A stretch of DNA of 64,000 nucleotides from an uncultured Actinomycetota bacterium (lineage in GTDB: Bacteria > Actinomycetota > Actinomycetes > Streptosporangiales > Streptosporangiaceae): assembly GCA_963846005.1 (NCBI GenBank), contig CAWJUH010000003.1, positions 803,992 through 867,991 on the forward strand, written 5' to 3'. Numbering within the stretch: position 1 is the stretch's first letter; the number at the start of each line of letters is the position of its first letter. A model generated the notes under the pieces. The model made no database searches. It was not told the origin of the DNA and saw nothing but the letters and a program-made list of their open reading frames with translations. Of the stretch, positions 1 through 64,000 are shown piece after piece. A program made the position numbers and the translations under genes.

Positions 1-1
1 C

Positions 2-2227
2 GCCCAGTTGGCCGGCATCCTGGGCCGACCGCCTGACCTGGCGGTCGCAGCCGCGGCGTATGAGCGTGGCGGCGGGAACCCGCTGCTCACCGAGGTTCTG
101 CTGGACACCGACGGCACGATCACCCCAGGGCTGCCCGGCCCGGCACGGGACCTGCTGCTCGGCGTGGTAGGCGAGCTGCCCGCAGACTGCCAGCGGGTGC
201 TGCGGACCGTCGCGGTCGGCGGCGCCTCGATCGGGCAGCGGCTGCTGGCTGCGGTGACTGGGCAGGACGGCGCGGCACTCGATGATGCGCTGCGGCCCGC
301 CGTCACGGCTGGCGTGCTGGTGGCCGGCGAGGCTAGTTATGCCTTCCGTCATGAGTTGTTCCGCGAAGCGTTGCTGTGGGATCTGCTGCCCGGCGAGCGG
401 GTTAAGGCCCACCGGGCATTCGCCGAGGCCCTGCAGGCCGACCCGCGGCTCAGCCTCCATCACGTGCCGTCGTTCCCGCTGGCGCTGCACTGGCAGGGGG
501 CGGGGGAGCATCAGCGAGCACTCCAGGCCGCGTGGGCCGCGGCTGATGCCGCGGGTTCAGTTTTCGCCTACGCGGAGCAGCTGCAGATGCTGGAACTGGT
601 GCTGGACCTATGGCAGTCAGTGCCCGGCGCAGCCGGGCATGCCGGCGTAGACCGGGCGACGGTGACGGAGATCGCGGCCGAGGCCGCGCGGCTGGCCGGC
701 GAGCCCGAACGCGGCCTGGCGCTCCTGGAAGCGGCCCTAAGTGAGCTGGATGACGAGCACGATCCTGGCCGGTTGGCCTCCCTTCTGCGGCTGCGGGTCA
801 CCCTGCGACGGCAACTGCTGCTGCCAGGAGACATAGACGCTCTTCGAGCGGCACTCCATCTAGCTTCCACTCCGACACGGGTACGCGCCCAGATACTGGC
901 CCAGCTCAGTGCGGCATTGCGGCTTCGCGACGAATACGCAGAAGCCGAACGGTTCGCCACAGAGATGCAGGCCCTCGCGGCCCGGCTCGGCGATGAGGAG
1001 ATCCAGGTTGAGGCATCGCTCATGGTGGTGCTGGCGCGGGAGAGCAGAGACTACGACACCATTCCGGACCTGGAGGCTGTCGCCGAGCAGGCCCGGCGAA
1101 TTGGTGCGGGACGGATTGAGATTAGCGCCCGGGTGGAGATCACCTACGCCCTGGAGGGCTGCGGCGAGCACGAGGCCGCGATTCGGGCCGGGCAGAAGGA
1201 TCTGGCCCGTGCCAGGCAGCTCGGCCTGTCCCAGTATGCGTCGGCGCCGATCGCGGGGAACCTGGCCGAGTCACTGACCTCGGCGGGCCACTGGGATGAG
1301 GCTCTTGAGGTGATCGAGGACGGCCTAAGGCTCGGCCCGGCACCATTTAGCCGGGTGTTCCTGATGGCATGCCGTGGCCAGATATCACTCGCCCGAGGTG
1401 ATCTGGAGACGGCGGGGAGGATCGCGGAGGAACTTCACGCGCTGCGCGCCGACGAAACTGACACGCAGTGGGCGATGCCGCTGACCCTGCTGGACATCCA
1501 GGTCCGGCTCGCCGAAGGGGACCTAGCCCGGGCTCTGGCGGTCGCGACCGCGGTCGCGGGTATGCGGGGACGCGACCCGCGGTACCTGTGGCCGGTCCTG
1601 GCGGCTGCGATGCAGGCCTGCGCCGACGCGGCGGGTGCTGACCGGGTCGCCGGGCCGCGGGATGCCCTGGCCCAGCTGGCAGCGGGCACCGCGCGGCCAG
1701 GGCCGGTGGAGCGTGCCCACGCTGCAGTATTCACCGCCGAGGGATCGCGTGCCGCGGGCCACGCTGATCTGACGGCCTGGGATGCGGCCGTTACGGCCTG
1801 GGACCCGGTAGGGCAGCCGTATCCGCTGGCGTGCGCGCTGCTGCGCGCCGCCACCGCAGCAGCGCAGCAGGACCGGGACGGAGCAGCTGGACGCCTGCGC
1901 CGGGCTGCGAACCTTGCGGCCCGGCTGGGTGCGCGGCCGCTGCTGGAGCAGATTGCGCGGCTGGCCCGGCGGGCCCGGATCGACCTCCCGCCGGCGGCCG
2001 CGGGCCAGTCCGGGCCAGCCGCGCCGTTCGGCCTGACTGCCCGGGAGATGGAGGTCTTGCGCCTGGTGGCGGCCGGGCGAGGCAACCAGCAGGTCGCCGC
2101 CGAGTTGTTCATCTCCCCCAAGACCGCCAGCGTGCATGTGTCCAACATCCTGGGCAAGCTCGGCGTCACGTCCCGGGTCGAAGCCGCCGCGGCCGCTCAC
2201 CGGCTGCACCTGCTGGACCAGAGCTGA
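2..2227 (+). CDS. LuxR-family transcriptional regulator, large ATP-binding (LAL) type; 5'-partial at window edge
   Basis: Long open frame with GC3-rich codons; C-terminal LuxR HTH (LTAREMEVLRLVAAGRGNQQVAAELFISPKTASVHVSNILGKLGV); TPR-like Ala/Leu-rich middle region. Confidence 0.75.
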   Translation, partial: AQLAGILGRPPDLAVAAAAYERGGGNPLLTEVLLDTDGTITPGLPGPARDLLLGVVGELPADCQRVLRTVAVGGASIGQRLLAAVTGQDGAALDDALRPAVTAGVLVAGEASYAFRHELFREALLWDLLPGERVKAHRAFAEALQADPRLSLHHVPSFPLALHWQGAGEHQRALQAAWAAADAAGSVFAYAEQLQMLELVLDLWQSVPGAAGHAGVDRATVTEIAAEAARLAGEPERGLALLEAALSELDDEHDPGRLASLLRLRVTLRRQLLLPGDIDALRAALHLASTPTRVRAQILAQLSAALRLRDEYAEAERFATEMQALAARLGDEEIQVEASLMVVLARESRDYDTIPDLEAVAEQARRIGAGRIEISARVEITYALEGCGEHEAAIRAGQKDLARARQLGLSQYASAPIAGNLAESLTSAGHWDEALEVIEDGLRLGPAPFSRVFLMACRGQISLARGDLETAGRIAEELHALRADETDTQWAMPLTLLDIQVRLAEGDLARALAVATAVAGMRGRDPRYLWPVLAAAMQACADAAGADRVAGPRDALAQLAAGTARPGPVERAHAAVFTAEGSRAAGHADLTAWDAAVTAWDPVGQPYPLACALLRAATAAAQQDRDGAAGRLRRAANLAARLGARPLLEQIARLARRARIDLPPAAAGQSGPAAPFGLTAREMEVLRLVAAGRGNQQVAAELFISPKTASVHVSNILGKLGVTSRVEAAAAAHRLHLLDQS

Positions 2228-2433
2228 CCGGCAGCGGGCCCGGGCAGCCGGGCTGAGCCGGGCGGTGCAGGCCCGGCTAAGCGTTTTCCTACCCGGTTGG
2301 CGTGGGCGGGTGGCTGGAATCGGGCTGCTGCCCGATGCGGGGGCGGGCGCTCTTACGGCCAGTCTTGGTGGTGTGCGGCATGGACCGGAGTACCGGGCCG
2401 CACGGCCATGATCGTCGTGGCCGCGAGGAGGAA

Positions 2434-2892
2434 ATGAAAGTGGATTACAAGCTGGAGCTGGTCCTGATCCCTGTTTCGGATGTGGACCGGGCGAAGAGGT
2501 TCTACGTGGAGCAGGCGGGTTTCAGCCTGCTCGTCGACGGCGGCACCTGGCTGCCCGGTCAGCGGGTCGTGCAAGTGAACCCACCCGGGTCGACCTGCTC
2601 GATCGGGTTCGGGACCGGGATGACCCCCGGAATGACTCCCGCCGCGCCGGGCTCGCAGCAGGGACTGCACCTGGTGGTTCCCGACATCGTTGCTGCCCGG
2701 GACGAGCTGGCCGGCCGAGGCGTCGAGATCGGCGAAGTGCAGCACATCGCCGACGGCGAGTGGCGGCCCGGCCTGGACCCGCAGCGCCGCAGCTACATGT
2801 CGTTCGCCGAGTTCGCCGACCCGGACGGCAACTTGCTGCTGCTCCAGGAGGTCCGCCGTGACGAGGACGGGCAGGAAGGAGACGACCGGTGA
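2434..2892 (+). CDS. VOC family protein (glyoxalase/bleomycin-resistance fold)
   Basis: ATG at 2434 preceded by GAGGAGGAA RBS; VOC-like sequence (LVLIPVSDVDRAKRFY...VVPDIVAARDEL). Confidence 0.6.
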   Translation: MKVDYKLELVLIPVSDVDRAKRFYVEQAGFSLLVDGGTWLPGQRVVQVNPPGSTCSIGFGTGMTPGMTPAAPGSQQGLHLVVPDIVAARDELAGRGVEIGEVQHIADGEWRPGLDPQRRSYMSFAEFADPDGNLLLLQEVRRDEDGQEGDDR

Positions 2893-3281
2893 TGGAGCTG
2901 CCCGCCGATGTCTGCGCGCTGTTCGAGGCGCCCAACTTCGCCCACCTGGCCACCGTCCTTCCGAGCGGCGGCCCGCATACGGTCCCGGTCTGGGTGGGGA
3001 TCGAAGACGACAAGATCGCCTTTCTGACCTCACCAAACTCTCAGAAGGCACGCAACATAACAGCCGACCCCAGCGTGGCGATCTCGGTCATCGACCGGGG
3101 CAATCCCTACGTGATGGCGCTGCTACGCGGCCGGGTTACCGCCCGGCTGGACGGCGAGCCGGCCTGGGAATTCATCGACCGGCTCTCCCGCACCTATACC
3201 GGCCAGCCCTACCCGCTGCGCACCGACCGGGCGGTGTTCCTTATCGAAGCCGACCACGCCCGCGCCCACGTCTACGGGTGA
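2889..3281 (+). CDS. PPOX-class (pyridoxamine 5'-phosphate oxidase-like) F420/FMN-binding protein
   Basis: Start overlaps upstream stop (GTGATGG); small split-barrel-like sequence typical of actinobacterial PPOX class proteins. Confidence 0.55.
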   Translation: MMELPADVCALFEAPNFAHLATVLPSGGPHTVPVWVGIEDDKIAFLTSPNSQKARNITADPSVAISVIDRGNPYVMALLRGRVTARLDGEPAWEFIDRLSRTYTGQPYPLRTDRAVFLIEADHARAHVYG

Positions 3282-3324
3282 CCCCGCCTGCGCCGGTCAT
3301 CTCGACAGCACTCACGGAGCACAC

Positions 3325-4023
3325 ATGAGCGCCAGCCGAACACGAATCAATGCCAGCGAACGCGCCCTGGAAGACGAGGAAGCCCGCCTCGCCGCAGCCT
3401 CTCTCGCAGCCGGCGACCCCACCGGGTGGTTCGACCGCCTCTACGCGGCGGGCGCCGCGGGACGAGTGGCTGTCCCGTGGAGCCGCCGCGAGCCCAACTC
3501 GCTGCTCACTGAGTGGGCGCAGCGCCACAACCTGGCCGGCCAGGGCAAGCGAGCGATCGTGCCCGGCTGCGGGCTCGGCGCCGACGCCGAATACCTTGCC
3601 GGACTCGGATTCGCCGTCACTGCTTTTGACGTCTCCCCGACCGCGATCCGGCTCGCCCGGCAACGCCACCGCCGCACGTCCGTAGAGTATGTCAGCGCGG
3701 ACTTGCTACACCTTCCCCCGCCGTGGCTGCAAGCGTTCGACCTGGTAGCCGAGATCATCACCGTGCAGGCACTACCCCGGGCGGTGAGGCAACAGGCAAC
3801 GGCCAGCGTGGCCCGGCTGACCGCGCCCGGCGGCACCCTGCTGGTCATCGCCGCAATCAACGACCGCAGGGGCGAACCGCAATCCGGGCCGCCATGGCCG
3901 CTCACCCGCACCGAACTTGACGCGTTCGCCGCCGACGGCCTCACCGCGCAGGGCATCGAGATCGCCACCATCCCGTCGGAACCCGCGCAACGCCGCTGGC
4001 GCGCGGAGTTCCACCGCCCATGA
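3325..4023 (+). CDS. Class I SAM-dependent methyltransferase (TPMT-like)
   Basis: Motif I-like region AIVPGCGLGADAEYLAGLGFAVTAFDVSPTAI; 232 aa. Confidence 0.6.
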   Translation: MSASRTRINASERALEDEEARLAAASLAAGDPTGWFDRLYAAGAAGRVAVPWSRREPNSLLTEWAQRHNLAGQGKRAIVPGCGLGADAEYLAGLGFAVTAFDVSPTAIRLARQRHRRTSVEYVSADLLHLPPPWLQAFDLVAEIITVQALPRAVRQQATASVARLTAPGGTLLVIAAINDRRGEPQSGPPWPLTRTELDAFAADGLTAQGIEIATIPSEPAQRRWRAEFHRP

Positions 4024-4218
4024 ACACCTCGAAACCATCTGTCACCGGGCACGCAGGCCGTATCGATCTGGCTGCCGACGGCTGGACACCGTCGCGATCG
4101 ACGCGCTCCCCCTCCCCACCGGGCCGGAGGAGCAGCGGCGGGCCGCTCCTTTCCGCCGTCCCACGACCAAGCAATCCGACACCGACTCAAGCCAGCACCG
4201 CAAGTAAAGGATGGACCC

Positions 4219-4663
4219 ATGTCATTTGCACCACGCTTCGACCATGTCGGCATCACCGTCGCGGACCTCGACACGGTGACGGCGTTCTTCGTCGGGCTCG
4301 GTCTGGAGGTCGAGGGCACGCGGGCGTTCATCGAGGGCGAGTTCCTGGACACCGTCATTGGCATCCCCGGCGCCCGCACCGAGATTGTCATGCTGCGGCC
4401 GCCCGACGGAGGCACCCGGCTGGAACTGTCCAGCTTCGTCCGGCCCGGCCCCCAGCCCGGGTCGCCGGGCCGCGATGGCCAACGAGCTAGGGCTGCGCAA
4501 CGTCGCCTTCGAGGTTGACGACCTCCAGGCCGCCGTCGACCAGCTCGCCAAAGACGGCTACGGACTGGTCGGCGGCATCGGCCAGTACGAGCACATCTGG
4601 CGCATGGCCTACGTGCGCGGGCCGGAAGGAATCATCGTGTCCCTGGCCGAGCGCATCGGCTGA
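4219..4663 (+). pseudogene. VOC/glyoxalase family gene interrupted by apparent frameshift (two overlapping ORFs 4219..4518 and 4358..4663)
   Basis: N-terminal half (HVGITVADLDTVTAFFVGLGLEVEG...) and C-terminal half (NVAFEVDDLQAAVDQLAKDGYGLVGG...IIVSLAE) lie in different frames. Confidence 0.5.
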
Positions 4664-6101
4664 CGCGCCAATCGCCATAGACGATCCGCTTGCGACCCAC
4701 CCTCGGTGACAACCGGCGGCAGAGAGAACAGAACTGGCTATCGGGCACGCCCTCAAGGACTGCCAGCGAAACGCGCCGAATCGGCGTTATACGGGTGATC
4801 GTTGTCAAGGGGTTTGCTCTTCGGTGTCGACGCGCTTGATGAGGTTGATGAACAGGGCGGCTCGCGCGGGCTGCCCGTGGTCGCGGGCGTGGTCGCGCTG
4901 GCGGGTGAGGATGGGCAGGAACTCGGTGCTGGTGCGGAAGTAGGCGCAGGTTTCGCAGGCGGATTCCATGCGGCAGTCGAGTTCGGCGGGCCGGGTGCAC
5001 AGGCCGTTGCCGAGCATGCGGGCGTGGGCTTCGCGGCGTAGCTTCGGCCATGCCGGTGGTCTCGTAGTCGGCGGGCAGTTCGGGTGGCTGCCCGTAGAGC
5101 GCGTCGATCTTGGCGCTGACCGCGGCGTATTCGTCGGCGATGACCCGGTTGGCGATCCGCGCGTAGATCAGGGTCATCTCCATCTTGCGATGGCCGAGCA
5201 GGGCGGCGATGGCTTCCAGCCGCATGCCGCGGTTGATCGCCTGGGTGGCCAGCGTGTGCCGCAGCCGGTGCGGGTGCACCCCGGGGACGCCGGCGGCCCG
5301 GGCGACGCGGGCAACGATGCGGCCGATGACATAGCGGTCCAGCGGGCCGCGGTGGTCGGCGACCAGCGGGCGGTGGCGGCGGATGTGCTCAAGGCTGGCT
5401 GCGGTCCAGGCGGCGAGCAGCTCCACCAGCTCAGAATGCAGTGGCACGTAGCGATCGTTGCGGAGCTTGCCCAGCGGGATGCGCAGCCAGTGACCGGTGC
5501 CGATCTGCACGACCGCGTCCGCTTCCAGGTCCGCGAGCTCACCGGCTCGCATGCCAGTGCGCGCGAGTAGCTCGACGACGAGCCGGTCGCGGGGATCGTC
5601 TGCGGCCCGGGCGGCGGCCATCAGCCTGGTCGCGTCGCGATCGTCGAGGAACTTCGGCAGCGGCTCGGGCTTCTTGGGGATGTCCCCGGCGATGACAGGA
5701 TTGCGGGCCGGGGCGTCCTGCCAGTCCCACTCGATGATCCGCTCGAAGAACTGGCGCACGGTCCGCATCCGCTGCCGGTGCGTCTCAGCGGTGATCGTCT
5801 GGCTGCCTGCCCGGGGCTGGACGGCCAGCCATACCTTGTAGTCCTCGATGTCATCGCGGCGGATATCGCCGATCGCGGTGATGCCGGCATCGGTGATCAT
5901 CCAGCGGGCCAGCTGCCGCAGCGCGTTCTCCGCGGCCGCGACGCTGGCCGGGGCGAGGAAGGTGCCCAGCCGCTGCAGATACCGCTCGATCACCGCCGCA
6001 ACCTGCGGCGCCGCCGCCCGGATCTGCACCCACTGCGCGGCGGCGGCGCTGCCAGCCACCGCGCGGCCGGCGGCCGGAGCGCGCGCGGGCAGCGCGCTCA
6101 C
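4632..6101 (-). CDS. Tyrosine recombinase (phage integrase family); C-terminal end uncertain (possible frameshift near 5040)
   Basis: HRLRHTLAT box, LLGHRKMEMTLIYARI catalytic Tyr region; N-terminal SAM-like core-binding domain; tail after ~5040 is low-complexity while the alternative frame 4805..5017 carries a Cys-containing motif. Confidence 0.65.
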   Translation of the reverse strand: MSALPARAPAAGRAVAGSAAAAQWVQIRAAAPQVAAVIERYLQRLGTFLAPASVAAAENALRQLARWMITDAGITAIGDIRRDDIEDYKVWLAVQPRAGSQTITAETHRQRMRTVRQFFERIIEWDWQDAPARNPVIAGDIPKKPEPLPKFLDDRDATRLMAAARAADDPRDRLVVELLARTGMRAGELADLEADAVVQIGTGHWLRIPLGKLRNDRYVPLHSELVELLAAWTAASLEHIRRHRPLVADHRGPLDRYVIGRIVARVARAAGVPGVHPHRLRHTLATQAINRGMRLEAIAALLGHRKMEMTLIYARIANRVIADEYAAVSAKIDALYGQPPELPADYETTGMAEATPRSPRPHARQRPVHPARRTRLPHGIRLRNLRLLPHQHRVPAHPHPPARPRPRPRAARASRPVHQPHQARRHRRANPLTTITRITPIRRVSLAVLEGVPDSQFCSLCRRLSPRVGRKRIVYGDWRVSRCARPGTR

Positions 6102-7201
6102 CGGGCTGCCTCCTGCACCGCCAGCATCTCGCAGACGGCGGCGGTATCGGCGTCGATCAGCGCGGCGGCGCGTAGATACTCCCCGGCCAGCCAGTCATTG
6201 GCCAGGTGCAGGTAGACCCGGGTGGACTCAATCGACCGATGACCGGCCTGGGCCTGCACCGCCTCCAGTGCCATCCCCGCCTCCCGCAGCCGGGTCAGGC
6301 ACGTATGCCGCAGCTCATGGCAGGTCGCGTGCTCCAGGCCCGCGCGGCCGCGGGCGCCATCGAGGATCTCATCCAGCCCTTCCGCCGACAGCGGCATACC
6401 TCGCCGCGGACCCTTGAGCACCACGAACACCCGGTCCGTGGCCGCCCCGGCTGGCCGCTCGTCATGCAGGTAATCACCGAGCGCCTCGAAGAACCGGCCC
6501 GCGGCCGGGACCACCCGGTGATGACCGCCCTTGCCCTCCACCACGGCCAGCCGCCGGTCAGCGACCTGCACGTCCTCGAACCGCAACCCCAGCACCTCAC
6601 ACCGGCGCAGCCCGGCCAGCAGCATCGCCAGCACCATTGCCCGGTCCCGGTGCGTGCGCAACGCGGCGACCAGCCGGTCCGCCTCCCGCGGCGGCAAGAT
6701 CCTCGGCAGCGTCCGCGGCACCCGCACCAGCGGCACCGTCCGCGACCGCACCGACCCGCCCTGCCGCCGGGTCAGCAGCCCCCGCGGCACCGGATTGACC
6801 TGCACCGGCGTATCGCCCCGCGCCACCAGGTAGGCATATAGGCCCGACACCGACGACAGCCGGCGGGCGATCGTCCTCGCCGACAGCCCCGACTCACCAT
6901 CAGCCAGCCGCACCACAGTGCGGTCCCCGCGCTGATGGGCCAGGAACTCGAACACATCCGCCGCGGTGACCTCCACCGGCTTTCTCACGATCACCATGAA
7001 GAACGTCTTCAGGTCAAAGGCCACCGCCCGCAGCGTGTTCGGCCGGCACCGCCCCGCCACGAACTCCAGATACCGGTCCACCAGCCGCTCGCCCAGACGA
7101 TAACGGACCTGGCCAGACCCCGACACACTACGCACAAGACACGGGAAGCTGCTCATCCCAGCACCGTCCCAGCGCGGCCCGCAAGAACGCGGAAGCGACA
7201 C
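6098..7201 (-). CDS. Tyrosine recombinase, XerC/XerD-like; translationally coupled to the downstream recombinase by a 4-nt overlap
   Basis: HELRHTCLT box, AGHRSIESTRVYLHL catalytic Tyr region; 367 aa. Confidence 0.75.
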   Translation of the reverse strand: MSLPRSCGPRWDGAGMSSFPCLVRSVSGSGQVRYRLGERLVDRYLEFVAGRCRPNTLRAVAFDLKTFFMVIVRKPVEVTAADVFEFLAHQRGDRTVVRLADGESGLSARTIARRLSSVSGLYAYLVARGDTPVQVNPVPRGLLTRRQGGSVRSRTVPLVRVPRTLPRILPPREADRLVAALRTHRDRAMVLAMLLAGLRRCEVLGLRFEDVQVADRRLAVVEGKGGHHRVVPAAGRFFEALGDYLHDERPAGAATDRVFVVLKGPRRGMPLSAEGLDEILDGARGRAGLEHATCHELRHTCLTRLREAGMALEAVQAQAGHRSIESTRVYLHLANDWLAGEYLRAAALIDADTAAVCEMLAVQEAAR

Positions 7202-7441
7202 ACATCACCCGTGTATTAAGCGATCTGGCTGCACGGACGCTCAGGCTCCACGTCACATTCGATGACCAGTCGGGCTCTATAAGGAAGTAGCTCACGCCCG
7301 CGAACCGATTTCCTAGGTGCCCAGACCGACCCGGCTCAAGATCGGCTCCCAAAATCGGACATCGCCGCTCCCAAAATCAGACAATTCGGACCCGTGGCGA
7401 ACTTCATGATCGGAATACGGAGCGCTGACATGCGAATATGT

Positions 7442-7485
7442 GGTCGGGGTGGCCGGATTTGAACCGGCGGCCTCTTCGTCCCGAA
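7442..7485. repeat. 44-bp direct repeat identical to 24369..24412 (3' part of tRNA-Pro); distal att site of the integrated element
   Basis: Exact identity gtcggggtggccggatttgaaccggcggcctcttcgtcccgaa at both loci. Confidence 0.85.
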
Positions 7486-7911
7486 GCCAAGTTCCCGGCT
7501 CCCTGACGTCTGGACCTCGTGGGGTTGATCTGCTTGGCTCGTCTGCCAACGTCCGTGGGAGTCCACGAAGGAGCTAGGCGATTGTCACTCAGTTAGTCAC
7601 TCACTTCGGCACTGCCGGTGGAAGTGGTCACCTGCTTGCAAAGGTTGTGGCTGCACTCGCCTGACATACGGCTGCCCAGGTCAGGCGCTGTCGGACTTGC
7701 CCGTGAGTAACCGCGGCCGACTGCTAGCGGCCGTCCTAGCGGCACGCGGCGGGCACGACTGGCGATTTTCAAGATCGCTATGGCGCCGGTTTGGGTACTT
7801 GCCTGTGGCCTGCGCTGATGCCGCTAGGGCTGCCGAGCTCCGGCAAGCTCATCCCGTGCATATCCCGCACCTGATGAGCTGATCGGCGGCCGTGGCGGGA
7901 ACATAGCTGAC

Positions 7912-8460
7912 ATGAGTGATCTCATTGTCGTGACCGGGCCGCCGGGAGCTGGCAAGAGCACGGTCGCCCCGTCGTTGTCGCGACAGTTCGACCCCAGCGC
8001 CCTGGTGGCGGGGGACGTGTTCTTCGCCTTCATCGACCAGGGCTTTCTGGCGCCGTGGACCAGCGAGGCCCACCGTCAGAATGAGGTCGTCATCGACGCC
8101 GCAGCGGCTGCGGCAGGGCGCCTGGCCCGCGGCGGATACACGGTGGTCTATGACGGCGTGATCGGCCCGTGGTTCGTGCAGGCATTCGCGGCCGCCGCCG
8201 CCATCTCATCCCTCCACTACGTGATCTTGCTGCCGCCTGAGGAACTGTGCCTGGAACGAGTCCGCGTCAGGGCCGACCACGGCTTCCGGGACCAGGAGGC
8301 CGCCCGCCACATGTACCGGGAGTTCGCCACCGTCAGCGTTCATCCGCGGCACGTGCACGCCGGGACACAAGACGCAGCCAGCACCGCAACGATCTTGCGT
8401 GAACGAGTGCTCGATGGATCACTCCGCATAACCGCCGACTCCACCGATTCAGCCTCCTGA
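7912..8460 (+). CDS. P-loop NTPase / small kinase-like ATP-binding protein
   Basis: Walker A GPPGAGKST near N-terminus; 182 aa. Confidence 0.5.
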   Translation: MSDLIVVTGPPGAGKSTVAPSLSRQFDPSALVAGDVFFAFIDQGFLAPWTSEAHRQNEVVIDAAAAAAGRLARGGYTVVYDGVIGPWFVQAFAAAAAISSLHYVILLPPEELCLERVRVRADHGFRDQEAARHMYREFATVSVHPRHVHAGTQDAASTATILRERVLDGSLRITADSTDSAS

Positions 8461-9124
8461 TGCGTAGGCACCCGACAGGGCCGTCTGGGCTCGTTCAGAT
8501 CGGTCCGCGACCTTGGGCGCATCCTGGCTGGGCGTTCATTCCTGTTCGGATTCCCGCCAAGTCGTCCGCCCGGGTGGCTCCCAACTTGGCTCCCGACCGA
8601 TATGGGTCTGACCTCTTCCTCATCAGGGTGTCGGCTGACTGCCCAGGCGGTTGTCGGCGACGCTCGAATGTGGGGCTGTTGCCCCGGCGCCTATGGCCTC
8701 GTTTTCGAGCGGCGCCGACAGCGGTGGTTTCAGTCCTCTGTCCTGCGTTTACAGCACTAGTCTGCTCCCAGACCTGCCCTGTGATGTCCTGCGTCTGCCC
8801 GTACTTCCCAGGACTCTAAAGGCCACTGTAAGGCCAGCTCTAGGGAAGATCCGCTAGGAGCGGGGCCCGGCCAGGCTACTCGCCGATCAGCGCCTTGAAC
8901 GACGGCTCGTCGCGGATCGAGTTGAAGTCAGAGTCTTCGCGTGCATCTGCGCGGAGCTTCTCTGACGCGCCGACCGCGCTCCCCAAGTGATCGATCGCCT
9001 CGGCTGTGTGGCCGCTCAGGCTCTCGCTGCAGGGGAGGGAGGAAGGTGGATGCACGCGAAGATTCGCTTATCATCGAAGATGATTGCATGCAGTGCTTCG
9101 GAGGCGATGGGTGTGACAACGACG

Positions 9125-9556
9125 ATGGTCAGGATGATTATTGCGGTTTCGTCAGTATGCATGATTGCAGGCTGCGGGACAGCAGGCAATACAAGCCAAC
9201 CTTTGATGTCGCATAAAGCACATAAATTCATTACGGTTCCGACATCGTCAGCGCCGCCTGGCGCTCCAGGCCTGTCTGCCCTCACCAGAGGGCGTCTGGA
9301 GGCGGGCCGATTTAAGGGCAAGCCGTGTCTTTGGCTCGGGAACGGTACTCGCACGATGGCTGTTGTCTGGCCGCGAGGATTTAAAGCACGATGGCAGCGA
9401 GATAAGCTTGAGCTGCTGAATGCCCGGGGCAAGGTAGTTGCTGAGAGCGGCGAGATTATAAAGCTCGGGGGAGGAACGGCTCCTGCCCCGCAGGTCGCCT
9501 GCATGCTTGGTCATGAGCTAGCGTTCTACGCAAGCGGAGGCCCAGCGCGTGGCTAA
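9125..9556 (+). CDS. Putative lipoprotein (alternative start 9050)
   Basis: Signal peptide with lipobox MVRMIIAVSSVCMIAGC; lies in AT-richer island. Confidence 0.45.
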   Translation: MVRMIIAVSSVCMIAGCGTAGNTSQPLMSHKAHKFITVPTSSAPPGAPGLSALTRGRLEAGRFKGKPCLWLGNGTRTMAVVWPRGFKARWQRDKLELLNARGKVVAESGEIIKLGGGTAPAPQVACMLGHELAFYASGGPARG

Positions 9557-9575
9557 CGGCAGATGAGGCGATGCC

Positions 9576-10628
9576 TCATCCTACGGAAGTGCCGAAGAAC
9601 GAGTCGATGTTGCCTATTTGTTCATAGTAGCCGACGTGGCAATTGTCGCCTTGACTGTTACAGTCACCCCCTCCGATTGTAGTTCCGGCGATTTTGGCGC
9701 CGTTGCTGTCCCTCACAATCCATGGTCCTCCGCTGTCTCCTTCACTAACAACCGGAGTGTCGTCGTAGCCTGTGGATGTGACCCAGGCTCTGGTTATACC
9801 GTCGGAAAAGGCTACATACTGGTTGACACTTTGCACTGAGATGTCGTTTACTTCGCCCGTAAAGGCACTGTCTTGCGTGACCAAGTCGAAGGGCTGCGGA
9901 AAGGCAGTCCCGTCTTCAGCGTAGCTCGCCTGGCTTTTATCGCCCCCACTCCACACGTTCCATGAGTAGTTGCTGTTCGCGGAATTATGATCTATAAGCT
10001 CAGAATCGATGCAATTATTACAGAGCCGGACTTCAAAAACATTACCCATGTGCGGCCCGCCGGTCTGGCCAGACCTATCGCTTCTGTAAACATATTTATT
10101 AAGCTGCGGCTCGCAGTGACCAGCTGTTAGCATATAGTTATAACTGCCGATATGAACGATCGGTCCCCCGGTGCATTGGCTACTTGATGCGGGGATCAGA
10201 ATGAAGTCTCCTCCGAAGTATGGGGGCGTGTCATTTATCCGGTCTGCCGGTATGGGCCTGGGCATTGAAGTTTTTGAGACCACTACAGAATTACCGTACA
10301 GGGAATATAGTACATGAGCCGCCGCTTGGCTATAATGGGTGAGGCGAATTTCGACTTTGCCTGACCTGGGATCTGGACCCCACTGAGTCAGCTCTACACC
10401 TTTAGCTTTGAGGTTAGCCTCGCTGGCAGCGATGGATTGAGTAGTGACCTTATTCTGAGCCGACCCCCAGCCAAGCAAGGATGCCGGGTTGGGGTTATGG
10501 CCATCTCGCACTGTCTTCAGGCGAACCGACAGGGCTGCTGCCGACGTAGTTGCCATAGCAGGTCCGATCAGCAGGCAGGACACTGCAGAAATTGACACTG
10601 CAATTTTAACTAACTTAGGACTATTCAT
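9576..10628 (-). CDS. Secreted S1-family serine protease (chymotrypsin/streptogrisin-like)
   Basis: N-terminal signal peptide; catalytic His motif LTAGHC and Ser motif GDSGGP; visibly lower GC than flanks. Confidence 0.75.
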   Translation of the reverse strand: MNSPKLVKIAVSISAVSCLLIGPAMATTSAAALSVRLKTVRDGHNPNPASLLGWGSAQNKVTTQSIAASEANLKAKGVELTQWGPDPRSGKVEIRLTHYSQAAAHVLYSLYGNSVVVSKTSMPRPIPADRINDTPPYFGGDFILIPASSSQCTGGPIVHIGSYNYMLTAGHCEPQLNKYVYRSDRSGQTGGPHMGNVFEVRLCNNCIDSELIDHNSANSNYSWNVWSGGDKSQASYAEDGTAFPQPFDLVTQDSAFTGEVNDISVQSVNQYVAFSDGITRAWVTSTGYDDTPVVSEGDSGGPWIVRDSNGAKIAGTTIGGGDCNSQGDNCHVGYYEQIGNIDSFFGTSVG

Positions 10629-10971
10629 TACAGAATGATAAGTATTCAGGTCTCACAAGGCAAGACCCACAGGCCAGCTTCTTGCGCAACGCAGCTCTGC
10701 ATCGCTAGCAAAGACCTTCTGGCCTCGTCGCTGCGGAGACGCAACCCCCAGCCTTCTGATCCGTAGAGTGTGTCGGCCGTACGCGCGACCTGCCGTGTGC
10801 CGTCCGGGCAGCCATAACGGCTTTCGCTGGTGCGCATTGCTCGTCGCTATTGTGCGGTACTGTCCGGCCAGGATCCGGCCAGTCTCAGCCGGTGATCTCC
10901 TGGCGAGCGGGTGCGATCCCGGCTGCTGCACTTGCGTGCTCCACCAGCCGGCCTCGGCATACCGTGGGCCG

Positions 10972-11706
10972 ATGTTCGCTATTGAGGAACGAGAGCGAGT
11001 GCGGGGCCGTTTGCTGGAGCTGGCCGCCGCCGACCCCACCGTGAACGGAGCCGCGGTCACCGGCTCGCACGCGGCGGGCAGTTCCGACCGGTGGTCAGAT
11101 ATCGACCTGGCGCTCGCTATCCCCGGCTCGCTGGCCGCTTCGCTTGATCAGTGGACGGATGTGCTGACCCGGGATTTCGCCGCGGTGCATCACTGGGATC
11201 TTCGGTCAGGCTCGGCGGTGTACCGCGTGTTCTTGCTGCCGGGCTGGCTGGAGGTGGACATCGCGTTCATCCCGGCCGCTGAGTTCGGCCCGCTCGGACC
11301 GAACTGGCGCACTGTCTTCGGCGCCACCGTGCCGCTCGAACCATCCGGTCCGCCGGAGTTCAGCCAGCTAGCTGGCCTGGCCTGGCATCACGCCCTGCAC
11401 GCCCGAGTCAGCATGGAGCGGCAACGGTACCTGCAAGCTGAATACTGGATCGGCGCAATGCGCAGCCAGGTGATCGCTTTGACCTGCCTGCGGCTCGGGT
11501 ACCCGGACGCCCATGCCAAGACCGCGCACCGGCTGCCCGCCGATGTCACCGCCCGGCTGGCCAACACGCTCGTCAGATCGCTGGATCCGGCTGAGCTGCG
11601 CCGCGCCCTGGCCGCCGCCACGACAGCCCTGTCCGCCGAGCTTGAATACCCCAGTAATAGCCAGACCAGACGGCTGGACTCGATGCTGATCGAACGGACA
11701 CGCTGA
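10972..11706 (+). CDS. Nucleotidyltransferase domain protein (Pol-beta superfamily; possibly antibiotic NTase-like)
   Basis: GS-x10-DID signature (VTGSHAAGSSDRWSDIDLALAI); ATG at 10972. Confidence 0.55.
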   Translation: MFAIEERERVRGRLLELAAADPTVNGAAVTGSHAAGSSDRWSDIDLALAIPGSLAASLDQWTDVLTRDFAAVHHWDLRSGSAVYRVFLLPGWLEVDIAFIPAAEFGPLGPNWRTVFGATVPLEPSGPPEFSQLAGLAWHHALHARVSMERQRYLQAEYWIGAMRSQVIALTCLRLGYPDAHAKTAHRLPADVTARLANTLVRSLDPAELRRALAAATTALSAELEYPSNSQTRRLDSMLIERTR

Positions 11707-12004
11707 CCAGTTCCTTATCAGGCAAACCCGAGCACGCTTGCGACCATGGCCAACGTGGCCGCTGACCTGGGCGGACCGTCCCCGGCCGTCCGTGGCCGTC
11801 TGCCTGGTCGCGTGGTGATTGTTACGCAGTTGGTTACTCAGTCCGTGCCACGCCTCGATGCGCAAAGCATCTTGCCGTTAACGGCCCCGAAGGCCGCGCA
11901 AGGCTAGGCCTCCGATCTGCTGTCATGAATGCCCAGACAGTCGTTTGGTCCGCGACTGGTCCATGGCGGCTGACCGGGCCGTCGGCTGTGAAGACTATCG
12001 ACTG

Positions 12005-12487
12005 CTAGTCAGCCCGTTCATTGATACTCGCTATCTCTTCTACAAATCGCGATCTAAGCTCCGCCAAGGTTTGAGGCAGGCACGACTCATCACAGCGCTT
12101 CTTGGTCGCATTAGTTATGTAGGTGAACCAGCTGTAAACCGGATCCCTGCCATAATTAGGTATGATTGGGTCTTTCTGGAGATCTTTCCTGATTTGCGCG
12201 CTTGACACGCGACATTCAATGAACTTCTCTTGATTGACAGGGAGGCGCAGGCAACGCCACTTCCAAGATCCATTCGAAGAAACCACAACTGCAGGCCCGC
12301 CTATGTTTATCTCCCAAAAGGTGACAAGAGGTTCACGTTTCCCAAGGAACCGTCCAAATTCAATCGAAAGCTCGCTTAGGCACTTCGCGACTTCGTCGTA
12401 GTGGTACAGCAGACTGGCCACTGCACCCTCACGATCACGCTTCTTCTGCTCCAGCAGATCTAGTGCTTCATCCTCGATGCTCGGCAT
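12005..12487 (-). CDS. Hypothetical protein (low-GC cargo)
   Basis: 160-aa ORF in AT-richer island; no recognizable motif. Confidence 0.4.
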   Translation of the reverse strand: MPSIEDEALDLLEQKKRDREGAVASLLYHYDEVAKCLSELSIEFGRFLGKREPLVTFWEINIGGPAVVVSSNGSWKWRCLRLPVNQEKFIECRVSSAQIRKDLQKDPIIPNYGRDPVYSWFTYITNATKKRCDESCLPQTLAELRSRFVEEIASINERAD

Positions 12488-12864
12488 ACCCCATAACGTA
12501 AAGCACGGTCAGCACCCCCGCACGGGAGTCAAACGCGCAACTAACTGCTTAGGAGAACTTCAAGATCATCGATCCGACCTGTATTATTGCAGGTCATCGG
12601 CGGTTCCCATTGCGCATGAGTGCCCCTGAGGCAGCGGGTTTGCCTAGCACTGGGGCACGAACAGGGCACGACACCTGACCCTCTCGATGCGAACTCGCGG
12701 CCAGCCGGTCGATGATGGCGTTTGGGCAGGCCGCATGGTTGCTGACGGTCGCACCGGGAAAAATACGACTTTCGTCCGCTTCTGTCAAAGTTGTTTACTC
12801 TAGCAGCCCGCCAAGAAAACAAGTGTTGCTAGGCTTTTCATCGCCGTCTTTTAGGAGCAGAAAC

Positions 12865-13809
12865 TCAAGGCAGCGCAGAGTCTGCCGCGATATAGTAATA
12901 TTGAAGTATTCGTTCGCCTATTTCGGTGGGACTCCATTGCGTAGGGGACGTAAGGCCCACAGCGTCCCGTTCTGAGATTGCAGGCACAATTGGAGTCGAG
13001 TTATTGGCTGAGTAATATCCATGCGGAGAATGTGTATATGAGTCTGAAAGCGAGTCATTGCTTAGCTTTTTGGAATATTTCGCTAGCATGCTTGGAGAAT
13101 TATCGAATTGCTGCGCCAAGCCATGCCGCTGAAGCGTGGCGATCAGACTGGTCAGCACTTCTCGCAGTGAAGGTCTGGCTTCTTCAATTTGGTAGTTCGA
13201 CCATTTGCGCCGACCGATTGTCCAGCCGCTTCTGGTGAAATCTCCTGCAATGAACCCGTGGGGCCTAGTGTTGTGAATTGGAAATTTTTCATGCTTGATA
13301 GGACTGTCCTGTTTCCCGTCCTTCCCTTCGGATGGCACCCAGTTAACGATGAGCTCCAGTACAGATAGATGAGGGCGTTCCAAGTCTGCCATTGCAGGAA
13401 GGGCCAAATCAGCAAAGTATATCTGAGCTTCATCCGAAGCAATTAGGCCGCCCGCCAAGGCTCTGCCAAGTGCATGCACTTTAGGAGGCCAAGCCGTACT
13501 AGATGCCGAAGTCATCGCGTTCATTGCTATGAGCCGCGTACGTTCGGAAGCGTTAATCAGACCTGCGAGTTTCTCAGGGTCACACTCTGCCGCTATCGAG
13601 GCGCTGGTAAGCATTCCCTTAACTCGCCGTCGCGCGTCAGATCGGAATTCCCCCACGGCTTTGTTGAGGAAGTCCTCTAGATATGGACTGGAAAGTGCAC
13701 CAATTGCGATCCCATCGATTCCGCCTAGCCTTGCGCCTGCGACGACTGCGGAGGCATCAGCCACAGCTCTTATAAGGCGACTTGGTTCCTGATCCTCATC
13801 TGACGTCAC
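12865..13809 (-). CDS. Hypothetical protein (low-GC cargo)
   Basis: 314-aa ORF in AT-richer island; no recognizable motif. Confidence 0.45.
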   Translation of the reverse strand: MTSDEDQEPSRLIRAVADASAVVAGARLGGIDGIAIGALSSPYLEDFLNKAVGEFRSDARRRVKGMLTSASIAAECDPEKLAGLINASERTRLIAMNAMTSASSTAWPPKVHALGRALAGGLIASDEAQIYFADLALPAMADLERPHLSVLELIVNWVPSEGKDGKQDSPIKHEKFPIHNTRPHGFIAGDFTRSGWTIGRRKWSNYQIEEARPSLREVLTSLIATLQRHGLAQQFDNSPSMLAKYSKKLSNDSLSDSYTHSPHGYYSANNSTPIVPAISERDAVGLTSPTQWSPTEIGERILQYYYIAADSALP

Positions 13810-14404
13810 AGGGCATAGCCTAATCCGTCTTGACGATGATTCGAGCTCTCTCGATGGTTATCCGACTCAGCCACAGCTTCCCCGTCCTCCCTGGTAGGTG
13901 CCGAGATCTTGCCGGGGAAGGTCGCAGTCAAGGGGCGGCGCGTGCGCCGATCGCGTAGCGACGCGCCCTTGGGCGCGCCCTTTACTGTGACCTTTCTCCG
14001 GTGAGAGGATGCCCGGCGTGTGGAGGACGGCTCCTTCCGCCACACTGCGGGCTGCGCGTGGGCTATCCGTGCCGGGTGTTCGTGGCGGCCGGGCTGTGGT
14101 GCGGGCCGGGGCGGGGCGGACCTGCCTTGCGGCAGTTGCCCGCGCCGTGCCTCCCCAGGCTAAGGCAGCGGGCAGAACTGCCGCCCCGGCGCAGACAGTA
14201 GCCCCGCCACCCGGCACGCTGACGCCAAGGCGCCCTTGCTGCTTTTACTCGACGCGCTGCTCGGCTCAGGCTTTCGTGCGTGCCTGGCCGTCGGCGCCGG
14301 GCCGGGGTGCGGGCCGTCTGGCGCGCCCGCAAGGGCGTGCCCTTGAAGCTGTAGAGAAAATCGTCACAGTTCACAGGCACTAATTCGATGAAGCATTCGA
14401 CTGG

Positions 14405-15586
14405 TCAGGCGAGTGGAGGGCTAGGCCCGTCGCCTCCGATGGTGGTTCCTGTCGGCCATAGCTTCTCCAGCTCGGCGGGCGTGAGCGGATCCCGGTAAGC
14501 GGCTTGCAGGACACTGCGCCAGGCGTCGGCGGGCGCTTGCGCGAGCTGGGTGAACCAGTCAATGCCGGCGGGATAAGACCACTGGTAGGACCGCAGCAAG
14601 GGGTCTGCTCCCCGGTCAGTGAGCATGTCAGCGATCTCGGCTTCCGTCCAGAACGGAACATGGCCGCTCGCATAGGCGGCGCACTGGTCGATGCTGGCTC
14701 CGGAGTTCACCGCGATGTGCAGGGCCGCCCGTACGAGCTGGGTGTAGTGATCGATCCGGACTCTGGTCATCAGCAGCTTGTCGTCCGGCGCGACGAACAG
14801 CGGCAGCGTCTGGCCGAGTCCTTCCAGCAGTACCTGCTGGGGTGCGTGTACCGACAGCAGCCGGACCCACGGCACTGGACCGGCCGCGCAGCGCTGGGCG
14901 TAGCTGGCTCCCTGGAGACCGTGGCCCAGGATCTCGTGCAGGGCGAACTGGCGGGCGTGAGCTTCGGTGAACCGGGCTTCTTTGAGGTTGAGGCGCAGTC
15001 GAACGTCCGGTCCGCTGCCGTCGGTCCAGAAGGCCCAGTAGGCGTTGACGGTGGTGGTCTCGATGGTCAACTCATACGGCGCGGTGGCTCCCGTAAGTTC
15101 CCGGACGACCGGCTCGTATCTGAGGGCCGCGTCCCCGATGGCACCGGGGGCATCGGATGCGTCGATCGGCCTTTCGATGTGTTCCTGGTCTTTGCGGGTG
15201 CGGGCGTTCCAGCCGATGCCAAGGTCGGCCAGCTGGCGGCGTGCCAGCTCTCCTGCGTGCTGGATGTAGTCCTCAGGCCAGCCCAGGGCGTGACAGCCCT
15301 GGGTGCCGAAGATGTAGCTGTCCAGGTCGGCGCGCTGGCCCATCAGCTCCCGTAGGTAGAGCAGATGAGCCCCGGTCCGCTCGGCCAGCATCGGTTCGCC
15401 GCTGGCCTCGGCTTGCTGCTTCAATGCCGCTAGCCGTTGGTAGGTGGTCAGCCGGTCAGCAGGCTTGATGTCCTCGCTCGCGGACTGCGGGTGGCAGTCG
15501 TAGTCGATCACGGCGGGCGCACCGCGCGCCAGCTCGTGTTCGTGCCAGGCCCGCAACGCCCGCTCGATCTGGTCACGAAGCGGCAC
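14405..15586 (-). CDS. Putative zinc metallopeptidase (HExxH motif; DUF1704/ImmA-IrrE-like gluzincin is a guess)
   Basis: FALHEILGHGLQ motif; 393 aa; 14-nt overlap with the upstream gene. Confidence 0.45.
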   Translation of the reverse strand: MPLRDQIERALRAWHEHELARGAPAVIDYDCHPQSASEDIKPADRLTTYQRLAALKQQAEASGEPMLAERTGAHLLYLRELMGQRADLDSYIFGTQGCHALGWPEDYIQHAGELARRQLADLGIGWNARTRKDQEHIERPIDASDAPGAIGDAALRYEPVVRELTGATAPYELTIETTTVNAYWAFWTDGSGPDVRLRLNLKEARFTEAHARQFALHEILGHGLQGASYAQRCAAGPVPWVRLLSVHAPQQVLLEGLGQTLPLFVAPDDKLLMTRVRIDHYTQLVRAALHIAVNSGASIDQCAAYASGHVPFWTEAEIADMLTDRGADPLLRSYQWSYPAGIDWFTQLAQAPADAWRSVLQAAYRDPLTPAELEKLWPTGTTIGGDGPSPPLA

Positions 15587-16727
15587 TATCGGTATCCCAT
15601 CTCAGCTCAACGATCTGCCCGGGCCGCAGGTAGTCCGCGGCCAGGGTCAGGCTCACGCCGTGGTCATCGTAGTCCCACAGCAGCCCCTCGCTGACCGGCA
15701 TTTCCGACCCATCCGGCCGCTCGACCGTGGCCGCGCATTCGCTGAGCCGCTTGATATTCAGGTGCCGGACCCGCAGCGTGTAGTGGCGGGTGTAGCGCGG
15801 CATCGTTTGCCGCCAGTACCACTCGTCATGAAATGACCCGCCCTCGCACGTATACCGGATCACCGTGCGCTCTCCCGGTCCGAGCGGCGGCGAGATCTTG
15901 AACGCGAACTTGGCCAGCGATCCCGCGTCGTGAATGCGCTGGATCACCACGGCCCGGTCGTTGTGCTTGGTCGCCTTGATGACAATCGGCGCGTAGGTGT
16001 ACTGGAACCAGACCTCACGCGGCATGCGCACGAGTGGCTGCTCACCGAGATTGAGCAGATCATGCTCATATAGCACGTGCACCCGGCCGTGATCATCGAT
16101 CTCCAGGCTCAGGCTCAGCTCCAGCTCGACCACGTTGCCCGCCAGCGCGGCGAGCTGCCGGGTCTCAGTGTCCGACAACCGGAGCTGGCGGCTCAGCTCG
16201 ACTAGCCGCTTCCCTAGCTTCCGGGCACTGACGCTGTCCTGATCGCGCACATAATCGCTGATCGCGCTGGCCACTATCTGACGCGCACCGACAGTCCGGT
16301 CATCGGCGCCGGTTGGCCCCCATGCGGGCGGTGAGGTATCCGGCTGCCGCAATCCGGTATCGATCGCGCCCAGAACCTGTCCGATGTCCTTGCGCGCCAG
16401 CGCGCCCTGCCCACGTGACCCGGCCAGATCACCGTCATTGCTACCTGCGGGCTGGAAAAGCTGCGCAATCGTCCAGTCGGGAAACATCACCTCCAGCACC
16501 CGGCAATGGTGAGAGAAAGGCAGCCGTTTCACACTCCCGGACAGCCAGCGCTGATACTGCGCCCGGCTCGGAGACGACCCAGCCAGATCCGGGTCCACCA
16601 CGTGAGCGGCCTTGTCGTACTCCGCGCAGAACGTCGCATACGACTGCCAATGACGCTGTTCTAGCAGGACCTTCAACCGGATCGGCGATGACTTCACGCT
16701 GCCCTCCCGTGATGTCTCAGCTATCAC
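15573..16727 (-). CDS. Hypothetical protein with possible N-terminal HTH (XRE-like) region
   Basis: 384 aa; N-terminus IRLKVLLEQRHWQSYATFCAEYDKAA resembles an HTH; divergent from the + strand operon starting at 16900. Confidence 0.4.
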   Translation of the reverse strand: MIAETSREGSVKSSPIRLKVLLEQRHWQSYATFCAEYDKAAHVVDPDLAGSSPSRAQYQRWLSGSVKRLPFSHHCRVLEVMFPDWTIAQLFQPAGSNDGDLAGSRGQGALARKDIGQVLGAIDTGLRQPDTSPPAWGPTGADDRTVGARQIVASAISDYVRDQDSVSARKLGKRLVELSRQLRLSDTETRQLAALAGNVVELELSLSLEIDDHGRVHVLYEHDLLNLGEQPLVRMPREVWFQYTYAPIVIKATKHNDRAVVIQRIHDAGSLAKFAFKISPPLGPGERTVIRYTCEGGSFHDEWYWRQTMPRYTRHYTLRVRHLNIKRLSECAATVERPDGSEMPVSEGLLWDYDDHGVSLTLAADYLRPGQIVELRWDTDSAAS

Positions 16728-16899
16728 CCCACCCTACCAAGGATGAGACATCTATGCGACATGGCGCACGCGGAAGAGGCGGAAACGACTCCCTACGACA
16801 CAACGGCGCAACACGGGCTTGGCTAATGCTCGTGTCATGGCCAGAAAGGCCAACCACGAGTCAGCCCAGCCAAAGGGTTGCCGAAGGAGAGGCAAGATC

Positions 16900-17238
16900 A
16901 TGCGACTTCTGATCGACACGAGCAGCGTCCAGTTTCGGGTGGCCGGTATGCCGAAGGAGCGTCCGGACTACAAGGACAAGGAGCGGCAGGCGACCACGCG
17001 CGAAGGGCAGCCGATCTGGACGGTGCGCCTGGACGCGATCGACACCGTGCGGGAGACCAAAGAAACCATCTGGGTCGAGGTGGCTGGCAACGAGCCCAAG
17101 CTGACCTTCGATGGCTTCGCCTCGGTCACCGGCCTGGTGTTCGCACCGTGGGTCGGGCGTGACGGCAAGATCCGCCGCTCATTCCGCGCCGACACCGTCG
17201 AGCCCGCCCCGGCCGCGAAGGCCGTGCACGCGGCCTGA
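16900..17238 (+). CDS. Hypothetical protein, first gene of AICE transfer/replication operon
   Basis: ATG at 16900 with GAAGGAGAGG RBS. Confidence 0.5.
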   Translation: MRLLIDTSSVQFRVAGMPKERPDYKDKERQATTREGQPIWTVRLDAIDTVRETKETIWVEVAGNEPKLTFDGFASVTGLVFAPWVGRDGKIRRSFRADTVEPAPAAKAVHAA

Positions 17239-17295
17239 GCCGTCCCCGGCCAGGCGGAACCATCCCCTACCTCGCGATCAGACCAAGGAGACCCC
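17227..17295 (+). promoter_or_regulatory. Conserved intergenic module copy 1 (box CCCCTACCTCGCGA plus AAGGAGA RBS)
   Basis: Shares a 30-40 bp core with copies at 17665..17755 and 18745..18829. Confidence 0.5.
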
Positions 17296-17661
17296 ATGAC
17301 CAGCATCCGCATCACCGGAATCGACTCCAGATTCGACGACCTGACCCCGGCGGAGTTCCCGCCGCTGCCGATCGGCGCGCTTGTCGCCGGGACGCTCAAC
17401 CTGCTGGAGGAATCCGGAGGGCTGCCCCAGCCGGTGTACCTCACCGTGTCCGACTCGCAGTCGGTGGATCTGCTGTTCGCCCCCGACCCGTCCAGCCTGC
17501 GGGCTATCGCCCGGTGGGCGATGCGCTTCGGCGGCGTCATGACCAGTGAGCCCCACCGGGGCAAGAGCGGCCCGGAGACCTGGTGCCGCGTCCAGTTCGA
17601 CTACTACGGCGTGGCCGTCTGTGCCTTCGCCCACATCCCGGTCTGCGCGACCACGCTCTGA
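17296..17661 (+). CDS. Hypothetical protein
   Basis: ATG preceded by AAGGAGA within a conserved intergenic module. Confidence 0.5.
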   Translation: MTSIRITGIDSRFDDLTPAEFPPLPIGALVAGTLNLLEESGGLPQPVYLTVSDSQSVDLLFAPDPSSLRAIARWAMRFGGVMTSEPHRGKSGPETWCRVQFDYYGVAVCAFAHIPVCATTL

Positions 17662-17664
17662 TAC

Positions 17665-17755
17665 CCGGTGCCGGGCTGGAGGGCTGCCATCCCCCCCGTC
17701 CCGGCCAGCCACCACCCGATCCCTACCTCGCGAACGACGATCAAGGAGAACTGTT
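17665..17755 (+). promoter_or_regulatory. Conserved intergenic module copy 2 (nested hairpin plus box plus RBS)
   Basis: gccgggctggagggctgccatccccc...cccggccagcca...tccctacctcgcgaa...aaggagaact. Confidence 0.5.
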
Positions 17756-18739
17756 ATGCCAGCAAACGTCGAGTCCATGTTCTCGGTCCGCCAGATGCCC
17801 TGGCACCGGGAAGGCACCGTCCTCGCGGATTACCCCGGCGACTGGGCCGAGGCCCGCAAGCTTGCCGGGCTGAACTGGGACCCGGTGACCACCGGGGTCT
17901 ACGCCTTCACTGGCATCAACATTGACGCCACCACGCACTACGAGCCGATCGAGGGCTGGCAGTGCATCATCCGCTCCGATACCGGGGCCGTCCTGTCCAT
18001 CAACCGCGATACCTACACCGTGATCAACCACGGCGCGATGGGCGAGATCGTCGAAGCCGTCCTCGCCCAGCCCAACGTGAAGTGGGAGACCGCCGGGGTC
18101 CTGGACGGCGGCCGGTCGGTGTGGTGCCTGGCCCTGCTCGACGAGCCCGTCGAGCTGCCCGGCGATGACAGCCCGACCCTGCCCTACCTGGCGATCACCA
18201 ACCGGCACGACGGCACCGGCTCATGCGCCCTGCGGGCCACCGCGGTCCGCATCGTCTGCGCCAACACCTTCCGCGCCGCCGAACTCGAAGGCGAACGGAC
18301 CGGCGCCACCTTCTCGTTCATCCACAAGTCGAGCTGGCGAAACCGGATCGAGGAAGCCCGCCGCGCCGTCACCGGCGCTCAGGCCGAGATGCGCCGCTAC
18401 ACCGAACTCGCCCGAGAACTGCTGGCCATCCCCATCACCGGAAAGCAGCGGGAGCTGTTCATCACCGAATTCATTCCCAAGCCTCCCGAGGGGCTGATCA
18501 CCGACCGGGTGGCCCGCAACGTCGAGGAAGCCCGCAGCGCGCTGCGGCTGCTCTTCCAGTCCACCACCAACGAGCAGATCGCCGGTACCGCCTACGGCCT
18601 GGTCCAGGCCGCCGGGGAGTACCTCGATCATGTCCGCATCGCGCGGTCCTGGGAGACCCGGCTCAACCGGACCCTGATCCGGCCCGAGCCGCTCAAGCAC
18701 CGCGCATTGTCCCTGGCTCGAGAGGTCACCACCGCCTGA
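17756..18739 (+). CDS. DUF932 / phage-plasmid-like protein (TIGR03299-like)
   Basis: ATG at 17756 preceded by a conserved module with AAGGAGA; ~327 aa; typical ICE/AICE neighbourhood. Confidence 0.5.
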   Translation: MPANVESMFSVRQMPWHREGTVLADYPGDWAEARKLAGLNWDPVTTGVYAFTGINIDATTHYEPIEGWQCIIRSDTGAVLSINRDTYTVINHGAMGEIVEAVLAQPNVKWETAGVLDGGRSVWCLALLDEPVELPGDDSPTLPYLAITNRHDGTGSCALRATAVRIVCANTFRAAELEGERTGATFSFIHKSSWRNRIEEARRAVTGAQAEMRRYTELARELLAIPITGKQRELFITEFIPKPPEGLITDRVARNVEEARSALRLLFQSTTNEQIAGTAYGLVQAAGEYLDHVRIARSWETRLNRTLIRPEPLKHRALSLAREVTTA

Positions 18740-18744
18740 CAGCA

Positions 18745-18829
18745 AGATGCCGGGCTGGGGGACTGCCATCCCCCGGCCCGGCCAGCCAGAACCATCCCCT
18801 ACCTCGCGAAAAGCAAAGGAGAACTCGGC
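18745..18829 (+). promoter_or_regulatory. Conserved intergenic module copy 3 (nested hairpin plus box plus RBS)
   Basis: gccgggctgggggactgccatcccccggcccggccagccagaaccatcccctacctcgcgaaaagcaaaggagaact. Confidence 0.5.
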
Positions 18830-19063
18830 ATGTCCGATCCTACCTTCCCCGCCCCCGGCCGGGTGGTCCTCGACTGGCGGCGCGGCCAGATCGGCCCGCT
18901 CGCCCCGTGCGTGATCTGCGGGCGGCTGGCCATCTGCCGCTCCCCGGGCAAGAACGCGCCCTGCCACAAGCGGTGCGCCGAAACCTGGATCACCACCCAC
19001 GCCAGCCCGCGTGACCAGCGCAGGCTGATCCGCGCCAACACTCCGCGAGGTGGTGCCAGGTGA
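18830..19063 (+). CDS. Small Cys-rich protein
   Basis: CVICGRLAICRSPGKNAPCHKRC; preceded by conserved module. Confidence 0.45.
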   Translation: MSDPTFPAPGRVVLDWRRGQIGPLAPCVICGRLAICRSPGKNAPCHKRCAETWITTHASPRDQRRLIRANTPRGGAR

Positions 19064-19443
19064 GCGGCTTCCGGGTCATCTACCACGCGACCGTCTGTCC
19101 CGACTGCGGATCAGATGAGGTCACCGAGCACGACATCGTCATGACTGACGGCACGGCCGAGACCGCGCTGACTTGCGGCCAGTGCGGCGCAGCATGGCCG
19201 GTGGCCTGCGTCGCTGAGAACCTACAGCCCGCTAGCCCCGACCCGGCATGCGCACCGCACCTGGCCTTGCGGATCGACGCCAAACCGCCCGGCACTGCCG
19301 CTGAGCACCGCCGCTACTGGTGCCCCCGCTGCGACGCCTACCTGACCGGCACGGAACTGGCCACCACGAGCGCGTTGCACTACACGCCCGGCCCCGACCG
19401 CATCATCACCCGCGCCGATCTCACCCCGGCAGGCCGGTCATGA
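19060..19443 (+). CDS. Zinc-ribbon-containing hypothetical protein
   Basis: CPDCGS...CGQCG and CPRCD motifs; start overlaps upstream stop. Confidence 0.45.
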   Translation: MSGFRVIYHATVCPDCGSDEVTEHDIVMTDGTAETALTCGQCGAAWPVACVAENLQPASPDPACAPHLALRIDAKPPGTAAEHRRYWCPRCDAYLTGTELATTSALHYTPGPDRIITRADLTPAGRS

Positions 19444-19835
19444 CCGCCCGCGTCCCCGCCCTCGACGCTATCCAGGCCCGCGGACTGCGGGTGGTGTCCT
19501 ACGACCCGGACGGCAGCCGGCACGGCCTGCCCACTTACCCCTGGCGATGGGCACCCGCTGGGCTGCTCACCCGCCGCCAGCTCCGCGCCAAGGGCCTGCG
19601 CCCCGGCGGCCAGGAAATCTGTGCGCAGATCCTGTGGCGCCGCGGCAAGCGCGTCGCCTACCTCTACGCCGAGCAACTCGCCCTGCCCAAGCGCACCGCG
19701 ACCGCCGCGCAGCTCGCCGCGGTCGCCAAGGCCCTGACCGCCCGGCGCACCTGCCCGGCCTGCGGCCAGCTCAAGTCCTACTACATCCCCCGATCCACCG
19801 GCGAATGCCTCAACTGCACCCCCGGAAGGCGGTGA
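19440..19835 (+). CDS. Hypothetical protein with C-terminal CxxC...CxxC motif
   Basis: ATGA start/stop overlap with upstream gene; RRTCPACGQ...ECLNC. Confidence 0.45.
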   Translation: MTARVPALDAIQARGLRVVSYDPDGSRHGLPTYPWRWAPAGLLTRRQLRAKGLRPGGQEICAQILWRRGKRVAYLYAEQLALPKRTATAAQLAAVAKALTARRTCPACGQLKSYYIPRSTGECLNCTPGRR

Positions 19836-19841
19836 CACCCG

Positions 19842-20531
19842 ATGTCCGCGAACACCCCTGGCCGTGGCACTGGCCGTAACCGGCGCGCCAGCAGCCCCTA
19901 CATCATCGATGACCTGTTCGTCACCATGCACCGCTCGGCCGCCGGAACGGCCTGGCGGTGGCGCACCGAACTCACCCTCCTCACCGCAACCATGGCGCTC
20001 GGATGGCGACTGACGGTGATCATGACTTTCACCTGGGCCGCGATCACTATCGCTGCGGGCCTGGCCGTCGTGCTGGCGCTGCCGCCAACCCGGCGGTTCA
20101 CGGTGCGCCGGTTCTGGTGCGTGCTGGCCCGCCACCGGCTGCACAAGCTGTGCTGGGAAGCCCACCTGCATACCCGCTCCGGCAGGCTGCCGCTGATCTT
20201 GTGGACCCGGCCGACCAAGGTCGGAGAACGGGCCTGGATCGTGTGCCGGGCCGGGATCTGCGCCGAGGACTTCGAGAACAACCTCGGCGAGATCCGCTCC
20301 GCCTGCTACGCCCGCGACGCGCGGGTCACCAGCAACACCCGCTGGTCCCACCTGATCACCGTCGATGTGATCCGCCGCGACACCCTCGCCGCCCGCCACC
20401 AGGTGGCATCACCCCTGCCCCGCCTGCCCCGGCCCGCGCCGGACCCGCAGGCCAGTTCCCGGCGGCCGTCGTGGCCCGACCGGCCCGCCCTGCCCGGCCC
20501 CGACACGGCCGACATCATCCCCATCCGCTAG
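19842..20531 (+). CDS. Membrane protein (Spd/Tra N-terminal-like)
   Basis: Hydrophobic segments (LTLLTATMALGWRLTVIMTFTWAAITIAAGLAVVLAL). Confidence 0.45.
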   Translation: MSANTPGRGTGRNRRASSPYIIDDLFVTMHRSAAGTAWRWRTELTLLTATMALGWRLTVIMTFTWAAITIAAGLAVVLALPPTRRFTVRRFWCVLARHRLHKLCWEAHLHTRSGRLPLILWTRPTKVGERAWIVCRAGICAEDFENNLGEIRSACYARDARVTSNTRWSHLITVDVIRRDTLAARHQVASPLPRLPRPAPDPQASSRRPSWPDRPALPGPDTADIIPIR

Positions 20532-20602
20532 CAGGCCTGGCCCGGCCCTCCCCCTGCGGCGGGCCGGGCCAGCCAGCCCACCTTTTGAAGGAAGTGATCC
20601 TT

Positions 20603-21436
20603 ATGACCACCACCCTGATCCCGCCGCTGGCCTCCCTGGCGGTGCCGGTGTTCCCGCTGTCGATCTGGCAGCCGGTGCACCTGGGCATGGACGAGCACGG
20701 CGACCAGGTCCACGTCGACCTGGCCGAGCGGAACATGCTGCTGGGCGGCGAACCCGGCGGCGGCAAGTCCAACGGCCTCAACCTCATCACCGCCCACGGC
20801 GCCCTGTCCGGCGACTGCAAGCTCGTCCTCATCGACGGCAAGCAAGTCGAACTCGGCGCCTGGCGGCACTGCGCCGACACCTTCGTCGGCCCGTCCATCA
20901 CCGACGCGATCGACTGCGGCAAGTACCTCCAGCAGATCATGAACACCCGCTACGACGCCCTGCTCGCCAACGGGCTCCGCAAGATCACCCCGGAGACCGG
21001 CGAGCCGGTCTACCTGGTGATCATCGACGAATACGCCTACTTCTCCGCCACCGTCGGCACCAAAGCCCAGCAGGCCGAGTACTCGGCGCTGACCCGGGAT
21101 CTGGTGGCCCGGGGCCGGGCCGCCGGGGTGATCGTCATCCTGGCCACCCAGCGGCCCTCGCATCAAGTAATCGACCCCTCGCTGCGGGACCTGTTCGGCT
21201 ACCGGTGGGCCTTTCGCTGCACCACCGACAGCTCCTCGGATGTGGTGCTCGGCCAGGGCTGGGCCACCGCGGGCTATTCCGCCGCCACCATCGACCCGCT
21301 CGCTCGCGGGGTGTCGTGGCTGCTGTCGGAGACCGGCGAGCCCCGGCGAATCAAGGCCGCCTACCTGGCCGACGCCGAAATTGCTTACCTCGCCACCTGG
21401 GCCGCCCAGCTCCGCCGCAAGGAGCCCGTGCCGTGA
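20603..21436 (+). CDS. tra: FtsK/SpoIIIE-family DNA translocase ATPase (TraSA/TraB-like conjugal transfer protein)
   Basis: Walker A GGEPGGGKSN, Walker B LVIIDEYA; RBS GAAGGAAGTGA. Confidence 0.7.
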   Translation: MTTTLIPPLASLAVPVFPLSIWQPVHLGMDEHGDQVHVDLAERNMLLGGEPGGGKSNGLNLITAHGALSGDCKLVLIDGKQVELGAWRHCADTFVGPSITDAIDCGKYLQQIMNTRYDALLANGLRKITPETGEPVYLVIIDEYAYFSATVGTKAQQAEYSALTRDLVARGRAAGVIVILATQRPSHQVIDPSLRDLFGYRWAFRCTTDSSSDVVLGQGWATAGYSAATIDPLARGVSWLLSETGEPRRIKAAYLADAEIAYLATWAAQLRRKEPVP

Positions 21437-22902
21437 CCATCACCACATCGGCGTTCCCTCTCAGCCCCGGCTCAGATGATGGTCCGGGGCTGGGAGAGTC
21501 CGCCGAGCCCGCGATCACCCTGACCTGGGCCGAACTCGACGCTGAGATCCGCCAGGCCGAGCGCACCGGCCTGTGCGCCCACCCCATCCGGCTCAAGGGC
21601 CGCATCGACGCGGTAGACCTGGCCACCGGCGAGCTGCGCCCGATGTATGACACCGGCAGCGAACCCGGCGGCGTACTGCACGTCGCGTGCGGGAACCGGC
21701 GCGAGTCCGCCTGCCCGGCCTGCTCCCAGACCTACAAACGCGATGCCCGCCAGCTCGTCAAGACCGGGCTCGCAGGCGGCAAGGGCATCCCCGAGACCAT
21801 CACCGCCCATCCGTGCGTGTTCGCCACCTTCACCGCCCCCTCCTTCGGCCCGGTGCACTCCCGGCGCAAGCGCGGCAAGACGATCCTGCCCTGCCGCCCC
21901 CGCCGCGACGCCAGCCGACGGGCCTGCCCACATGGCCGCGACATCTCCTGCGCTCACCGCCACGCCCAAGACGACCCGCTGCTCGGCCGGGCGCTGTGCC
22001 CGGACTGCTACGACTACACCGCCGCAGTGCTGTTCAACGCTCACGCGGGGGACCTGTGGAAACGGTTCGTCACCTACCTGCCCCGCCACCTGGCCCGCCA
22101 CGCCGGGCTCACCCAGCGCCAGCTCCGCCGCCAGGCATCCGTGCGGTTCGTCAAGGTGGCCGAGGGTCAAGCCCGCGGCGTCATCCACTACCATGCCGTC
22201 ATCCGCCTCGACCGACCCGGCGAGAGCTACCAGCCGCCCGGCCCGGCCTTCACCACCGCCCTGCTCGACCAGGCCATCCGCACCGCCGCTGCCGCCGCCC
22301 GGTTTCCGGTCGGCCCCAGCCCAGACCACCCGGACGCGCCCGCCCTCACGCTGCGGTTCGGCGCGCAGGTCCACGTCCGGCCGATCCGCCGCGACCACGA
22401 CCGGCAACTCCCCGCCACCGGCCACGAGCTGCCACCCCAGGCTGTGGCCAACTACATCGCCAAGTACGCCACTAAGGACATCGAAGCCCCCGGCCTCCCC
22501 TCCGCGCGGATCACCACCCGCCACGACCTCGACCAGCTGCACTGCGCAAGCCACTACCGGCGCATGATCACCGCGGCGTGGGAGCTGGGTGGCGGCAAGC
22601 TCACTCCCGGCACCCGGCCGTCCCGGCTGTGCCGCTGGGCGCACCAGCTCGGCCACGGCGGCCACTTCCTCTCCAAGTCCCAGCGGTACTCGCTGACTTT
22701 CGGCCAGCTCCGCCGCGCCCGCACCCAGCACCGCAAAGCACAGCGCCACCCCGAAGGCCCCCGCGACCCCTGGGACCGCCCCATCAACGAGACCACCGTC
22801 CTGGTCCTGTCCACCTGGACCTACGACGGTCCCGGCCAGCCCATCACTTCCGGCGCTGACCTGGCCCTCGTATCAGCCGACCGAGCGCGAGCCCACGAAT
22901 AG
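21433..22902 (+). CDS. rep: RepSA-like rolling-circle replication initiator (HUH endonuclease)
   Basis: GTG start overlapping tra stop; HUH motif VIHYHAVIRLD and Tyr motif YIAKYATK; Cys clusters. Confidence 0.65.
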   Translation: MTITTSAFPLSPGSDDGPGLGESAEPAITLTWAELDAEIRQAERTGLCAHPIRLKGRIDAVDLATGELRPMYDTGSEPGGVLHVACGNRRESACPACSQTYKRDARQLVKTGLAGGKGIPETITAHPCVFATFTAPSFGPVHSRRKRGKTILPCRPRRDASRRACPHGRDISCAHRHAQDDPLLGRALCPDCYDYTAAVLFNAHAGDLWKRFVTYLPRHLARHAGLTQRQLRRQASVRFVKVAEGQARGVIHYHAVIRLDRPGESYQPPGPAFTTALLDQAIRTAAAAARFPVGPSPDHPDAPALTLRFGAQVHVRPIRRDHDRQLPATGHELPPQAVANYIAKYATKDIEAPGLPSARITTRHDLDQLHCASHYRRMITAAWELGGGKLTPGTRPSRLCRWAHQLGHGGHFLSKSQRYSLTFGQLRRARTQHRKAQRHPEGPRDPWDRPINETTVLVLSTWTYDGPGQPITSGADLALVSADRARAHE

Positions 22903-22946
22903 CTGACCTCCGCCCGACTACGCATCTGCCGAAAGGAAGTGATCCC

Positions 22947-23156
22947 ATGGATCCCATTGCTGCCCAGCTCACGGGCAGGCAGCTTTACAAGATCACGGAC
23001 GCCATGACTGTGCTATCGATGAGCCGCAGCGTCATCTACGAGCAGATCCGTTCCGGTCGCCTGCGCTCGGTCACCCAGGGCCGCGCTCGGCTCATCCCCG
23101 CCTCGGCGATTGCCGAATACATCGCGCTTCTTGAACAAGAATCGCAGGTCGCGTAA
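22947..23156 (+). CDS. xis: Excisionase / DNA-binding HTH (Xis)
   Basis: 69 aa, LYKITDAMTVLSMSRSVIYEQIRSGRL; immediately upstream of int. Confidence 0.65.
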   Translation: MDPIAAQLTGRQLYKITDAMTVLSMSRSVIYEQIRSGRLRSVTQGRARLIPASAIAEYIALLEQESQVA

Positions 23157-24301
23157 TGGCCGTCCGGCGTAGCCGAGGCGACGGCGGTCTCTACTGGGAC
23201 AAAACCCGCCAACGGTGGATTGCGGAAGTCACGGTCGGATACACACCGGGCGGCAGACGGATCGTCAAGAAGGCGAGCAACCGCACCAAGACAGCCGCAC
23301 AGCGGAAGCTGAAAGAGATCATCCGCGACTACGACGATGGGCTCGCCACCGGGCCGCACGGCTATACCGTGGCCCAGGCCGTCAGCGATTGGCTGGCATT
23401 CGGGCTAAGTGGCCGTGACCCTGCCACAGTCGGCAAGTGCACGATCCTGGCCAACACCCATGTCCTACCTGCCCTAGGCGCTCGCAAGCTGCGCGACCTC
23501 TCTGCCGATGACGTGGACCGCTGGATGGCGGACAAAGCTAAGACGCTGAGCACTAGGACTCTGCAGGAGGTCCGCTCCGTTCTCAAGCGCGCGATCACCC
23601 GCGCCCAGGCCCGCGACAAGGTGAAGCGCAACGTCGTGCTGCTGTGCGAGGTCCCGCAGGGCCGCGCGGGACGGCCGTCGAAATCCCTGACGTTCGCGCA
23701 AGCCGAGGCGTTGCTGGCGGCGGCAGATGGCAGCGATCTGTACGCGTACATCACCCTGTCGCTTCTGATCGGCGCCCGCACCGAGGAACTGCGGGCACTT
23801 ACCTGGTCGCATGTCGATCTTGACGGCGATCAACCTGCGATTATGGTCTGGCGCTCGGTGCGAGCTGGCGGTGACACCAAGACCAGGAAGTCACGCCGGA
23901 CGCTGGCGCTACCTCAGCGTTGCGTGGCCGCGCTGCGCGATCACCGGGCGCGGCAAGAGCAGATCAGCCGGGCAGCTGGCAGCAACTGGCAGGACAACGA
24001 CCTGGTTTTTCCTTCTCGGGTCGGCACGCCCGCTGATGCCTCCCATGTCCGCCGGTCCTTCCGCCGTGTCGTCCAGGCGGCCAGGCTCGACCCGGGGGAG
24101 TGGACGCCGCGTGAACTGCGGCACAGCTTCGTGTCGCTGCTCTCCGATGCTGGCGTCCCGATCGAGCAGATTTCCCGGTTGGTCGGCCACAGCGGGAGCG
24201 CGACTACAGAGATGATCTACCGGAAGCAAATCCGGCCAGTGATCGAACATGGGGCAGACGCCATGGATCGGATCTTCCCCGCCGAGGTCCGCGATGCTTA
24301 G
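23156..24301 (+). CDS. int: Tyrosine integrase (pSAM2 Int-like)
   Basis: R...HxxR (LRHSFVSLL) and LVGHSGSATTEMIYRK catalytic Tyr region; adjacent to tRNA-Pro. Confidence 0.85.
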   Translation: MAVRRSRGDGGLYWDKTRQRWIAEVTVGYTPGGRRIVKKASNRTKTAAQRKLKEIIRDYDDGLATGPHGYTVAQAVSDWLAFGLSGRDPATVGKCTILANTHVLPALGARKLRDLSADDVDRWMADKAKTLSTRTLQEVRSVLKRAITRAQARDKVKRNVVLLCEVPQGRAGRPSKSLTFAQAEALLAAADGSDLYAYITLSLLIGARTEELRALTWSHVDLDGDQPAIMVWRSVRAGGDTKTRKSRRTLALPQRCVAALRDHRARQEQISRAAGSNWQDNDLVFPSRVGTPADASHVRRSFRRVVQAARLDPGEWTPRELRHSFVSLLSDAGVPIEQISRLVGHSGSATTEMIYRKQIRPVIEHGADAMDRIFPAEVRDA

Positions 24302-24370
24302 TCACTCAGATAGTCACTCAGCGCTCATCGGAGCGAGTCCAATTTCGGTTGATAATTGCTCTGACCTGGG

Positions 24371-24444
24371 TCGGGGTGGCCGGATTTGAACCGGCGGCCT
24401 CTTCGTCCCGAACGAAGCGCGCTGCCAAGCTGCGCCACACCCCG
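24371..24444 (-). tRNA. tRNA-Pro (anticodon CGG)
   Basis: Manual cloverleaf: acceptor CGGGGTG/CACCCCG, anticodon loop TTCGGGA, T-arm GCCGG-TTCAAAT-CCGGC; CCA not encoded. Confidence 0.85.
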
Positions 24445-24461
24445 CTGACTGCCCGAGCAGT

Positions 24462-25376
24462 CTAGCCGATCCGGGGAATCAGCGTGAGCAGCGTTGCCTC
24501 GGGCCGGCAGAACAAGCGGACCGGCGCGGCCGGGGAGGTGCCGAGGCCGGCCGAGACGTGCAGCCAGGCCTGCCCGGTCCCGGTGTCGTGCTCGGGATGA
24601 TGGTGCAGGCCACGGGCCCGGCGCCGGTCGATGCCGCAGTTGGTGGCCAGGGTCCCGAGGACCGGCAGGCAGATCTGGCCGCCGTGGGTGTGCCCGGCCA
24701 TCAGCAGGTCGTAGCCGTCGGCGGCGAACCGGTCCATGACCGGGGGCTCGGGCGAGTGCATGACGGCCAGCCGCAAGTCAGCGGCCGGATCGGCGGGTCC
24801 GGCGATCTGCTCATAGCGGTCCCGGTGCACGTGCGGGTCGTCCACCCCGGCTACCTCGATGTCGAGCCCGGCGGCCTTGACCCGGCCGCGCCGGTTGTTG
24901 AGGTCCAGCCAGCCGGCCGCCTCCATGCTGGCGCCGAGCCGGGCGTAGGGCAGGTTCGGCTCGTCGCCGGAGTGCTCGTCCTCGCTGGTCCGCCACAGGT
25001 AGCGGGCCGGGTTCTTGATCCGCGGGGCGTACAGGTCGTTCGAGCCGTAGACGAACACGCCCGGCACGTCCAGCAACGGGCCGAGGGAGGTGAGGAACGG
25101 CTCCAGCGCCTGCGGGCTGCTCACCGAGTCGCCGGTGTTGACGACCAGGTCCGGCTCCAGTGCCGCGAGCTGGCGCAGCCAGGACATGAGCAGGTGCCGG
25201 CCCGGAGTCAGGTGCACGTCGGAGATGTGCAGCAGCCGCAGCGGCCCCCGGCCCGCGGGCAGCACCGGGATTTCGTGCCGGCGCAGCGCGAACCAGTTGC
25301 GCTCGGCCACCGAGGCGTATCCGGCGACGGCTGCTCCGGCCGCGATGGCAGATCCGGCCAGGACTCGTGCTCGCAT
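24462..25376 (-). CDS. Metallophosphoesterase (calcineurin-like)
   Basis: LHISDVHL...GDSV...GHTHGGQ motifs; start chosen at MRARVLAG (signal/TM-like). Confidence 0.65.
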   Translation of the reverse strand: MRARVLAGSAIAAGAAVAGYASVAERNWFALRRHEIPVLPAGRGPLRLLHISDVHLTPGRHLLMSWLRQLAALEPDLVVNTGDSVSSPQALEPFLTSLGPLLDVPGVFVYGSNDLYAPRIKNPARYLWRTSEDEHSGDEPNLPYARLGASMEAAGWLDLNNRRGRVKAAGLDIEVAGVDDPHVHRDRYEQIAGPADPAADLRLAVMHSPEPPVMDRFAADGYDLLMAGHTHGGQICLPVLGTLATNCGIDRRRARGLHHHPEHDTGTGQAWLHVSAGLGTSPAAPVRLFCRPEATLLTLIPRIG

Positions 25377-25443
25377 CACGCCATGGTGCCATGGCCGCGC
25401 GACCGGTTCGTCATCCCGCGGGCCCGCACGGCAGGATGGCCCC

Positions 25444-25899
25444 ATGCCTGAACTCAAGGACCGGCTGCGTGCCGACCTGACCGCCGCGATGAAGGACCGG
25501 GACGAAGTGCGCACCAGGACGCTGCGCAGCGCGCTCACCGCGATCACTCACGCGGAGGTGGCCGGGAAGTCGGCCCGCGAGCTGAGCGACGCGGACGTGC
25601 TGCAGGTGCTGGTCCGGGAGGCCAAGCGCCGCCGCGAGGCCGCGGACGCCTTCGAGCAGGCAGGCCGCGCCGGTCAGGCGGCCGCCGAGCAGGCCGAGAA
25701 CCGGGTGCTGTCGGTGTACCTGCCCGAGCCGCTCACCGACGCCGAGCTGCAGCAGATCGTGACCGCCGCCATCGCGGAAACCGGCGCGTCCGGCCTGCCG
25801 GGCATGGGCCAGGTCATGAAGACCGTGACCCCGCAGACCACCGGCCGCGCCGACGGCGGCCGGGTCGCCGCCGAGGTCCGCCGCCAGCTGTCCGGCTGA
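25444..25899 (+). CDS. GatB/YqeY domain protein
   Basis: MPELKDRLRADLTAAMKDRDEVRTRTLRSALTAI... Confidence 0.65.
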   Translation: MPELKDRLRADLTAAMKDRDEVRTRTLRSALTAITHAEVAGKSARELSDADVLQVLVREAKRRREAADAFEQAGRAGQAAAEQAENRVLSVYLPEPLTDAELQQIVTAAIAETGASGLPGMGQVMKTVTPQTTGRADGGRVAAEVRRQLSG

Positions 25900-25948
25900 G
25901 CCCGCCGCCAGCTGTCCGGCTGAGCCCGCCGCCAGCCGTCCGGCTGAG
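25877..25948. repeat. 3 tandem copies of a 24-bp unit spanning the stop codon of the GatB/YqeY gene
   Basis: cccgccgccagctgtccggctgag x3 (last with one mismatch). Confidence 0.8.
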
Positions 25949-25977
25949 GCCGCCGGGCAGGCCGGCCCGGCCGGGCC

Positions 25978-28242
25978 TTAGCCGTGCTTGCGGTGCGGCG
26001 GATTGCCGCCCCCGTTGCCGCCGCCATTGCCCCCGCCGTTGCCGCCCTTTCCGCCCCCGCCGCCGGGCTTGGGCTTGGGGCTGCTCGGCGGCTTCGGCGC
26101 AACCTGGCCGTTGCCCTGCGCGTACAGCGGGCTGAGCGGCGAGAGGGCCACGAACGGCACCGCGGGCAGGCCGAGATGCTCGAAGGTCAGCTGCCAGGTG
26201 TTACCGGGCGCATCGGCGCCGAACATCTGGCCCGGGCAGCTGTACCCGCCGCTCGACGTCCGGTAGCAGGAGTCGCCGCCGACCATCGGGTGGCCCTGCG
26301 GGCTGACCGGGTTGAAGACCGACACGTAGCCCGTCAGCTTGGGCGTATAGCCGGCGAAGGCGGCGTAGTAGCCGGAGTTGGCCGTCCCGGTCTTCGCGGC
26401 GGCCGGTATCCCGATGCCCAGCCCCGCCCCGGTGGCGCCGGGGGCGGTGAGGACGCCCTGCAGGATGTAGTTGGCCGCGTCGGCGACCGGGGTCGGCAGC
26501 GCGCGATGGCAGCCGCGGGAGGCGATCGGCAGGCGCTGCCCGGCCACCGTGACGATGCTGGTGATGGCGGTGGGCTTGCAGTACATGCCGCGCGCGGCGA
26601 CCGTGGCGTACGCCGCGGCCATGCTCATCGGCGACACCGGCACGGCCCCGAGGGTGAACGAGCTGACGTTGTCGGCCGACGGCTGCCCGAGCCTGCGGTC
26701 CGGCTTCAGCAGCGACTTGCCGTCGACGAAGGTCATGCCCACGCTCGCGGCGGTCTTCACGACGTTGCACAGGCCGACCTTCTGCTCCAGCCCCACGAAG
26801 AACACGTTGATCGACTGGGTGGTCCCGGTGTACAGGGTGGCGGTGCCGCTGCCCTTGCCCTCGGCGTTGGTGAACGAGGCGGGCGGGACGTACTGGCCCT
26901 TGCAGCTGGTGAAGGGCCCGATGTAGTTAGGCGACTTGTAGGGCGCGCTGTAGCCGAACGGGATGCCCTGCTTGAGCGCCGTGAGCAGGGTGAACAGCTT
27001 GGACGAGGAACCGGTCTGCACTCCGGCGCGGCTCCCGTCGTAGGGCGTGTTGACGGCATAGTCGACGGTGGTCTGCCCGCGGGCGAAGCCGTAGGTGCGG
27101 TTTTCCGCGATGGCGCGGATCGCGCCGGTGCCCGGCTGGATCAGCACCTCGGTGTCGGCGTCGCCGTTCGGGTTGTAGGCGCCGCCGCGGGCCGGCTGCA
27201 CGAACCTCGTGGCGTAGTTGGCGGCTGCCTGGTCATGCGGGTTGAGCGTGGTGTAGATCTTCAGGCCGCCTACGGTGTTGAGCATCGACTCGGCCCTGGC
27301 GAACGCCTTCTGCTTGCGCATGATCGCGAACACGTAGTCGCAGAAGAACGCGGACGTCTTCGCGGACGCCGCCGTGCACCCGCTCTGCAGCGTGGTGGAG
27401 TGCGTGTTCAGCCCGAGCGGCTTGGCCTCCGCCGCGGCGGCCTGCTGCTTGGTGATGTAGTGCAGCTGCGCCATCCGGGCCAGCACCGTGTTCCGGCGGG
27501 CTTTCGCGTTCTTCGGGTACAGCAGCGGGTCGTAGGCCACCGGGTTCTCCACCAGGCCGGCCATCAGCGCCGACTGGTCCAGGTCCAGCCTGGCCGCGGT
27601 GGTGGAGAAGTACCGCTTGGCCGCGACCTGGATCCCGTACGCCCCGTTCTCGAAGTAGGCCACGCTGAGGTAGGCGGCCAGCAGCTGCCGCTTGGTCAGC
27701 GCGTGCTCGACGATCGCCGCCTCGCGCAGCTCGCGCAGCTTGCGCGACAGGGTGTCCTGGTAGCAGACCTGCTTCTGCTTGGCGTTGGGCGCGGTCAGGA
27801 TGCACGCGTTCTTGACGTACTGCTGGGCCAGCGTCGAGGCGCCCTGGATCGGCTGGTGCGACAGGTCGTTCACGATGGCGCGCGCGGTGCCGTGCAGGTC
27901 GAATGCGCCGTGCTGGTAGAAGCGGTAGTCCTCGATGGCCACGATCGCGTTGCGCATGTCCGGCGAGATCTGGTCGTAGTTCACCGGCACCCGGTCGATG
28001 TCGTTCGGGTAGTAGTACGCGATCAGGTGGCCGCGGCTGTCCAGGATCTCCGAGCGCTGCGGCACGGTCCCGAGGTGGGGGACCTTGAGCGTGTCGAAGC
28101 TCTGCGCGGCGTCCCGGACGGCCACGCCGACCACGCCTACAACCGGCAGCGCAACGCCGCCGGCCAGCAATCCGGAGATCACGGCCAGGACGAGGATCAG
28201 GCCTATTGCAGCCGCGCCGGCGCGGCGCCCCGAGGTCAGCAC
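25978..28242 (-). CDS. Class A penicillin-binding protein (transglycosylase/transpeptidase; PonA2-like)
   Basis: N-terminal TM, GT51 region (EDYRFYQHGAFD), SxxK (TGSSSKLF), C-terminal Gly/Asn-rich tail. Confidence 0.8.
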   Translation of the reverse strand: MLTSGRRAGAAAIGLILVLAVISGLLAGGVALPVVGVVGVAVRDAAQSFDTLKVPHLGTVPQRSEILDSRGHLIAYYYPNDIDRVPVNYDQISPDMRNAIVAIEDYRFYQHGAFDLHGTARAIVNDLSHQPIQGASTLAQQYVKNACILTAPNAKQKQVCYQDTLSRKLRELREAAIVEHALTKRQLLAAYLSVAYFENGAYGIQVAAKRYFSTTAARLDLDQSALMAGLVENPVAYDPLLYPKNAKARRNTVLARMAQLHYITKQQAAAAEAKPLGLNTHSTTLQSGCTAASAKTSAFFCDYVFAIMRKQKAFARAESMLNTVGGLKIYTTLNPHDQAAANYATRFVQPARGGAYNPNGDADTEVLIQPGTGAIRAIAENRTYGFARGQTTVDYAVNTPYDGSRAGVQTGSSSKLFTLLTALKQGIPFGYSAPYKSPNYIGPFTSCKGQYVPPASFTNAEGKGSGTATLYTGTTQSINVFFVGLEQKVGLCNVVKTAASVGMTFVDGKSLLKPDRRLGQPSADNVSSFTLGAVPVSPMSMAAAYATVAARGMYCKPTAITSIVTVAGQRLPIASRGCHRALPTPVADAANYILQGVLTAPGATGAGLGIGIPAAAKTGTANSGYYAAFAGYTPKLTGYVSVFNPVSPQGHPMVGGDSCYRTSSGGYSCPGQMFGADAPGNTWQLTFEHLGLPAVPFVALSPLSPLYAQGNGQVAPKPPSSPKPKPGGGGGKGGNGGGNGGGNGGGNPPHRKHG

Positions 28243-28597
28243 CCGTTCAGGTTACGCTGGCTCGCGCCTGCCGATGACGCAACCGACAGACCAGGGAGGA
28301 TTGTCTGCAGCACGCGCGGCCTTTGGCCGTGCACGGGGGATTCGGCAGCTCAGCCGCCTGACCTGAGGGCGCAGCGCAGCCGGTGACTAGTTACCGGCCC
28401 GTGTCTAGCCCATCAGGGCTATGCGGGAAATGAGCCTGCCGGGGGCTAGCGCTGCAGCCCCACGCCCCCGTAAGTTACTCTTCCGCGACCATCACTTACG
28501 GGGACGTGCGGCTCGCGCCGCCGCCCTTGAGCCGCAAATGCTGCCAACCGGTCATCAGCCATTTGCGGAGCGTGACGATCAGGAGGAGTTGGGCTAC

Positions 28598-28897
28598 ATG
28601 TGGATCACGGACTGGACTGCCCGCGCCGCGTGTAAGGGGACTGACCCAGACGAGCTCTTCGTCCAGGGCGCGGCGCAGAACCGGGCCAAGCTGATCTGCC
28701 GCGGCTGCCCCGTCCGCACCGAGTGCCTCGCGGACGCGCTGGACAACCGGATCGAGTTCGGGGTCTGGGGCGGGATGACCGAGCGCGAGCGCCGCGCGCT
28801 GCTGCGCCGCCGCCCGGACGTCGTTTCCTGGCGTGACCTGCTCGAGAACGCCCGCAACCATTACGAGCGCAGCGGCGACGAGCTGGTCGCCAGCTGA
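28598..28897 (+). CDS. whiB: WhiB-family transcriptional regulator (WhiB4-like by synteny)
   Basis: Four Cys (C...C..C....C) and GVWGG motif; AGGAGG RBS. Confidence 0.75.
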   Translation: MWITDWTARAACKGTDPDELFVQGAAQNRAKLICRGCPVRTECLADALDNRIEFGVWGGMTERERRALLRRRPDVVSWRDLLENARNHYERSGDELVAS

Positions 28898-28998
28898 TCG
28901 CCGGCCCTTCGGGGCCGCCCGCCGCGCGCCAGGTCCGGCCGATCACGCCGGGTTAGCTTTAAGTAACCCCCTGTTACAAAACTGAAGTCCGCAACAAG

Positions 28999-30174
28999 CT
29001 ATGCGGCGCCGAAACCCGCGCCGATTGCGCGCAGCCCGTCCAGATCGTGGACGTCCTCCGGCTGCGCCGGGATCTCCGCCACCGGGACCAGCGGGTGCGC
29101 CGCGGTGAAGTGCTCGGCCATCCGCCGCTCGGCGGCCCGCTGGGTCATCCGCTCCGCGTGCAGCCGCAGCGCCGTGACGGCCAGCCCGTAGTCACCGTCG
29201 CCGGAGGCAGCGGTCAGGGTCTCCGCCGCGGCCAGGCTGCGCGGCGCGGACAGCCGGGCCGCGGGCGAACGGTGCACCCGGTTCAGCAGCAGGCCGGCCA
29301 GCGGCATGCCCTCGGCCGCCAGCCGCTCCACGAAATACGACGCCTCCCGCAGCGCGTCCGGTTCGGGTGCCGCGATGACCAGGAATGACGTGCCAGGCGC
29401 GCGCAGCAGCTGATAGGTGGAGTCGGCCCGTTCCCGGAAGCCGCCGAACATGGTGTCCAGCGCGGTCACGAAGGTGGAGGCATCCCGCAGCACCTGGGCG
29501 CCGAGGATCTTGGTCAGGATCGAGGTCATCATCCCGAACCCGGCCGTGAACACCTTCAGGTAGGCGCGGCCGCCGAGCTTGGCCGGGGAGGTCAGCAGCC
29601 GCAGCAGCCGCCCGTCCAGGAACCGGCCGAGCCGCTGCGGGGCGTCCAGGAAGTCCAGCGCGGACCGGCTCGGCGGGGTGTCCACCACGATCAGGTCCCA
29701 CTCGTCGGCCCGGCGCAGCTGGCCGAGCTTTTCCATCGCCATGTACTCCTGAGTGCCGGAGAAGCTGGACGACAGGGACTGGTAGAAGGGGTTGGCCAGG
29801 ATCTGGGCCGCCCGGTCGGGGTCCGCGTGCTGCTCGACGATCTCGTCGAATGTCCGCTTCATGTCGAGCATCATCGCGTGCATGCTGCCGGCGTCCTCGC
29901 CGCCGTCCAGGCCCTCGGCGGGCACCGGCCGCGGGGTGTTGTCCAGCGAGGACAGCCCCATGGCCTGGGCCAGCCTGCGGGCCGGGTCCACGGTCAGCAC
30001 GACCACGTGCCGGCCCCGCTCGGCCGCCCGCAGCCCGATCGCCGCGGCGGTGGTGGTCTTGCCCACCCCGCCCGAGCCGCAGCACACGATGATGCGCGTC
30101 CGCCGGTCGTCGATCAGCCGGTCCACGCCCAGGGCCGGCGCCAGTTCCGGCCCGGCCGCCCGGTCCGCGGCCAT
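28999..30174 (-). CDS. ArsA/GET3-family ATPase
   Basis: P-loop CCGSGGVGKTTTAAA. Confidence 0.7.
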   Translation of the reverse strand: MAADRAAGPELAPALGVDRLIDDRRTRIIVCCGSGGVGKTTTAAAIGLRAAERGRHVVVLTVDPARRLAQAMGLSSLDNTPRPVPAEGLDGGEDAGSMHAMMLDMKRTFDEIVEQHADPDRAAQILANPFYQSLSSSFSGTQEYMAMEKLGQLRRADEWDLIVVDTPPSRSALDFLDAPQRLGRFLDGRLLRLLTSPAKLGGRAYLKVFTAGFGMMTSILTKILGAQVLRDASTFVTALDTMFGGFRERADSTYQLLRAPGTSFLVIAAPEPDALREASYFVERLAAEGMPLAGLLLNRVHRSPAARLSAPRSLAAAETLTAASGDGDYGLAVTALRLHAERMTQRAAERRMAEHFTAAHPLVPVAEIPAQPEDVHDLDGLRAIGAGFGAA

Positions 30175-31274
30175 CAGCCCGCCCCCTGCTCGCGCAGCAG
30201 CGCGGCGAGCCGGTACAGGCCCGCCAGGTCCATCCCGTCGGTGATGACCGGCAGCTCGTAGACCGGCCGGCCTGGCTCGTCCAGCCGCTGTCGCTGCACC
30301 TGCTGGGCGAGCGCGGTGCGGGCCTGGTCGGTCAGCTCGGCGACCAGGTCGGCGGCCAGCCCGCGGCTGTCGTCCAGGCCGGCCGTCTTCAGCCCGACCG
30401 CCAGCTCGCCGGGGTCCAGCCGCCCGGCCGCGACGGCGGCGAGCTGATCGCCGGGCAGGTCCAGCGGGCGGGTCATGTTGACCACGATCGCGCCGGGCGC
30501 GATCGGGCCGCCGGGCAGGCCGCGCAGCTCCTCGATGCCGTCCAGCGTCTCCTGCACCGGCATCTCCTCCAGCAGCGTGACGAAGTGCACCGCGGTCTGC
30601 GGCGACCGGATCACGTTCTGCACGCTGGTGGCGTGGCCATGGATCGGGCCCACCCTGGCCAGCCCGGACACCTCCGAGGTCACATTCAGGAACCGGCCGA
30701 TCCGGCCCGTCGGCGGGGCGTCCATGACCACCGCGTCGTACACCCGCTTGCCGCCGGACCGGCGCCGCACGGCCTCGGCCGCCTTGCCGGTCAGCAGCAC
30801 GTCGCGCAGCCCCGGCGCGATCGTGGTGGCGAAGTCGATGACGCCGAGCTTGGTCAGCGCGGTGCCCGCGTGCCGCAGGTTGTAGAACATCTCCAGGTAC
30901 TCGATCAGCGCGGACTCGGGGTCGGCGACCAGCGCGTACACGTCCCCGCCCGGGCGCGGCGCCGCGGCCGGGGCCACCGCGATCTTCCGCTCGGAGTAGG
31001 GCAGCGGCGGCGAGTCGAACAGCTGGGCGATCCCCTGCCGGCCCTCGACCTCCATCAGCAGCACCCGCTGGCCGGCCGAGGCGAGGGCGAGCGCGAGCGC
31101 CCCGGCCACCGTCGTCTTGCCGGTGCCGCCCTTGCCGGTCACGACGTGCAGCCGCACGCCTTCCCAGTCGGTGTCCCGAGTGCGCACTCCAAGGAGGCTA
31201 TCCGGGCCCGGCCACCAGGCGGTCCGGCCCCTGGCCGGCGCCGATGTCACCAGGCTGTGCCGCCGCCGTGACAT
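30174..31274 (-). CDS. ArsA/GET3-family ATPase (paired)
   Basis: P-loop VVTGKGGTGKTTVA; start/stop overlap with downstream paralog. Confidence 0.7.
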   Translation of the reverse strand: MSRRRHSLVTSAPARGRTAWWPGPDSLLGVRTRDTDWEGVRLHVVTGKGGTGKTTVAGALALALASAGQRVLLMEVEGRQGIAQLFDSPPLPYSERKIAVAPAAAPRPGGDVYALVADPESALIEYLEMFYNLRHAGTALTKLGVIDFATTIAPGLRDVLLTGKAAEAVRRRSGGKRVYDAVVMDAPPTGRIGRFLNVTSEVSGLARVGPIHGHATSVQNVIRSPQTAVHFVTLLEEMPVQETLDGIEELRGLPGGPIAPGAIVVNMTRPLDLPGDQLAAVAAGRLDPGELAVGLKTAGLDDSRGLAADLVAELTDQARTALAQQVQRQRLDEPGRPVYELPVITDGMDLAGLYRLAALLREQGAG

Positions 31275-31357
31275 CCCGGTGCCGGCCGCGGCCGCATGCT
31301 CACTAATGTGGGTATTGAGTGACCCACGTCACCAGCTCCCCGAAGGAAGTGTTCCGC

Positions 31358-32644
31358 ATGGTGGAAGCGCTGCTGATCATCCTCATCGTCCTGATCGTGG
31401 CCGGGGCGATCACCGTGGGCAAGTCGATCCGGGTCGTGCAGCAGTACGAGCAGGGCATCGTGTTCCGGTTCGGCCGCGTGCTGGAGGGCCCGCGGCAGGC
31501 GGGCCTGACGATCATCCGCCCGTTCGGCGACCGGCTGCAGAAGGTCAACATGCAGATCGTCGCCATGGCCGTCCCGGCCCAGGAGGGCATCACCAGGGAC
31601 AACGTCAGCGTCCGGGTGGACGCCGTGGTCTACTTCCGGGTGGTCGACCCGATCAAGGCCACCATCAACGTGCAGAACTACCTGTTCGCCGTGTCCCAGC
31701 AGGCCCAGACGTCGCTGCGCTCCATCATCGGCCAGTCCGAGATGGACCAGCTGCTGGCCGAGCGCGACACGGTGAACCGGGAGTTGCGCCGCATCATCGA
31801 CGAGCCGACCGAAGGGCCGTGGGGGGTGCGGGTCGAGCGGGTCGAGATCAAGGACGTGTCGCTGCCGGAGGGCATGAAGCGGTCGATGTCGCGGCAGGCC
31901 GAGGCCGAGCGGGAGCGGCGCGCCAGGATCATCACCGCCGACGGCGAGTACCAGGCTTCCAAGCGGCTGGCCGCGGCGGCCAACGTGATGGCCCGCGACC
32001 CGGCGGCGCTGCAGCTGCGGCTGCTGCAGACGGTGGTGGAGGTGGCCGGCGAGCGCAACAGCACGCTGGTCATGCCGATCCCGGTGGAGCTGCTCCGGTT
32101 CTTCGACAAGCTCGCGCCCGGCCAGACCGCCCCGCCGCCCGGCGATTCCGCCTCGCAGGCCGACTACGGCGACGACGCGGTGGCCGAGGCCGAGGCGGCG
32201 TCCGAGCTCGGCGGCTCGCACGCCGACCCGCTGCAGATCCCGGACGTGCCGCCGATCCCCGAGCTCACCGGCCAGGACACCGGGGCCGCCCCGCAGCCCG
32301 CCGGCCTCGCGCAGCCCGCTGACACCGCGCCAGCCGTGGACACCGCGCAAGCCGTGGACACCGCGCAAGCCGCTGGCACCGCGCAAGCCGCTGGCACCGC
32401 GCCGCCCGCCGACGACATCGCGCCAGCCGCCGGGACCGCGCCGCCCGCGGACGCGGCGCAGCCGGCTGACACCGTGCGGGCGGGCAGGCAGGACGATCCG
32501 GCCGTCCCGCCCGGCGGGCTGGGCTCCTTCCCGTCCGCAGCGCCGGCCACCGCGGTCGGCCCCGGCCAGTTCCCGCCCGGCGCGCCCGGGAACGGCAATC
32601 AGCCCGGCCGGCCGGACGAGGACGGCGAGCGGCCGGGCGGCTAG
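31358..32644 (+). CDS. SPFH/band-7 (stomatin-like) membrane protein with repetitive Ala/Pro/Asp-rich C-terminal tail
   Basis: N-terminal TM then SPFH core (VVQQYEQGIVFRFGRV...); 18-bp in-frame repeats at 32333..32404. Confidence 0.75.
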   Translation: MVEALLIILIVLIVAGAITVGKSIRVVQQYEQGIVFRFGRVLEGPRQAGLTIIRPFGDRLQKVNMQIVAMAVPAQEGITRDNVSVRVDAVVYFRVVDPIKATINVQNYLFAVSQQAQTSLRSIIGQSEMDQLLAERDTVNRELRRIIDEPTEGPWGVRVERVEIKDVSLPEGMKRSMSRQAEAERERRARIITADGEYQASKRLAAAANVMARDPAALQLRLLQTVVEVAGERNSTLVMPIPVELLRFFDKLAPGQTAPPPGDSASQADYGDDAVAEAEAASELGGSHADPLQIPDVPPIPELTGQDTGAAPQPAGLAQPADTAPAVDTAQAVDTAQAAGTAQAAGTAPPADDIAPAAGTAPPADAAQPADTVRAGRQDDPAVPPGGLGSFPSAAPATAVGPGQFPPGAPGNGNQPGRPDEDGERPGG

Positions 32645-32693
32645 GGCCCGGCCGCGGCCGCTAGGGCCCGGCCGCGGCCGCTAGGGTTCGGCT

Positions 32694-32849
32694 ATGGCCA
32701 AATGGGAGTACGCAACCGTGCCACTGCTCGTGCACGCGACCAAGCAGATCCTCGACAACTGGGGCGATGACGGCTGGGAGCTGGTCACCGTGATCCCCGG
32801 GCCCAATCCCGAGCAGCTGGTCGCCTACCTGAAGCGGGAGAAGGCGTGA
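32694..32849 (+). CDS. DUF4177-like small protein (51 aa; below ORF-track cutoff)
   Basis: ATG at 32694, stop 32847-32849; MAKWEYATVPLLVHATKQILDNWGDDGWELVTVIPG. Confidence 0.5.
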   Translation: MAKWEYATVPLLVHATKQILDNWGDDGWELVTVIPGPNPEQLVAYLKREKA

Positions 32850-33322
32850 CCGGTGCGGCCGGCGGGTCACCCGCGGCCCGGCTGGCCGGACTGGGGCTGA
32901 GGCTGCCGGCCGTCGTCGCGCCGCTGGCCGCTTACGTGCCGGCGGTGCGGGCCGGCAGTTACGTCTACACCGCGGGCCAGCTGCCGATGGCCGACGGGAA
33001 GCTGCTGGCGACCGGGAAGGTCGGCGCCGGGGTGACGGCGGAGCAGGCGGCCGAGCTGGCCAGGACCTGCGCGCTGAACGCGCTCGCCGCGGCGGCCGGC
33101 GCGGCCGGCGGCCTGGACGCGATCACCCGGATCGTCAAGGTCACCGGCTTCGTGGCCAGCGCGCCGGACTTCACCGGGCAGCCGCACGTGGTCAACGGGG
33201 CCAGTGAGCTGCTGGTCGAGGTGTTCGGCGAGGCGGCCGGCACGCGCGCAGCGCCGTCGGCACCGCGGTACTGCCGCTGGACGCGCCGGTGGAAATCGAG
33301 CTGATCGCCGAGGTAGATGACT
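32846..33322 (+). pseudogene. ridA: RidA (YjgF/L-PSP) family gene with apparent frameshift near 33235
   Basis: Canonical C-terminus HARSAVGTAVLPLDAPVEIELIAEVDD is in the +1 frame relative to the N-terminal 5/6; stop at 33320-33322 overlaps next gene start. Confidence 0.55.
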
Positions 33323-34210
33323 GACCCGCCTGCCGATCAGCACGAGCCGGACGGGCCCGGGCCGGCCGAGGCGGGAGAGGTGCGGATCCGGTTCCCCGGG
33401 CAGCTGGCCGAGCAGGCCAGGGACATCGTCGCGGGCCGCCGCACCCCGGCCCAGCCGCGGGACGCGGCGACCGTCATGCTGCTGCGCCCGGCGGGCGGCG
33501 GCTTCGAGGTCTACATGCTGCGGCGCCAGCCGTCGATGGCGTTCGCGCCCGGCGTGTTCGTCTTCCCCGGCGGCGGCGTCGACCACCGCGACTCCGACTC
33601 CGAGGTGGCCTGGGCCGGGCCGGGCCCGGCCGAGTGGGGCGAGAACCTGGCCGCCCCGCCGCAGCTGGCCCGGGCGCTGGTCTGCGCGGCGGTGCGGGAG
33701 ACGTTCGAGGAGTCGGGCGTGCTGCTGGCCGGGCCGGATGCCGGCTCGGTGATCTCCGATACCACCAGCGAGGACTGGGAGGCCGACCGGCGGGCGCTGC
33801 TTGACCGGTCGCTGTCGCTGGCCGGGCTGCTGCGCCGCCGCGGGCTGGTGCTGCGCAGCGACCTGCTGCGCCCGTGGTCCCGGTGGATCACCCCGGCGGT
33901 CGAGGTCCGCCGCTACGACGCGCGGTTCTTCGCCGCGGCACTGCCGGCCGGCCAGCGCACCAGGGACGTCGGCGGCGAGGCCGCCGCGGTCGCCTGGATC
34001 ACCCCGCCCGCGGCGCTGGCCGCGGGCAGGCGGGGCGACATCGAGCTGTGGCCGCCCACCGCCGTGACGCTGGCCGAGCTCGCGTCCTGCGGCGGCCTGG
34101 ACGCGGCGCTGGCCGCCCCGCGCGAGGTGGCGGTGCGGATTCCCGAGGTGCTGCTGCGCGAGGGCGCCGCCTGGCTGACCGTGCCCGGGGTGCAGGAGTA
34201 TCCGCTGTGA
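33317..34210 (+). CDS. NUDIX hydrolase (CoA pyrophosphatase-like)
   Basis: Nudix box AAVRETFEESGV. Confidence 0.7.
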   Translation: MTDPPADQHEPDGPGPAEAGEVRIRFPGQLAEQARDIVAGRRTPAQPRDAATVMLLRPAGGGFEVYMLRRQPSMAFAPGVFVFPGGGVDHRDSDSEVAWAGPGPAEWGENLAAPPQLARALVCAAVRETFEESGVLLAGPDAGSVISDTTSEDWEADRRALLDRSLSLAGLLRRRGLVLRSDLLRPWSRWITPAVEVRRYDARFFAAALPAGQRTRDVGGEAAAVAWITPPAALAAGRRGDIELWPPTAVTLAELASCGGLDAALAAPREVAVRIPEVLLREGAAWLTVPGVQEYPL

Positions 34211-35079
34211 CCGCCGGGCCGCCCGGATCCGCGGCCGGCCCCGGCCCGGGCATCGACGGCTCCGGCACGGCCCGTGCGGTGTGCGTGCTGGCGCCCAACC
34301 CCTCGCCGATGACGCTGGACGGGACCAACACCTGGCTGATCGGCGAGCCGGGCTCGGACTCGGCCGCGGTCGTCGACCCGGGCCCGGACGACGCGGGCCA
34401 CCTGGACCGGATCACCGCCCGGGCGCAGGCGGCGGGGCAGCGGATCACCAGGATCCTGCTCACCCACGGGCACGCCGACCACAGCGCGGGGGCGGCCCGG
34501 CTGGCCCGGCAGACCGGCGCGCCGGTGCTCGCGGCCGACCCCGCGCACCGGCTCGGCGCCGAGGGGCTGCATCCGGGCGGGGCGGTCCTGGCGGGCGGCA
34601 CCGAGCTGCGGGTGATCGCCACCCCCGGGCACACGGCCGACTCGGTGTGCCTGCACCTGGCGGCCGATGGCGCTCTGCTCACCGGGGACACGGTGCTCGG
34701 CCGCGGCACCACGGTCATCGCGGAGGACGGCAGCCTGGCCGACTACCTGCGGTCGCTGGCCGCGCTGCGGGCGCTGGCCGGCGGCGCACCGGGCGGTGCC
34801 GGCGCCGGTTCCGGCGGGCTGAGCGTGCTGCTGCCCGGGCACGGGCCGCTGCTGCCCGACCCGGCCGGGACGCTCGACTTCTACCTGGCGCACCGGGCCG
34901 AGCGGCTAGCCGAGATCCGGGCCGCGATCGAGGCCGGGGACCGCAGCGCCGGGCAGATCGTCGCCCGGGTGTACGCCGCGGTGGACCGGTCCTTGTGGCC
35001 GTCAGCGGCCTGGTCGGTGCGCGCCCAGCTGGACTACCTAGCCAGCCGCGAAACCCTCCCCCCCGACCTGACCTGGTAA
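34207..35079 (+). CDS. MBL-fold metallo-hydrolase
   Basis: GTG start overlapping upstream stop; THGHADH motif. Confidence 0.7.
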   Translation: MTAGPPGSAAGPGPGIDGSGTARAVCVLAPNPSPMTLDGTNTWLIGEPGSDSAAVVDPGPDDAGHLDRITARAQAAGQRITRILLTHGHADHSAGAARLARQTGAPVLAADPAHRLGAEGLHPGGAVLAGGTELRVIATPGHTADSVCLHLAADGALLTGDTVLGRGTTVIAEDGSLADYLRSLAALRALAGGAPGGAGAGSGGLSVLLPGHGPLLPDPAGTLDFYLAHRAERLAEIRAAIEAGDRSAGQIVARVYAAVDRSLWPSAAWSVRAQLDYLASRETLPPDLTW

Positions 35080-35115
35080 GGAAGGCCAGCCTTTACCGCT
35101 GCACGGCCACCGGAG

Positions 35116-35799
35116 TTATCTCGCTCGCTTGCGGAGCCGCTCGGGGTCGATGAGCAGCACCGACTTGGCCGACAGCTGCACCCAGCCCCGGGCGACGAAG
35201 TCGGCGAGCGCCTTGTTGACCGTCTCCCGGGAGGCGCCGACCAGCTGAGCCAGCTCCTCCTGGGTCAGGTCGTGGTTGACCCGGACGCCGTCCTCCTGCT
35301 GCTCGCCGAACCGCTCCGACAGGTCGAGCAGCGCCTTGGCCACCCGGCCGGGCACGTCGGTGAAGACCAGGTCGGCCCGGTCGTCGTTGACCCGCCGCAG
35401 CCGCTGCGCCAGCGCCCGCAGCAGCGCCAGCGCCACCTCCGGGCGGGTGACCAGCCAGCCCCGCATGTAGTCGTGGGCCAGCCCGGCCAGCTTCGCGTCG
35501 GTGACGGCGGTCGCGCTGGAGGTGCGCGGCCGGGGGTCGAACAGGGACAGCTCGCCGAACATCTCGCCCGGCCCGTGCACCGACAGCAGGTTCTCCCGGC
35601 CGTCCGGCGCGGCCCGGCTGAGCTTGATCTTGCCGGACAAGATCACGTACAGCTTGTCCCCGGGCTCGTCCTCGCTGAACAGCCGCTCGCCCCGGGAGAT
35701 GTCGGTCACGGTCAGGCCGGTGCGCAGCGACTTCGCGTCGTCCGCCGACAGGTTCGCGAACAGCGGCGCCCGGCTCAGCATCTCGTCCGCTTGGGTCAC
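35116..35799 (-). CDS. crp: Crp/Fnr-family transcriptional regulator (cAMP receptor protein)
   Basis: cNMP-binding domain (GEMFGELSLFD) and C-terminal HTH (TQEELAQLVGASRETVNKAL). Confidence 0.85.
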   Translation of the reverse strand: MTQADEMLSRAPLFANLSADDAKSLRTGLTVTDISRGERLFSEDEPGDKLYVILSGKIKLSRAAPDGRENLLSVHGPGEMFGELSLFDPRPRTSSATAVTDAKLAGLAHDYMRGWLVTRPEVALALLRALAQRLRRVNDDRADLVFTDVPGRVAKALLDLSERFGEQQEDGVRVNHDLTQEELAQLVGASRETVNKALADFVARGWVQLSAKSVLLIDPERLRKRAR

Positions 35800-35882
35800 G
35801 GCTGCCTCCTGGCCATCATCCAGCTCTCAGTGTGCCCGCACTGCGCAGTGTGTCGTAACCGCACAGCCGAGCGGGAGGGGCG

Positions 35883-36374
35883 TCATCCGTGCCCGCTGGC
35901 CGCGAACCGCTCCCGGGTGGCGATGATCTCCGCCTCGGCGGCGTCCCGGCCGACCCAGGCCTCGATATCCACCACCTTGCCGGGCTCCAGCGCCTTGTAC
36001 ACCTCGAAGAAGTGCTGGATCTCCAGCCGGTCGAAGGCCGGAACGTGGTCGATGTTGCGCAGGTGCTCCACTCGCGGGTCGGTCGCGGGCACGCACAGCA
36101 CCTTGTCGTCGGAGCCGTTCTCGTCCCGCATCCGGAACATCCCGATGGCCCGGCAGCTGATCAGGCAACCGGGAAAGGTCGGCTCCTCGAGCAGCACCAT
36201 GGCGTCGAGCGGGTCGCCGTCGTCGGCCAGGGTGTCCTCGATGAAGCCGTAGTCAGCCGGGTAACGGGTCGAGGTGAATAGCATCCGGTCCAGCCTGATC
36301 CGCCCGGATTCGTGATCCATCTCGTACTTGTTGCGCTGGCCTTTGGGGATCTCGATGACTACGTCGAATTCCAC
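35883..36374 (-). CDS. ppa: Inorganic pyrophosphatase
   Basis: [18 protein letters not shown]...DGDPLD. Confidence 0.85.
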
Positions 36375-36483
36375 GACTACGGCTCCTGCACATGTAGATG
36401 ATTGACTCCGTTGCCTGGAGTTCTACCCGCCTGACGTCCATGCCGTCACGCACAGCCAGCATCTCGCGAAAGGAAGCGCACTG

Positions 36484-37926
36484 GTGAGCCGGGTCCACCG
36501 GATGGCGGCGGCCAGCCTGGCGCTGCTCTGCGCGTTCACCATCGCCGCAGGGGCCGCGGTTGCCGGGCTGCTGCCGCCCCGCCTCGCACTGTGGCACATC
36601 CCGGTCGTGACCGGCCGGCCAGCCGGGCCCGCCGGGCCGGTGCTGCCCGCCGCCGGCCTGGCCGGCCCGGCCGGGACCGCGGCCGCCCAGGCCGCGCAGC
36701 CGCGCGGGGTGGCCGCCGCGCTGGCCCGGCTGCTCGGCACTGCGGCCCTCGGGCCGCACGTGGGGGCGGTGGTCACCGACCTGCGGACCGGGCAGGTGCT
36801 GTACTCCCGCGCCGCCGGATCGGCCTTCGCGCCTGCCTCGACCGCCAAGATCGCGGTCGCGACCGCGGCCCTGCAGGCCCTCGGCGGCCAGGCCCGGTTC
36901 ACCACCCGGGTGGCGGCCGGGCCGTCCGCCACGATCGTGCTGGCAGGCGGCGGCGACCCGACGCTCACCGCGGGCCGGGTCCGCGGCAGCTATCCCGAGG
37001 CCGCCAGCCTGGCTGCACTCGCCGCCCGGACCGCGCGGGCGGTACGGGCCGCCGGCCGCCGGTCGGTCCGGCTGGAGTACGACACGTCGCTGTACTCCGG
37101 GCCGCCGCTCGCGCCCGGCTGGCCGCACAGCTACATCACCACCGGCAACGTCACCGCCATCACCGCGCTGGAGGTCGACCAGGGGCGGCTGACCGCGAGC
37201 GGCCAGCCGCAGGACGCCGGCGACTGGGCCAACCCGCTGCCCCGCTCGCCCGATCCCGCCGCCCAGGCCGCCGGCGTCTTCGCCCGCTACCTGGCCGCGG
37301 ACGGCGTGGCCGTCCGCGGCGCCGCGCGGCCGGCGCGCTCTGCGCCCGGCCGCACCCTGGCCCGGGTCCAGTCGCCGCCGCTGGCGCAGATCGTCGCGCT
37401 CATGCTGACCGACAGCAACAACGTCATCGCCGAGAACCTGGCCCGCCACATCGCGATCGCCACCGGGCACCCGGCGACCTTCGCCGGCGCCGCCGCCGCC
37501 GAGGAAAGCGTGCTGCGCGGCCTCGGGGTCACCAGCGGCGTCAGCCTGGTGGACGGCAGCGGCCTGTCGCCCAGGGACCGGATCACGCCGGCCGCGCTGA
37601 TCCGGCTGCTCGCCCTGACCGCGGACCGCGGCCCGCTGCGGCCGGTGCTGACCGGGCTGCCGGTGGCCGGCTTTTCCGGCACGCTGGAGCCGCACGGCAG
37701 CGCCTTCGCCTCGGTGGGCCGGGCCGGCCTCGGCGTAGTGCGGGCCAAGACCGGCAACCTCGCCGCCGTGGCCAGCCTGACGGGCATCGTCTACGACCAC
37801 GGCGGCGAGCTGCTGTCGTTCGCGTTCATGGCCGACCAGCTGCGCTCCGGCGGCCTGGCCATCGCCGGCGCGACCATGGCCAAGATGGCCACCGTCCTGG
37901 CCGGCTGCGGCTGCCGCCAGCCCTGA
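36484..37926 (+). CDS. dacB: D-alanyl-D-alanine carboxypeptidase/endopeptidase (PBP4, S13 family)
   Basis: Signal peptide; STAK motif; 480 aa. Confidence 0.7.
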   Translation: MSRVHRMAAASLALLCAFTIAAGAAVAGLLPPRLALWHIPVVTGRPAGPAGPVLPAAGLAGPAGTAAAQAAQPRGVAAALARLLGTAALGPHVGAVVTDLRTGQVLYSRAAGSAFAPASTAKIAVATAALQALGGQARFTTRVAAGPSATIVLAGGGDPTLTAGRVRGSYPEAASLAALAARTARAVRAAGRRSVRLEYDTSLYSGPPLAPGWPHSYITTGNVTAITALEVDQGRLTASGQPQDAGDWANPLPRSPDPAAQAAGVFARYLAADGVAVRGAARPARSAPGRTLARVQSPPLAQIVALMLTDSNNVIAENLARHIAIATGHPATFAGAAAAEESVLRGLGVTSGVSLVDGSGLSPRDRITPAALIRLLALTADRGPLRPVLTGLPVAGFSGTLEPHGSAFASVGRAGLGVVRAKTGNLAAVASLTGIVYDHGGELLSFAFMADQLRSGGLAIAGATMAKMATVLAGCGCRQP

Positions 37927-38121
37927 CGCCGGCGGCGGCGCGGACCGCGCGCCGGAACCCGCTCAACGGACCGTCGAGCGGGTCAGGTGCCGCTGGGCGG
38001 GTGGGTGGCGGACCGTTGAGCGGGTTCGGGCGGCGGCACGGCGGCACGCCGGGGACCTGCCCCGGGACTCACACGTCGTCCCCCGGGCGCACGCAGTGCG
38101 GAGTCGACGTACGGTAAATGG

Positions 38122-39225
38122 GTGAGCACGCCGCAGATGATCGACTGGAATGTCGCCACCTCCACCGGGGTCCGCTGGGTCCGGCCGGGGCCGCAGATCA
38201 GCATGGCCGACGCCCGGCGGGTGGTCGCCGAGCTGCGCGAGCTGGCCGCGGCGGTCCAGGACCCGGTGCGCGAGATCACCCTGCTGCCCGGCCCGGGCCA
38301 CGACGGCCAGGTGGCGATCGTGGACCGGCCCGCCTGGATCCGGGCCAACGTGGACGGCTTCCGGGTCGTGTTCGATCCGCTGGTGGAGCACCTGGCCGAG
38401 CGCGGCGTCACCCCGCCCGCCGGGTCGGTGGCTACTGCCGTGTCCTCGCGGGTCACCGGCATGCAGGCGGGGCTGATCCTGGCCTACCTGGCGGCGCGGG
38501 TGCTCGGCCAGTACGAGCTGTTCCTGCCGCCGGATCCCGGCGCCGGGAACGGTGCCGCCCCGGCCGGGCGGCTGACCCTGGTCGCGCCCAACATCGTGAT
38601 GGTCGAACGCGAGCTGGGCGTGGACCCGCACGACTTCCGGCGCTGGGTGTGCCTGCACGAGGAGACCCACCGCACCCAGTTCACCTCGGTGCCCTGGCTG
38701 CGCGGCTACGTCCAGGAGCAGATGACCGAGTTCCTGCTCGCCTCGGACCTGGACCCGGCCTCGATCCTGAGCCGGCTGCGGGCCGCGGCCGACGCGGTCG
38801 CGGGCGCGGTGCGCGGCACCGACGGCGACAGCGTGATCGAGGCCATCCAGTCCCCCCGCCAGCGCGCGATCCTGGACCGGCTGACCAGCGTGATGACGCT
38901 GGTCGAAGGCCACGGCGATTACGTGATGGACGCCGTCGGCCCGGCCGTGGTGCCCTCGGTGGCTGACATCAGGGCCAAGTTCAGCGCCCGCCGCCGGTCA
39001 GCCGGCCGGGTCGAGCAGGTGATCCGCCGGCTGCTCGGCATCGACCTGAAGATGAAGCAGTACGAGCAGGGCGCCAAGTTCGTGTCGGCCGTCGTCGCCG
39101 AGGCCGGGATGGCGGCGTTCAACAAGGTGTGGACCAGCCCGCAGACGCTGCCGACCAAGGACGAGATCACCCGCCCGCAGGCCTGGCTGGACCGGGTCGA
39201 CGGGCACGGCGCGGCCGCGGGCTGA
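38122..39225 (+). CDS. Zinc-dependent metalloprotease-like hypothetical protein (HExxH)
   Basis: VCLHEETHRTQF motif; conserved position upstream of tilS. Confidence 0.55.
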   Translation: MSTPQMIDWNVATSTGVRWVRPGPQISMADARRVVAELRELAAAVQDPVREITLLPGPGHDGQVAIVDRPAWIRANVDGFRVVFDPLVEHLAERGVTPPAGSVATAVSSRVTGMQAGLILAYLAARVLGQYELFLPPDPGAGNGAAPAGRLTLVAPNIVMVERELGVDPHDFRRWVCLHEETHRTQFTSVPWLRGYVQEQMTEFLLASDLDPASILSRLRAAADAVAGAVRGTDGDSVIEAIQSPRQRAILDRLTSVMTLVEGHGDYVMDAVGPAVVPSVADIRAKFSARRRSAGRVEQVIRRLLGIDLKMKQYEQGAKFVSAVVAEAGMAAFNKVWTSPQTLPTKDEITRPQAWLDRVDGHGAAAG

Positions 39226-39231
39226 GCGCCG

Positions 39232-40236
39232 ATGGGGCCGCACCCGGCGGTGGCGCAGGTCCGGCTGGCCGTGCGGCGGGCGCTGGCCGGGACCGGCCGC
39301 GGCGAGCTGGTGCTGGCCGCCTGCTCCGGCGGCGCTGACTCGCTGGCGCTGGCCGCGGCCCTCGCCTTCGAAGCACCCCGGCTCGGCCTGCGGGCCGGCG
39401 CGGTCACCGTCGACCACGGCCTGCAGCCGGGGTCGGCGCAGCGGGCCGCGGAGCTGGCCGGGCGGCTGGCCGGGCTCGGCCTCGACCCGGTGCTCAGCCT
39501 GCCGGTCACCGTGGCCGGCCGCGGGCCTGCCCGGGACGGACAGCCCGCGGCCTACCCCGGCCCGGAGGCCGCGGCCCGGCAGGCCAGGTACGCGGCGCTG
39601 GAACGCGCCGCCGGTCAGGCCGGCGCGGCCGCGGTGCTGCTCGGGCACACCCTGGACGACCAGGCCGAGACCGTGCTGCTCGGGCTGGCCCGCGGCTCGG
39701 GCGCCCGCTCGCTGGCCGGCATGCCGGCCGCCGCCGGATGCTGGCTGCGGCCGCTGCTCGGCGTCCGCCGGGCGCAGACCCGGGCGGCGTGCACCGCCCA
39801 GGACCTGCCGTGGTGGGACGACCCGCACAACGACGACCCGCGGTTCACCCGGTCCCGGGTCCGCGGCCAGCTGATGCCGGCGCTGGCCGGGGTGCTCGGA
39901 CCCGGGGTGCCGGAGGCGCTGGCCAGGACCGCGGCCGCGCTCGCGGCCGACGCGCAGGCTCTGGACGCCATCGCCGCCGCGGAGGCGGCCAGGATCGCGG
40001 CCCCGGACGGCTCGCTGCCCGCCGACGAGCTCGGCAAGCTGCCCGCCGCGATCAGGACCCGGGTGCTGCGGGCGGCCGCGGTGGCGGCCGGGGCGCCGCC
40101 GGGCGCGCTCGGCTCCCGCCACGTCGCCGCCATGGACGCGCTGGTGACCGGATGGCGCGGGCAGCTCGGCGCCGACCTGCCGGGGGGCATCGTGTGCCGG
40201 CGGCGGTATGGCAGGCTGGCGTTCAGCGCGCGATGA
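39232..40236 (+). CDS. tilS: tRNA(Ile)-lysidine synthetase
   Basis: PP-loop [14 protein letters not shown]. Confidence 0.8.
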
Positions 40237-40288
40237 CCGCGGCGGCGGGACGGCGGACAGGGGAGGACCCAGCGTGGACGGCGCCGAC

Positions 40289-40876
40289 ATGGGAGCGGAC
40301 CTCGAGGAGGTGCTGATCACTCCCGGGCAGCTGCAGCACCGCGTCGGCGAGCTTGCCGCGCAGATCGACGCCGATTACGCCGGCCGCGAACTGCTGCTGG
40401 TCGGCGTGCTCAAGGGCGCGGTGATGGTCATGGCCGACCTGGCCCGCGCCATGCACCTGCCGGTGCTGATGGACTGGATGGCGGTGTCCTCCTACGGCTC
40501 GGGCACCAAGTCCTCAGGTGTGGTCCGCATCCTGAAGGACCTGGACGCCGACATCAGCGGCCGGGACGTGCTGGTCGTCGAGGACATCGTGGACTCCGGC
40601 CTCACCCTGTCCTGGCTGGTGCAGAACCTGCGCTCGCGCGGCCCGGCCTCGGTGGCCGTGTGCGCGCTGCTGCGCAAGCCGACCGCGATGCGGATGCCGG
40701 TGGAAGTCAGCTACATGGGCTTCGACATCGAGGACAAGTTCGTGATCGGCTACGGCCTCGACTACGCCGAGCGGTACCGCAATCTGCCCTTCATCGGGAC
40801 ACTGGCGCCGCATGTCTACGAATCGCCCGGCGCCGCACCGGCGCCCGGTCCCCGGTCAGGGGAACACAACCCGTAG
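40289..40876 (+). CDS. hpt: Hypoxanthine phosphoribosyltransferase (alternative GTG start 40274)
   Basis: PRPP motif [14 protein letters not shown]. Confidence 0.8.
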
Positions 40877-41112
40877 TTAAATACGTTCACCGGGGTAGAG
40901 GACACCTAAGTGGCCTGCAGGTCGCCGCGGTGCCTTCGTCGTGCCGGCGTCAGCCGGCGCGGTGTACCGTCGAGTATTCCGCGTAGTAACGAGGAAATAG
41001 GGACGCCGAGGCCGCGCGCGGTCGCCGGGGCGCACGGCAGCCCAGGCCGGCAGCGGCCGGGCACGAGGCACGTCAGGAGGGACCGGCCCGTCTCCGGCGG
41101 GGCCGCTCATCG

Positions 41113-43144
<2,032 letters not shown>

Positions 43145-43161
<17 letters not shown>

Positions 43162-43744
43162 CCCGGCGCGGCCGCTGTTCGACCACGCGCGGATCGAGCG
43201 GGCCATCCGGGAGATCCTGCTGGCGATCGGCGAGGACCCCGAGCGCGACGGGCTGGCGGACACCCCCGCCCGGGTGGCCCGCGCGTACGCCGAGCAGTTC
43301 GCCGGGCTGCGGCAGAGCCCGGCCGACGTGCTGACCACGGTCTTCGACGCCGAGCACGACGAGATGGTGCTGGTGCGCGACATCGAGGTGTTCTCGGTGT
43401 GCGAGCACCACCTGACGCCGTTCTTCGGGCGCGCCCACGTCGGGTACATCCCGAACGAGAAGGGCCAGCTCACCGGCCTGTCCAAGCTGGCCAGGCTGGT
43501 CGACCTGTACGCCCGCAGGCCGCAGGTCCAAGAGCGGCTCACCAGCCAAATCGCCGACGCGCTCGTCCACGGCCTGGAGCCGCGGGGAGTTATCGTGGTC
43601 ATCGAGGCCGAGCACCTGTGCATGGCCATGCGGGGCGTCCGCAAGCCCGGCGCCAAGACGGTGACATCCGCGGTCCGCGGGAGCTTCCGTGACTCAGACA
43701 GCACCAGGGCCGAGGCGCTGAGCCTGCTGCGCATCCGTGGCTGA
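43145..43744 (+). CDS. folE: GTP cyclohydrolase I
   Basis: CEHHLTPF motif region; TTG start as in ORF track. Confidence 0.8.
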
Positions 43745-43810
43745 GGACGGCCGGGCAGCCTGCCCCGGTTTACCCGCGGCCCGGCCGGGCGATGGGTACG
43801 CTGAGAGCCC

Positions 43811-45697
43811 GTGATCAAGGGCTTGACCTACTTCTCCGACATGACTGACAAAAAGGGGCCAGGCCCGCCGCATCCTGCCGCTGAGCCGGCCGAGCGCGCG
43901 CCGGGGCCGTCCGCGGGCCTGCCGCCCGACCAGCGCCAGCAGCGGCGCTATGTGCCGCTGGCGGCCGGCTGGCTGGCGCTGCTGCTGGGCCTGGCCGACA
44001 TCATCGTCGGGACCGAGTTCAACCCCGTCTACCGCCACGTCAAGCACTCGCTGCACAAGTTCGCCGCGGTCGCGCCGGGCACCCTGACCAACCTCACCCA
44101 TGCCGCCGACGTCATCATCGGCCTGCTGCTCCTGCTGCTGTCGCACGGCCTGCGCCGCCGCAAGCGGCGCGCCTGGCAGGCCAGCGTGATCCTGCTGGCC
44201 GGCAGCCTGGTCATCCACTACCTGCACGGCCGCCACGTCCGGGCCATGATCATCACCGCGGTGCTGATGGCGGCGCTGATCTACTTCCGCCGCGAGTTCT
44301 ACGCGATCGGCGACCGCAGCGCCCGGTGGCGGGCGGTGCCCGTGCTGGCCGGGCTGCTGATCGCCGACCTGATCATCGGGCTGTCCTTCATCGCCGTGGC
44401 CGGGCCGCGCGCCGACTACTCGCTGCCCCAGCGGGTCCAGTCGGTGGTCTGGGGCCTGGCCGGCGCGGGCGGCCCGGTCCGTTTCGTCGCCGACGGCCGC
44501 AACGATTTCTTCGGCATCCTGGCCACCGCCCTCGGCATCTTCACGCTCATCGTCACCGCGTACGTGTTCCTGCGCCCGGCGCCGCAGACCGAACGGATCA
44601 CCGCGCAGGACGCCGCCTGGATCAGGGAACTGCTGGACAAGCACGGCGAGCAGGATTCGCTCGGCTACTTCGCGCTGCGCGACGACAAGGACATCCTGTG
44701 GTCGCCGACGGGCAAGTCGTGCATCGGCTACCGGGTGCTGGCCGGCGCCATCCTGGCCAGCGGCGACCCGATCGGCGACCCGGAGGCCTGGCCGGGGGCC
44801 ATCCACGCGTTCCTGGACGAGGCCGCCCGGCACGCCTGGGTGCCGGCCGTGGTCGGCTGCGGCGAGCTCGGCGCGGAGGTCTGGTGCCGCGAGGGCGGGC
44901 TGACCGCGCTGGAACTCGGCGACGAGGCCGTGGTCGACGTCACCGAGTTCTCGCTGCAGGGCCGGGCGATGCGCAACGTGCGGCAGATGGTCTCCCGGGT
45001 GGCCCGGCAGGGCTACGTGGCGCAGGCCCGCCGCGTCGCCGACATCCCGCCCGAGGAGATCCGGCGGCTGGTCCGGCAGGCCGACTCGTGGCGGGGCAGC
45101 CCGACCGAGCGGGGCTTCTCGATGGCGCTCGGCCGGGTCGGCGGCCCCGGCGACGACCGCTGCGTGCTGGTGACCGCCACCGAGAACGGGGTGCTGCGCG
45201 CGCTGCTGCAATTCGTGCCGTGGGGCGCCGACGGGCTGTCGCTCGACCTGATGCGGCGCGACCGGTCGGCGCAGTCCGGGCTGAGCGACTTCCTGATCGT
45301 CGAGACCATCAAGGCGGCGCCCGGGCTCGGGGTCAAGCGCCTGTCGCTGAACTTCGCCGCCTTCCGGGCCGCGCTGGAGCGCGGCGAGCGGATCGGCGCC
45401 GGCCCGGTGCTCAAGGCGTGGCGGCGGGTGCTGCTGTTCGCCTCCCGGTGGTTCCAGATCGAGTCGCTGTACAAGTTCAACGCCAAGTTCCAGCCCGCCT
45501 GGCAGCCCCGGTTCCTGGTGTTCCCCGGCACCCGGGACCTGCCGCGGATCAGCCTGGCCGCGCTGGAGGCCGAGGCGTTCCTGGTCTGGCCGACGGTGGA
45601 GGTGCGGCGGATCGGCCGCCGCCTCGGCCTCGGCCGGCTCCGCCGCCGGCTGCGCCGGGCGGCCCGCAGCAAGACGGCGCGGGCCGCTGGCTCGTAA
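43811..45697 (+). CDS. MprF-like membrane protein (lysyl-phosphatidylglycerol synthase C-terminal DUF2156 domain)
   Basis: Multiple N-terminal TM helices; C-terminal DUF2156-like region. Confidence 0.55.
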   Translation: MIKGLTYFSDMTDKKGPGPPHPAAEPAERAPGPSAGLPPDQRQQRRYVPLAAGWLALLLGLADIIVGTEFNPVYRHVKHSLHKFAAVAPGTLTNLTHAADVIIGLLLLLLSHGLRRRKRRAWQASVILLAGSLVIHYLHGRHVRAMIITAVLMAALIYFRREFYAIGDRSARWRAVPVLAGLLIADLIIGLSFIAVAGPRADYSLPQRVQSVVWGLAGAGGPVRFVADGRNDFFGILATALGIFTLIVTAYVFLRPAPQTERITAQDAAWIRELLDKHGEQDSLGYFALRDDKDILWSPTGKSCIGYRVLAGAILASGDPIGDPEAWPGAIHAFLDEAARHAWVPAVVGCGELGAEVWCREGGLTALELGDEAVVDVTEFSLQGRAMRNVRQMVSRVARQGYVAQARRVADIPPEEIRRLVRQADSWRGSPTERGFSMALGRVGGPGDDRCVLVTATENGVLRALLQFVPWGADGLSLDLMRRDRSAQSGLSDFLIVETIKAAPGLGVKRLSLNFAAFRAALERGERIGAGPVLKAWRRVLLFASRWFQIESLYKFNAKFQPAWQPRFLVFPGTRDLPRISLAALEAEAFLVWPTVEVRRIGRRLGLGRLRRRLRRAARSKTARAAGS

Positions 45698-45707
45698 TCT
45701 GGCGGAC

Positions 45708-46640
45708 ATGACTGCCGACCCGCCCGCCGCGCTGGCCCGCGGCCAGGCCGCCCGCGAGCCCGCCGCCGCCGCGAGGCCGAGCCCGGCTGGCCTGCCGCCG
45801 CCGGGCCGCTGCCTGGTCATGGGCGTGGTCAACGTCACTCCCGACTCGTTCTCCGACGGCGGCCGGTGGGAGCACCCGGACGCCGCCGTGGCCCGCGGCC
45901 TGGAACTGGCCGCCCAGGGCGCCGACATCGTGGACGTGGGCGGCGAGTCCACCCGGCCGGGCGCGCAGCGGGTGCCCGCGGCAGCGGAACTGCGCCGGGT
46001 GCTGCCGGTGGTCACCGAGCTGGCCGCCGCCGGGCTGACGGTCAGCATCGACACGATGCGGGCGGCGACCGCGGCCGCCGCGCTGGAGGCGGGCGCGCGC
46101 CTGCTCAACGACGTCAGCGGCGGGCTGGCCGACCCGCAGATGGCCGCGGTGGCCGCCGCTGCCCGGGTGCCGTTCGTGGTCATGCACTGGCGCGGCCACA
46201 GCCAGGACATGATGCGGCACGCGGTGTACCAGGACGTGGTGGCCGAGGTCCGCCGCGAGCTCGGCCAGCGGATCACCGCGCTCACCGCGGCCGGGGTGGA
46301 CCCGGCCGCGATCATCGTCGACCCCGGCCTGGGGTTCGCCAAGCTGCCCGAGCACAACTGGGCGCTGCTGGCCCGGCTCGGCGACGTCGCCCGCGTCGGC
46401 GGCGGCACGTTCCCGGTGCTGGTCGCCGCGTCCCGCAAGCGGTTCATCGGGCGGCTGCTGGCCGGCCCGGACGGGCAGCCGCGGCCGTTCGCCGCCAGCG
46501 ACGACGCGACGATCGCGGTCACGGCGCTGGCCGCCGCGGCCGGGGCCTGGTGCGTGCGGGCGCACATGGTGCCCGGCAATGCCGACGCGGTCCGGGTCGC
46601 GGCCCGCTGGCAGGCCGTGCAGGCGGGTGCAGGCCGGTGA
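45708..46640 (+). CDS. folP: Dihydropteroate synthase
   Basis: LVMGVVNVTPDSFSDGG...DIVDVGGESTRPGA. Confidence 0.85.
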   Translation: MTADPPAALARGQAAREPAAAARPSPAGLPPPGRCLVMGVVNVTPDSFSDGGRWEHPDAAVARGLELAAQGADIVDVGGESTRPGAQRVPAAAELRRVLPVVTELAAAGLTVSIDTMRAATAAAALEAGARLLNDVSGGLADPQMAAVAAAARVPFVVMHWRGHSQDMMRHAVYQDVVAEVRRELGQRITALTAAGVDPAAIIVDPGLGFAKLPEHNWALLARLGDVARVGGGTFPVLVAASRKRFIGRLLAGPDGQPRPFAASDDATIAVTALAAAAGAWCVRAHMVPGNADAVRVAARWQAVQAGAGR

Positions 46641-47002
46641 GCCAGGACCGGATCTCGCTGCTCGGCCTGCGGGCCACCGGGCGGCACGGCGTCTTCGCCG
46701 CCGAGCGGGCGGAGGGCCAGGAGTTCGTGGTGGACGCGGTGCTGTGGCTCGACACCGCGCCCGCGGCCGCCGCCGACGATCTGTCCGTCACCGTCGACTA
46801 CGGGGAGCTGGCCGGCCGGCTCGCCGCGATCGTGACCGGCGAGCCGGTGAACCTGATCGAGACGCTCGCCAGCCGGCTGGCGGCGGCCTGCCTGGCCGAC
46901 GGCCTGGTCACCGAGGCCGAGGTCACCGTGCACAAGCCGCACGCGCCGGTCGGGCAGCCGGTCAGCGACATCACCGTCACGATCCGCCGGAGCCGGCCGT
47001 GA
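46637..47002 (+). CDS. folB: Dihydroneopterin aldolase
   Basis: GTG start overlapping folP stop; 121 aa. Confidence 0.75.
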   Translation: MSQDRISLLGLRATGRHGVFAAERAEGQEFVVDAVLWLDTAPAAAADDLSVTVDYGELAGRLAAIVTGEPVNLIETLASRLAAACLADGLVTEAEVTVHKPHAPVGQPVSDITVTIRRSRP

Positions 47003-47547
47003 CGGCCGCCGCCACGCCGGTCGTGCTGGCCCTCGGCAGCAACCTCGGCGACCGGCTGGCGCACCTGCAGGCCGGGGTGGACCTGCTCACCTCCGGCCCG
47101 GAGCTGACCGACGCGGCAGTGTCACCGGTCTACCAGACCGCCCCGGTCGGCGGCCCGCCGCAGCCCGACTACCTGAACGCGGTGCTGACCGCGCGCACGC
47201 AGCTGCCCCCGGCCGGGCTGCTGGCGCTCGGCCAGGCCGCCGAGCGGGCCGCGCACCGGGTCCGCCGCCAGCGCTGGGGCCCGCGCACCCTGGACGTGGA
47301 CGTCATCGCCTACGGCGATGAGATCAGCGCCAGCCCCGCGCTCACCCTGCCGCACCCGCGCGCGCACGAGCGGGCCTTCGTGCTGGTGCCGTGGCTGGAC
47401 CTCGACCCTGGCGCGCAGCTGCCCGGCCGCGGCGCGGTGGCGGGGCAGCTGGCCGCCCTCGGGCCCGCCGCGGCGGCCGGCCTCGCCCGCGTGCCCGGCG
47501 CCCGGCTGCGGATCGCCGGGATGGCAACCGGGCGGGGAGCGCGATGA
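46999..47547 (+). CDS. folK: 2-amino-4-hydroxy-6-hydroxymethyldihydropteridine pyrophosphokinase
   Basis: GTGA overlap with folB; VVLALGSNLGDR motif. Confidence 0.8.
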   Translation: MTAAATPVVLALGSNLGDRLAHLQAGVDLLTSGPELTDAAVSPVYQTAPVGGPPQPDYLNAVLTARTQLPPAGLLALGQAAERAAHRVRRQRWGPRTLDVDVIAYGDEISASPALTLPHPRAHERAFVLVPWLDLDPGAQLPGRGAVAGQLAALGPAAAAGLARVPGARLRIAGMATGRGAR

Positions 47548-48026
47548 GGCCGACCAGGATCCGCACCCTGCTGGGCGTGGCGGTGGTCTGCGCGGCGGCG
47601 GCGTGGCTGGCCGTCCGGGCGGCGTTCGCCAGCCTGGCGCCGCTGCCGTGGACCGCCATCCCGGCGCTGGTGCTGCTGGCCGGGGCCGAGCTGGCGATCG
47701 CCCGCAGCCTGGTGGCCAGGATGAGCGGCCGCGGGAAGCCGCCCGCGCCGCTGGCCGTGGCCCGGATCGCCGCGCTGGCCAAGGCCAGCTCGGCGGCGGC
47801 CGCAGTGTTCGGCGGACTGGCCGCGGGCGCCGCCGGGTACGCGGCCGGCCAGCTCGGCAAGTCGGTGCCCCGGCATGACGCGCTGGCCGGGCTGGCCACG
47901 CTGGCCGCCGCGGTGGCGCTCGCCGCGGTCGCGCTGTACCTGGAGCGCTGCTGCCGCGCGCCCTGGCCGCCGGGCGACGAGGAACCGCCGCGGTCCTGGC
48001 CGGCGGACTGGCATCAGCCCCGGTGA
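47544..48026 (+). CDS. DUF3180-like membrane protein
   Basis: ATGA overlap with folK; 4 predicted TM segments; conserved position after folK. Confidence 0.55.
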   Translation: MRPTRIRTLLGVAVVCAAAAWLAVRAAFASLAPLPWTAIPALVLLAGAELAIARSLVARMSGRGKPPAPLAVARIAALAKASSAAAAVFGGLAAGAAGYAAGQLGKSVPRHDALAGLATLAAAVALAAVALYLERCCRAPWPPGDEEPPRSWPADWHQPR

Positions 48027-48084
48027 CCTGCGCCGCCACTATGCTCGTGCTGGCTGTCCGGTACCCGGCGAGGACGGGAACGTG

Positions 48085-49014
48085 ATGGACGACGATGATC
48101 GCACCGGCGCGGCGGTTCCGCCCCGCCGAGACGGCCCGCACCCGGCGCCGCTGCAGGTCGGCGTGGTCGGCGCCGGCCGGGCCGGGACCGCCCTGGCCGG
48201 GGCGCTGGCGCGCGCCGGGCACCAGCTGGCCGCCGTGTCGGCGATCTCGGCCGCCTCCGTCGAGCGGGCCCGCCAGCGGCTGCCCGGCGTGGCCATCCGG
48301 CGGCCGGAGGAGGTCATCTCCGGCGCCGGCCTGGTGCTGCTCACCGTGCCCGACGACGCGCTGCCCGGCCTGGTCGCGGGCCTGGCCGCCACCGGGGTCG
48401 ACGTCGAGGGCAAGCTGCTGGCGCACGCCAGCGGGCGGCACGGCATCACCGTGCTGGAGCCGGCCGTGCGCCGCGGGGCCCTGCCGCTGGCCCTGCACCC
48501 GGTCATGACGTTCACCGGCCTGCCCGACGACGTCGACCGGCTGGCCGGGGTGAGCTTCGGGGTGACGGCGCCGTCCCCGCTGCTGCCGGTCGCGGAGGCC
48601 CTGGTGGTGGAGATGGGCGGCGAGCCAGTGGTGATCGCCGAGGAGCAGCGCGGCCTGTACCACGCCGCCCTGGCCGGCTCGGCTAATCACCTCATCACGC
48701 TGGTCACCCAGGCCGCCGAGCTGCTGCGCGAGGCCGGGGTGGGCGAGCCCGGCCGGATGCTCGGCCCGCTGCTGTCAGCGGCGCTTGACAATGCGCTGCG
48801 GCTGGGTGATAGCGCGCTGACCGGCCCGGTCGCCCGCGGCGACGCCGACACCGTGGCCGGGCACGTGGCCGCGCTGCGGGCGGCGGCGCCCGGTGCGCTG
48901 CCGGCCTACCTGGCTCTGGCCCGGCTCACCGCCGACCGGGCCATGGCCGCCGGGATGCTGCCCGCCGCCGAGGCGCAGCGGCTGCTCGGGGTGCTGTCGG
49001 GCGGCGCCGGGTGA
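48085..49014 (+). CDS. Rossmann-like / DUF2520 domain protein
   Basis: N-terminal GVVGAGRAG dinucleotide-binding motif; conserved before panC. Confidence 0.6.
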
Positions 49015-49928
49015 TCCCCGTCCTGGCCCGCACCAGGACCGGGCTGAGCGCCGTGCGCGCCGCCGCGCCGCACCCGGTGGTGCTGGTGCCCACCATGGGC
49101 GCCCTGCACGACGGCCACCGGGCCCTGCTCCGCCGGGCGGCCGGGCTGGCCGGGCCGGAGGGGTGCGTGCTCGCCTCGGTGTTCGTCAACCCGCTGCAGT
49201 TCGGCCCGGGCGAGGATTACGACCGCTACCCGCGCACCCTGGATGCCGACATCCGGCTGTGCGCCGCGGAGGGCGTGAGCGCCGTGTTCGCGCCCGCCCG
49301 GGAGCTGATGTACCCGGCCGAGCCGATGGTCACGGTCAGCCCGGGGCCGATGGGCCGGGTGCTGGAGGGCGCCAGCAGGCCGGGCTTCTTCGACGGCGTG
49401 CTGACCGTCGTGCTCAAGCTGTTCCAGCTGGTGCGCCCGGACATCGCCGTGTTCGGCGCCAAGGACGCCCAGCAGCTGGCGCTGATCCGGCGGATGACCG
49501 CCGACCTGGACCTCGGGGTGCGGATCGAGGCCGCCCCGGTCGTCCGGGACGGCGACGGGCTGGCCTCCTCCAGCCGGAACGCCTACCTGTCCGCCCCCGA
49601 GCGGGCCGCGGCGCTGGCGCTGCCCCGCGCGCTGCAGGCGGGGGCCGCCGCCGCGGCGCGGGGCGCGGACGCGGTCCGGGCCGCCGCCGCGGCCGTGCTC
49701 GCGGCCGCCGCCGCGGCGCAGCCGCCAGTCCGGCTGGACTACCTGGCCCTGGCCGATCCTGGCACCTTCGCCGAGGCCGGCCCGGGTTACGCCGGCCCCG
49801 CGCTGCTGCTGGCGGCGGTCCGGGTCGGGACCACCCGGCTGATCGACAACGCCGAGCTCGTGCTGGCGGCCGGCCCCGGCCGCGAGGGTCATCCCGCCCA
49901 GCTGGAGAGCCATGCTGCTAGCGATTGA
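49011..49928 (+). CDS. panC: Pantoate--beta-alanine ligase
   Basis: [12 protein letters not shown] (HIGH-like) motif. Confidence 0.85.
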
Positions 49929-50745
49929 CGTCGGCAACACCAACACCGTGCTCGGCGTCTTCGACGGCGCCGAGATCATCGAGCACTGGCGGATCGCCAC
50001 TGACCCGGACCGCACCGCGGACGAGCTGGCGGTGGTGCTGCGCGGGCTGCTCACCCGCAGCGTGATCGGCGCCGAGTCGGCGATCACCGGCGTGGCGCTG
50101 TGCTCGACCGTGCCGTCGGTGCTGCACGAGATGCGGGAGATGTTCCGCCGCTACTTCGACGATGTCCCCGCGGTCATCGTGGAGCCGGGCACCAAGACCG
50201 GCGTGCCGGTCCGCTATGACAATCCCAAGGAGGTCGGCAGCGACCGGATCACCAACGCCGCCGCGGCGGTGCACCTGTACGGCGGCCCGGCGATCGTGGT
50301 CGACTTCGGCACCTCCACCAACTTCGACGCGGTCAGCCTGCGCGGCGAGTTCGTCGGCGGCGCGCTCGCGCCGGGCATCGAGATCTCGGTGGACGCGCTG
50401 TCCCGGCGGGCGGCGCAGCTGCTGAAGGTGGAGCTGGCCCGCCCCGCCCGGGTCATCGGCAAGACCACGGTGGAAGCCCTGCAGTCCGGGATCATCTTCG
50501 GCTTCGCCGGGCAGGTCGAGGGCATCGTCACCAGGATGGCCGGCGAGCTGGCCCCCGGCGACCCGGACTCGGTCACGATCATTGCCACCGGCGGGCTGGC
50601 CCCGCTGATCATCGACGAGGTGCGGGTCATCGACGCCTACGAGCCCTGGCTGACCCTGATCGGGCTGCGGCTGATCTACCAGCGCAACACCGCCCGCCCG
50701 GCGGCCGCGCAAACCCAGGTGCCCGGCCATCCGGCCGCCCGGTAA
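49912..50745 (+). CDS. coaX: Type III pantothenate kinase
   Basis: [17 protein letters not shown]. Confidence 0.85.
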
Positions 50746-50755
50746 TCTCGGGCAG

Positions 50756-52240
50756 ATGACCGACGAAGCCGGCGTTCCCGAGCAGATGCAGGTGCGGCTG
50801 GACAAGGCCGCGCGGCTGCGGGCGGAGGGAACCGAGCCCTACCCGGTCGGCTACCCGCGCACCGGCACGGTCGCCGAGATCCGCGCGCGCTACCCGGGCC
50901 TGCCCGCGGACGCGCGCACTGGCGAGCAGGTGGGCGTGGCCGGGCGGGTCATGCTGTACCGCAACGGCGGCAAGCTGTGCTTCGCCACCCTCAAGGACGG
51001 CACCGGCGAGATCCAGGTCATGATCTCGCTGGACCGGGTCGGTCCGGACGCCCTCGCCGCCTGGAAGCGGGACATCGACCTGTGGGACCACGTCGGCGTC
51101 ACCGGTGAGGTCATCGCGTCCCGCCGCGGCGAGCTGTCGGTGCTGGCCGACTCGTTCGCGCTCACCGCCAAGGCGCTGCGGCCGCCGCCGGAGAAGCACA
51201 AGGGCCTGGCCGGCGCCGAGGCCCGGATGCGGCAGCGCTACGCCGACCTGATCGTCAACCCGCAGGCCCGGCAGATGGCCGAGCTGCGCGCCGCGGTAAC
51301 CCGCGCCATCCGGGAGGAGCTGCACGACCAGGGCTACCTGGAGGCCGAGACGCCGGTGCTGCAGACCCTGCACGGCGGGGCCAACGCGCGGCCGTTCGTC
51401 TCCCACATCAACGCCTACGACCTCGACCTCTACCTGCGCATCGCGCTGGAGCTCTACCTCAAGCGGCTGGTCGTCGGCGGGATCGAGCGGGTCTACGAGA
51501 TCGGCCGGATCTTCCGCAACGAGGGCGCCGACGCCACCCACAACCCCGAGTTCACCATGCTGGAGGCCTACCAGGCCTACGGCGACTACCACACCATGGC
51601 CGAGCTGACCCAGGAGCTGGTCCAGGCCAGCGCCCGGGCCGGCCTCGGCGGGACCGTCGTGCGGCGGCCGGACGGCACCGAGGCCGACATCGGCGGGCAG
51701 TGGCCGCGGCGCACCGTGTACGGGGCGCTGTCGGAGGCCGCAGGCGAGGAGATCACCCCGGACACCGAGCCGGAGGTGCTGCGCAAGCTCGCTGCGCACC
51801 AGGCGATCGAGCTGCAGCCGGGCTGGAACACCGCCCAGGTGGTGCTGGAGCTGTATGAGCACCTGGTCGAGGCGCGCACCGTCGAGCCCACGTTCTACCT
51901 GGACTTCCCGGTGCAGGTCGCGCCGCTGACCCGGCAGCACCGGCAGGACCCGCGGCTGGCCGAGAAGTGGGACCTGGTGGCCTTCGGCGCCGAGATCGCC
52001 ACCGCCTACTCCGAGCTGGTGGACCCGGTCGAGCAGCGGCGGCGGCTGACCGAGCAGTCCCTGCTGGCCGCGGGCGGCGACCCGGAGGCCATGCAGCTGG
52101 ACGAGGACTTCCTCCGCGCGCTGGAGTACGGGATGCCGCCGAGCGGCGGGATGGGCATGGGCATCGACCGGCTGCTCATCATGCTGACCGGCGCCAGCAT
52201 CCGGGAAACAGTGCTGTTCCCGCTGGTCAAGCCGGTCTGA
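50756..52240 (+). CDS. lysS: Lysine--tRNA ligase (class II)
   Basis: OB-fold N-terminus and class II motifs (FRNEG...). Confidence 0.9.
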   Translation: MTDEAGVPEQMQVRLDKAARLRAEGTEPYPVGYPRTGTVAEIRARYPGLPADARTGEQVGVAGRVMLYRNGGKLCFATLKDGTGEIQVMISLDRVGPDALAAWKRDIDLWDHVGVTGEVIASRRGELSVLADSFALTAKALRPPPEKHKGLAGAEARMRQRYADLIVNPQARQMAELRAAVTRAIREELHDQGYLEAETPVLQTLHGGANARPFVSHINAYDLDLYLRIALELYLKRLVVGGIERVYEIGRIFRNEGADATHNPEFTMLEAYQAYGDYHTMAELTQELVQASARAGLGGTVVRRPDGTEADIGGQWPRRTVYGALSEAAGEEITPDTEPEVLRKLAAHQAIELQPGWNTAQVVLELYEHLVEARTVEPTFYLDFPVQVAPLTRQHRQDPRLAEKWDLVAFGAEIATAYSELVDPVEQRRRLTEQSLLAAGGDPEAMQLDEDFLRALEYGMPPSGGMGMGIDRLLIMLTGASIRETVLFPLVKPV

Positions 52241-52264
52241 CCGGCCGGGGGGCCCGGCGCGTGG

Positions 52265-53236
52265 TCAGCCGACGATGCGGACGGCGCCGTCGAACGCGTT
52301 CCAGTAGATCGGCTGGATCTGCACCGGCTGGCCGTAGGTCGGCGCGTCCACCATCAGGCCCTTGCCGACGTACAGGCCCACATGGTCGAGGCCGAAGAAG
52401 AAGAGCAGGTCGCCGGGCTGCAGCTGGCTGCGCGGGATGTGCTCGCCCTCGTTCCACTGGTCGCCGGTGTAGTGCTCCAGGCTGATGCCCACCTGGGCGT
52501 ATGACCACATCACCAGGCCCGAGCAGTCGAAATCATCCGGGCCCGCGCCGCCCCACACGTACGCGTCCCCGAGCCTGGTCAGCGCGTAGCGTAGCGCCTG
52601 CGCGCCGATCGAGCTGCCGGCCACCTTGATGTCCGGGTAGACGTGCGTGCGCTGGTAGATCGCCAGCGCCTGGCTGAACGCGCTGGAGTTGAGTACCTTC
52701 TCCTTGGCCCGGATCTTGGCCACCTTGGTCTTGATGGCGGCCGCGAGCGTGACAGCCCGGCGGCCTTCCTGCGCCGCCGTCAGCTGGGCCCGGCGGGCCG
52801 CTGCCGCGGCCGCCTGCACGGCGAGCACCTTGGTGCCGTTCTGCTTCTGCAGCTGCATCATGAAGGCGGCCCGGTTCAGCATCGTCTGCGGGGCGCTGCT
52901 CTGCAGCAGCTGCAGGCTGGTGCTCACGCCGCCGTTCATGTAGCCCGCCGCCGCGACCTGGCCGACCGCGACCCGGCTGGTCGCGAGCAGCCGGGCGTCC
53001 CGGGCCGCGGTCTTGCGGGCGATCGCGATCTCCCGCCGGGACTGGGCCAGCTGGATCTTCAGCCCGTCGTACTGCTGGCCGAGGTGGTCGATCTCGTTGG
53101 AGAGCTTGTTGGCCTTGGCCAGGGTCTTGGCCAGCGTCGGGCCGGTCGCCGCCGCCGCCGGGGCCGCCGCCGCCGCGGGCACGGCCACGGCGGCCAGCCC
53201 GGCCGTTCCCGCCAGCACCGCCATCCGGTGCCACAT
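52265..53236 (-). CDS. NlpC/P60 (C40) family peptidoglycan endopeptidase with N-terminal coiled-coil
   Basis: Signal peptide; C-terminal DCSGLVMWSYAQ...H..LYVG. Confidence 0.75.
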   Translation of the reverse strand: MWHRMAVLAGTAGLAAVAVPAAAAAPAAAATGPTLAKTLAKANKLSNEIDHLGQQYDGLKIQLAQSRREIAIARKTAARDARLLATSRVAVGQVAAAGYMNGGVSTSLQLLQSSAPQTMLNRAAFMMQLQKQNGTKVLAVQAAAAAARRAQLTAAQEGRRAVTLAAAIKTKVAKIRAKEKVLNSSAFSQALAIYQRTHVYPDIKVAGSSIGAQALRYALTRLGDAYVWGGAGPDDFDCSGLVMWSYAQVGISLEHYTGDQWNEGEHIPRSQLQPGDLLFFFGLDHVGLYVGKGLMVDAPTYGQPVQIQPIYWNAFDGAVRIVG

Positions 53237-53344
53237 CCGCCGCGTCCTGGCCTGCGGCCGGGCGCGTCCGGCCCGGGGCGTCGCGAACCCGCCTGCTGGC
53301 AAGCGCTCCACCTGCTGGTCTCCTCTCCTTCGCCGCCTGCCGGG

Positions 53345-53475
53345 TTAGCTGACGGGTTCGGGCCGGAGGAGCCCTACGGCGGACCCCGCCCGGGGCCGGG
53401 CGGGGCCCGCCGATTCACCCCGGGGATACGGTGGGTCCCCGGCTCCCCGGGCGGCACCCGGAGATTCGGCGGCTA
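53345..53475 (-). ncRNA. Candidate c-di-AMP (ydaO-type) riboswitch in 5' leader of the NlpC/P60 gene
   Basis: Minus-strand RNA contains CGCCGAAUCUCC, GGGGAGCC, GGGGACCCACC and CCGGGGUGAAUCGG elements resembling the ydaO consensus; this class is commonly found upstream of cell-wall hydrolase genes in Actinobacteria. Confidence 0.3.
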
Positions 53476-53884
53476 GCTGCGTCCGCGCCGCCGTGACTGG
53501 CGGGACGGAGCTGACGGTGGTTACAGCGATGGACATTAATGCACCGCGAGGATGGCTGTCCGCGGACTGGAAAAGTTTTGCCATGGGGCCGGTAAGGACC
53601 GCGGGAACACTATGCCCCGGGCCGGCCCGCCGTTGTTGACTGGCCCCGGCATGGCTCGCGTCTGCGCAGCTCAGCGCGAGTCTGCTGGGCCGATATCGGC
53701 TATCCGTGATTGAGATGTGATGGGCGCCATATCGCTTAGCCGGGCTCGCCCGGCATTACGTGTTTGTGCGGTAACCCTGCGTTGGAGGCCGAATTGCCAG
53801 CGCGCCCGGCGTTTGCCATGCTGGCCTGATCACCGCCGGGGCCCCGCTCCGGCCGCGGCGAGCGAGCGCAAGGACAGCCAGATC

Positions 53885-54388
53885 ATGAACTACGCGGTGC
53901 GCCGCGCGCGGACCCCCGACGTGCCCGCGATCCGCGGCCTCATCGACGCCAACGCGGCGTCCGGCCGCTTGCTCGACAAGCCCACCGTGGCGCTGTACGA
54001 GGACATCCAGGAATTCTGGGTGTGCAGCGAGGAGCCGGGCGGCGAGGTGGTCGGCTGCGGCGCGCTGCATGTCATGTGGGAGGACCTCGCGGAGATCCGC
54101 ACGATCGCGGTGCACGACAAGCACCAGGGCCTCGGCGCGGGCCAGTCGCTGGTGACCGCGCTGCTGACGGTGGCCAGGGAGATCGGGGTCAGCCGGGTGT
54201 TCGTCCTGACGTTCGCGGTGGAGTTTTTCGCCCGGCACGGGTTCGAGGAGATCACCGGCGACGCTGCCGCCCCGGAGGTGTACGCCGAGCTGCTGCGCAG
54301 TTACGACGAGGGAGTGGCAGAGTTCCTGGACCTGGACCGGGTCAAGCCCAACACCCTGGGCAATACCCGGATGCTGCTGCGGCTGTAA
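53885..54388 (+). CDS. GNAT-family N-acetyltransferase (ArgA-like short form)
   Basis: IAVHDKHQGLGAGQSLV acetyl-CoA motif. Confidence 0.65.
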   Translation: MNYAVRRARTPDVPAIRGLIDANAASGRLLDKPTVALYEDIQEFWVCSEEPGGEVVGCGALHVMWEDLAEIRTIAVHDKHQGLGAGQSLVTALLTVAREIGVSRVFVLTFAVEFFARHGFEEITGDAAAPEVYAELLRSYDEGVAEFLDLDRVKPNTLGNTRMLLRL

Positions 54389-54419
54389 CCAGCCGGGCGG
54401 GTCGCAGCAGAATGGGCCA

Positions 54420-55316
54420 GTGATCTACCGGTTCACGGTCGGGCGTCTCAGCTGCGCGGTAATCAGCGACGGCCAGATGACGCCGCCCTGGGAACCCCCG
54501 CTCGCGGAGTTCTTCACTCCCGCGGCGGGGGTGCCTCACCTGGAGCTGCACGCCGCGCTGGCGGCAGAGGGCCGGGCCAGGACCACGCTGTCCTGCGGCT
54601 ACAACTGCGTGCTCGTGCAGACCGGCGATGGCCACGCCGTCATCGACACCGGGCTTGGCGCCCGTTTCCTCGGCTACGGCCCGGCTATCGAGCCGCTGGT
54701 CGGCCGGCTCGGCGACAGGCTCGCAGCAGCCGGGGCGCCAGCCGCCGAACTGGCCGCGGTGGTGTTCACCCACCTGCATCAGGACCACTGCCGTGGCGCG
54801 ACCTGGTCAGGCGAGTTGACATTCCCCCGGGCGACCGGGTTCGCCCACGCGGCCGAGGTGGCCTTCTGGTCAGGTGCGCAGGCCGCGGGCACCGCGGCCG
54901 ATGAGCACCGGGCGGCGGCGCGCGAGGCGATCAGGCTCTTCGGCGGCCGGCTGCGCCCGTTCGGCTACGACGCCGAGATCCTCCCCGGCGTCCACATCGT
55001 CGACGCCGCCGGTCACACTCCAGGGCATTCCGCGGTCCTGCTGGAAAGCGATGGCGACCGGCTGCTCTGCGCCGGCGACCTCTTCTATGATCAGCTGCAG
55101 CTGAGCCACCCCGGTGGGGTACCCCGTGGGATCACGACACCGCCCGGGCGGTGCGCGCCCGCCGCAGAGTGCTCGACCGCGCGGCCCGCGAGCGCCTCCT
55201 GGTCCACGCCTACCACATGCCCTTCCCGGGCCTCGGCACGATCACCACGCACGGCCGCGGCTACCGATGGCAACCGCTACGACCCGATGAACCGCCGCCC
55301 GCTCCCGGCCGCTAAC
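54420..55316 (+). pseudogene. MBL-fold metallo-hydrolase (AHL-lactonase-like) with apparent frameshift near 55120
   Basis: THLHQDH motif; the C-terminal segment HAYHMPFPGLGTI appears only in the +1 frame. Confidence 0.5.
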
Positions 55317-55344
55317 GGCGCCGGCGCGAATCGATGAAGGAAAG

Positions 55345-58300
55345 TCAGAGGAGCCGGAGCTGGCGCTGTGCCGGACGGCGCGGGCGCGGCGGCTGCGGCC
55401 GGGCCAGCAGGCCTGGCTCGACGGCGGCCAGGAACGGCGACGGGCCGCCGTCGCGTGCCGCGCCCCACCGGGCGCGCTGGCTGGCGCAGGTCAGCAGCAG
55501 CCGGGTCCTGGCCCTGGTCATCCCGACGAACAGCAGCCGGCGCTCGGCCGCCAGGTCCTCGGCCGTGAGCGGCGATCCGGGCCGCCGCAGCGGCAGCAGC
55601 CCGGACTCGCAGCCCGCCAGGAACACCACCTCGAACTCCAGGCCCTTGGCGGCGTGCAGGGTCAGCAGCGTGATCGCATCCGCGCGCGGGTCGAGGGCAT
55701 CGGCCTCGGCGCCGAGCGCGATCTCGGTGCAGAACTGGTCCAGGTCGGTGCCGCAGCGCCGGGCCAGCGGGGCCAGCAGCTCGCCGGCCGTGCGGTAGCC
55801 GACAGCGGCCCCGGTGATCCCCGGCGCCGCGCCCGCGGGCGCGGGGGCCAGGGCCGCCAGCCGCCGCACCGCGGCGGCCAGCCGCGCCGCTACCTGTCCG
55901 GCCGGTTCCGGGCCGGCCAGCTGCATCTCCCGGACGAGCTGCGCGACCGCGGGGCGCCGGGTCAGCCGGTCGTGCGAGCCCTTGCGGGCGGGCAGCCCGG
56001 CCCGGTCCAGGGCCTGCAGCAGCGCGGCGGCCTGCGCGTCGGTCCGGTACAGGATCGCGACGTCGGCCAGGCTGAGCCCCTCGTGCCCGTCCGGTCCGGC
56101 CCGGCCGGTGTCGAGGGCGTGGAAGGTGGCGCCGCCGAGCAGCTGGTCGATCGTGCGGGCGATCCACTCTGCCTCGGCCTGCTCGTCCGCGGCCTGGTGC
56201 AGGACCAGTTCGGGGCCGGGGCCGGCCACCGCCCGCAGCTTCCGCCCCGGCACCAGGGTGGCCGGGCCGATCAGCTGCCCGGCCGCGCGCACGACCTGCG
56301 GGCTGGACCGGTAGCTGCGGGTCAGCTGCTGGGTGCGGGCACCGGGGTAGTCGGTGCCGAAGGCCAGGAAGAACCGCACATCGGCCCCGCGGAAGCCGTA
56401 GATGGCCTGATCCGGGTCGCCGATCGCGGTCAGCCCGCGCCCGTCGGCGGCCAGCAGCCGCAGCAGCCGGTACTGGGCGGCGTCGATGTCCTGGTACTCG
56501 TCCACGCTGATGCGGGTCCAGCGCGCCGCCAGCCCGGCCGCGAGTGCCGGATCCCGCTCCAGCAGCGCGGCCGGGCGCTCGATCAGCTCGTCGAAGCCGA
56601 CCAGGTTCCGGGCGGCCAGCGCCGCCGTCAGCTGGGCGCGGGCGGCCGGATCGGTGCCGGCCGCCGCGATGAGCTGCTGCCCGGCCCGCTGCGATCCGGT
56701 CAGCCCGGCCGCCGCCGCGAGCGTCTCGGCGTCCCCCGCGACCCCGAAGTCCGGCGGCAGCCCGGCCCGCTCGTGCTGCTCGCGCAAGATCGCCAGGCCC
56801 AGGCCGTGGAAGGTGGTGACGGTGACGCGGCCCGCCGGGCCGGGCAGCAGCGCCGCCAGCCGCTCGCGCAGCTCGCCGGCCGCCCGCCGGGTGAAGGTCA
56901 GCGCCAGGCAGGCCTCCGGCGCTGCCGCCCGGCTACGGATCTGGCGGGCGATCCGGTAGGCCAGGGTCCTGGTCTTGCCGGTCCCGGGCCCGGCAATGAT
57001 CATCAACGGTCCCGGCTGCCGGGCCGCGGCCCGCTGCTCGGCGTCCAGCCCGGCCAGCAGCGGGTCTGCCGCCTCGGGCCGCCCGGCGCCGGCGGGATCC
57101 GGCGCGGCCGCGGTCTCCCGGGCTCCGGCCGGACTGGCGGCAGCGGGCGCGGCAGCGGTCGGTGCCCCGGCCGGGACGGCGGCCGCCGGGCCGGGAGCGG
57201 GCGAGCCGTCTGCGGCGGGCGGTCCGGCCTGGTCCGCGGGCGCGCGCGGCGGCGGGATCGAGGGCGCGCGGCCGGCGGCCGTGACCGCGGGTTCCGGGCC
57301 GTCCGGCGGCTTCGGGCCGGGCGGCGGGCTCAGGTCGAACAGCGCCGCCGCCTGGCCGAGTTCGGCCGGGTCGAACAGGGACACAGTCCCGTACTCGCCG
57401 TCGTAGCCGGCTTCCCGGCGCACCTCGTCCCGCCGCAGCCGGGCGATCCCCTCGGCCAGCAGGCTGCCGCCGGCCCGGGCGATGTCCGCCAGCGGCGCTT
57501 CGGTGAGGATGCCGAGTTCCGGTCCGAGCGCGGCCACGATCCGGTCCGCCTGGCGGGTCACCTTCTTGCTGCCCCGGCCGGTGCCGGTGATCTCCGCGAG
57601 CACCTGCGGCAGCGAGATCAGGTTTGTGAAGCCGGGAGCCCCGGCCGGCCGGTATCCCGGCTCCCGGTCCGCGAGGTCGGCGACCCGGTGCAGGACCCCG
57701 ATCGTGAGCGGTTTTCCGCACTCCGGGCAGCTTCCCGAGTGTGCCGCGCTCTGTTGCGGCGCAAAGCGCACGCCGCATTTACGATGCCCGTCTAGGTGAT
57801 ACTTGCCTTCTTCCGGATAGAACTCGATCGTCCCGGCTAGCCCGTCGCCGGTCCGCAGCGCGCCGGCTATAGCGAAGTAATCAAGGTCGGTCGCGAACGA
57901 AGTTGCCTCCCGGCCCAGCATCGGCGGAGAATGGGCGTCTGAGTTGCTCATCAGCCGATACCGGTCGAGCGAAGAGCACATCCAGTTCATCGCCGGGTCG
58001 GAGGACAGTCCGGTCTCGATCGCGAATACATGCTCGGCAAGATCGCCGTAACACTCCGCTACTGTATCGAAACCGGATTTAGATCCCAGCACCGCGAACC
58101 AGGGCGTCCAGGCGTGCGCGGGAACCAGATAGCAGCCAGGTCCGCCCTCGAGCGTGATCTCCAGTAGATGCCGCGAGTCAAGGCCAAGAATGGGCCGGCC
58201 GTCGGACGCGAGATTACCGATCTTGGCGAGCGCGGCGGTGATGTGCTCGGCGGCGGCGAACGACGGGGCAAATATCAGATGGTGGACTTTCCTGGTGCGC

Positions 58301-58602
58301 TCGCCCGCCCGGTAGATCGTGGAAATCTCCGCGGACAGCATGAACCTCACCGGCCCGTCGCAGCTGCCCGGCGTGGTCTGGCGCAGCCGGGCCGCGGGCC
58401 CGGGCCGGAGCTTGAATAAGCCGGGCTCGGCGGGCTCGAGCATGTCCCGCAGTTCGGCGAACCAGGCCGGGTGGGTGAAATCTCCCGTGCCGACCACGCA
58501 GATGCCCTTGCGCGCCGCCCACCAGGCGAGGTGCTCGATATCGCAGTCACGGCTGCAGGCGCGCGAGAACTTCGAGTGGATATGCAGGTCGGCTTGGAAC
58601 AT
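55345..58602 (-). CDS. PHP-domain / UvrD-family helicase fusion protein
   Basis: N-terminal PHP (DLHIHSKFS); central UvrD Walker A IIAGPGTGKTRT; C-terminal helicase motifs; start chosen at MFQADLHIHS. Confidence 0.65.
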   Translation of the reverse strand: MFQADLHIHSKFSRACSRDCDIEHLAWWAARKGICVVGTGDFTHPAWFAELRDMLEPAEPGLFKLRPGPAARLRQTTPGSCDGPVRFMLSAEISTIYRAGERTRKVHHLIFAPSFAAAEHITAALAKIGNLASDGRPILGLDSRHLLEITLEGGPGCYLVPAHAWTPWFAVLGSKSGFDTVAECYGDLAEHVFAIETGLSSDPAMNWMCSSLDRYRLMSNSDAHSPPMLGREATSFATDLDYFAIAGALRTGDGLAGTIEFYPEEGKYHLDGHRKCGVRFAPQQSAAHSGSCPECGKPLTIGVLHRVADLADREPGYRPAGAPGFTNLISLPQVLAEITGTGRGSKKVTRQADRIVAALGPELGILTEAPLADIARAGGSLLAEGIARLRRDEVRREAGYDGEYGTVSLFDPAELGQAAALFDLSPPPGPKPPDGPEPAVTAAGRAPSIPPPRAPADQAGPPAADGSPAPGPAAAVPAGAPTAAAPAAASPAGARETAAAPDPAGAGRPEAADPLLAGLDAEQRAAARQPGPLMIIAGPGTGKTRTLAYRIARQIRSRAAAPEACLALTFTRRAAGELRERLAALLPGPAGRVTVTTFHGLGLAILREQHERAGLPPDFGVAGDAETLAAAAGLTGSQRAGQQLIAAAGTDPAARAQLTAALAARNLVGFDELIERPAALLERDPALAAGLAARWTRISVDEYQDIDAAQYRLLRLLAADGRGLTAIGDPDQAIYGFRGADVRFFLAFGTDYPGARTQQLTRSYRSSPQVVRAAGQLIGPATLVPGRKLRAVAGPGPELVLHQAADEQAEAEWIARTIDQLLGGATFHALDTGRAGPDGHEGLSLADVAILYRTDAQAAALLQALDRAGLPARKGSHDRLTRRPAVAQLVREMQLAGPEPAGQVAARLAAAVRRLAALAPAPAGAAPGITGAAVGYRTAGELLAPLARRCGTDLDQFCTEIALGAEADALDPRADAITLLTLHAAKGLEFEVVFLAGCESGLLPLRRPGSPLTAEDLAAERRLLFVGMTRARTRLLLTCASQRARWGAARDGGPSPFLAAVEPGLLARPQPPRPRRPAQRQLRLL

Positions 58603-58866
58603 GCGGTCGCGGTCCGTTCCGCCTCGCGAGTGAGCTTCAGGTAAAGGCTGCTGCGGCGCTCCGCGCTGGCCGCGGCCACGGGACAGCCGGTGACATGCGG
58701 AGCACTGGAACTGCAGGCGCCGCAGGGCCCGGCAGCAGCCCAATCCTGTCACGCAGGCCGGACAGCGCGTGCCCTGACGGCGCCGCCGCAGTGCCGCGCC
58801 CCGAGCTGACCGGGCCGCTGAGCGGCTACCCGCCTCATGACGAGGGGCACCCACGAAGGGTCCGCA

Positions 58867-58922
58867 CCCCATGAATGTGACATTGCAGGTCACCTATGAC
58901 CGTGAATGTCACATTCATGGGG
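58867..58922. promoter_or_regulatory. 56-bp near-perfect palindrome (18-bp perfect arms) upstream of the PHP-UvrD gene
   Basis: ccccatgaatgtgacatt ...20 bp... aatgtcacattcatgggg. Confidence 0.5.
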
Positions 58923-59137
58923 GGAGACAACGCGGTGGCCGGGCCGCTGACCGGTCATTACCCGCACGGCCCGGAGGCCAGGATGGCTGGCGCGGCGGTC
59001 TGGCCTGGTGGCGGGCCGGCCCGGACGGCGGCGGGCCGCGGCCGGATGGCCGATGCTGCGCGGCCGGCATCGCTGGCCGTCCTCCCGGCCTGCATTGCCG
59101 GCTCTGCGCCCCGGCCTTAATCGCCGGCGTGGCCGCG

Positions 59138-59350
59138 GCCTGTATCGCCGGCCGTGCCCGCGGCTGGTGTCGCCGGCCGTCCGCCCGCGGCTGGTGTCGC
59201 CGGCCGTCCGCCCGCGGCTGGTGTCGCCGGCCGTCCGCCCGCGGCTGGTGTCGCCGGCCGTCCGCCCGCGGCTGGTGTCGCCGGCCGTCCGCCCGCGGCT
59301 GGTGTCGCCGGCCACCGGCCGCGGCTGGTGTCGCCGGCCAGCTGGCCGCG
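59138..59350. repeat. 27-bp tandem repeat array (5 perfect plus flanking degenerate copies)
   Basis: cggctggtgtcgccggccgtccgcccg repeated from 59161 to 59295, with degenerate copies on both sides. Confidence 0.85.
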
Positions 59351-60075
59351 GCTGCGTCACCGGCCGTCTTGCCTCGGCGGTCTCCGGCCGTCTCGCCCTG
59401 GCTGCATGGCCGGCCGTCCGCCCGGCCTGCATTTGCCCGGTCCGGACTGCGCCGGGCGGACGCGCCTGTGCGGACCGTCCGGGCCAGCAGCGGGCGCCGG
59501 GCCGGGACTAGCGCCCGGCCCCGGCCGGCTTATGCCGCGGCGCCGGGCGGGCGCACAATAAGAGAAGAGCGGCGGATCCGCGTCCGCCGGCCGGGCCGCG
59601 TGCCCGGGTGGTGCGCCCGGCGGGTGCATAACTCGCGGGAAATCTCCGCGTGCGGTCAGGCGCAACGGAAGGAGGAAGCTGATGTTGAACGATCTCAGTG
59701 CGCTCGCTCCTCCGTTCGTAGTATGCGCCGCTTTCCTCTTTGCCGTCGGCGCCTTCTTGCGCCATGAGATGGCAGCCAAGCGGCGCCGTGATGACCGCGA
59801 TGCGTCAGCCGATATTTCCGGTGACGACAGGATTCCTGATCGTGATGACCGAGATGCATCCGGCTGGCGAGAAGTGCCGGGAGCGGCCGGAGAGTTTGAC
59901 CGCGACCGGTCCTGAGGCTGATTACGCAGAGTTACTGAAAACTTCCGGATTGCGCAGTGCGGTGACGCCCGGAGTTTGCCAGGCAGAATCCGGGAATCGC
60001 GAATTGTCAGAAGCGTTGCCGTGGTATATGTTTAGGACGCTAAATGGACTCGCCCCAGTGAAAGGCCCGGCTCCC

Positions 60076-60414
60076 ATGGCTCAGCGGACTGTGGTGACGG
60101 TTGTGTGTGACCTTCCCCACGATGACGAGGTCGACGGCAAGGAGACAGTTTCGTTCTCCATTGACGGAACTGCCTTCGAGATCGACCTGTGCACGGCTCA
60201 CGCGAAGGAACTCCACGATAAGTTCGGCGAATATACCGATCACGCCCGCAAGGCGGGGTCGGTAGTGGGAGGACGCCGCCGCAAGGCCCGCACCGGGCCC
60301 GGCCGCGAGCGCAGCTCGGATATCCGGGTGTGGGCTCGCGAGCACGGCCACAAGGTCAGCGAGCGCGGCCGTATCCCGGCGTCGATCATCCGGGACTACG
60401 AAGCTGCTCACTGA
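60076..60414 (+). CDS. lsr2: Lsr2 nucleoid-associated protein
   Basis: N-terminal dimerization region; C-terminal RGR AT-hook-like motif (RVWAREHGHKVSERGRIPASIIRDYEAAH). Confidence 0.85.
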   Translation: MAQRTVVTVVCDLPHDDEVDGKETVSFSIDGTAFEIDLCTAHAKELHDKFGEYTDHARKAGSVVGGRRRKARTGPGRERSSDIRVWAREHGHKVSERGRIPASIIRDYEAAH

Positions 60415-60580
60415 GCCAGCCGGATTCGCCCGGCGAAGCTAGCGCCCGCCCGTCAGGGCGGCGGAGCGCAGCGGACCGGGCGAGCCGGACAGCCAGCCAG
60501 CAGCGGGGGGCGCTGAGCAAGACGGCGCGCCGCACGGACACCGTGCGGCGCGCCGTCTTTGCTGCCGCAGCACTGCGCTC

Positions 60581-60676
60581 GCGCTCATCCCCGGGGTCGC
60601 GTCCGCGCTCATCCCCGGGGTCGCGTCCGCGCTCATCCCCGGGGTCGCGTCCGCGCTCATCCCCGGGGTCGCGTTC
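60581..60676. repeat. 4 tandem copies of a 24-bp unit, each with a CCCCGGGG palindrome, between lsr2 and clpC
   Basis: gcgctcatccccggggtcgcgtcc x4 (last copy one mismatch). Confidence 0.85.
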
Positions 60677-60864
60677 GCTCCGGGCGTAGCCGGGAACACC
60701 CCGTGGTCATCCTTGGGTTGATGAGGGTGAACGCCCAGCGACGGGGGAACGTTTTACATGTGCGACATATCACGCACGCGGCGCCCGCCGGGGTACGGGC
60801 TACCATGCGGAAGGGACGGGGCGGCACCGAGCGCCTCCCAACCGCTCTGTGAGGGAGCGAACAG

Positions 60865-63405
<2,541 letters not shown>

Positions 63406-63412
63406 CGGCCGG

Positions 63413-64000
63413 TCAGTCGCCGGGCAGGCAGTAACCACCGCCGGCGGCCGTGATCACCAGGCCGTCGGCGAGAAGGGCAGCAAGCGCGCGCGCTTGCTGC
63501 CCTTCGTCATGCCAGGCCGCCCGCAGGGCGGCGGCCGGGACCGGGGCGGCGGCGGCGCGCAGCGCGGCCATGAGGGTGCCGCGGCACTGCCGGTCGCTGC
63601 CGTCGTAGCGGGGCTGGCGGCGCGGCGGCGGCCCGGCCGGGCGGCCCGCGGCAGCCCACTGGCACAGTCCGGCCACCGGGCAGCGGTCGCACGCGGGCCG
63701 GGCCGCGGTGCAGACCAGCGCGCCGAGTTCCATCACCGCCACCGACCAGCGGGCCGCCCGCGGGCCGCCCGGCGGCAGCACCGCCTCGGCCAGCCGGACC
63801 TCGGCCGCGGAGGCGGCCGCCGCCGGGTACTGGCGGCCCTGCGCCAGCCGGGCCAGCACCCGGCGCACGTTGGTGTCCAGTACCGCGTGCCGCTGCCCGA
63901 ACGCGAAGCTGGCTACCGCCGCCGCCGTGTAGGCGCCCACGCCCGGCAGGCCGCGCAGCTCGGCCAGGCCCGCGGGCACGGTCCCGCCGTGCCGTTCCAC
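63413..64000 (-). CDS. mutY: A/G-specific adenine glycosylase (MutY), C-terminal part; gene continues beyond the window
   Basis: HhH-GPD motif LPGVGAYTAAAVASFAFG; 4Fe-4S cluster CTAARPACDRCPVAGLC. Confidence 0.7.
   Translation of the reverse strand: MERHGGTVPAGLAELRGLPGVGAYTAAAVASFAFGQRHAVLDTNVRRVLARLAQGRQYPAAAASAAEVRLAEAVLPPGGPRAARWSVAVMELGALVCTAARPACDRCPVAGLCQWAAAGRPAGPPPRRQPRYDGSDRQCRGTLMAALRAAAAPVPAAALRAAWHDEGQQARALAALLADGLVITAAGGGYCLPGD

Follow-up and report, generated by a model that had tools for sequence, protein, structure and literature searches.

Among antibiotic-producing actinomycetes, AICEs serve as major vehicles for gene flow. What is known of their regulation concerns proteins only, namely the KorSA/Kor repressors, the Pra activator and the Pif Nudix protein, and no RNA regulator of AICEs was found in the searchable AICE reviews and papers. 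Plasmid systems are among the closest known counterparts of the intergenic module analyzed here. In the CopA/CopT system of plasmid R1, with tap and repA, as well as in the ctRNA II system of pMV158, the strand opposite a key operon's leader encodes a short antisense RNA, which has complementarity to the translation-initiation region and a terminal stem-loop; the same traits were predicted for the module. One subgroup of the module was also followed by a 13-codon leader ORF with a stop codon overlapping the next start codon, which was comparable to tap. However, no sequence relationship to either system was found, the host was an actinomycete AICE rather than an enterobacterial or streptococcal plasmid, the predicted promoter was located within the first codons of the regulated gene, and the target module was reiterated before other genes. 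In type I toxin-antitoxin systems of the hok/mok/sok kind, the antisense RNA targets the beginning of a small ORF, overlapping or leading, that must be translated for a membrane protein encoded downstream to be translated as well. The protein encoded downstream of the 13-codon ORF (MCRPPCCNN..., several predicted membrane helices) was no known toxin, however, and the window carried a gene for a 77-aa Cys-rich protein instead of such an arrangement.

Other likenesses were found among DNA repeats. The SAS of Cluster K mycobacteriophages is an asymmetric 13-bp repeat of unknown function that precedes many start codons at a short distance and with a constant orientation; a subset (ESAS) is preceded by an inverted repeat, and the repeat consensus varies by subcluster (PMC3203893). 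The module likewise contained a one-orientation 13-bp repeat before start codons in an actinobacterial mobile element, in some copies with an inverted repeat. However, the ribosome-binding site is part of SAS, and the repeat is 3-7 bp away from the start (PMC3203893), whereas the 13-bp box of the module was located ~20-30 nt upstream and separate from the ribosome-binding site. Departures within the repeats of ESAS give no support for pairing as RNA (PMC3203893), whereas the stem of the module had compensatory changes, and there was no sequence similarity. Membership in SAS/ESAS was rejected on the covarying stem and on the separation of 6-15 nt between the box and AAGGAGA. The intrinsic terminators of GC-rich actinomycetes resemble the module as very stable, GC-rich and U-poor hairpins near gene ends (PMC12207403). 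However, the sense strand of the module was practically devoid of U, and its stem, flanks and start spacing were conserved far beyond the needs of a terminator. The clt/TRS sites recognized by TraB of Streptomyces plasmids are also cis-acting, repeated GC-rich motifs on conjugative actinomycete elements. The GCCCGGC of the module presumably resembles the published 8-bp TRS motifs. The clt locus consists of clustered direct 8-bp repeats (PMC4447253, PMC4170104), and this identity was rejected on architecture, since the module copies of the window were single inverted repeats 450-1080 nt apart and linked to start codons.

The window (the whole 64-kb stretch of DNA that was analyzed) contained an AICE of the pSAM2 type (Table 1), which encoded RepSA, an FtsK/TraB-like protein, an HTH_17 excisionase and a tyrosine integrase. 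For the Pra homologue encoded by the first gene of the operon, structure prediction suggested an SSB/PriB-like OB fold. From this gene to the excisionase gene, the only intergenic gaps were the three that housed the module, the other genes overlapping; each gene from 18830 to the TraB/RepSA region overlapped its neighbor.

Table 1. Positions of the AICE, its early operon genes, the module copies and the predicted antisense features in the window.
Feature	Position	Strand	Description
AICE, pSAM2 type	7442-24409	+	integrated in tRNA-Pro(cgg)
attL / attR	7442-7482 / 24369-24409		exact 41-nt direct repeat, 3' part of tRNA-Pro(cgg)
Pra-like protein gene (SCO3933 family)	16900-17238	+	first gene of the operon
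Module copy 1	17239-17295	+	conserved segment 17245-17277 (CCCGGCCAGGCGGAACCATCCCCTACCTCGCGA), box 17265-17277, ribosome-binding site AAGGAGA 17285-17291
121-aa gene, function unknown	17296-17661	+	downstream of copy 1; ATG at 17296
Module copy 2, before DUF932	17662-17755	+	degenerate hairpin 17670-17705, CAGCCA 17706-17711, box 17721-17733, ribosome-binding site AAGGAGA 17743-17749
DUF932 (TIGR03299-like) gene	17756-18739	+	downstream of copy 2; ATG at 17756
Module copy 3	18740-18829	+	hairpin 18749-18782, CAGCCA 18783-18788, box 18797-18809, ribosome-binding site AAGGAGA 18816-18822
Predicted cis-antisense RNA, ~93 nt	18739-18831	-	from sequence and fold prediction
Predicted antisense -10 element TAGGAT	18837-18842	-	inside codons 3-5 of the 77-aa gene; from family conservation
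77-aa Cys-rich gene	18830-19063	+	led by copy 3; ATG at 18830

The earlier note had described a core shared by the gaps before the genes starting at 17296, 17756 and 18830 and a nested inverted repeat in the second and third gaps; both were found, and the gene starts and the AICE context had been given correctly. The box CCCTACCTCGCGA had exactly three matches in the 64 kb, all on the plus strand and each followed by AAGGAGA and ATG, when no match was obtained in 100 dinucleotide-preserving shuffles. The core had been written correctly overall, except that copy 1 carried CCGGCCAGGCG, two positions off the proposed CCGGCCAGCCA. A GC-rich hairpin preceded the box in copies 2 and 3. The stem of copy 3 was a perfect 14-bp one; its hairpin alone folded to -32.9 kcal/mol, and the gap 18740-18832, comprising the hairpin and the leader, to -41 kcal/mol (z -3.1). 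The hairpin of copy 2 had mispairs in the stem, and its loop contained CTGCCA, the loop sequence of copy 3. Copy 1 was devoid of the 5' hairpin arm and kept 31 of the 33 nt of CCCGGCCAG..GAACCATCCCCTACCTCGCGA. A one-mismatch box at 18182, within the DUF932 gene, coincided with the conserved LPYLAIT codons; the synonymous positions varied freely in relatives, hence it was rejected as an additional site and regarded as a chance product.

The view of the earlier note that the module was not a described element was upheld. A search of positions 16000-20000 of the window with 4227 Rfam covariance models, on both strands and at E values up to 5, returned just three chance-level matches to eukaryotic and archaeal families. 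No similar DNA was found in 72,556 plasmid records, and no described counterpart of the module in the searchable literature.

A search of other elements and genomes extended the module family to 87 copies across genomes and soil metagenomes, and since these sequences share kinship, the counts of conserved copies given below overstate the number of independent events. The common layout was a stop codon, ~9 nt, a 14-bp hairpin, CAGCCA, a C-rich leader, a ribosome-binding site and a start codon, and the module extended from the upstream stop codon to the first 5-6 codons of the downstream gene. The distance from the hairpin to the start codon was 48.1 ± 2.2 nt (n = 54) despite the diverged sequence of the leader, and the 13-mer proved to be the form that a variable C-rich segment of the leader takes in a single lineage. 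The earlier note had recognized neither this nor the full extent of the module. The position of copy 3 was the one where the module was most widespread. For the DUF932 protein, more than 1000 close relatives were found, mainly from soil metagenomes, which argues that the module is ecologically widespread.

The hairpin is a genuine paired structure: 96.4% of the cells paired, six pairs were changed on both sides, and none of 500 shuffles reached the observed values. The CAGCCA motif and the box of the window were identical to those of the relative L001 at 19 of 19 positions, when 4-fold sites were 73% identical (P = 0.002), and a similar outcome was obtained with L007 and L119. As judged from these comparisons, CAGCCA and the box are under purifying selection. 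The module was more conserved than the 4-fold sites of the neighboring gene, and the view of the earlier note that it is conserved, repeated along the operon and regulatory was supported.

These properties were also considered in terms of double-stranded DNA: before each of the three genes, the inverted repeat, the box or both would be an operator or a promoter dependent on an activator, and the protein binding there would be encoded by the element. Copy 1 kept CCCGGCCAG...box without the 5' arm, the 17 nt between CCCGGC and TACCTC gave a promoter-like geometry, and some box variants were common to the copies of one element (L007, L160, L028), which all would agree with a protein-binding site. 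However, the stem had compensatory changes, the spacing of the half-sites was not fixed, given a loop varying from 4 to 8 nt and a bulge present or absent among copies, and the box variants formed a continuum rather than discrete specificity classes. The predicted OB fold of the Pra homologue would suit single-stranded nucleic acid and not double-stranded DNA. A sigma-70-type promoter on the plus strand was rejected, since none was found in a scan of that strand and relatives had TGCCTC or CATCTC in place of TACCTC, losing the A of the candidate -10 element. A site of this kind was considered quite unlikely.

Promoter-like signals were found on the opposite strand. In the copy-3 class (60 distinct copies), the best-conserved coding positions were A8, T12 and A13 (0.97-0.98), and these corresponded to a minus-strand TANNNT, which was present in 58 of the 60 copies; a TGn extension was present in 51 of the 60. 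The hexamers seen were TAGCGT, TAACGT, TAGCCT, TAATCT, TAGGAT, TACGAT, TAGAGT and TAGGCT, with T, A and T constant. The third position of codon 4 was T in 98% of copies, though six different amino acids were encoded there; for comparison, third-position T amounted to 3-8% at codons 5-9 and to 3.1% at the 4-fold sites of DUF932. The retention of this T across six amino acids points to selection at the nucleotide level on a -10 element. In the competing sense-strand hairpin T12 would form just a G.U pair, and C would pair better. Further, a -35-like ATGAC(C/G/A) was located exactly 17 nt upstream in 22 of the 24 copies of one subgroup, against a random expectation of 6.8%, and ATGAC-N18-TAGCGT had one match in each of 23 loci, invariably antisense to the module. 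No ANNNTA was found in the first 30 nt among the 16 copies before other genes. In the window lineage no -35 element was recognizable, copy 3 had TAGGAT without the TGn extension, and a consensus scan of the window flagged neither a promoter nor a terminator at the module. We infer from the family-wide signals, which are of the kind sought for a countertranscript RNA, that the strand opposite the copy-3 leader carries a candidate promoter.

The two strands differed also at the other end of the module. The 10 nt following the hairpin contained on average 0.28 T on the plus strand and 3.37 T on the minus strand, as compared with a background T fraction of 0.158; the minus-strand tail of the window was below the threshold of the consensus scan. 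A canonical sense-strand intrinsic terminator was rejected, since the hairpin was present but 68 of 87 copies had no T in those 10 nt. The 3' ends of Streptomyces transcripts mapped by Term-seq have 3-4 U after the hairpin (PMC12207403). The U tail of the minus strand was modest in size, with a mean count typical of these 3' ends.

The leader segment folded with a mean z of -2.0 on the minus strand (negative in 20 of 20 sequences) vs -0.92 on the plus strand. Per-sequence z-scores were used to assess the antisense 5' stem-loop in place of column-based covariation because the leader alignment was unreliable. The same minus-strand architecture was found in four lineages with leaders that barely aligned, and a closing helix and a terminator were predicted in both subgroups. 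The minus-strand RNA of the window had a minimum free energy of -50 kcal/mol (z -3.15; 0 of 200 shuffles). The predicted antisense transcript thus appears to have a conserved secondary structure. Wobble pairs gave a mixed result as to the folded strand: 37 of 55 distinct hairpins had the greater stability on the minus strand, in part because of an additional pair that closes the loop, and in copy 3 of the window a T.G junction pair favored the plus strand. The loops of the hairpin were identical in 15 of 20 within-element copy pairs vs 7.4% of between-element pairs, and this identity persisted where the stems differed. Such element-specific loops are expected for determinants of a kissing interaction.

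It was proposed that the module comprises the gene and the target sites of a ~93-nt cis-antisense RNA, which, like CopA or Sok, would mask the ribosome-binding site of copy 3, with copies 1 and 2 as targets in trans; this specific scheme was given an even chance of being correct. Transcription would start near the start codon of the 77-aa gene, cross the complements of the ribosome-binding site and of the box, and stop at the hairpin. In the predicted RNA, the anti-Shine-Dalgarno CUCCUUU pairs with GAGGUAGGGG, the complement of the box, in a 5' stem-loop, which is followed by the terminator hairpin and the tail AUCUUGCUGU. The box would hence be the complement of the 3' half of the first stem-loop of the RNA and the core of the pairing region. 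The RNA would pair with the translation-initiation region of the sense mRNA, first contact probably being made loop to loop at the hairpin, and ribosome binding would be blocked or cleavage triggered. Because the genes from 18830 to the TraB/RepSA region form an overlapping chain, a single antisense RNA would gate the entire chain. Copies 1 and 2 had no antisense promoter, and they retained the loop, CAGCCA and the box, so that the same RNA would act on them in trans; owing to the triplication, a single regulator would control the 121-aa gene, DUF932 and the transfer chain. The best plus-strand partners predicted for the antisense RNA within the AICE were copies 3, 2 and 1, a prediction that is partly circular for copies 1 and 2, which have sequence in common with copy 3.

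The alternative on the sense strand is an intercistronic RNA element. In it, the hairpin would act as an attenuator or stop part of the transcription, or would protect the end left by processing; the leader, poor in G, and the strong ribosome-binding site would form an optimized translation-initiation region; and the copies, spread by duplication, would determine how strongly successive cistrons are expressed relative to one another. In 82 of 87 copies, the module followed the stop codon of an ORF in the same direction at 2-14 nt (mode 9), and the leader was rich in C (0.465) and poor in G (0.13). Related elements had strong but unrelated hairpins in this gap, which in the Streptomyces relatives L022 and L024 preceded a canonical T tail; one-sided changes in the hairpin at the start codon kept G.U pairs on the plus strand; and 3' ends in Streptomyces are often found at stable, U-poor hairpins (PMC12207403). 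All this is consistent with a sense-strand element, however the plus strand was nearly free of U after the hairpin, and neither TANNNT in codons 3-5 with a -35 element at 17 nt, nor the element-specific loops and the stronger fold of the minus strand, would be explained by it. It was regarded as rather unlikely. Among the mechanisms suggested in the earlier note, the operator fitted poorly with the compensatory stem changes and the unfixed half-site spacing; the attenuator or processing site was conceivable, though it accounted neither for the -10 element and the U tails confined to the opposite strand nor for the loops common within each element. An antisense RNA, which that note did not contain, appears to be the best fit to the sequences.

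The two strands need not exclude each other, as the sense hairpin could be the target stem-loop of the antisense RNA. In one subgroup, a sense-strand hairpin enclosing the start codon could account for part of the conservation of codons 3-5.

Two further sense-strand candidates were rejected. Read-through, frameshifting or SECIS-like recoding was dismissed, as the stop-to-start distances modulo 3 had no frame bias (30/24/31 among 85 distinct gaps) and the stop codons were TGA in 61, TAA in 18 and TAG in 6, hence not TGA alone. The box as an alternative partner of the 5' hairpin arm in an attenuator switch was discarded, since its C-rich core, compared by eye, did not covary with the type of inner stem.

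Control by antisense RNA, the most likely reading of these sequences, would be of a type not yet described for AICEs. If it is true, AICE control would gain a further layer, namely a conserved antisense RNA that gates the early and transfer genes, and there would be a reason why unrelated genes of these elements have their first codons in common. It also suggests, as a point of method, that a recurring intergenic motif may betray an RNA gene on the other strand. A broader proposal is put forward tentatively, being less probable than the scheme on which it builds. In a widespread family of soil-actinomycete AICEs, the antisense RNA would play the part of an RNA 'Kor', the master negative regulator, acting in cis on the transfer and replication chain and in trans on the leader modules before DUF932 and other early genes. 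The loop and the box would define specificity groups among co-resident elements, as in plasmid incompatibility or phage immunity, and the RNA gene would also serve as a portable junction for cassette exchange.

All copies of the module had a single orientation, as is required of a single-strand origin (PMC4595007), RepSA was encoded by the element, and in one subgroup each element had a single copy. The hairpins, formed in the strand displaced by RepSA rolling-circle replication, might hence be single-strand origins or sites where a primosome assembles, with the SSB/PriB-like Pra as a possible partner. However, a constant spacing of 48 nt to the start codons and coupling to a ribosome-binding site would not be expected of such signals, and one hairpin of ~35 nt is far simpler than the described multi-stem single-strand origins (PMC4595007). 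The loops were not conserved between elements, and the antisense promoter signals would be left unexplained. A replication signal was the most improbable of the readings considered.

The module was found before at least six gene families, and together with its first five or six codons it was fused to no fewer than four unrelated proteins, as well as to the 13-codon upstream ORF. The same first codons on unrelated proteins are expected if those codons house a promoter. They would also be consistent with an evolutionary by-product, namely a conserved junction for cassette-swapping homologous recombination, the copies being kept alike by gene conversion and copies 1 and 2 having no regulatory function of their own. 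An extra gene (MDPDAN...) had modules on either side, and the gene order varied among subgroups, in agreement with cassette exchange. However, the box and CAGCCA were more conserved between elements than 4-fold sites, and gene conversion alone would homogenize stems and loops alike, when within elements the loops were identical and the stems differed. This explanation was considered very unlikely.

As to gene conversion itself, the loops and boxes common within an element could stem from it rather than from selection. In a permutation test of the leaders for concerted evolution, 0 of 2000 permutations reached the observed value, a result confounded by lineage structure. The identity of the leaders was higher between orthologous copies (0.724) than between copies within an element (0.697).

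The element carrying the module is a pSAM2-type AICE, and its ends were formed by an exact 41-nt direct repeat making up the 3' part of tRNA-Pro. The plus-strand gene row opened with a homologue of the pSAM2 activator Pra and closed with an FtsK/TraB-like protein, RepSA, an HTH_17 excisionase and a tyrosine integrase. The first gene matched the SCO3933 family with an E value of 3.7e-11, a match falling below the curated cut-off, and SCO3933 has been described as a Pra homologue (PMC8584621). Since the genes overlapped from 19063 downstream, the three modules filled all the gaps between pra and the excisionase gene. In the left part of the element, G+C content was much lower (0.53-0.61 vs about 0.70), and the long ORFs there, lying mainly on the minus strand, had no Pfam, NCBIfam or PHROG matches; this part was probably cargo acquired recently.

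The 13-mer box CCCTACCTCGCGA was found at exactly three sites in the 64-kb window, all intergenic and on the plus strand, and 100 shuffles gave 0 matches. Each box was followed 6-9 nt 3' by AAGGAGA and then by an ATG, in agreement with the earlier note, which had described these parts in triplicate. The triplicated module in the AICE is real and conserved. The complete copy-3 gap folded at -41 kcal/mol (z -3.1), and its hairpin by itself at -32.9 kcal/mol. Copy 1 had no 5' hairpin arm and shared 31 of 33 nt with copy 3, as determined by repeat search and alignment. A sequence differing from the box by one mismatch, CCCTACCTGGCGA, was located within the DUF932 gene downstream of copy 2. It was rejected as a further site: because it coded for a conserved LPYLAIT motif whose synonymous positions varied unconstrained among relatives, the resemblance was ascribed to chance.

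Coordinates of the module copies and neighboring features in the window
Feature	Position	Strand	Remark
AICE ends, direct repeat	7442-7482; 24369-24409		41 nt
Low-G+C left part of AICE	8000-14000
Pra homologue	16900-17238	+	SCO3933 family match
Copy 1, box; ATG	17265; 17296	+
Copy 2, hairpin	17670-17705		degenerate version, upstream of box
Copy 2, box; ATG	17721; 17756	+
DUF932 gene, CCCTACCTGGCGA	18182-18194
Copy 3, complete gap	18740-18832
Copy 3, hairpin	18749-18782		perfect 14 bp, upstream of box
Copy 3, box; ATG	18797; 18830	+
Candidate -10, TAGGAT	18842-18837	-
Predicted antisense RNA	18831 to 18739	-	93 nt
24-nt tandem repeat	25856-25951		three copies
12-nt tandem repeat	26002-26049

For the DUF932 protein, close relatives at 83-91% identity numbered more than 1000, chiefly from soil metagenomes and Streptosporangiaceae MAGs. 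The module was compared in 44 related loci taken from species-representative genomes, and more copies were collected from metagenome and viral contigs by the pattern GCCGGGC-N18-26-GCCCGGCCAGCCA; about 45 of these matches were true modules and the remainder were chance matches in coding DNA. All 87 modules of the merged set lay on the operon strand. In 82 of them, the layout opened with the stop of an ORF running in the same direction, and the hairpin came 2-14 nt (mode 9) after it. CAGCCA (CCACCA in one lineage) was next, then a leader rich in C (0.465) and poor in G (0.13), and lastly the ribosome-binding site and start codon. In the main class, hairpin and start codon were 48.1 +/- 2.2 nt apart. 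The box proved to be the single-lineage form of a variable C-rich segment, other forms of which were CCCTGCCTCGCGA, CCCCATCTCGCGA, CCCTACCCGCGAA and TCCCTCATCCCGT. Two IMG/VR contigs classed as viral (L048, 3561-3602; L049, 1004-1041) also had CAGCCA and a hairpin whose outer stem was the same, ahead of a short C-rich leader, a ribosome-binding site and a start codon, so the range of the module, or of its hairpin, may extend beyond this AICE family.

In the hairpin, 96.4% of cells paired, and slid controls gave 29-64%. Six pairs were changed on both sides, e.g., GGGGGA:TCCCCC, GGAGGG:CCCTCC and GGAGGA:TCCTCC. The observed values were reached in 0 of 500 shuffles. By these measures, the pairing of the hairpin is genuine. 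The operator suggested in the earlier note, if a double-stranded DNA site, fits poorly with compensatory changes in the stem and the variable half-site spacing. A recoding reading of the module was rejected, as was, on architecture, its identity as clt. CAGCCA and the box were identical at 19 of 19 positions between the window and the related locus L001, compared with 73% identity at 4-fold degenerate sites in the neighboring gene (P = 0.002); loci L007 and L119 gave similar results. On this comparison, the module is under purifying selection. The hairpin loops were identical in 15 of 20 within-element copy pairs vs 7.4% of between-element pairs, even where the stems differed; gene conversion could be the source of the shared loops.

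At almost every locus, the module preceded a gene starting M-[S/F]-H-A-[T/I] (GGC RTG TYY CAC GCT AYC), and this start was attached to at least four unrelated proteins. Additional copies before the DUF932, 121-aa and MDPDAN... genes were restricted to some lineages. In one subgroup, the same start belonged to a 13-codon ORF, MFHATNxxAAGHV, the stop of which overlapped the ATG of a membrane protein (cATGTGTAG) beginning with MCRPPCCNNAGG. This ORF was located at 6536-6577 in L016 and at the same place in L011, L012, L015, L017, L019, L029, L032, L036, L039, L040 and L042, an arrangement of leader peptide and translational coupling as in tap-repA or mok-hok. In this subgroup, the ORF ending just 5' of the module (e.g., L016, 5891-6442) had an acidic tail (such as ...DDEAPF, ...DEQPF or ...GGHAPF), which resembles the C-terminal tip of bacterial SSB proteins.

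Among 60 distinct sequences, A8, T12 and A13 were conserved at 0.97-0.98, and positions 9-11 varied more. The third position of codon 4 was T in 98%, though the codon encoded A, V, P, I, R or S; third-position T amounted to 3-8% at the adjoining codons and 3.1% at 4-fold sites. By this pattern, conservation of the first codons acts at the nucleotide rather than the amino acid level. Part of this conservation could be due to a hairpin of the sense strand that spans the start codon. A second nucleotide-level oddity concerned codon 12 of the genes behind the main module class, which was the rare Val codon GTA in 16 of 63 distinct sequences (for instance in L027, about 33 nt past the start at 3997), in a genome with about 92% G or C at 4-fold degenerate sites; it was sited where the -35 element of an antisense promoter would be.

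The actinobacterial -10 consensus is TANNNT. Read on the minus strand, A8, T12 and A13 spelled TANNNT in 58 of 60 copies; a TGn extension was seen in 51 of 60. Of the 16 module copies before other genes, none had the TANNNT motif. In the 13-codon-ORF subgroup, an ATGAC(C/G/A) hexamer lay exactly 17 nt upstream of the -10 in 22 of 24 cases vs 6.8% at random, and each of 23 loci contained ATGAC-N18-TAGCGT a single time, in every case antisense to the module. No -35 element was found in the window lineage. Consensus scans left the candidate promoter/terminator site unflagged, and the U tail was modest.

The mean number of T in the 10 nt past the hairpin was 3.37 for the minus strand vs 0.28 for the plus strand (background T 0.158); Term-seq-mapped Streptomyces 3' ends have 3-4 U after the hairpin (PMC12207403). 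By base composition, the hairpin looks like a terminator on the minus strand only. The segment from start codon to hairpin had a mean z-score of -2.0 on the minus strand (20/20 negative) vs -0.92 on the plus strand, and the predicted minus-strand architecture was common to four lineages. In that fold, CAUGCC, the start-region complement, would pair with the complement of the invariant CAGCCA, and an inner stem would join the anti-Shine-Dalgarno CUCCUU to the G-rich box complement with many G.U pairs. The RNA predicted for the window had an MFE of -50 kcal/mol (z -3.15). Wobble pairs of the main hairpin were mixed as evidence on the folded strand.

We proposed that a cis-encoded antisense RNA was the simplest model covering all observations, a mechanism to which several concordant sequence signals point. 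Its gene would span the module: the downstream gene would house the promoter in its first codons, and the hairpin adjoining the upstream stop codon would be the terminator. The gene overlapped by the RNA would have its ribosome-binding site and start codon masked and, through the overlaps between successive downstream genes, the RNA would gate the chain of transfer and replication genes. Constant length, first-codon portability and within-element sharing of loop and box would follow from this model. Copies 1 and 2 were without a promoter and kept the loop, CAGCCA and box; they would be trans targets, and were the best ones predicted within the AICE, a prediction that is partly circular.

A sense-strand role, in which the hairpin would be an attenuator, 3'-end protector or 5' stabilizer, is plausible and compatible with the antisense model. 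Distant relatives had unrelated hairpins in the same gaps, and in the Streptomyces loci L022 and L024 the first 60 nt past the DUF932 stop contained such a hairpin followed by the T tail TTTTCTCAT, a canonical intrinsic terminator. The attenuator offered in the earlier note stays plausible on the sense strand, although an antisense RNA covers the signals most simply.

The mode of action of the proposed antisense RNA would be like that of hok/mok/sok. It would also parallel that of CopA/CopT in plasmid R1, where the tap leader peptide is involved, and that of ctRNA II of pMV158 (PMC12361487). The 13-codon coupled ORF makes the parallel to these systems close. No antisense RNA of an AICE was found described in the AICE literature searched, and the module had no match in Rfam. 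The module would represent countertranscript regulation, a known control type, in elements where it is undescribed so far.

Close by, outside the AICE, tandem repeats of 24 nt (GCCGCCAGCTGTCCGGCTGAGCCC) and 12 nt (ATTGCCGCCCCC-like) were observed.
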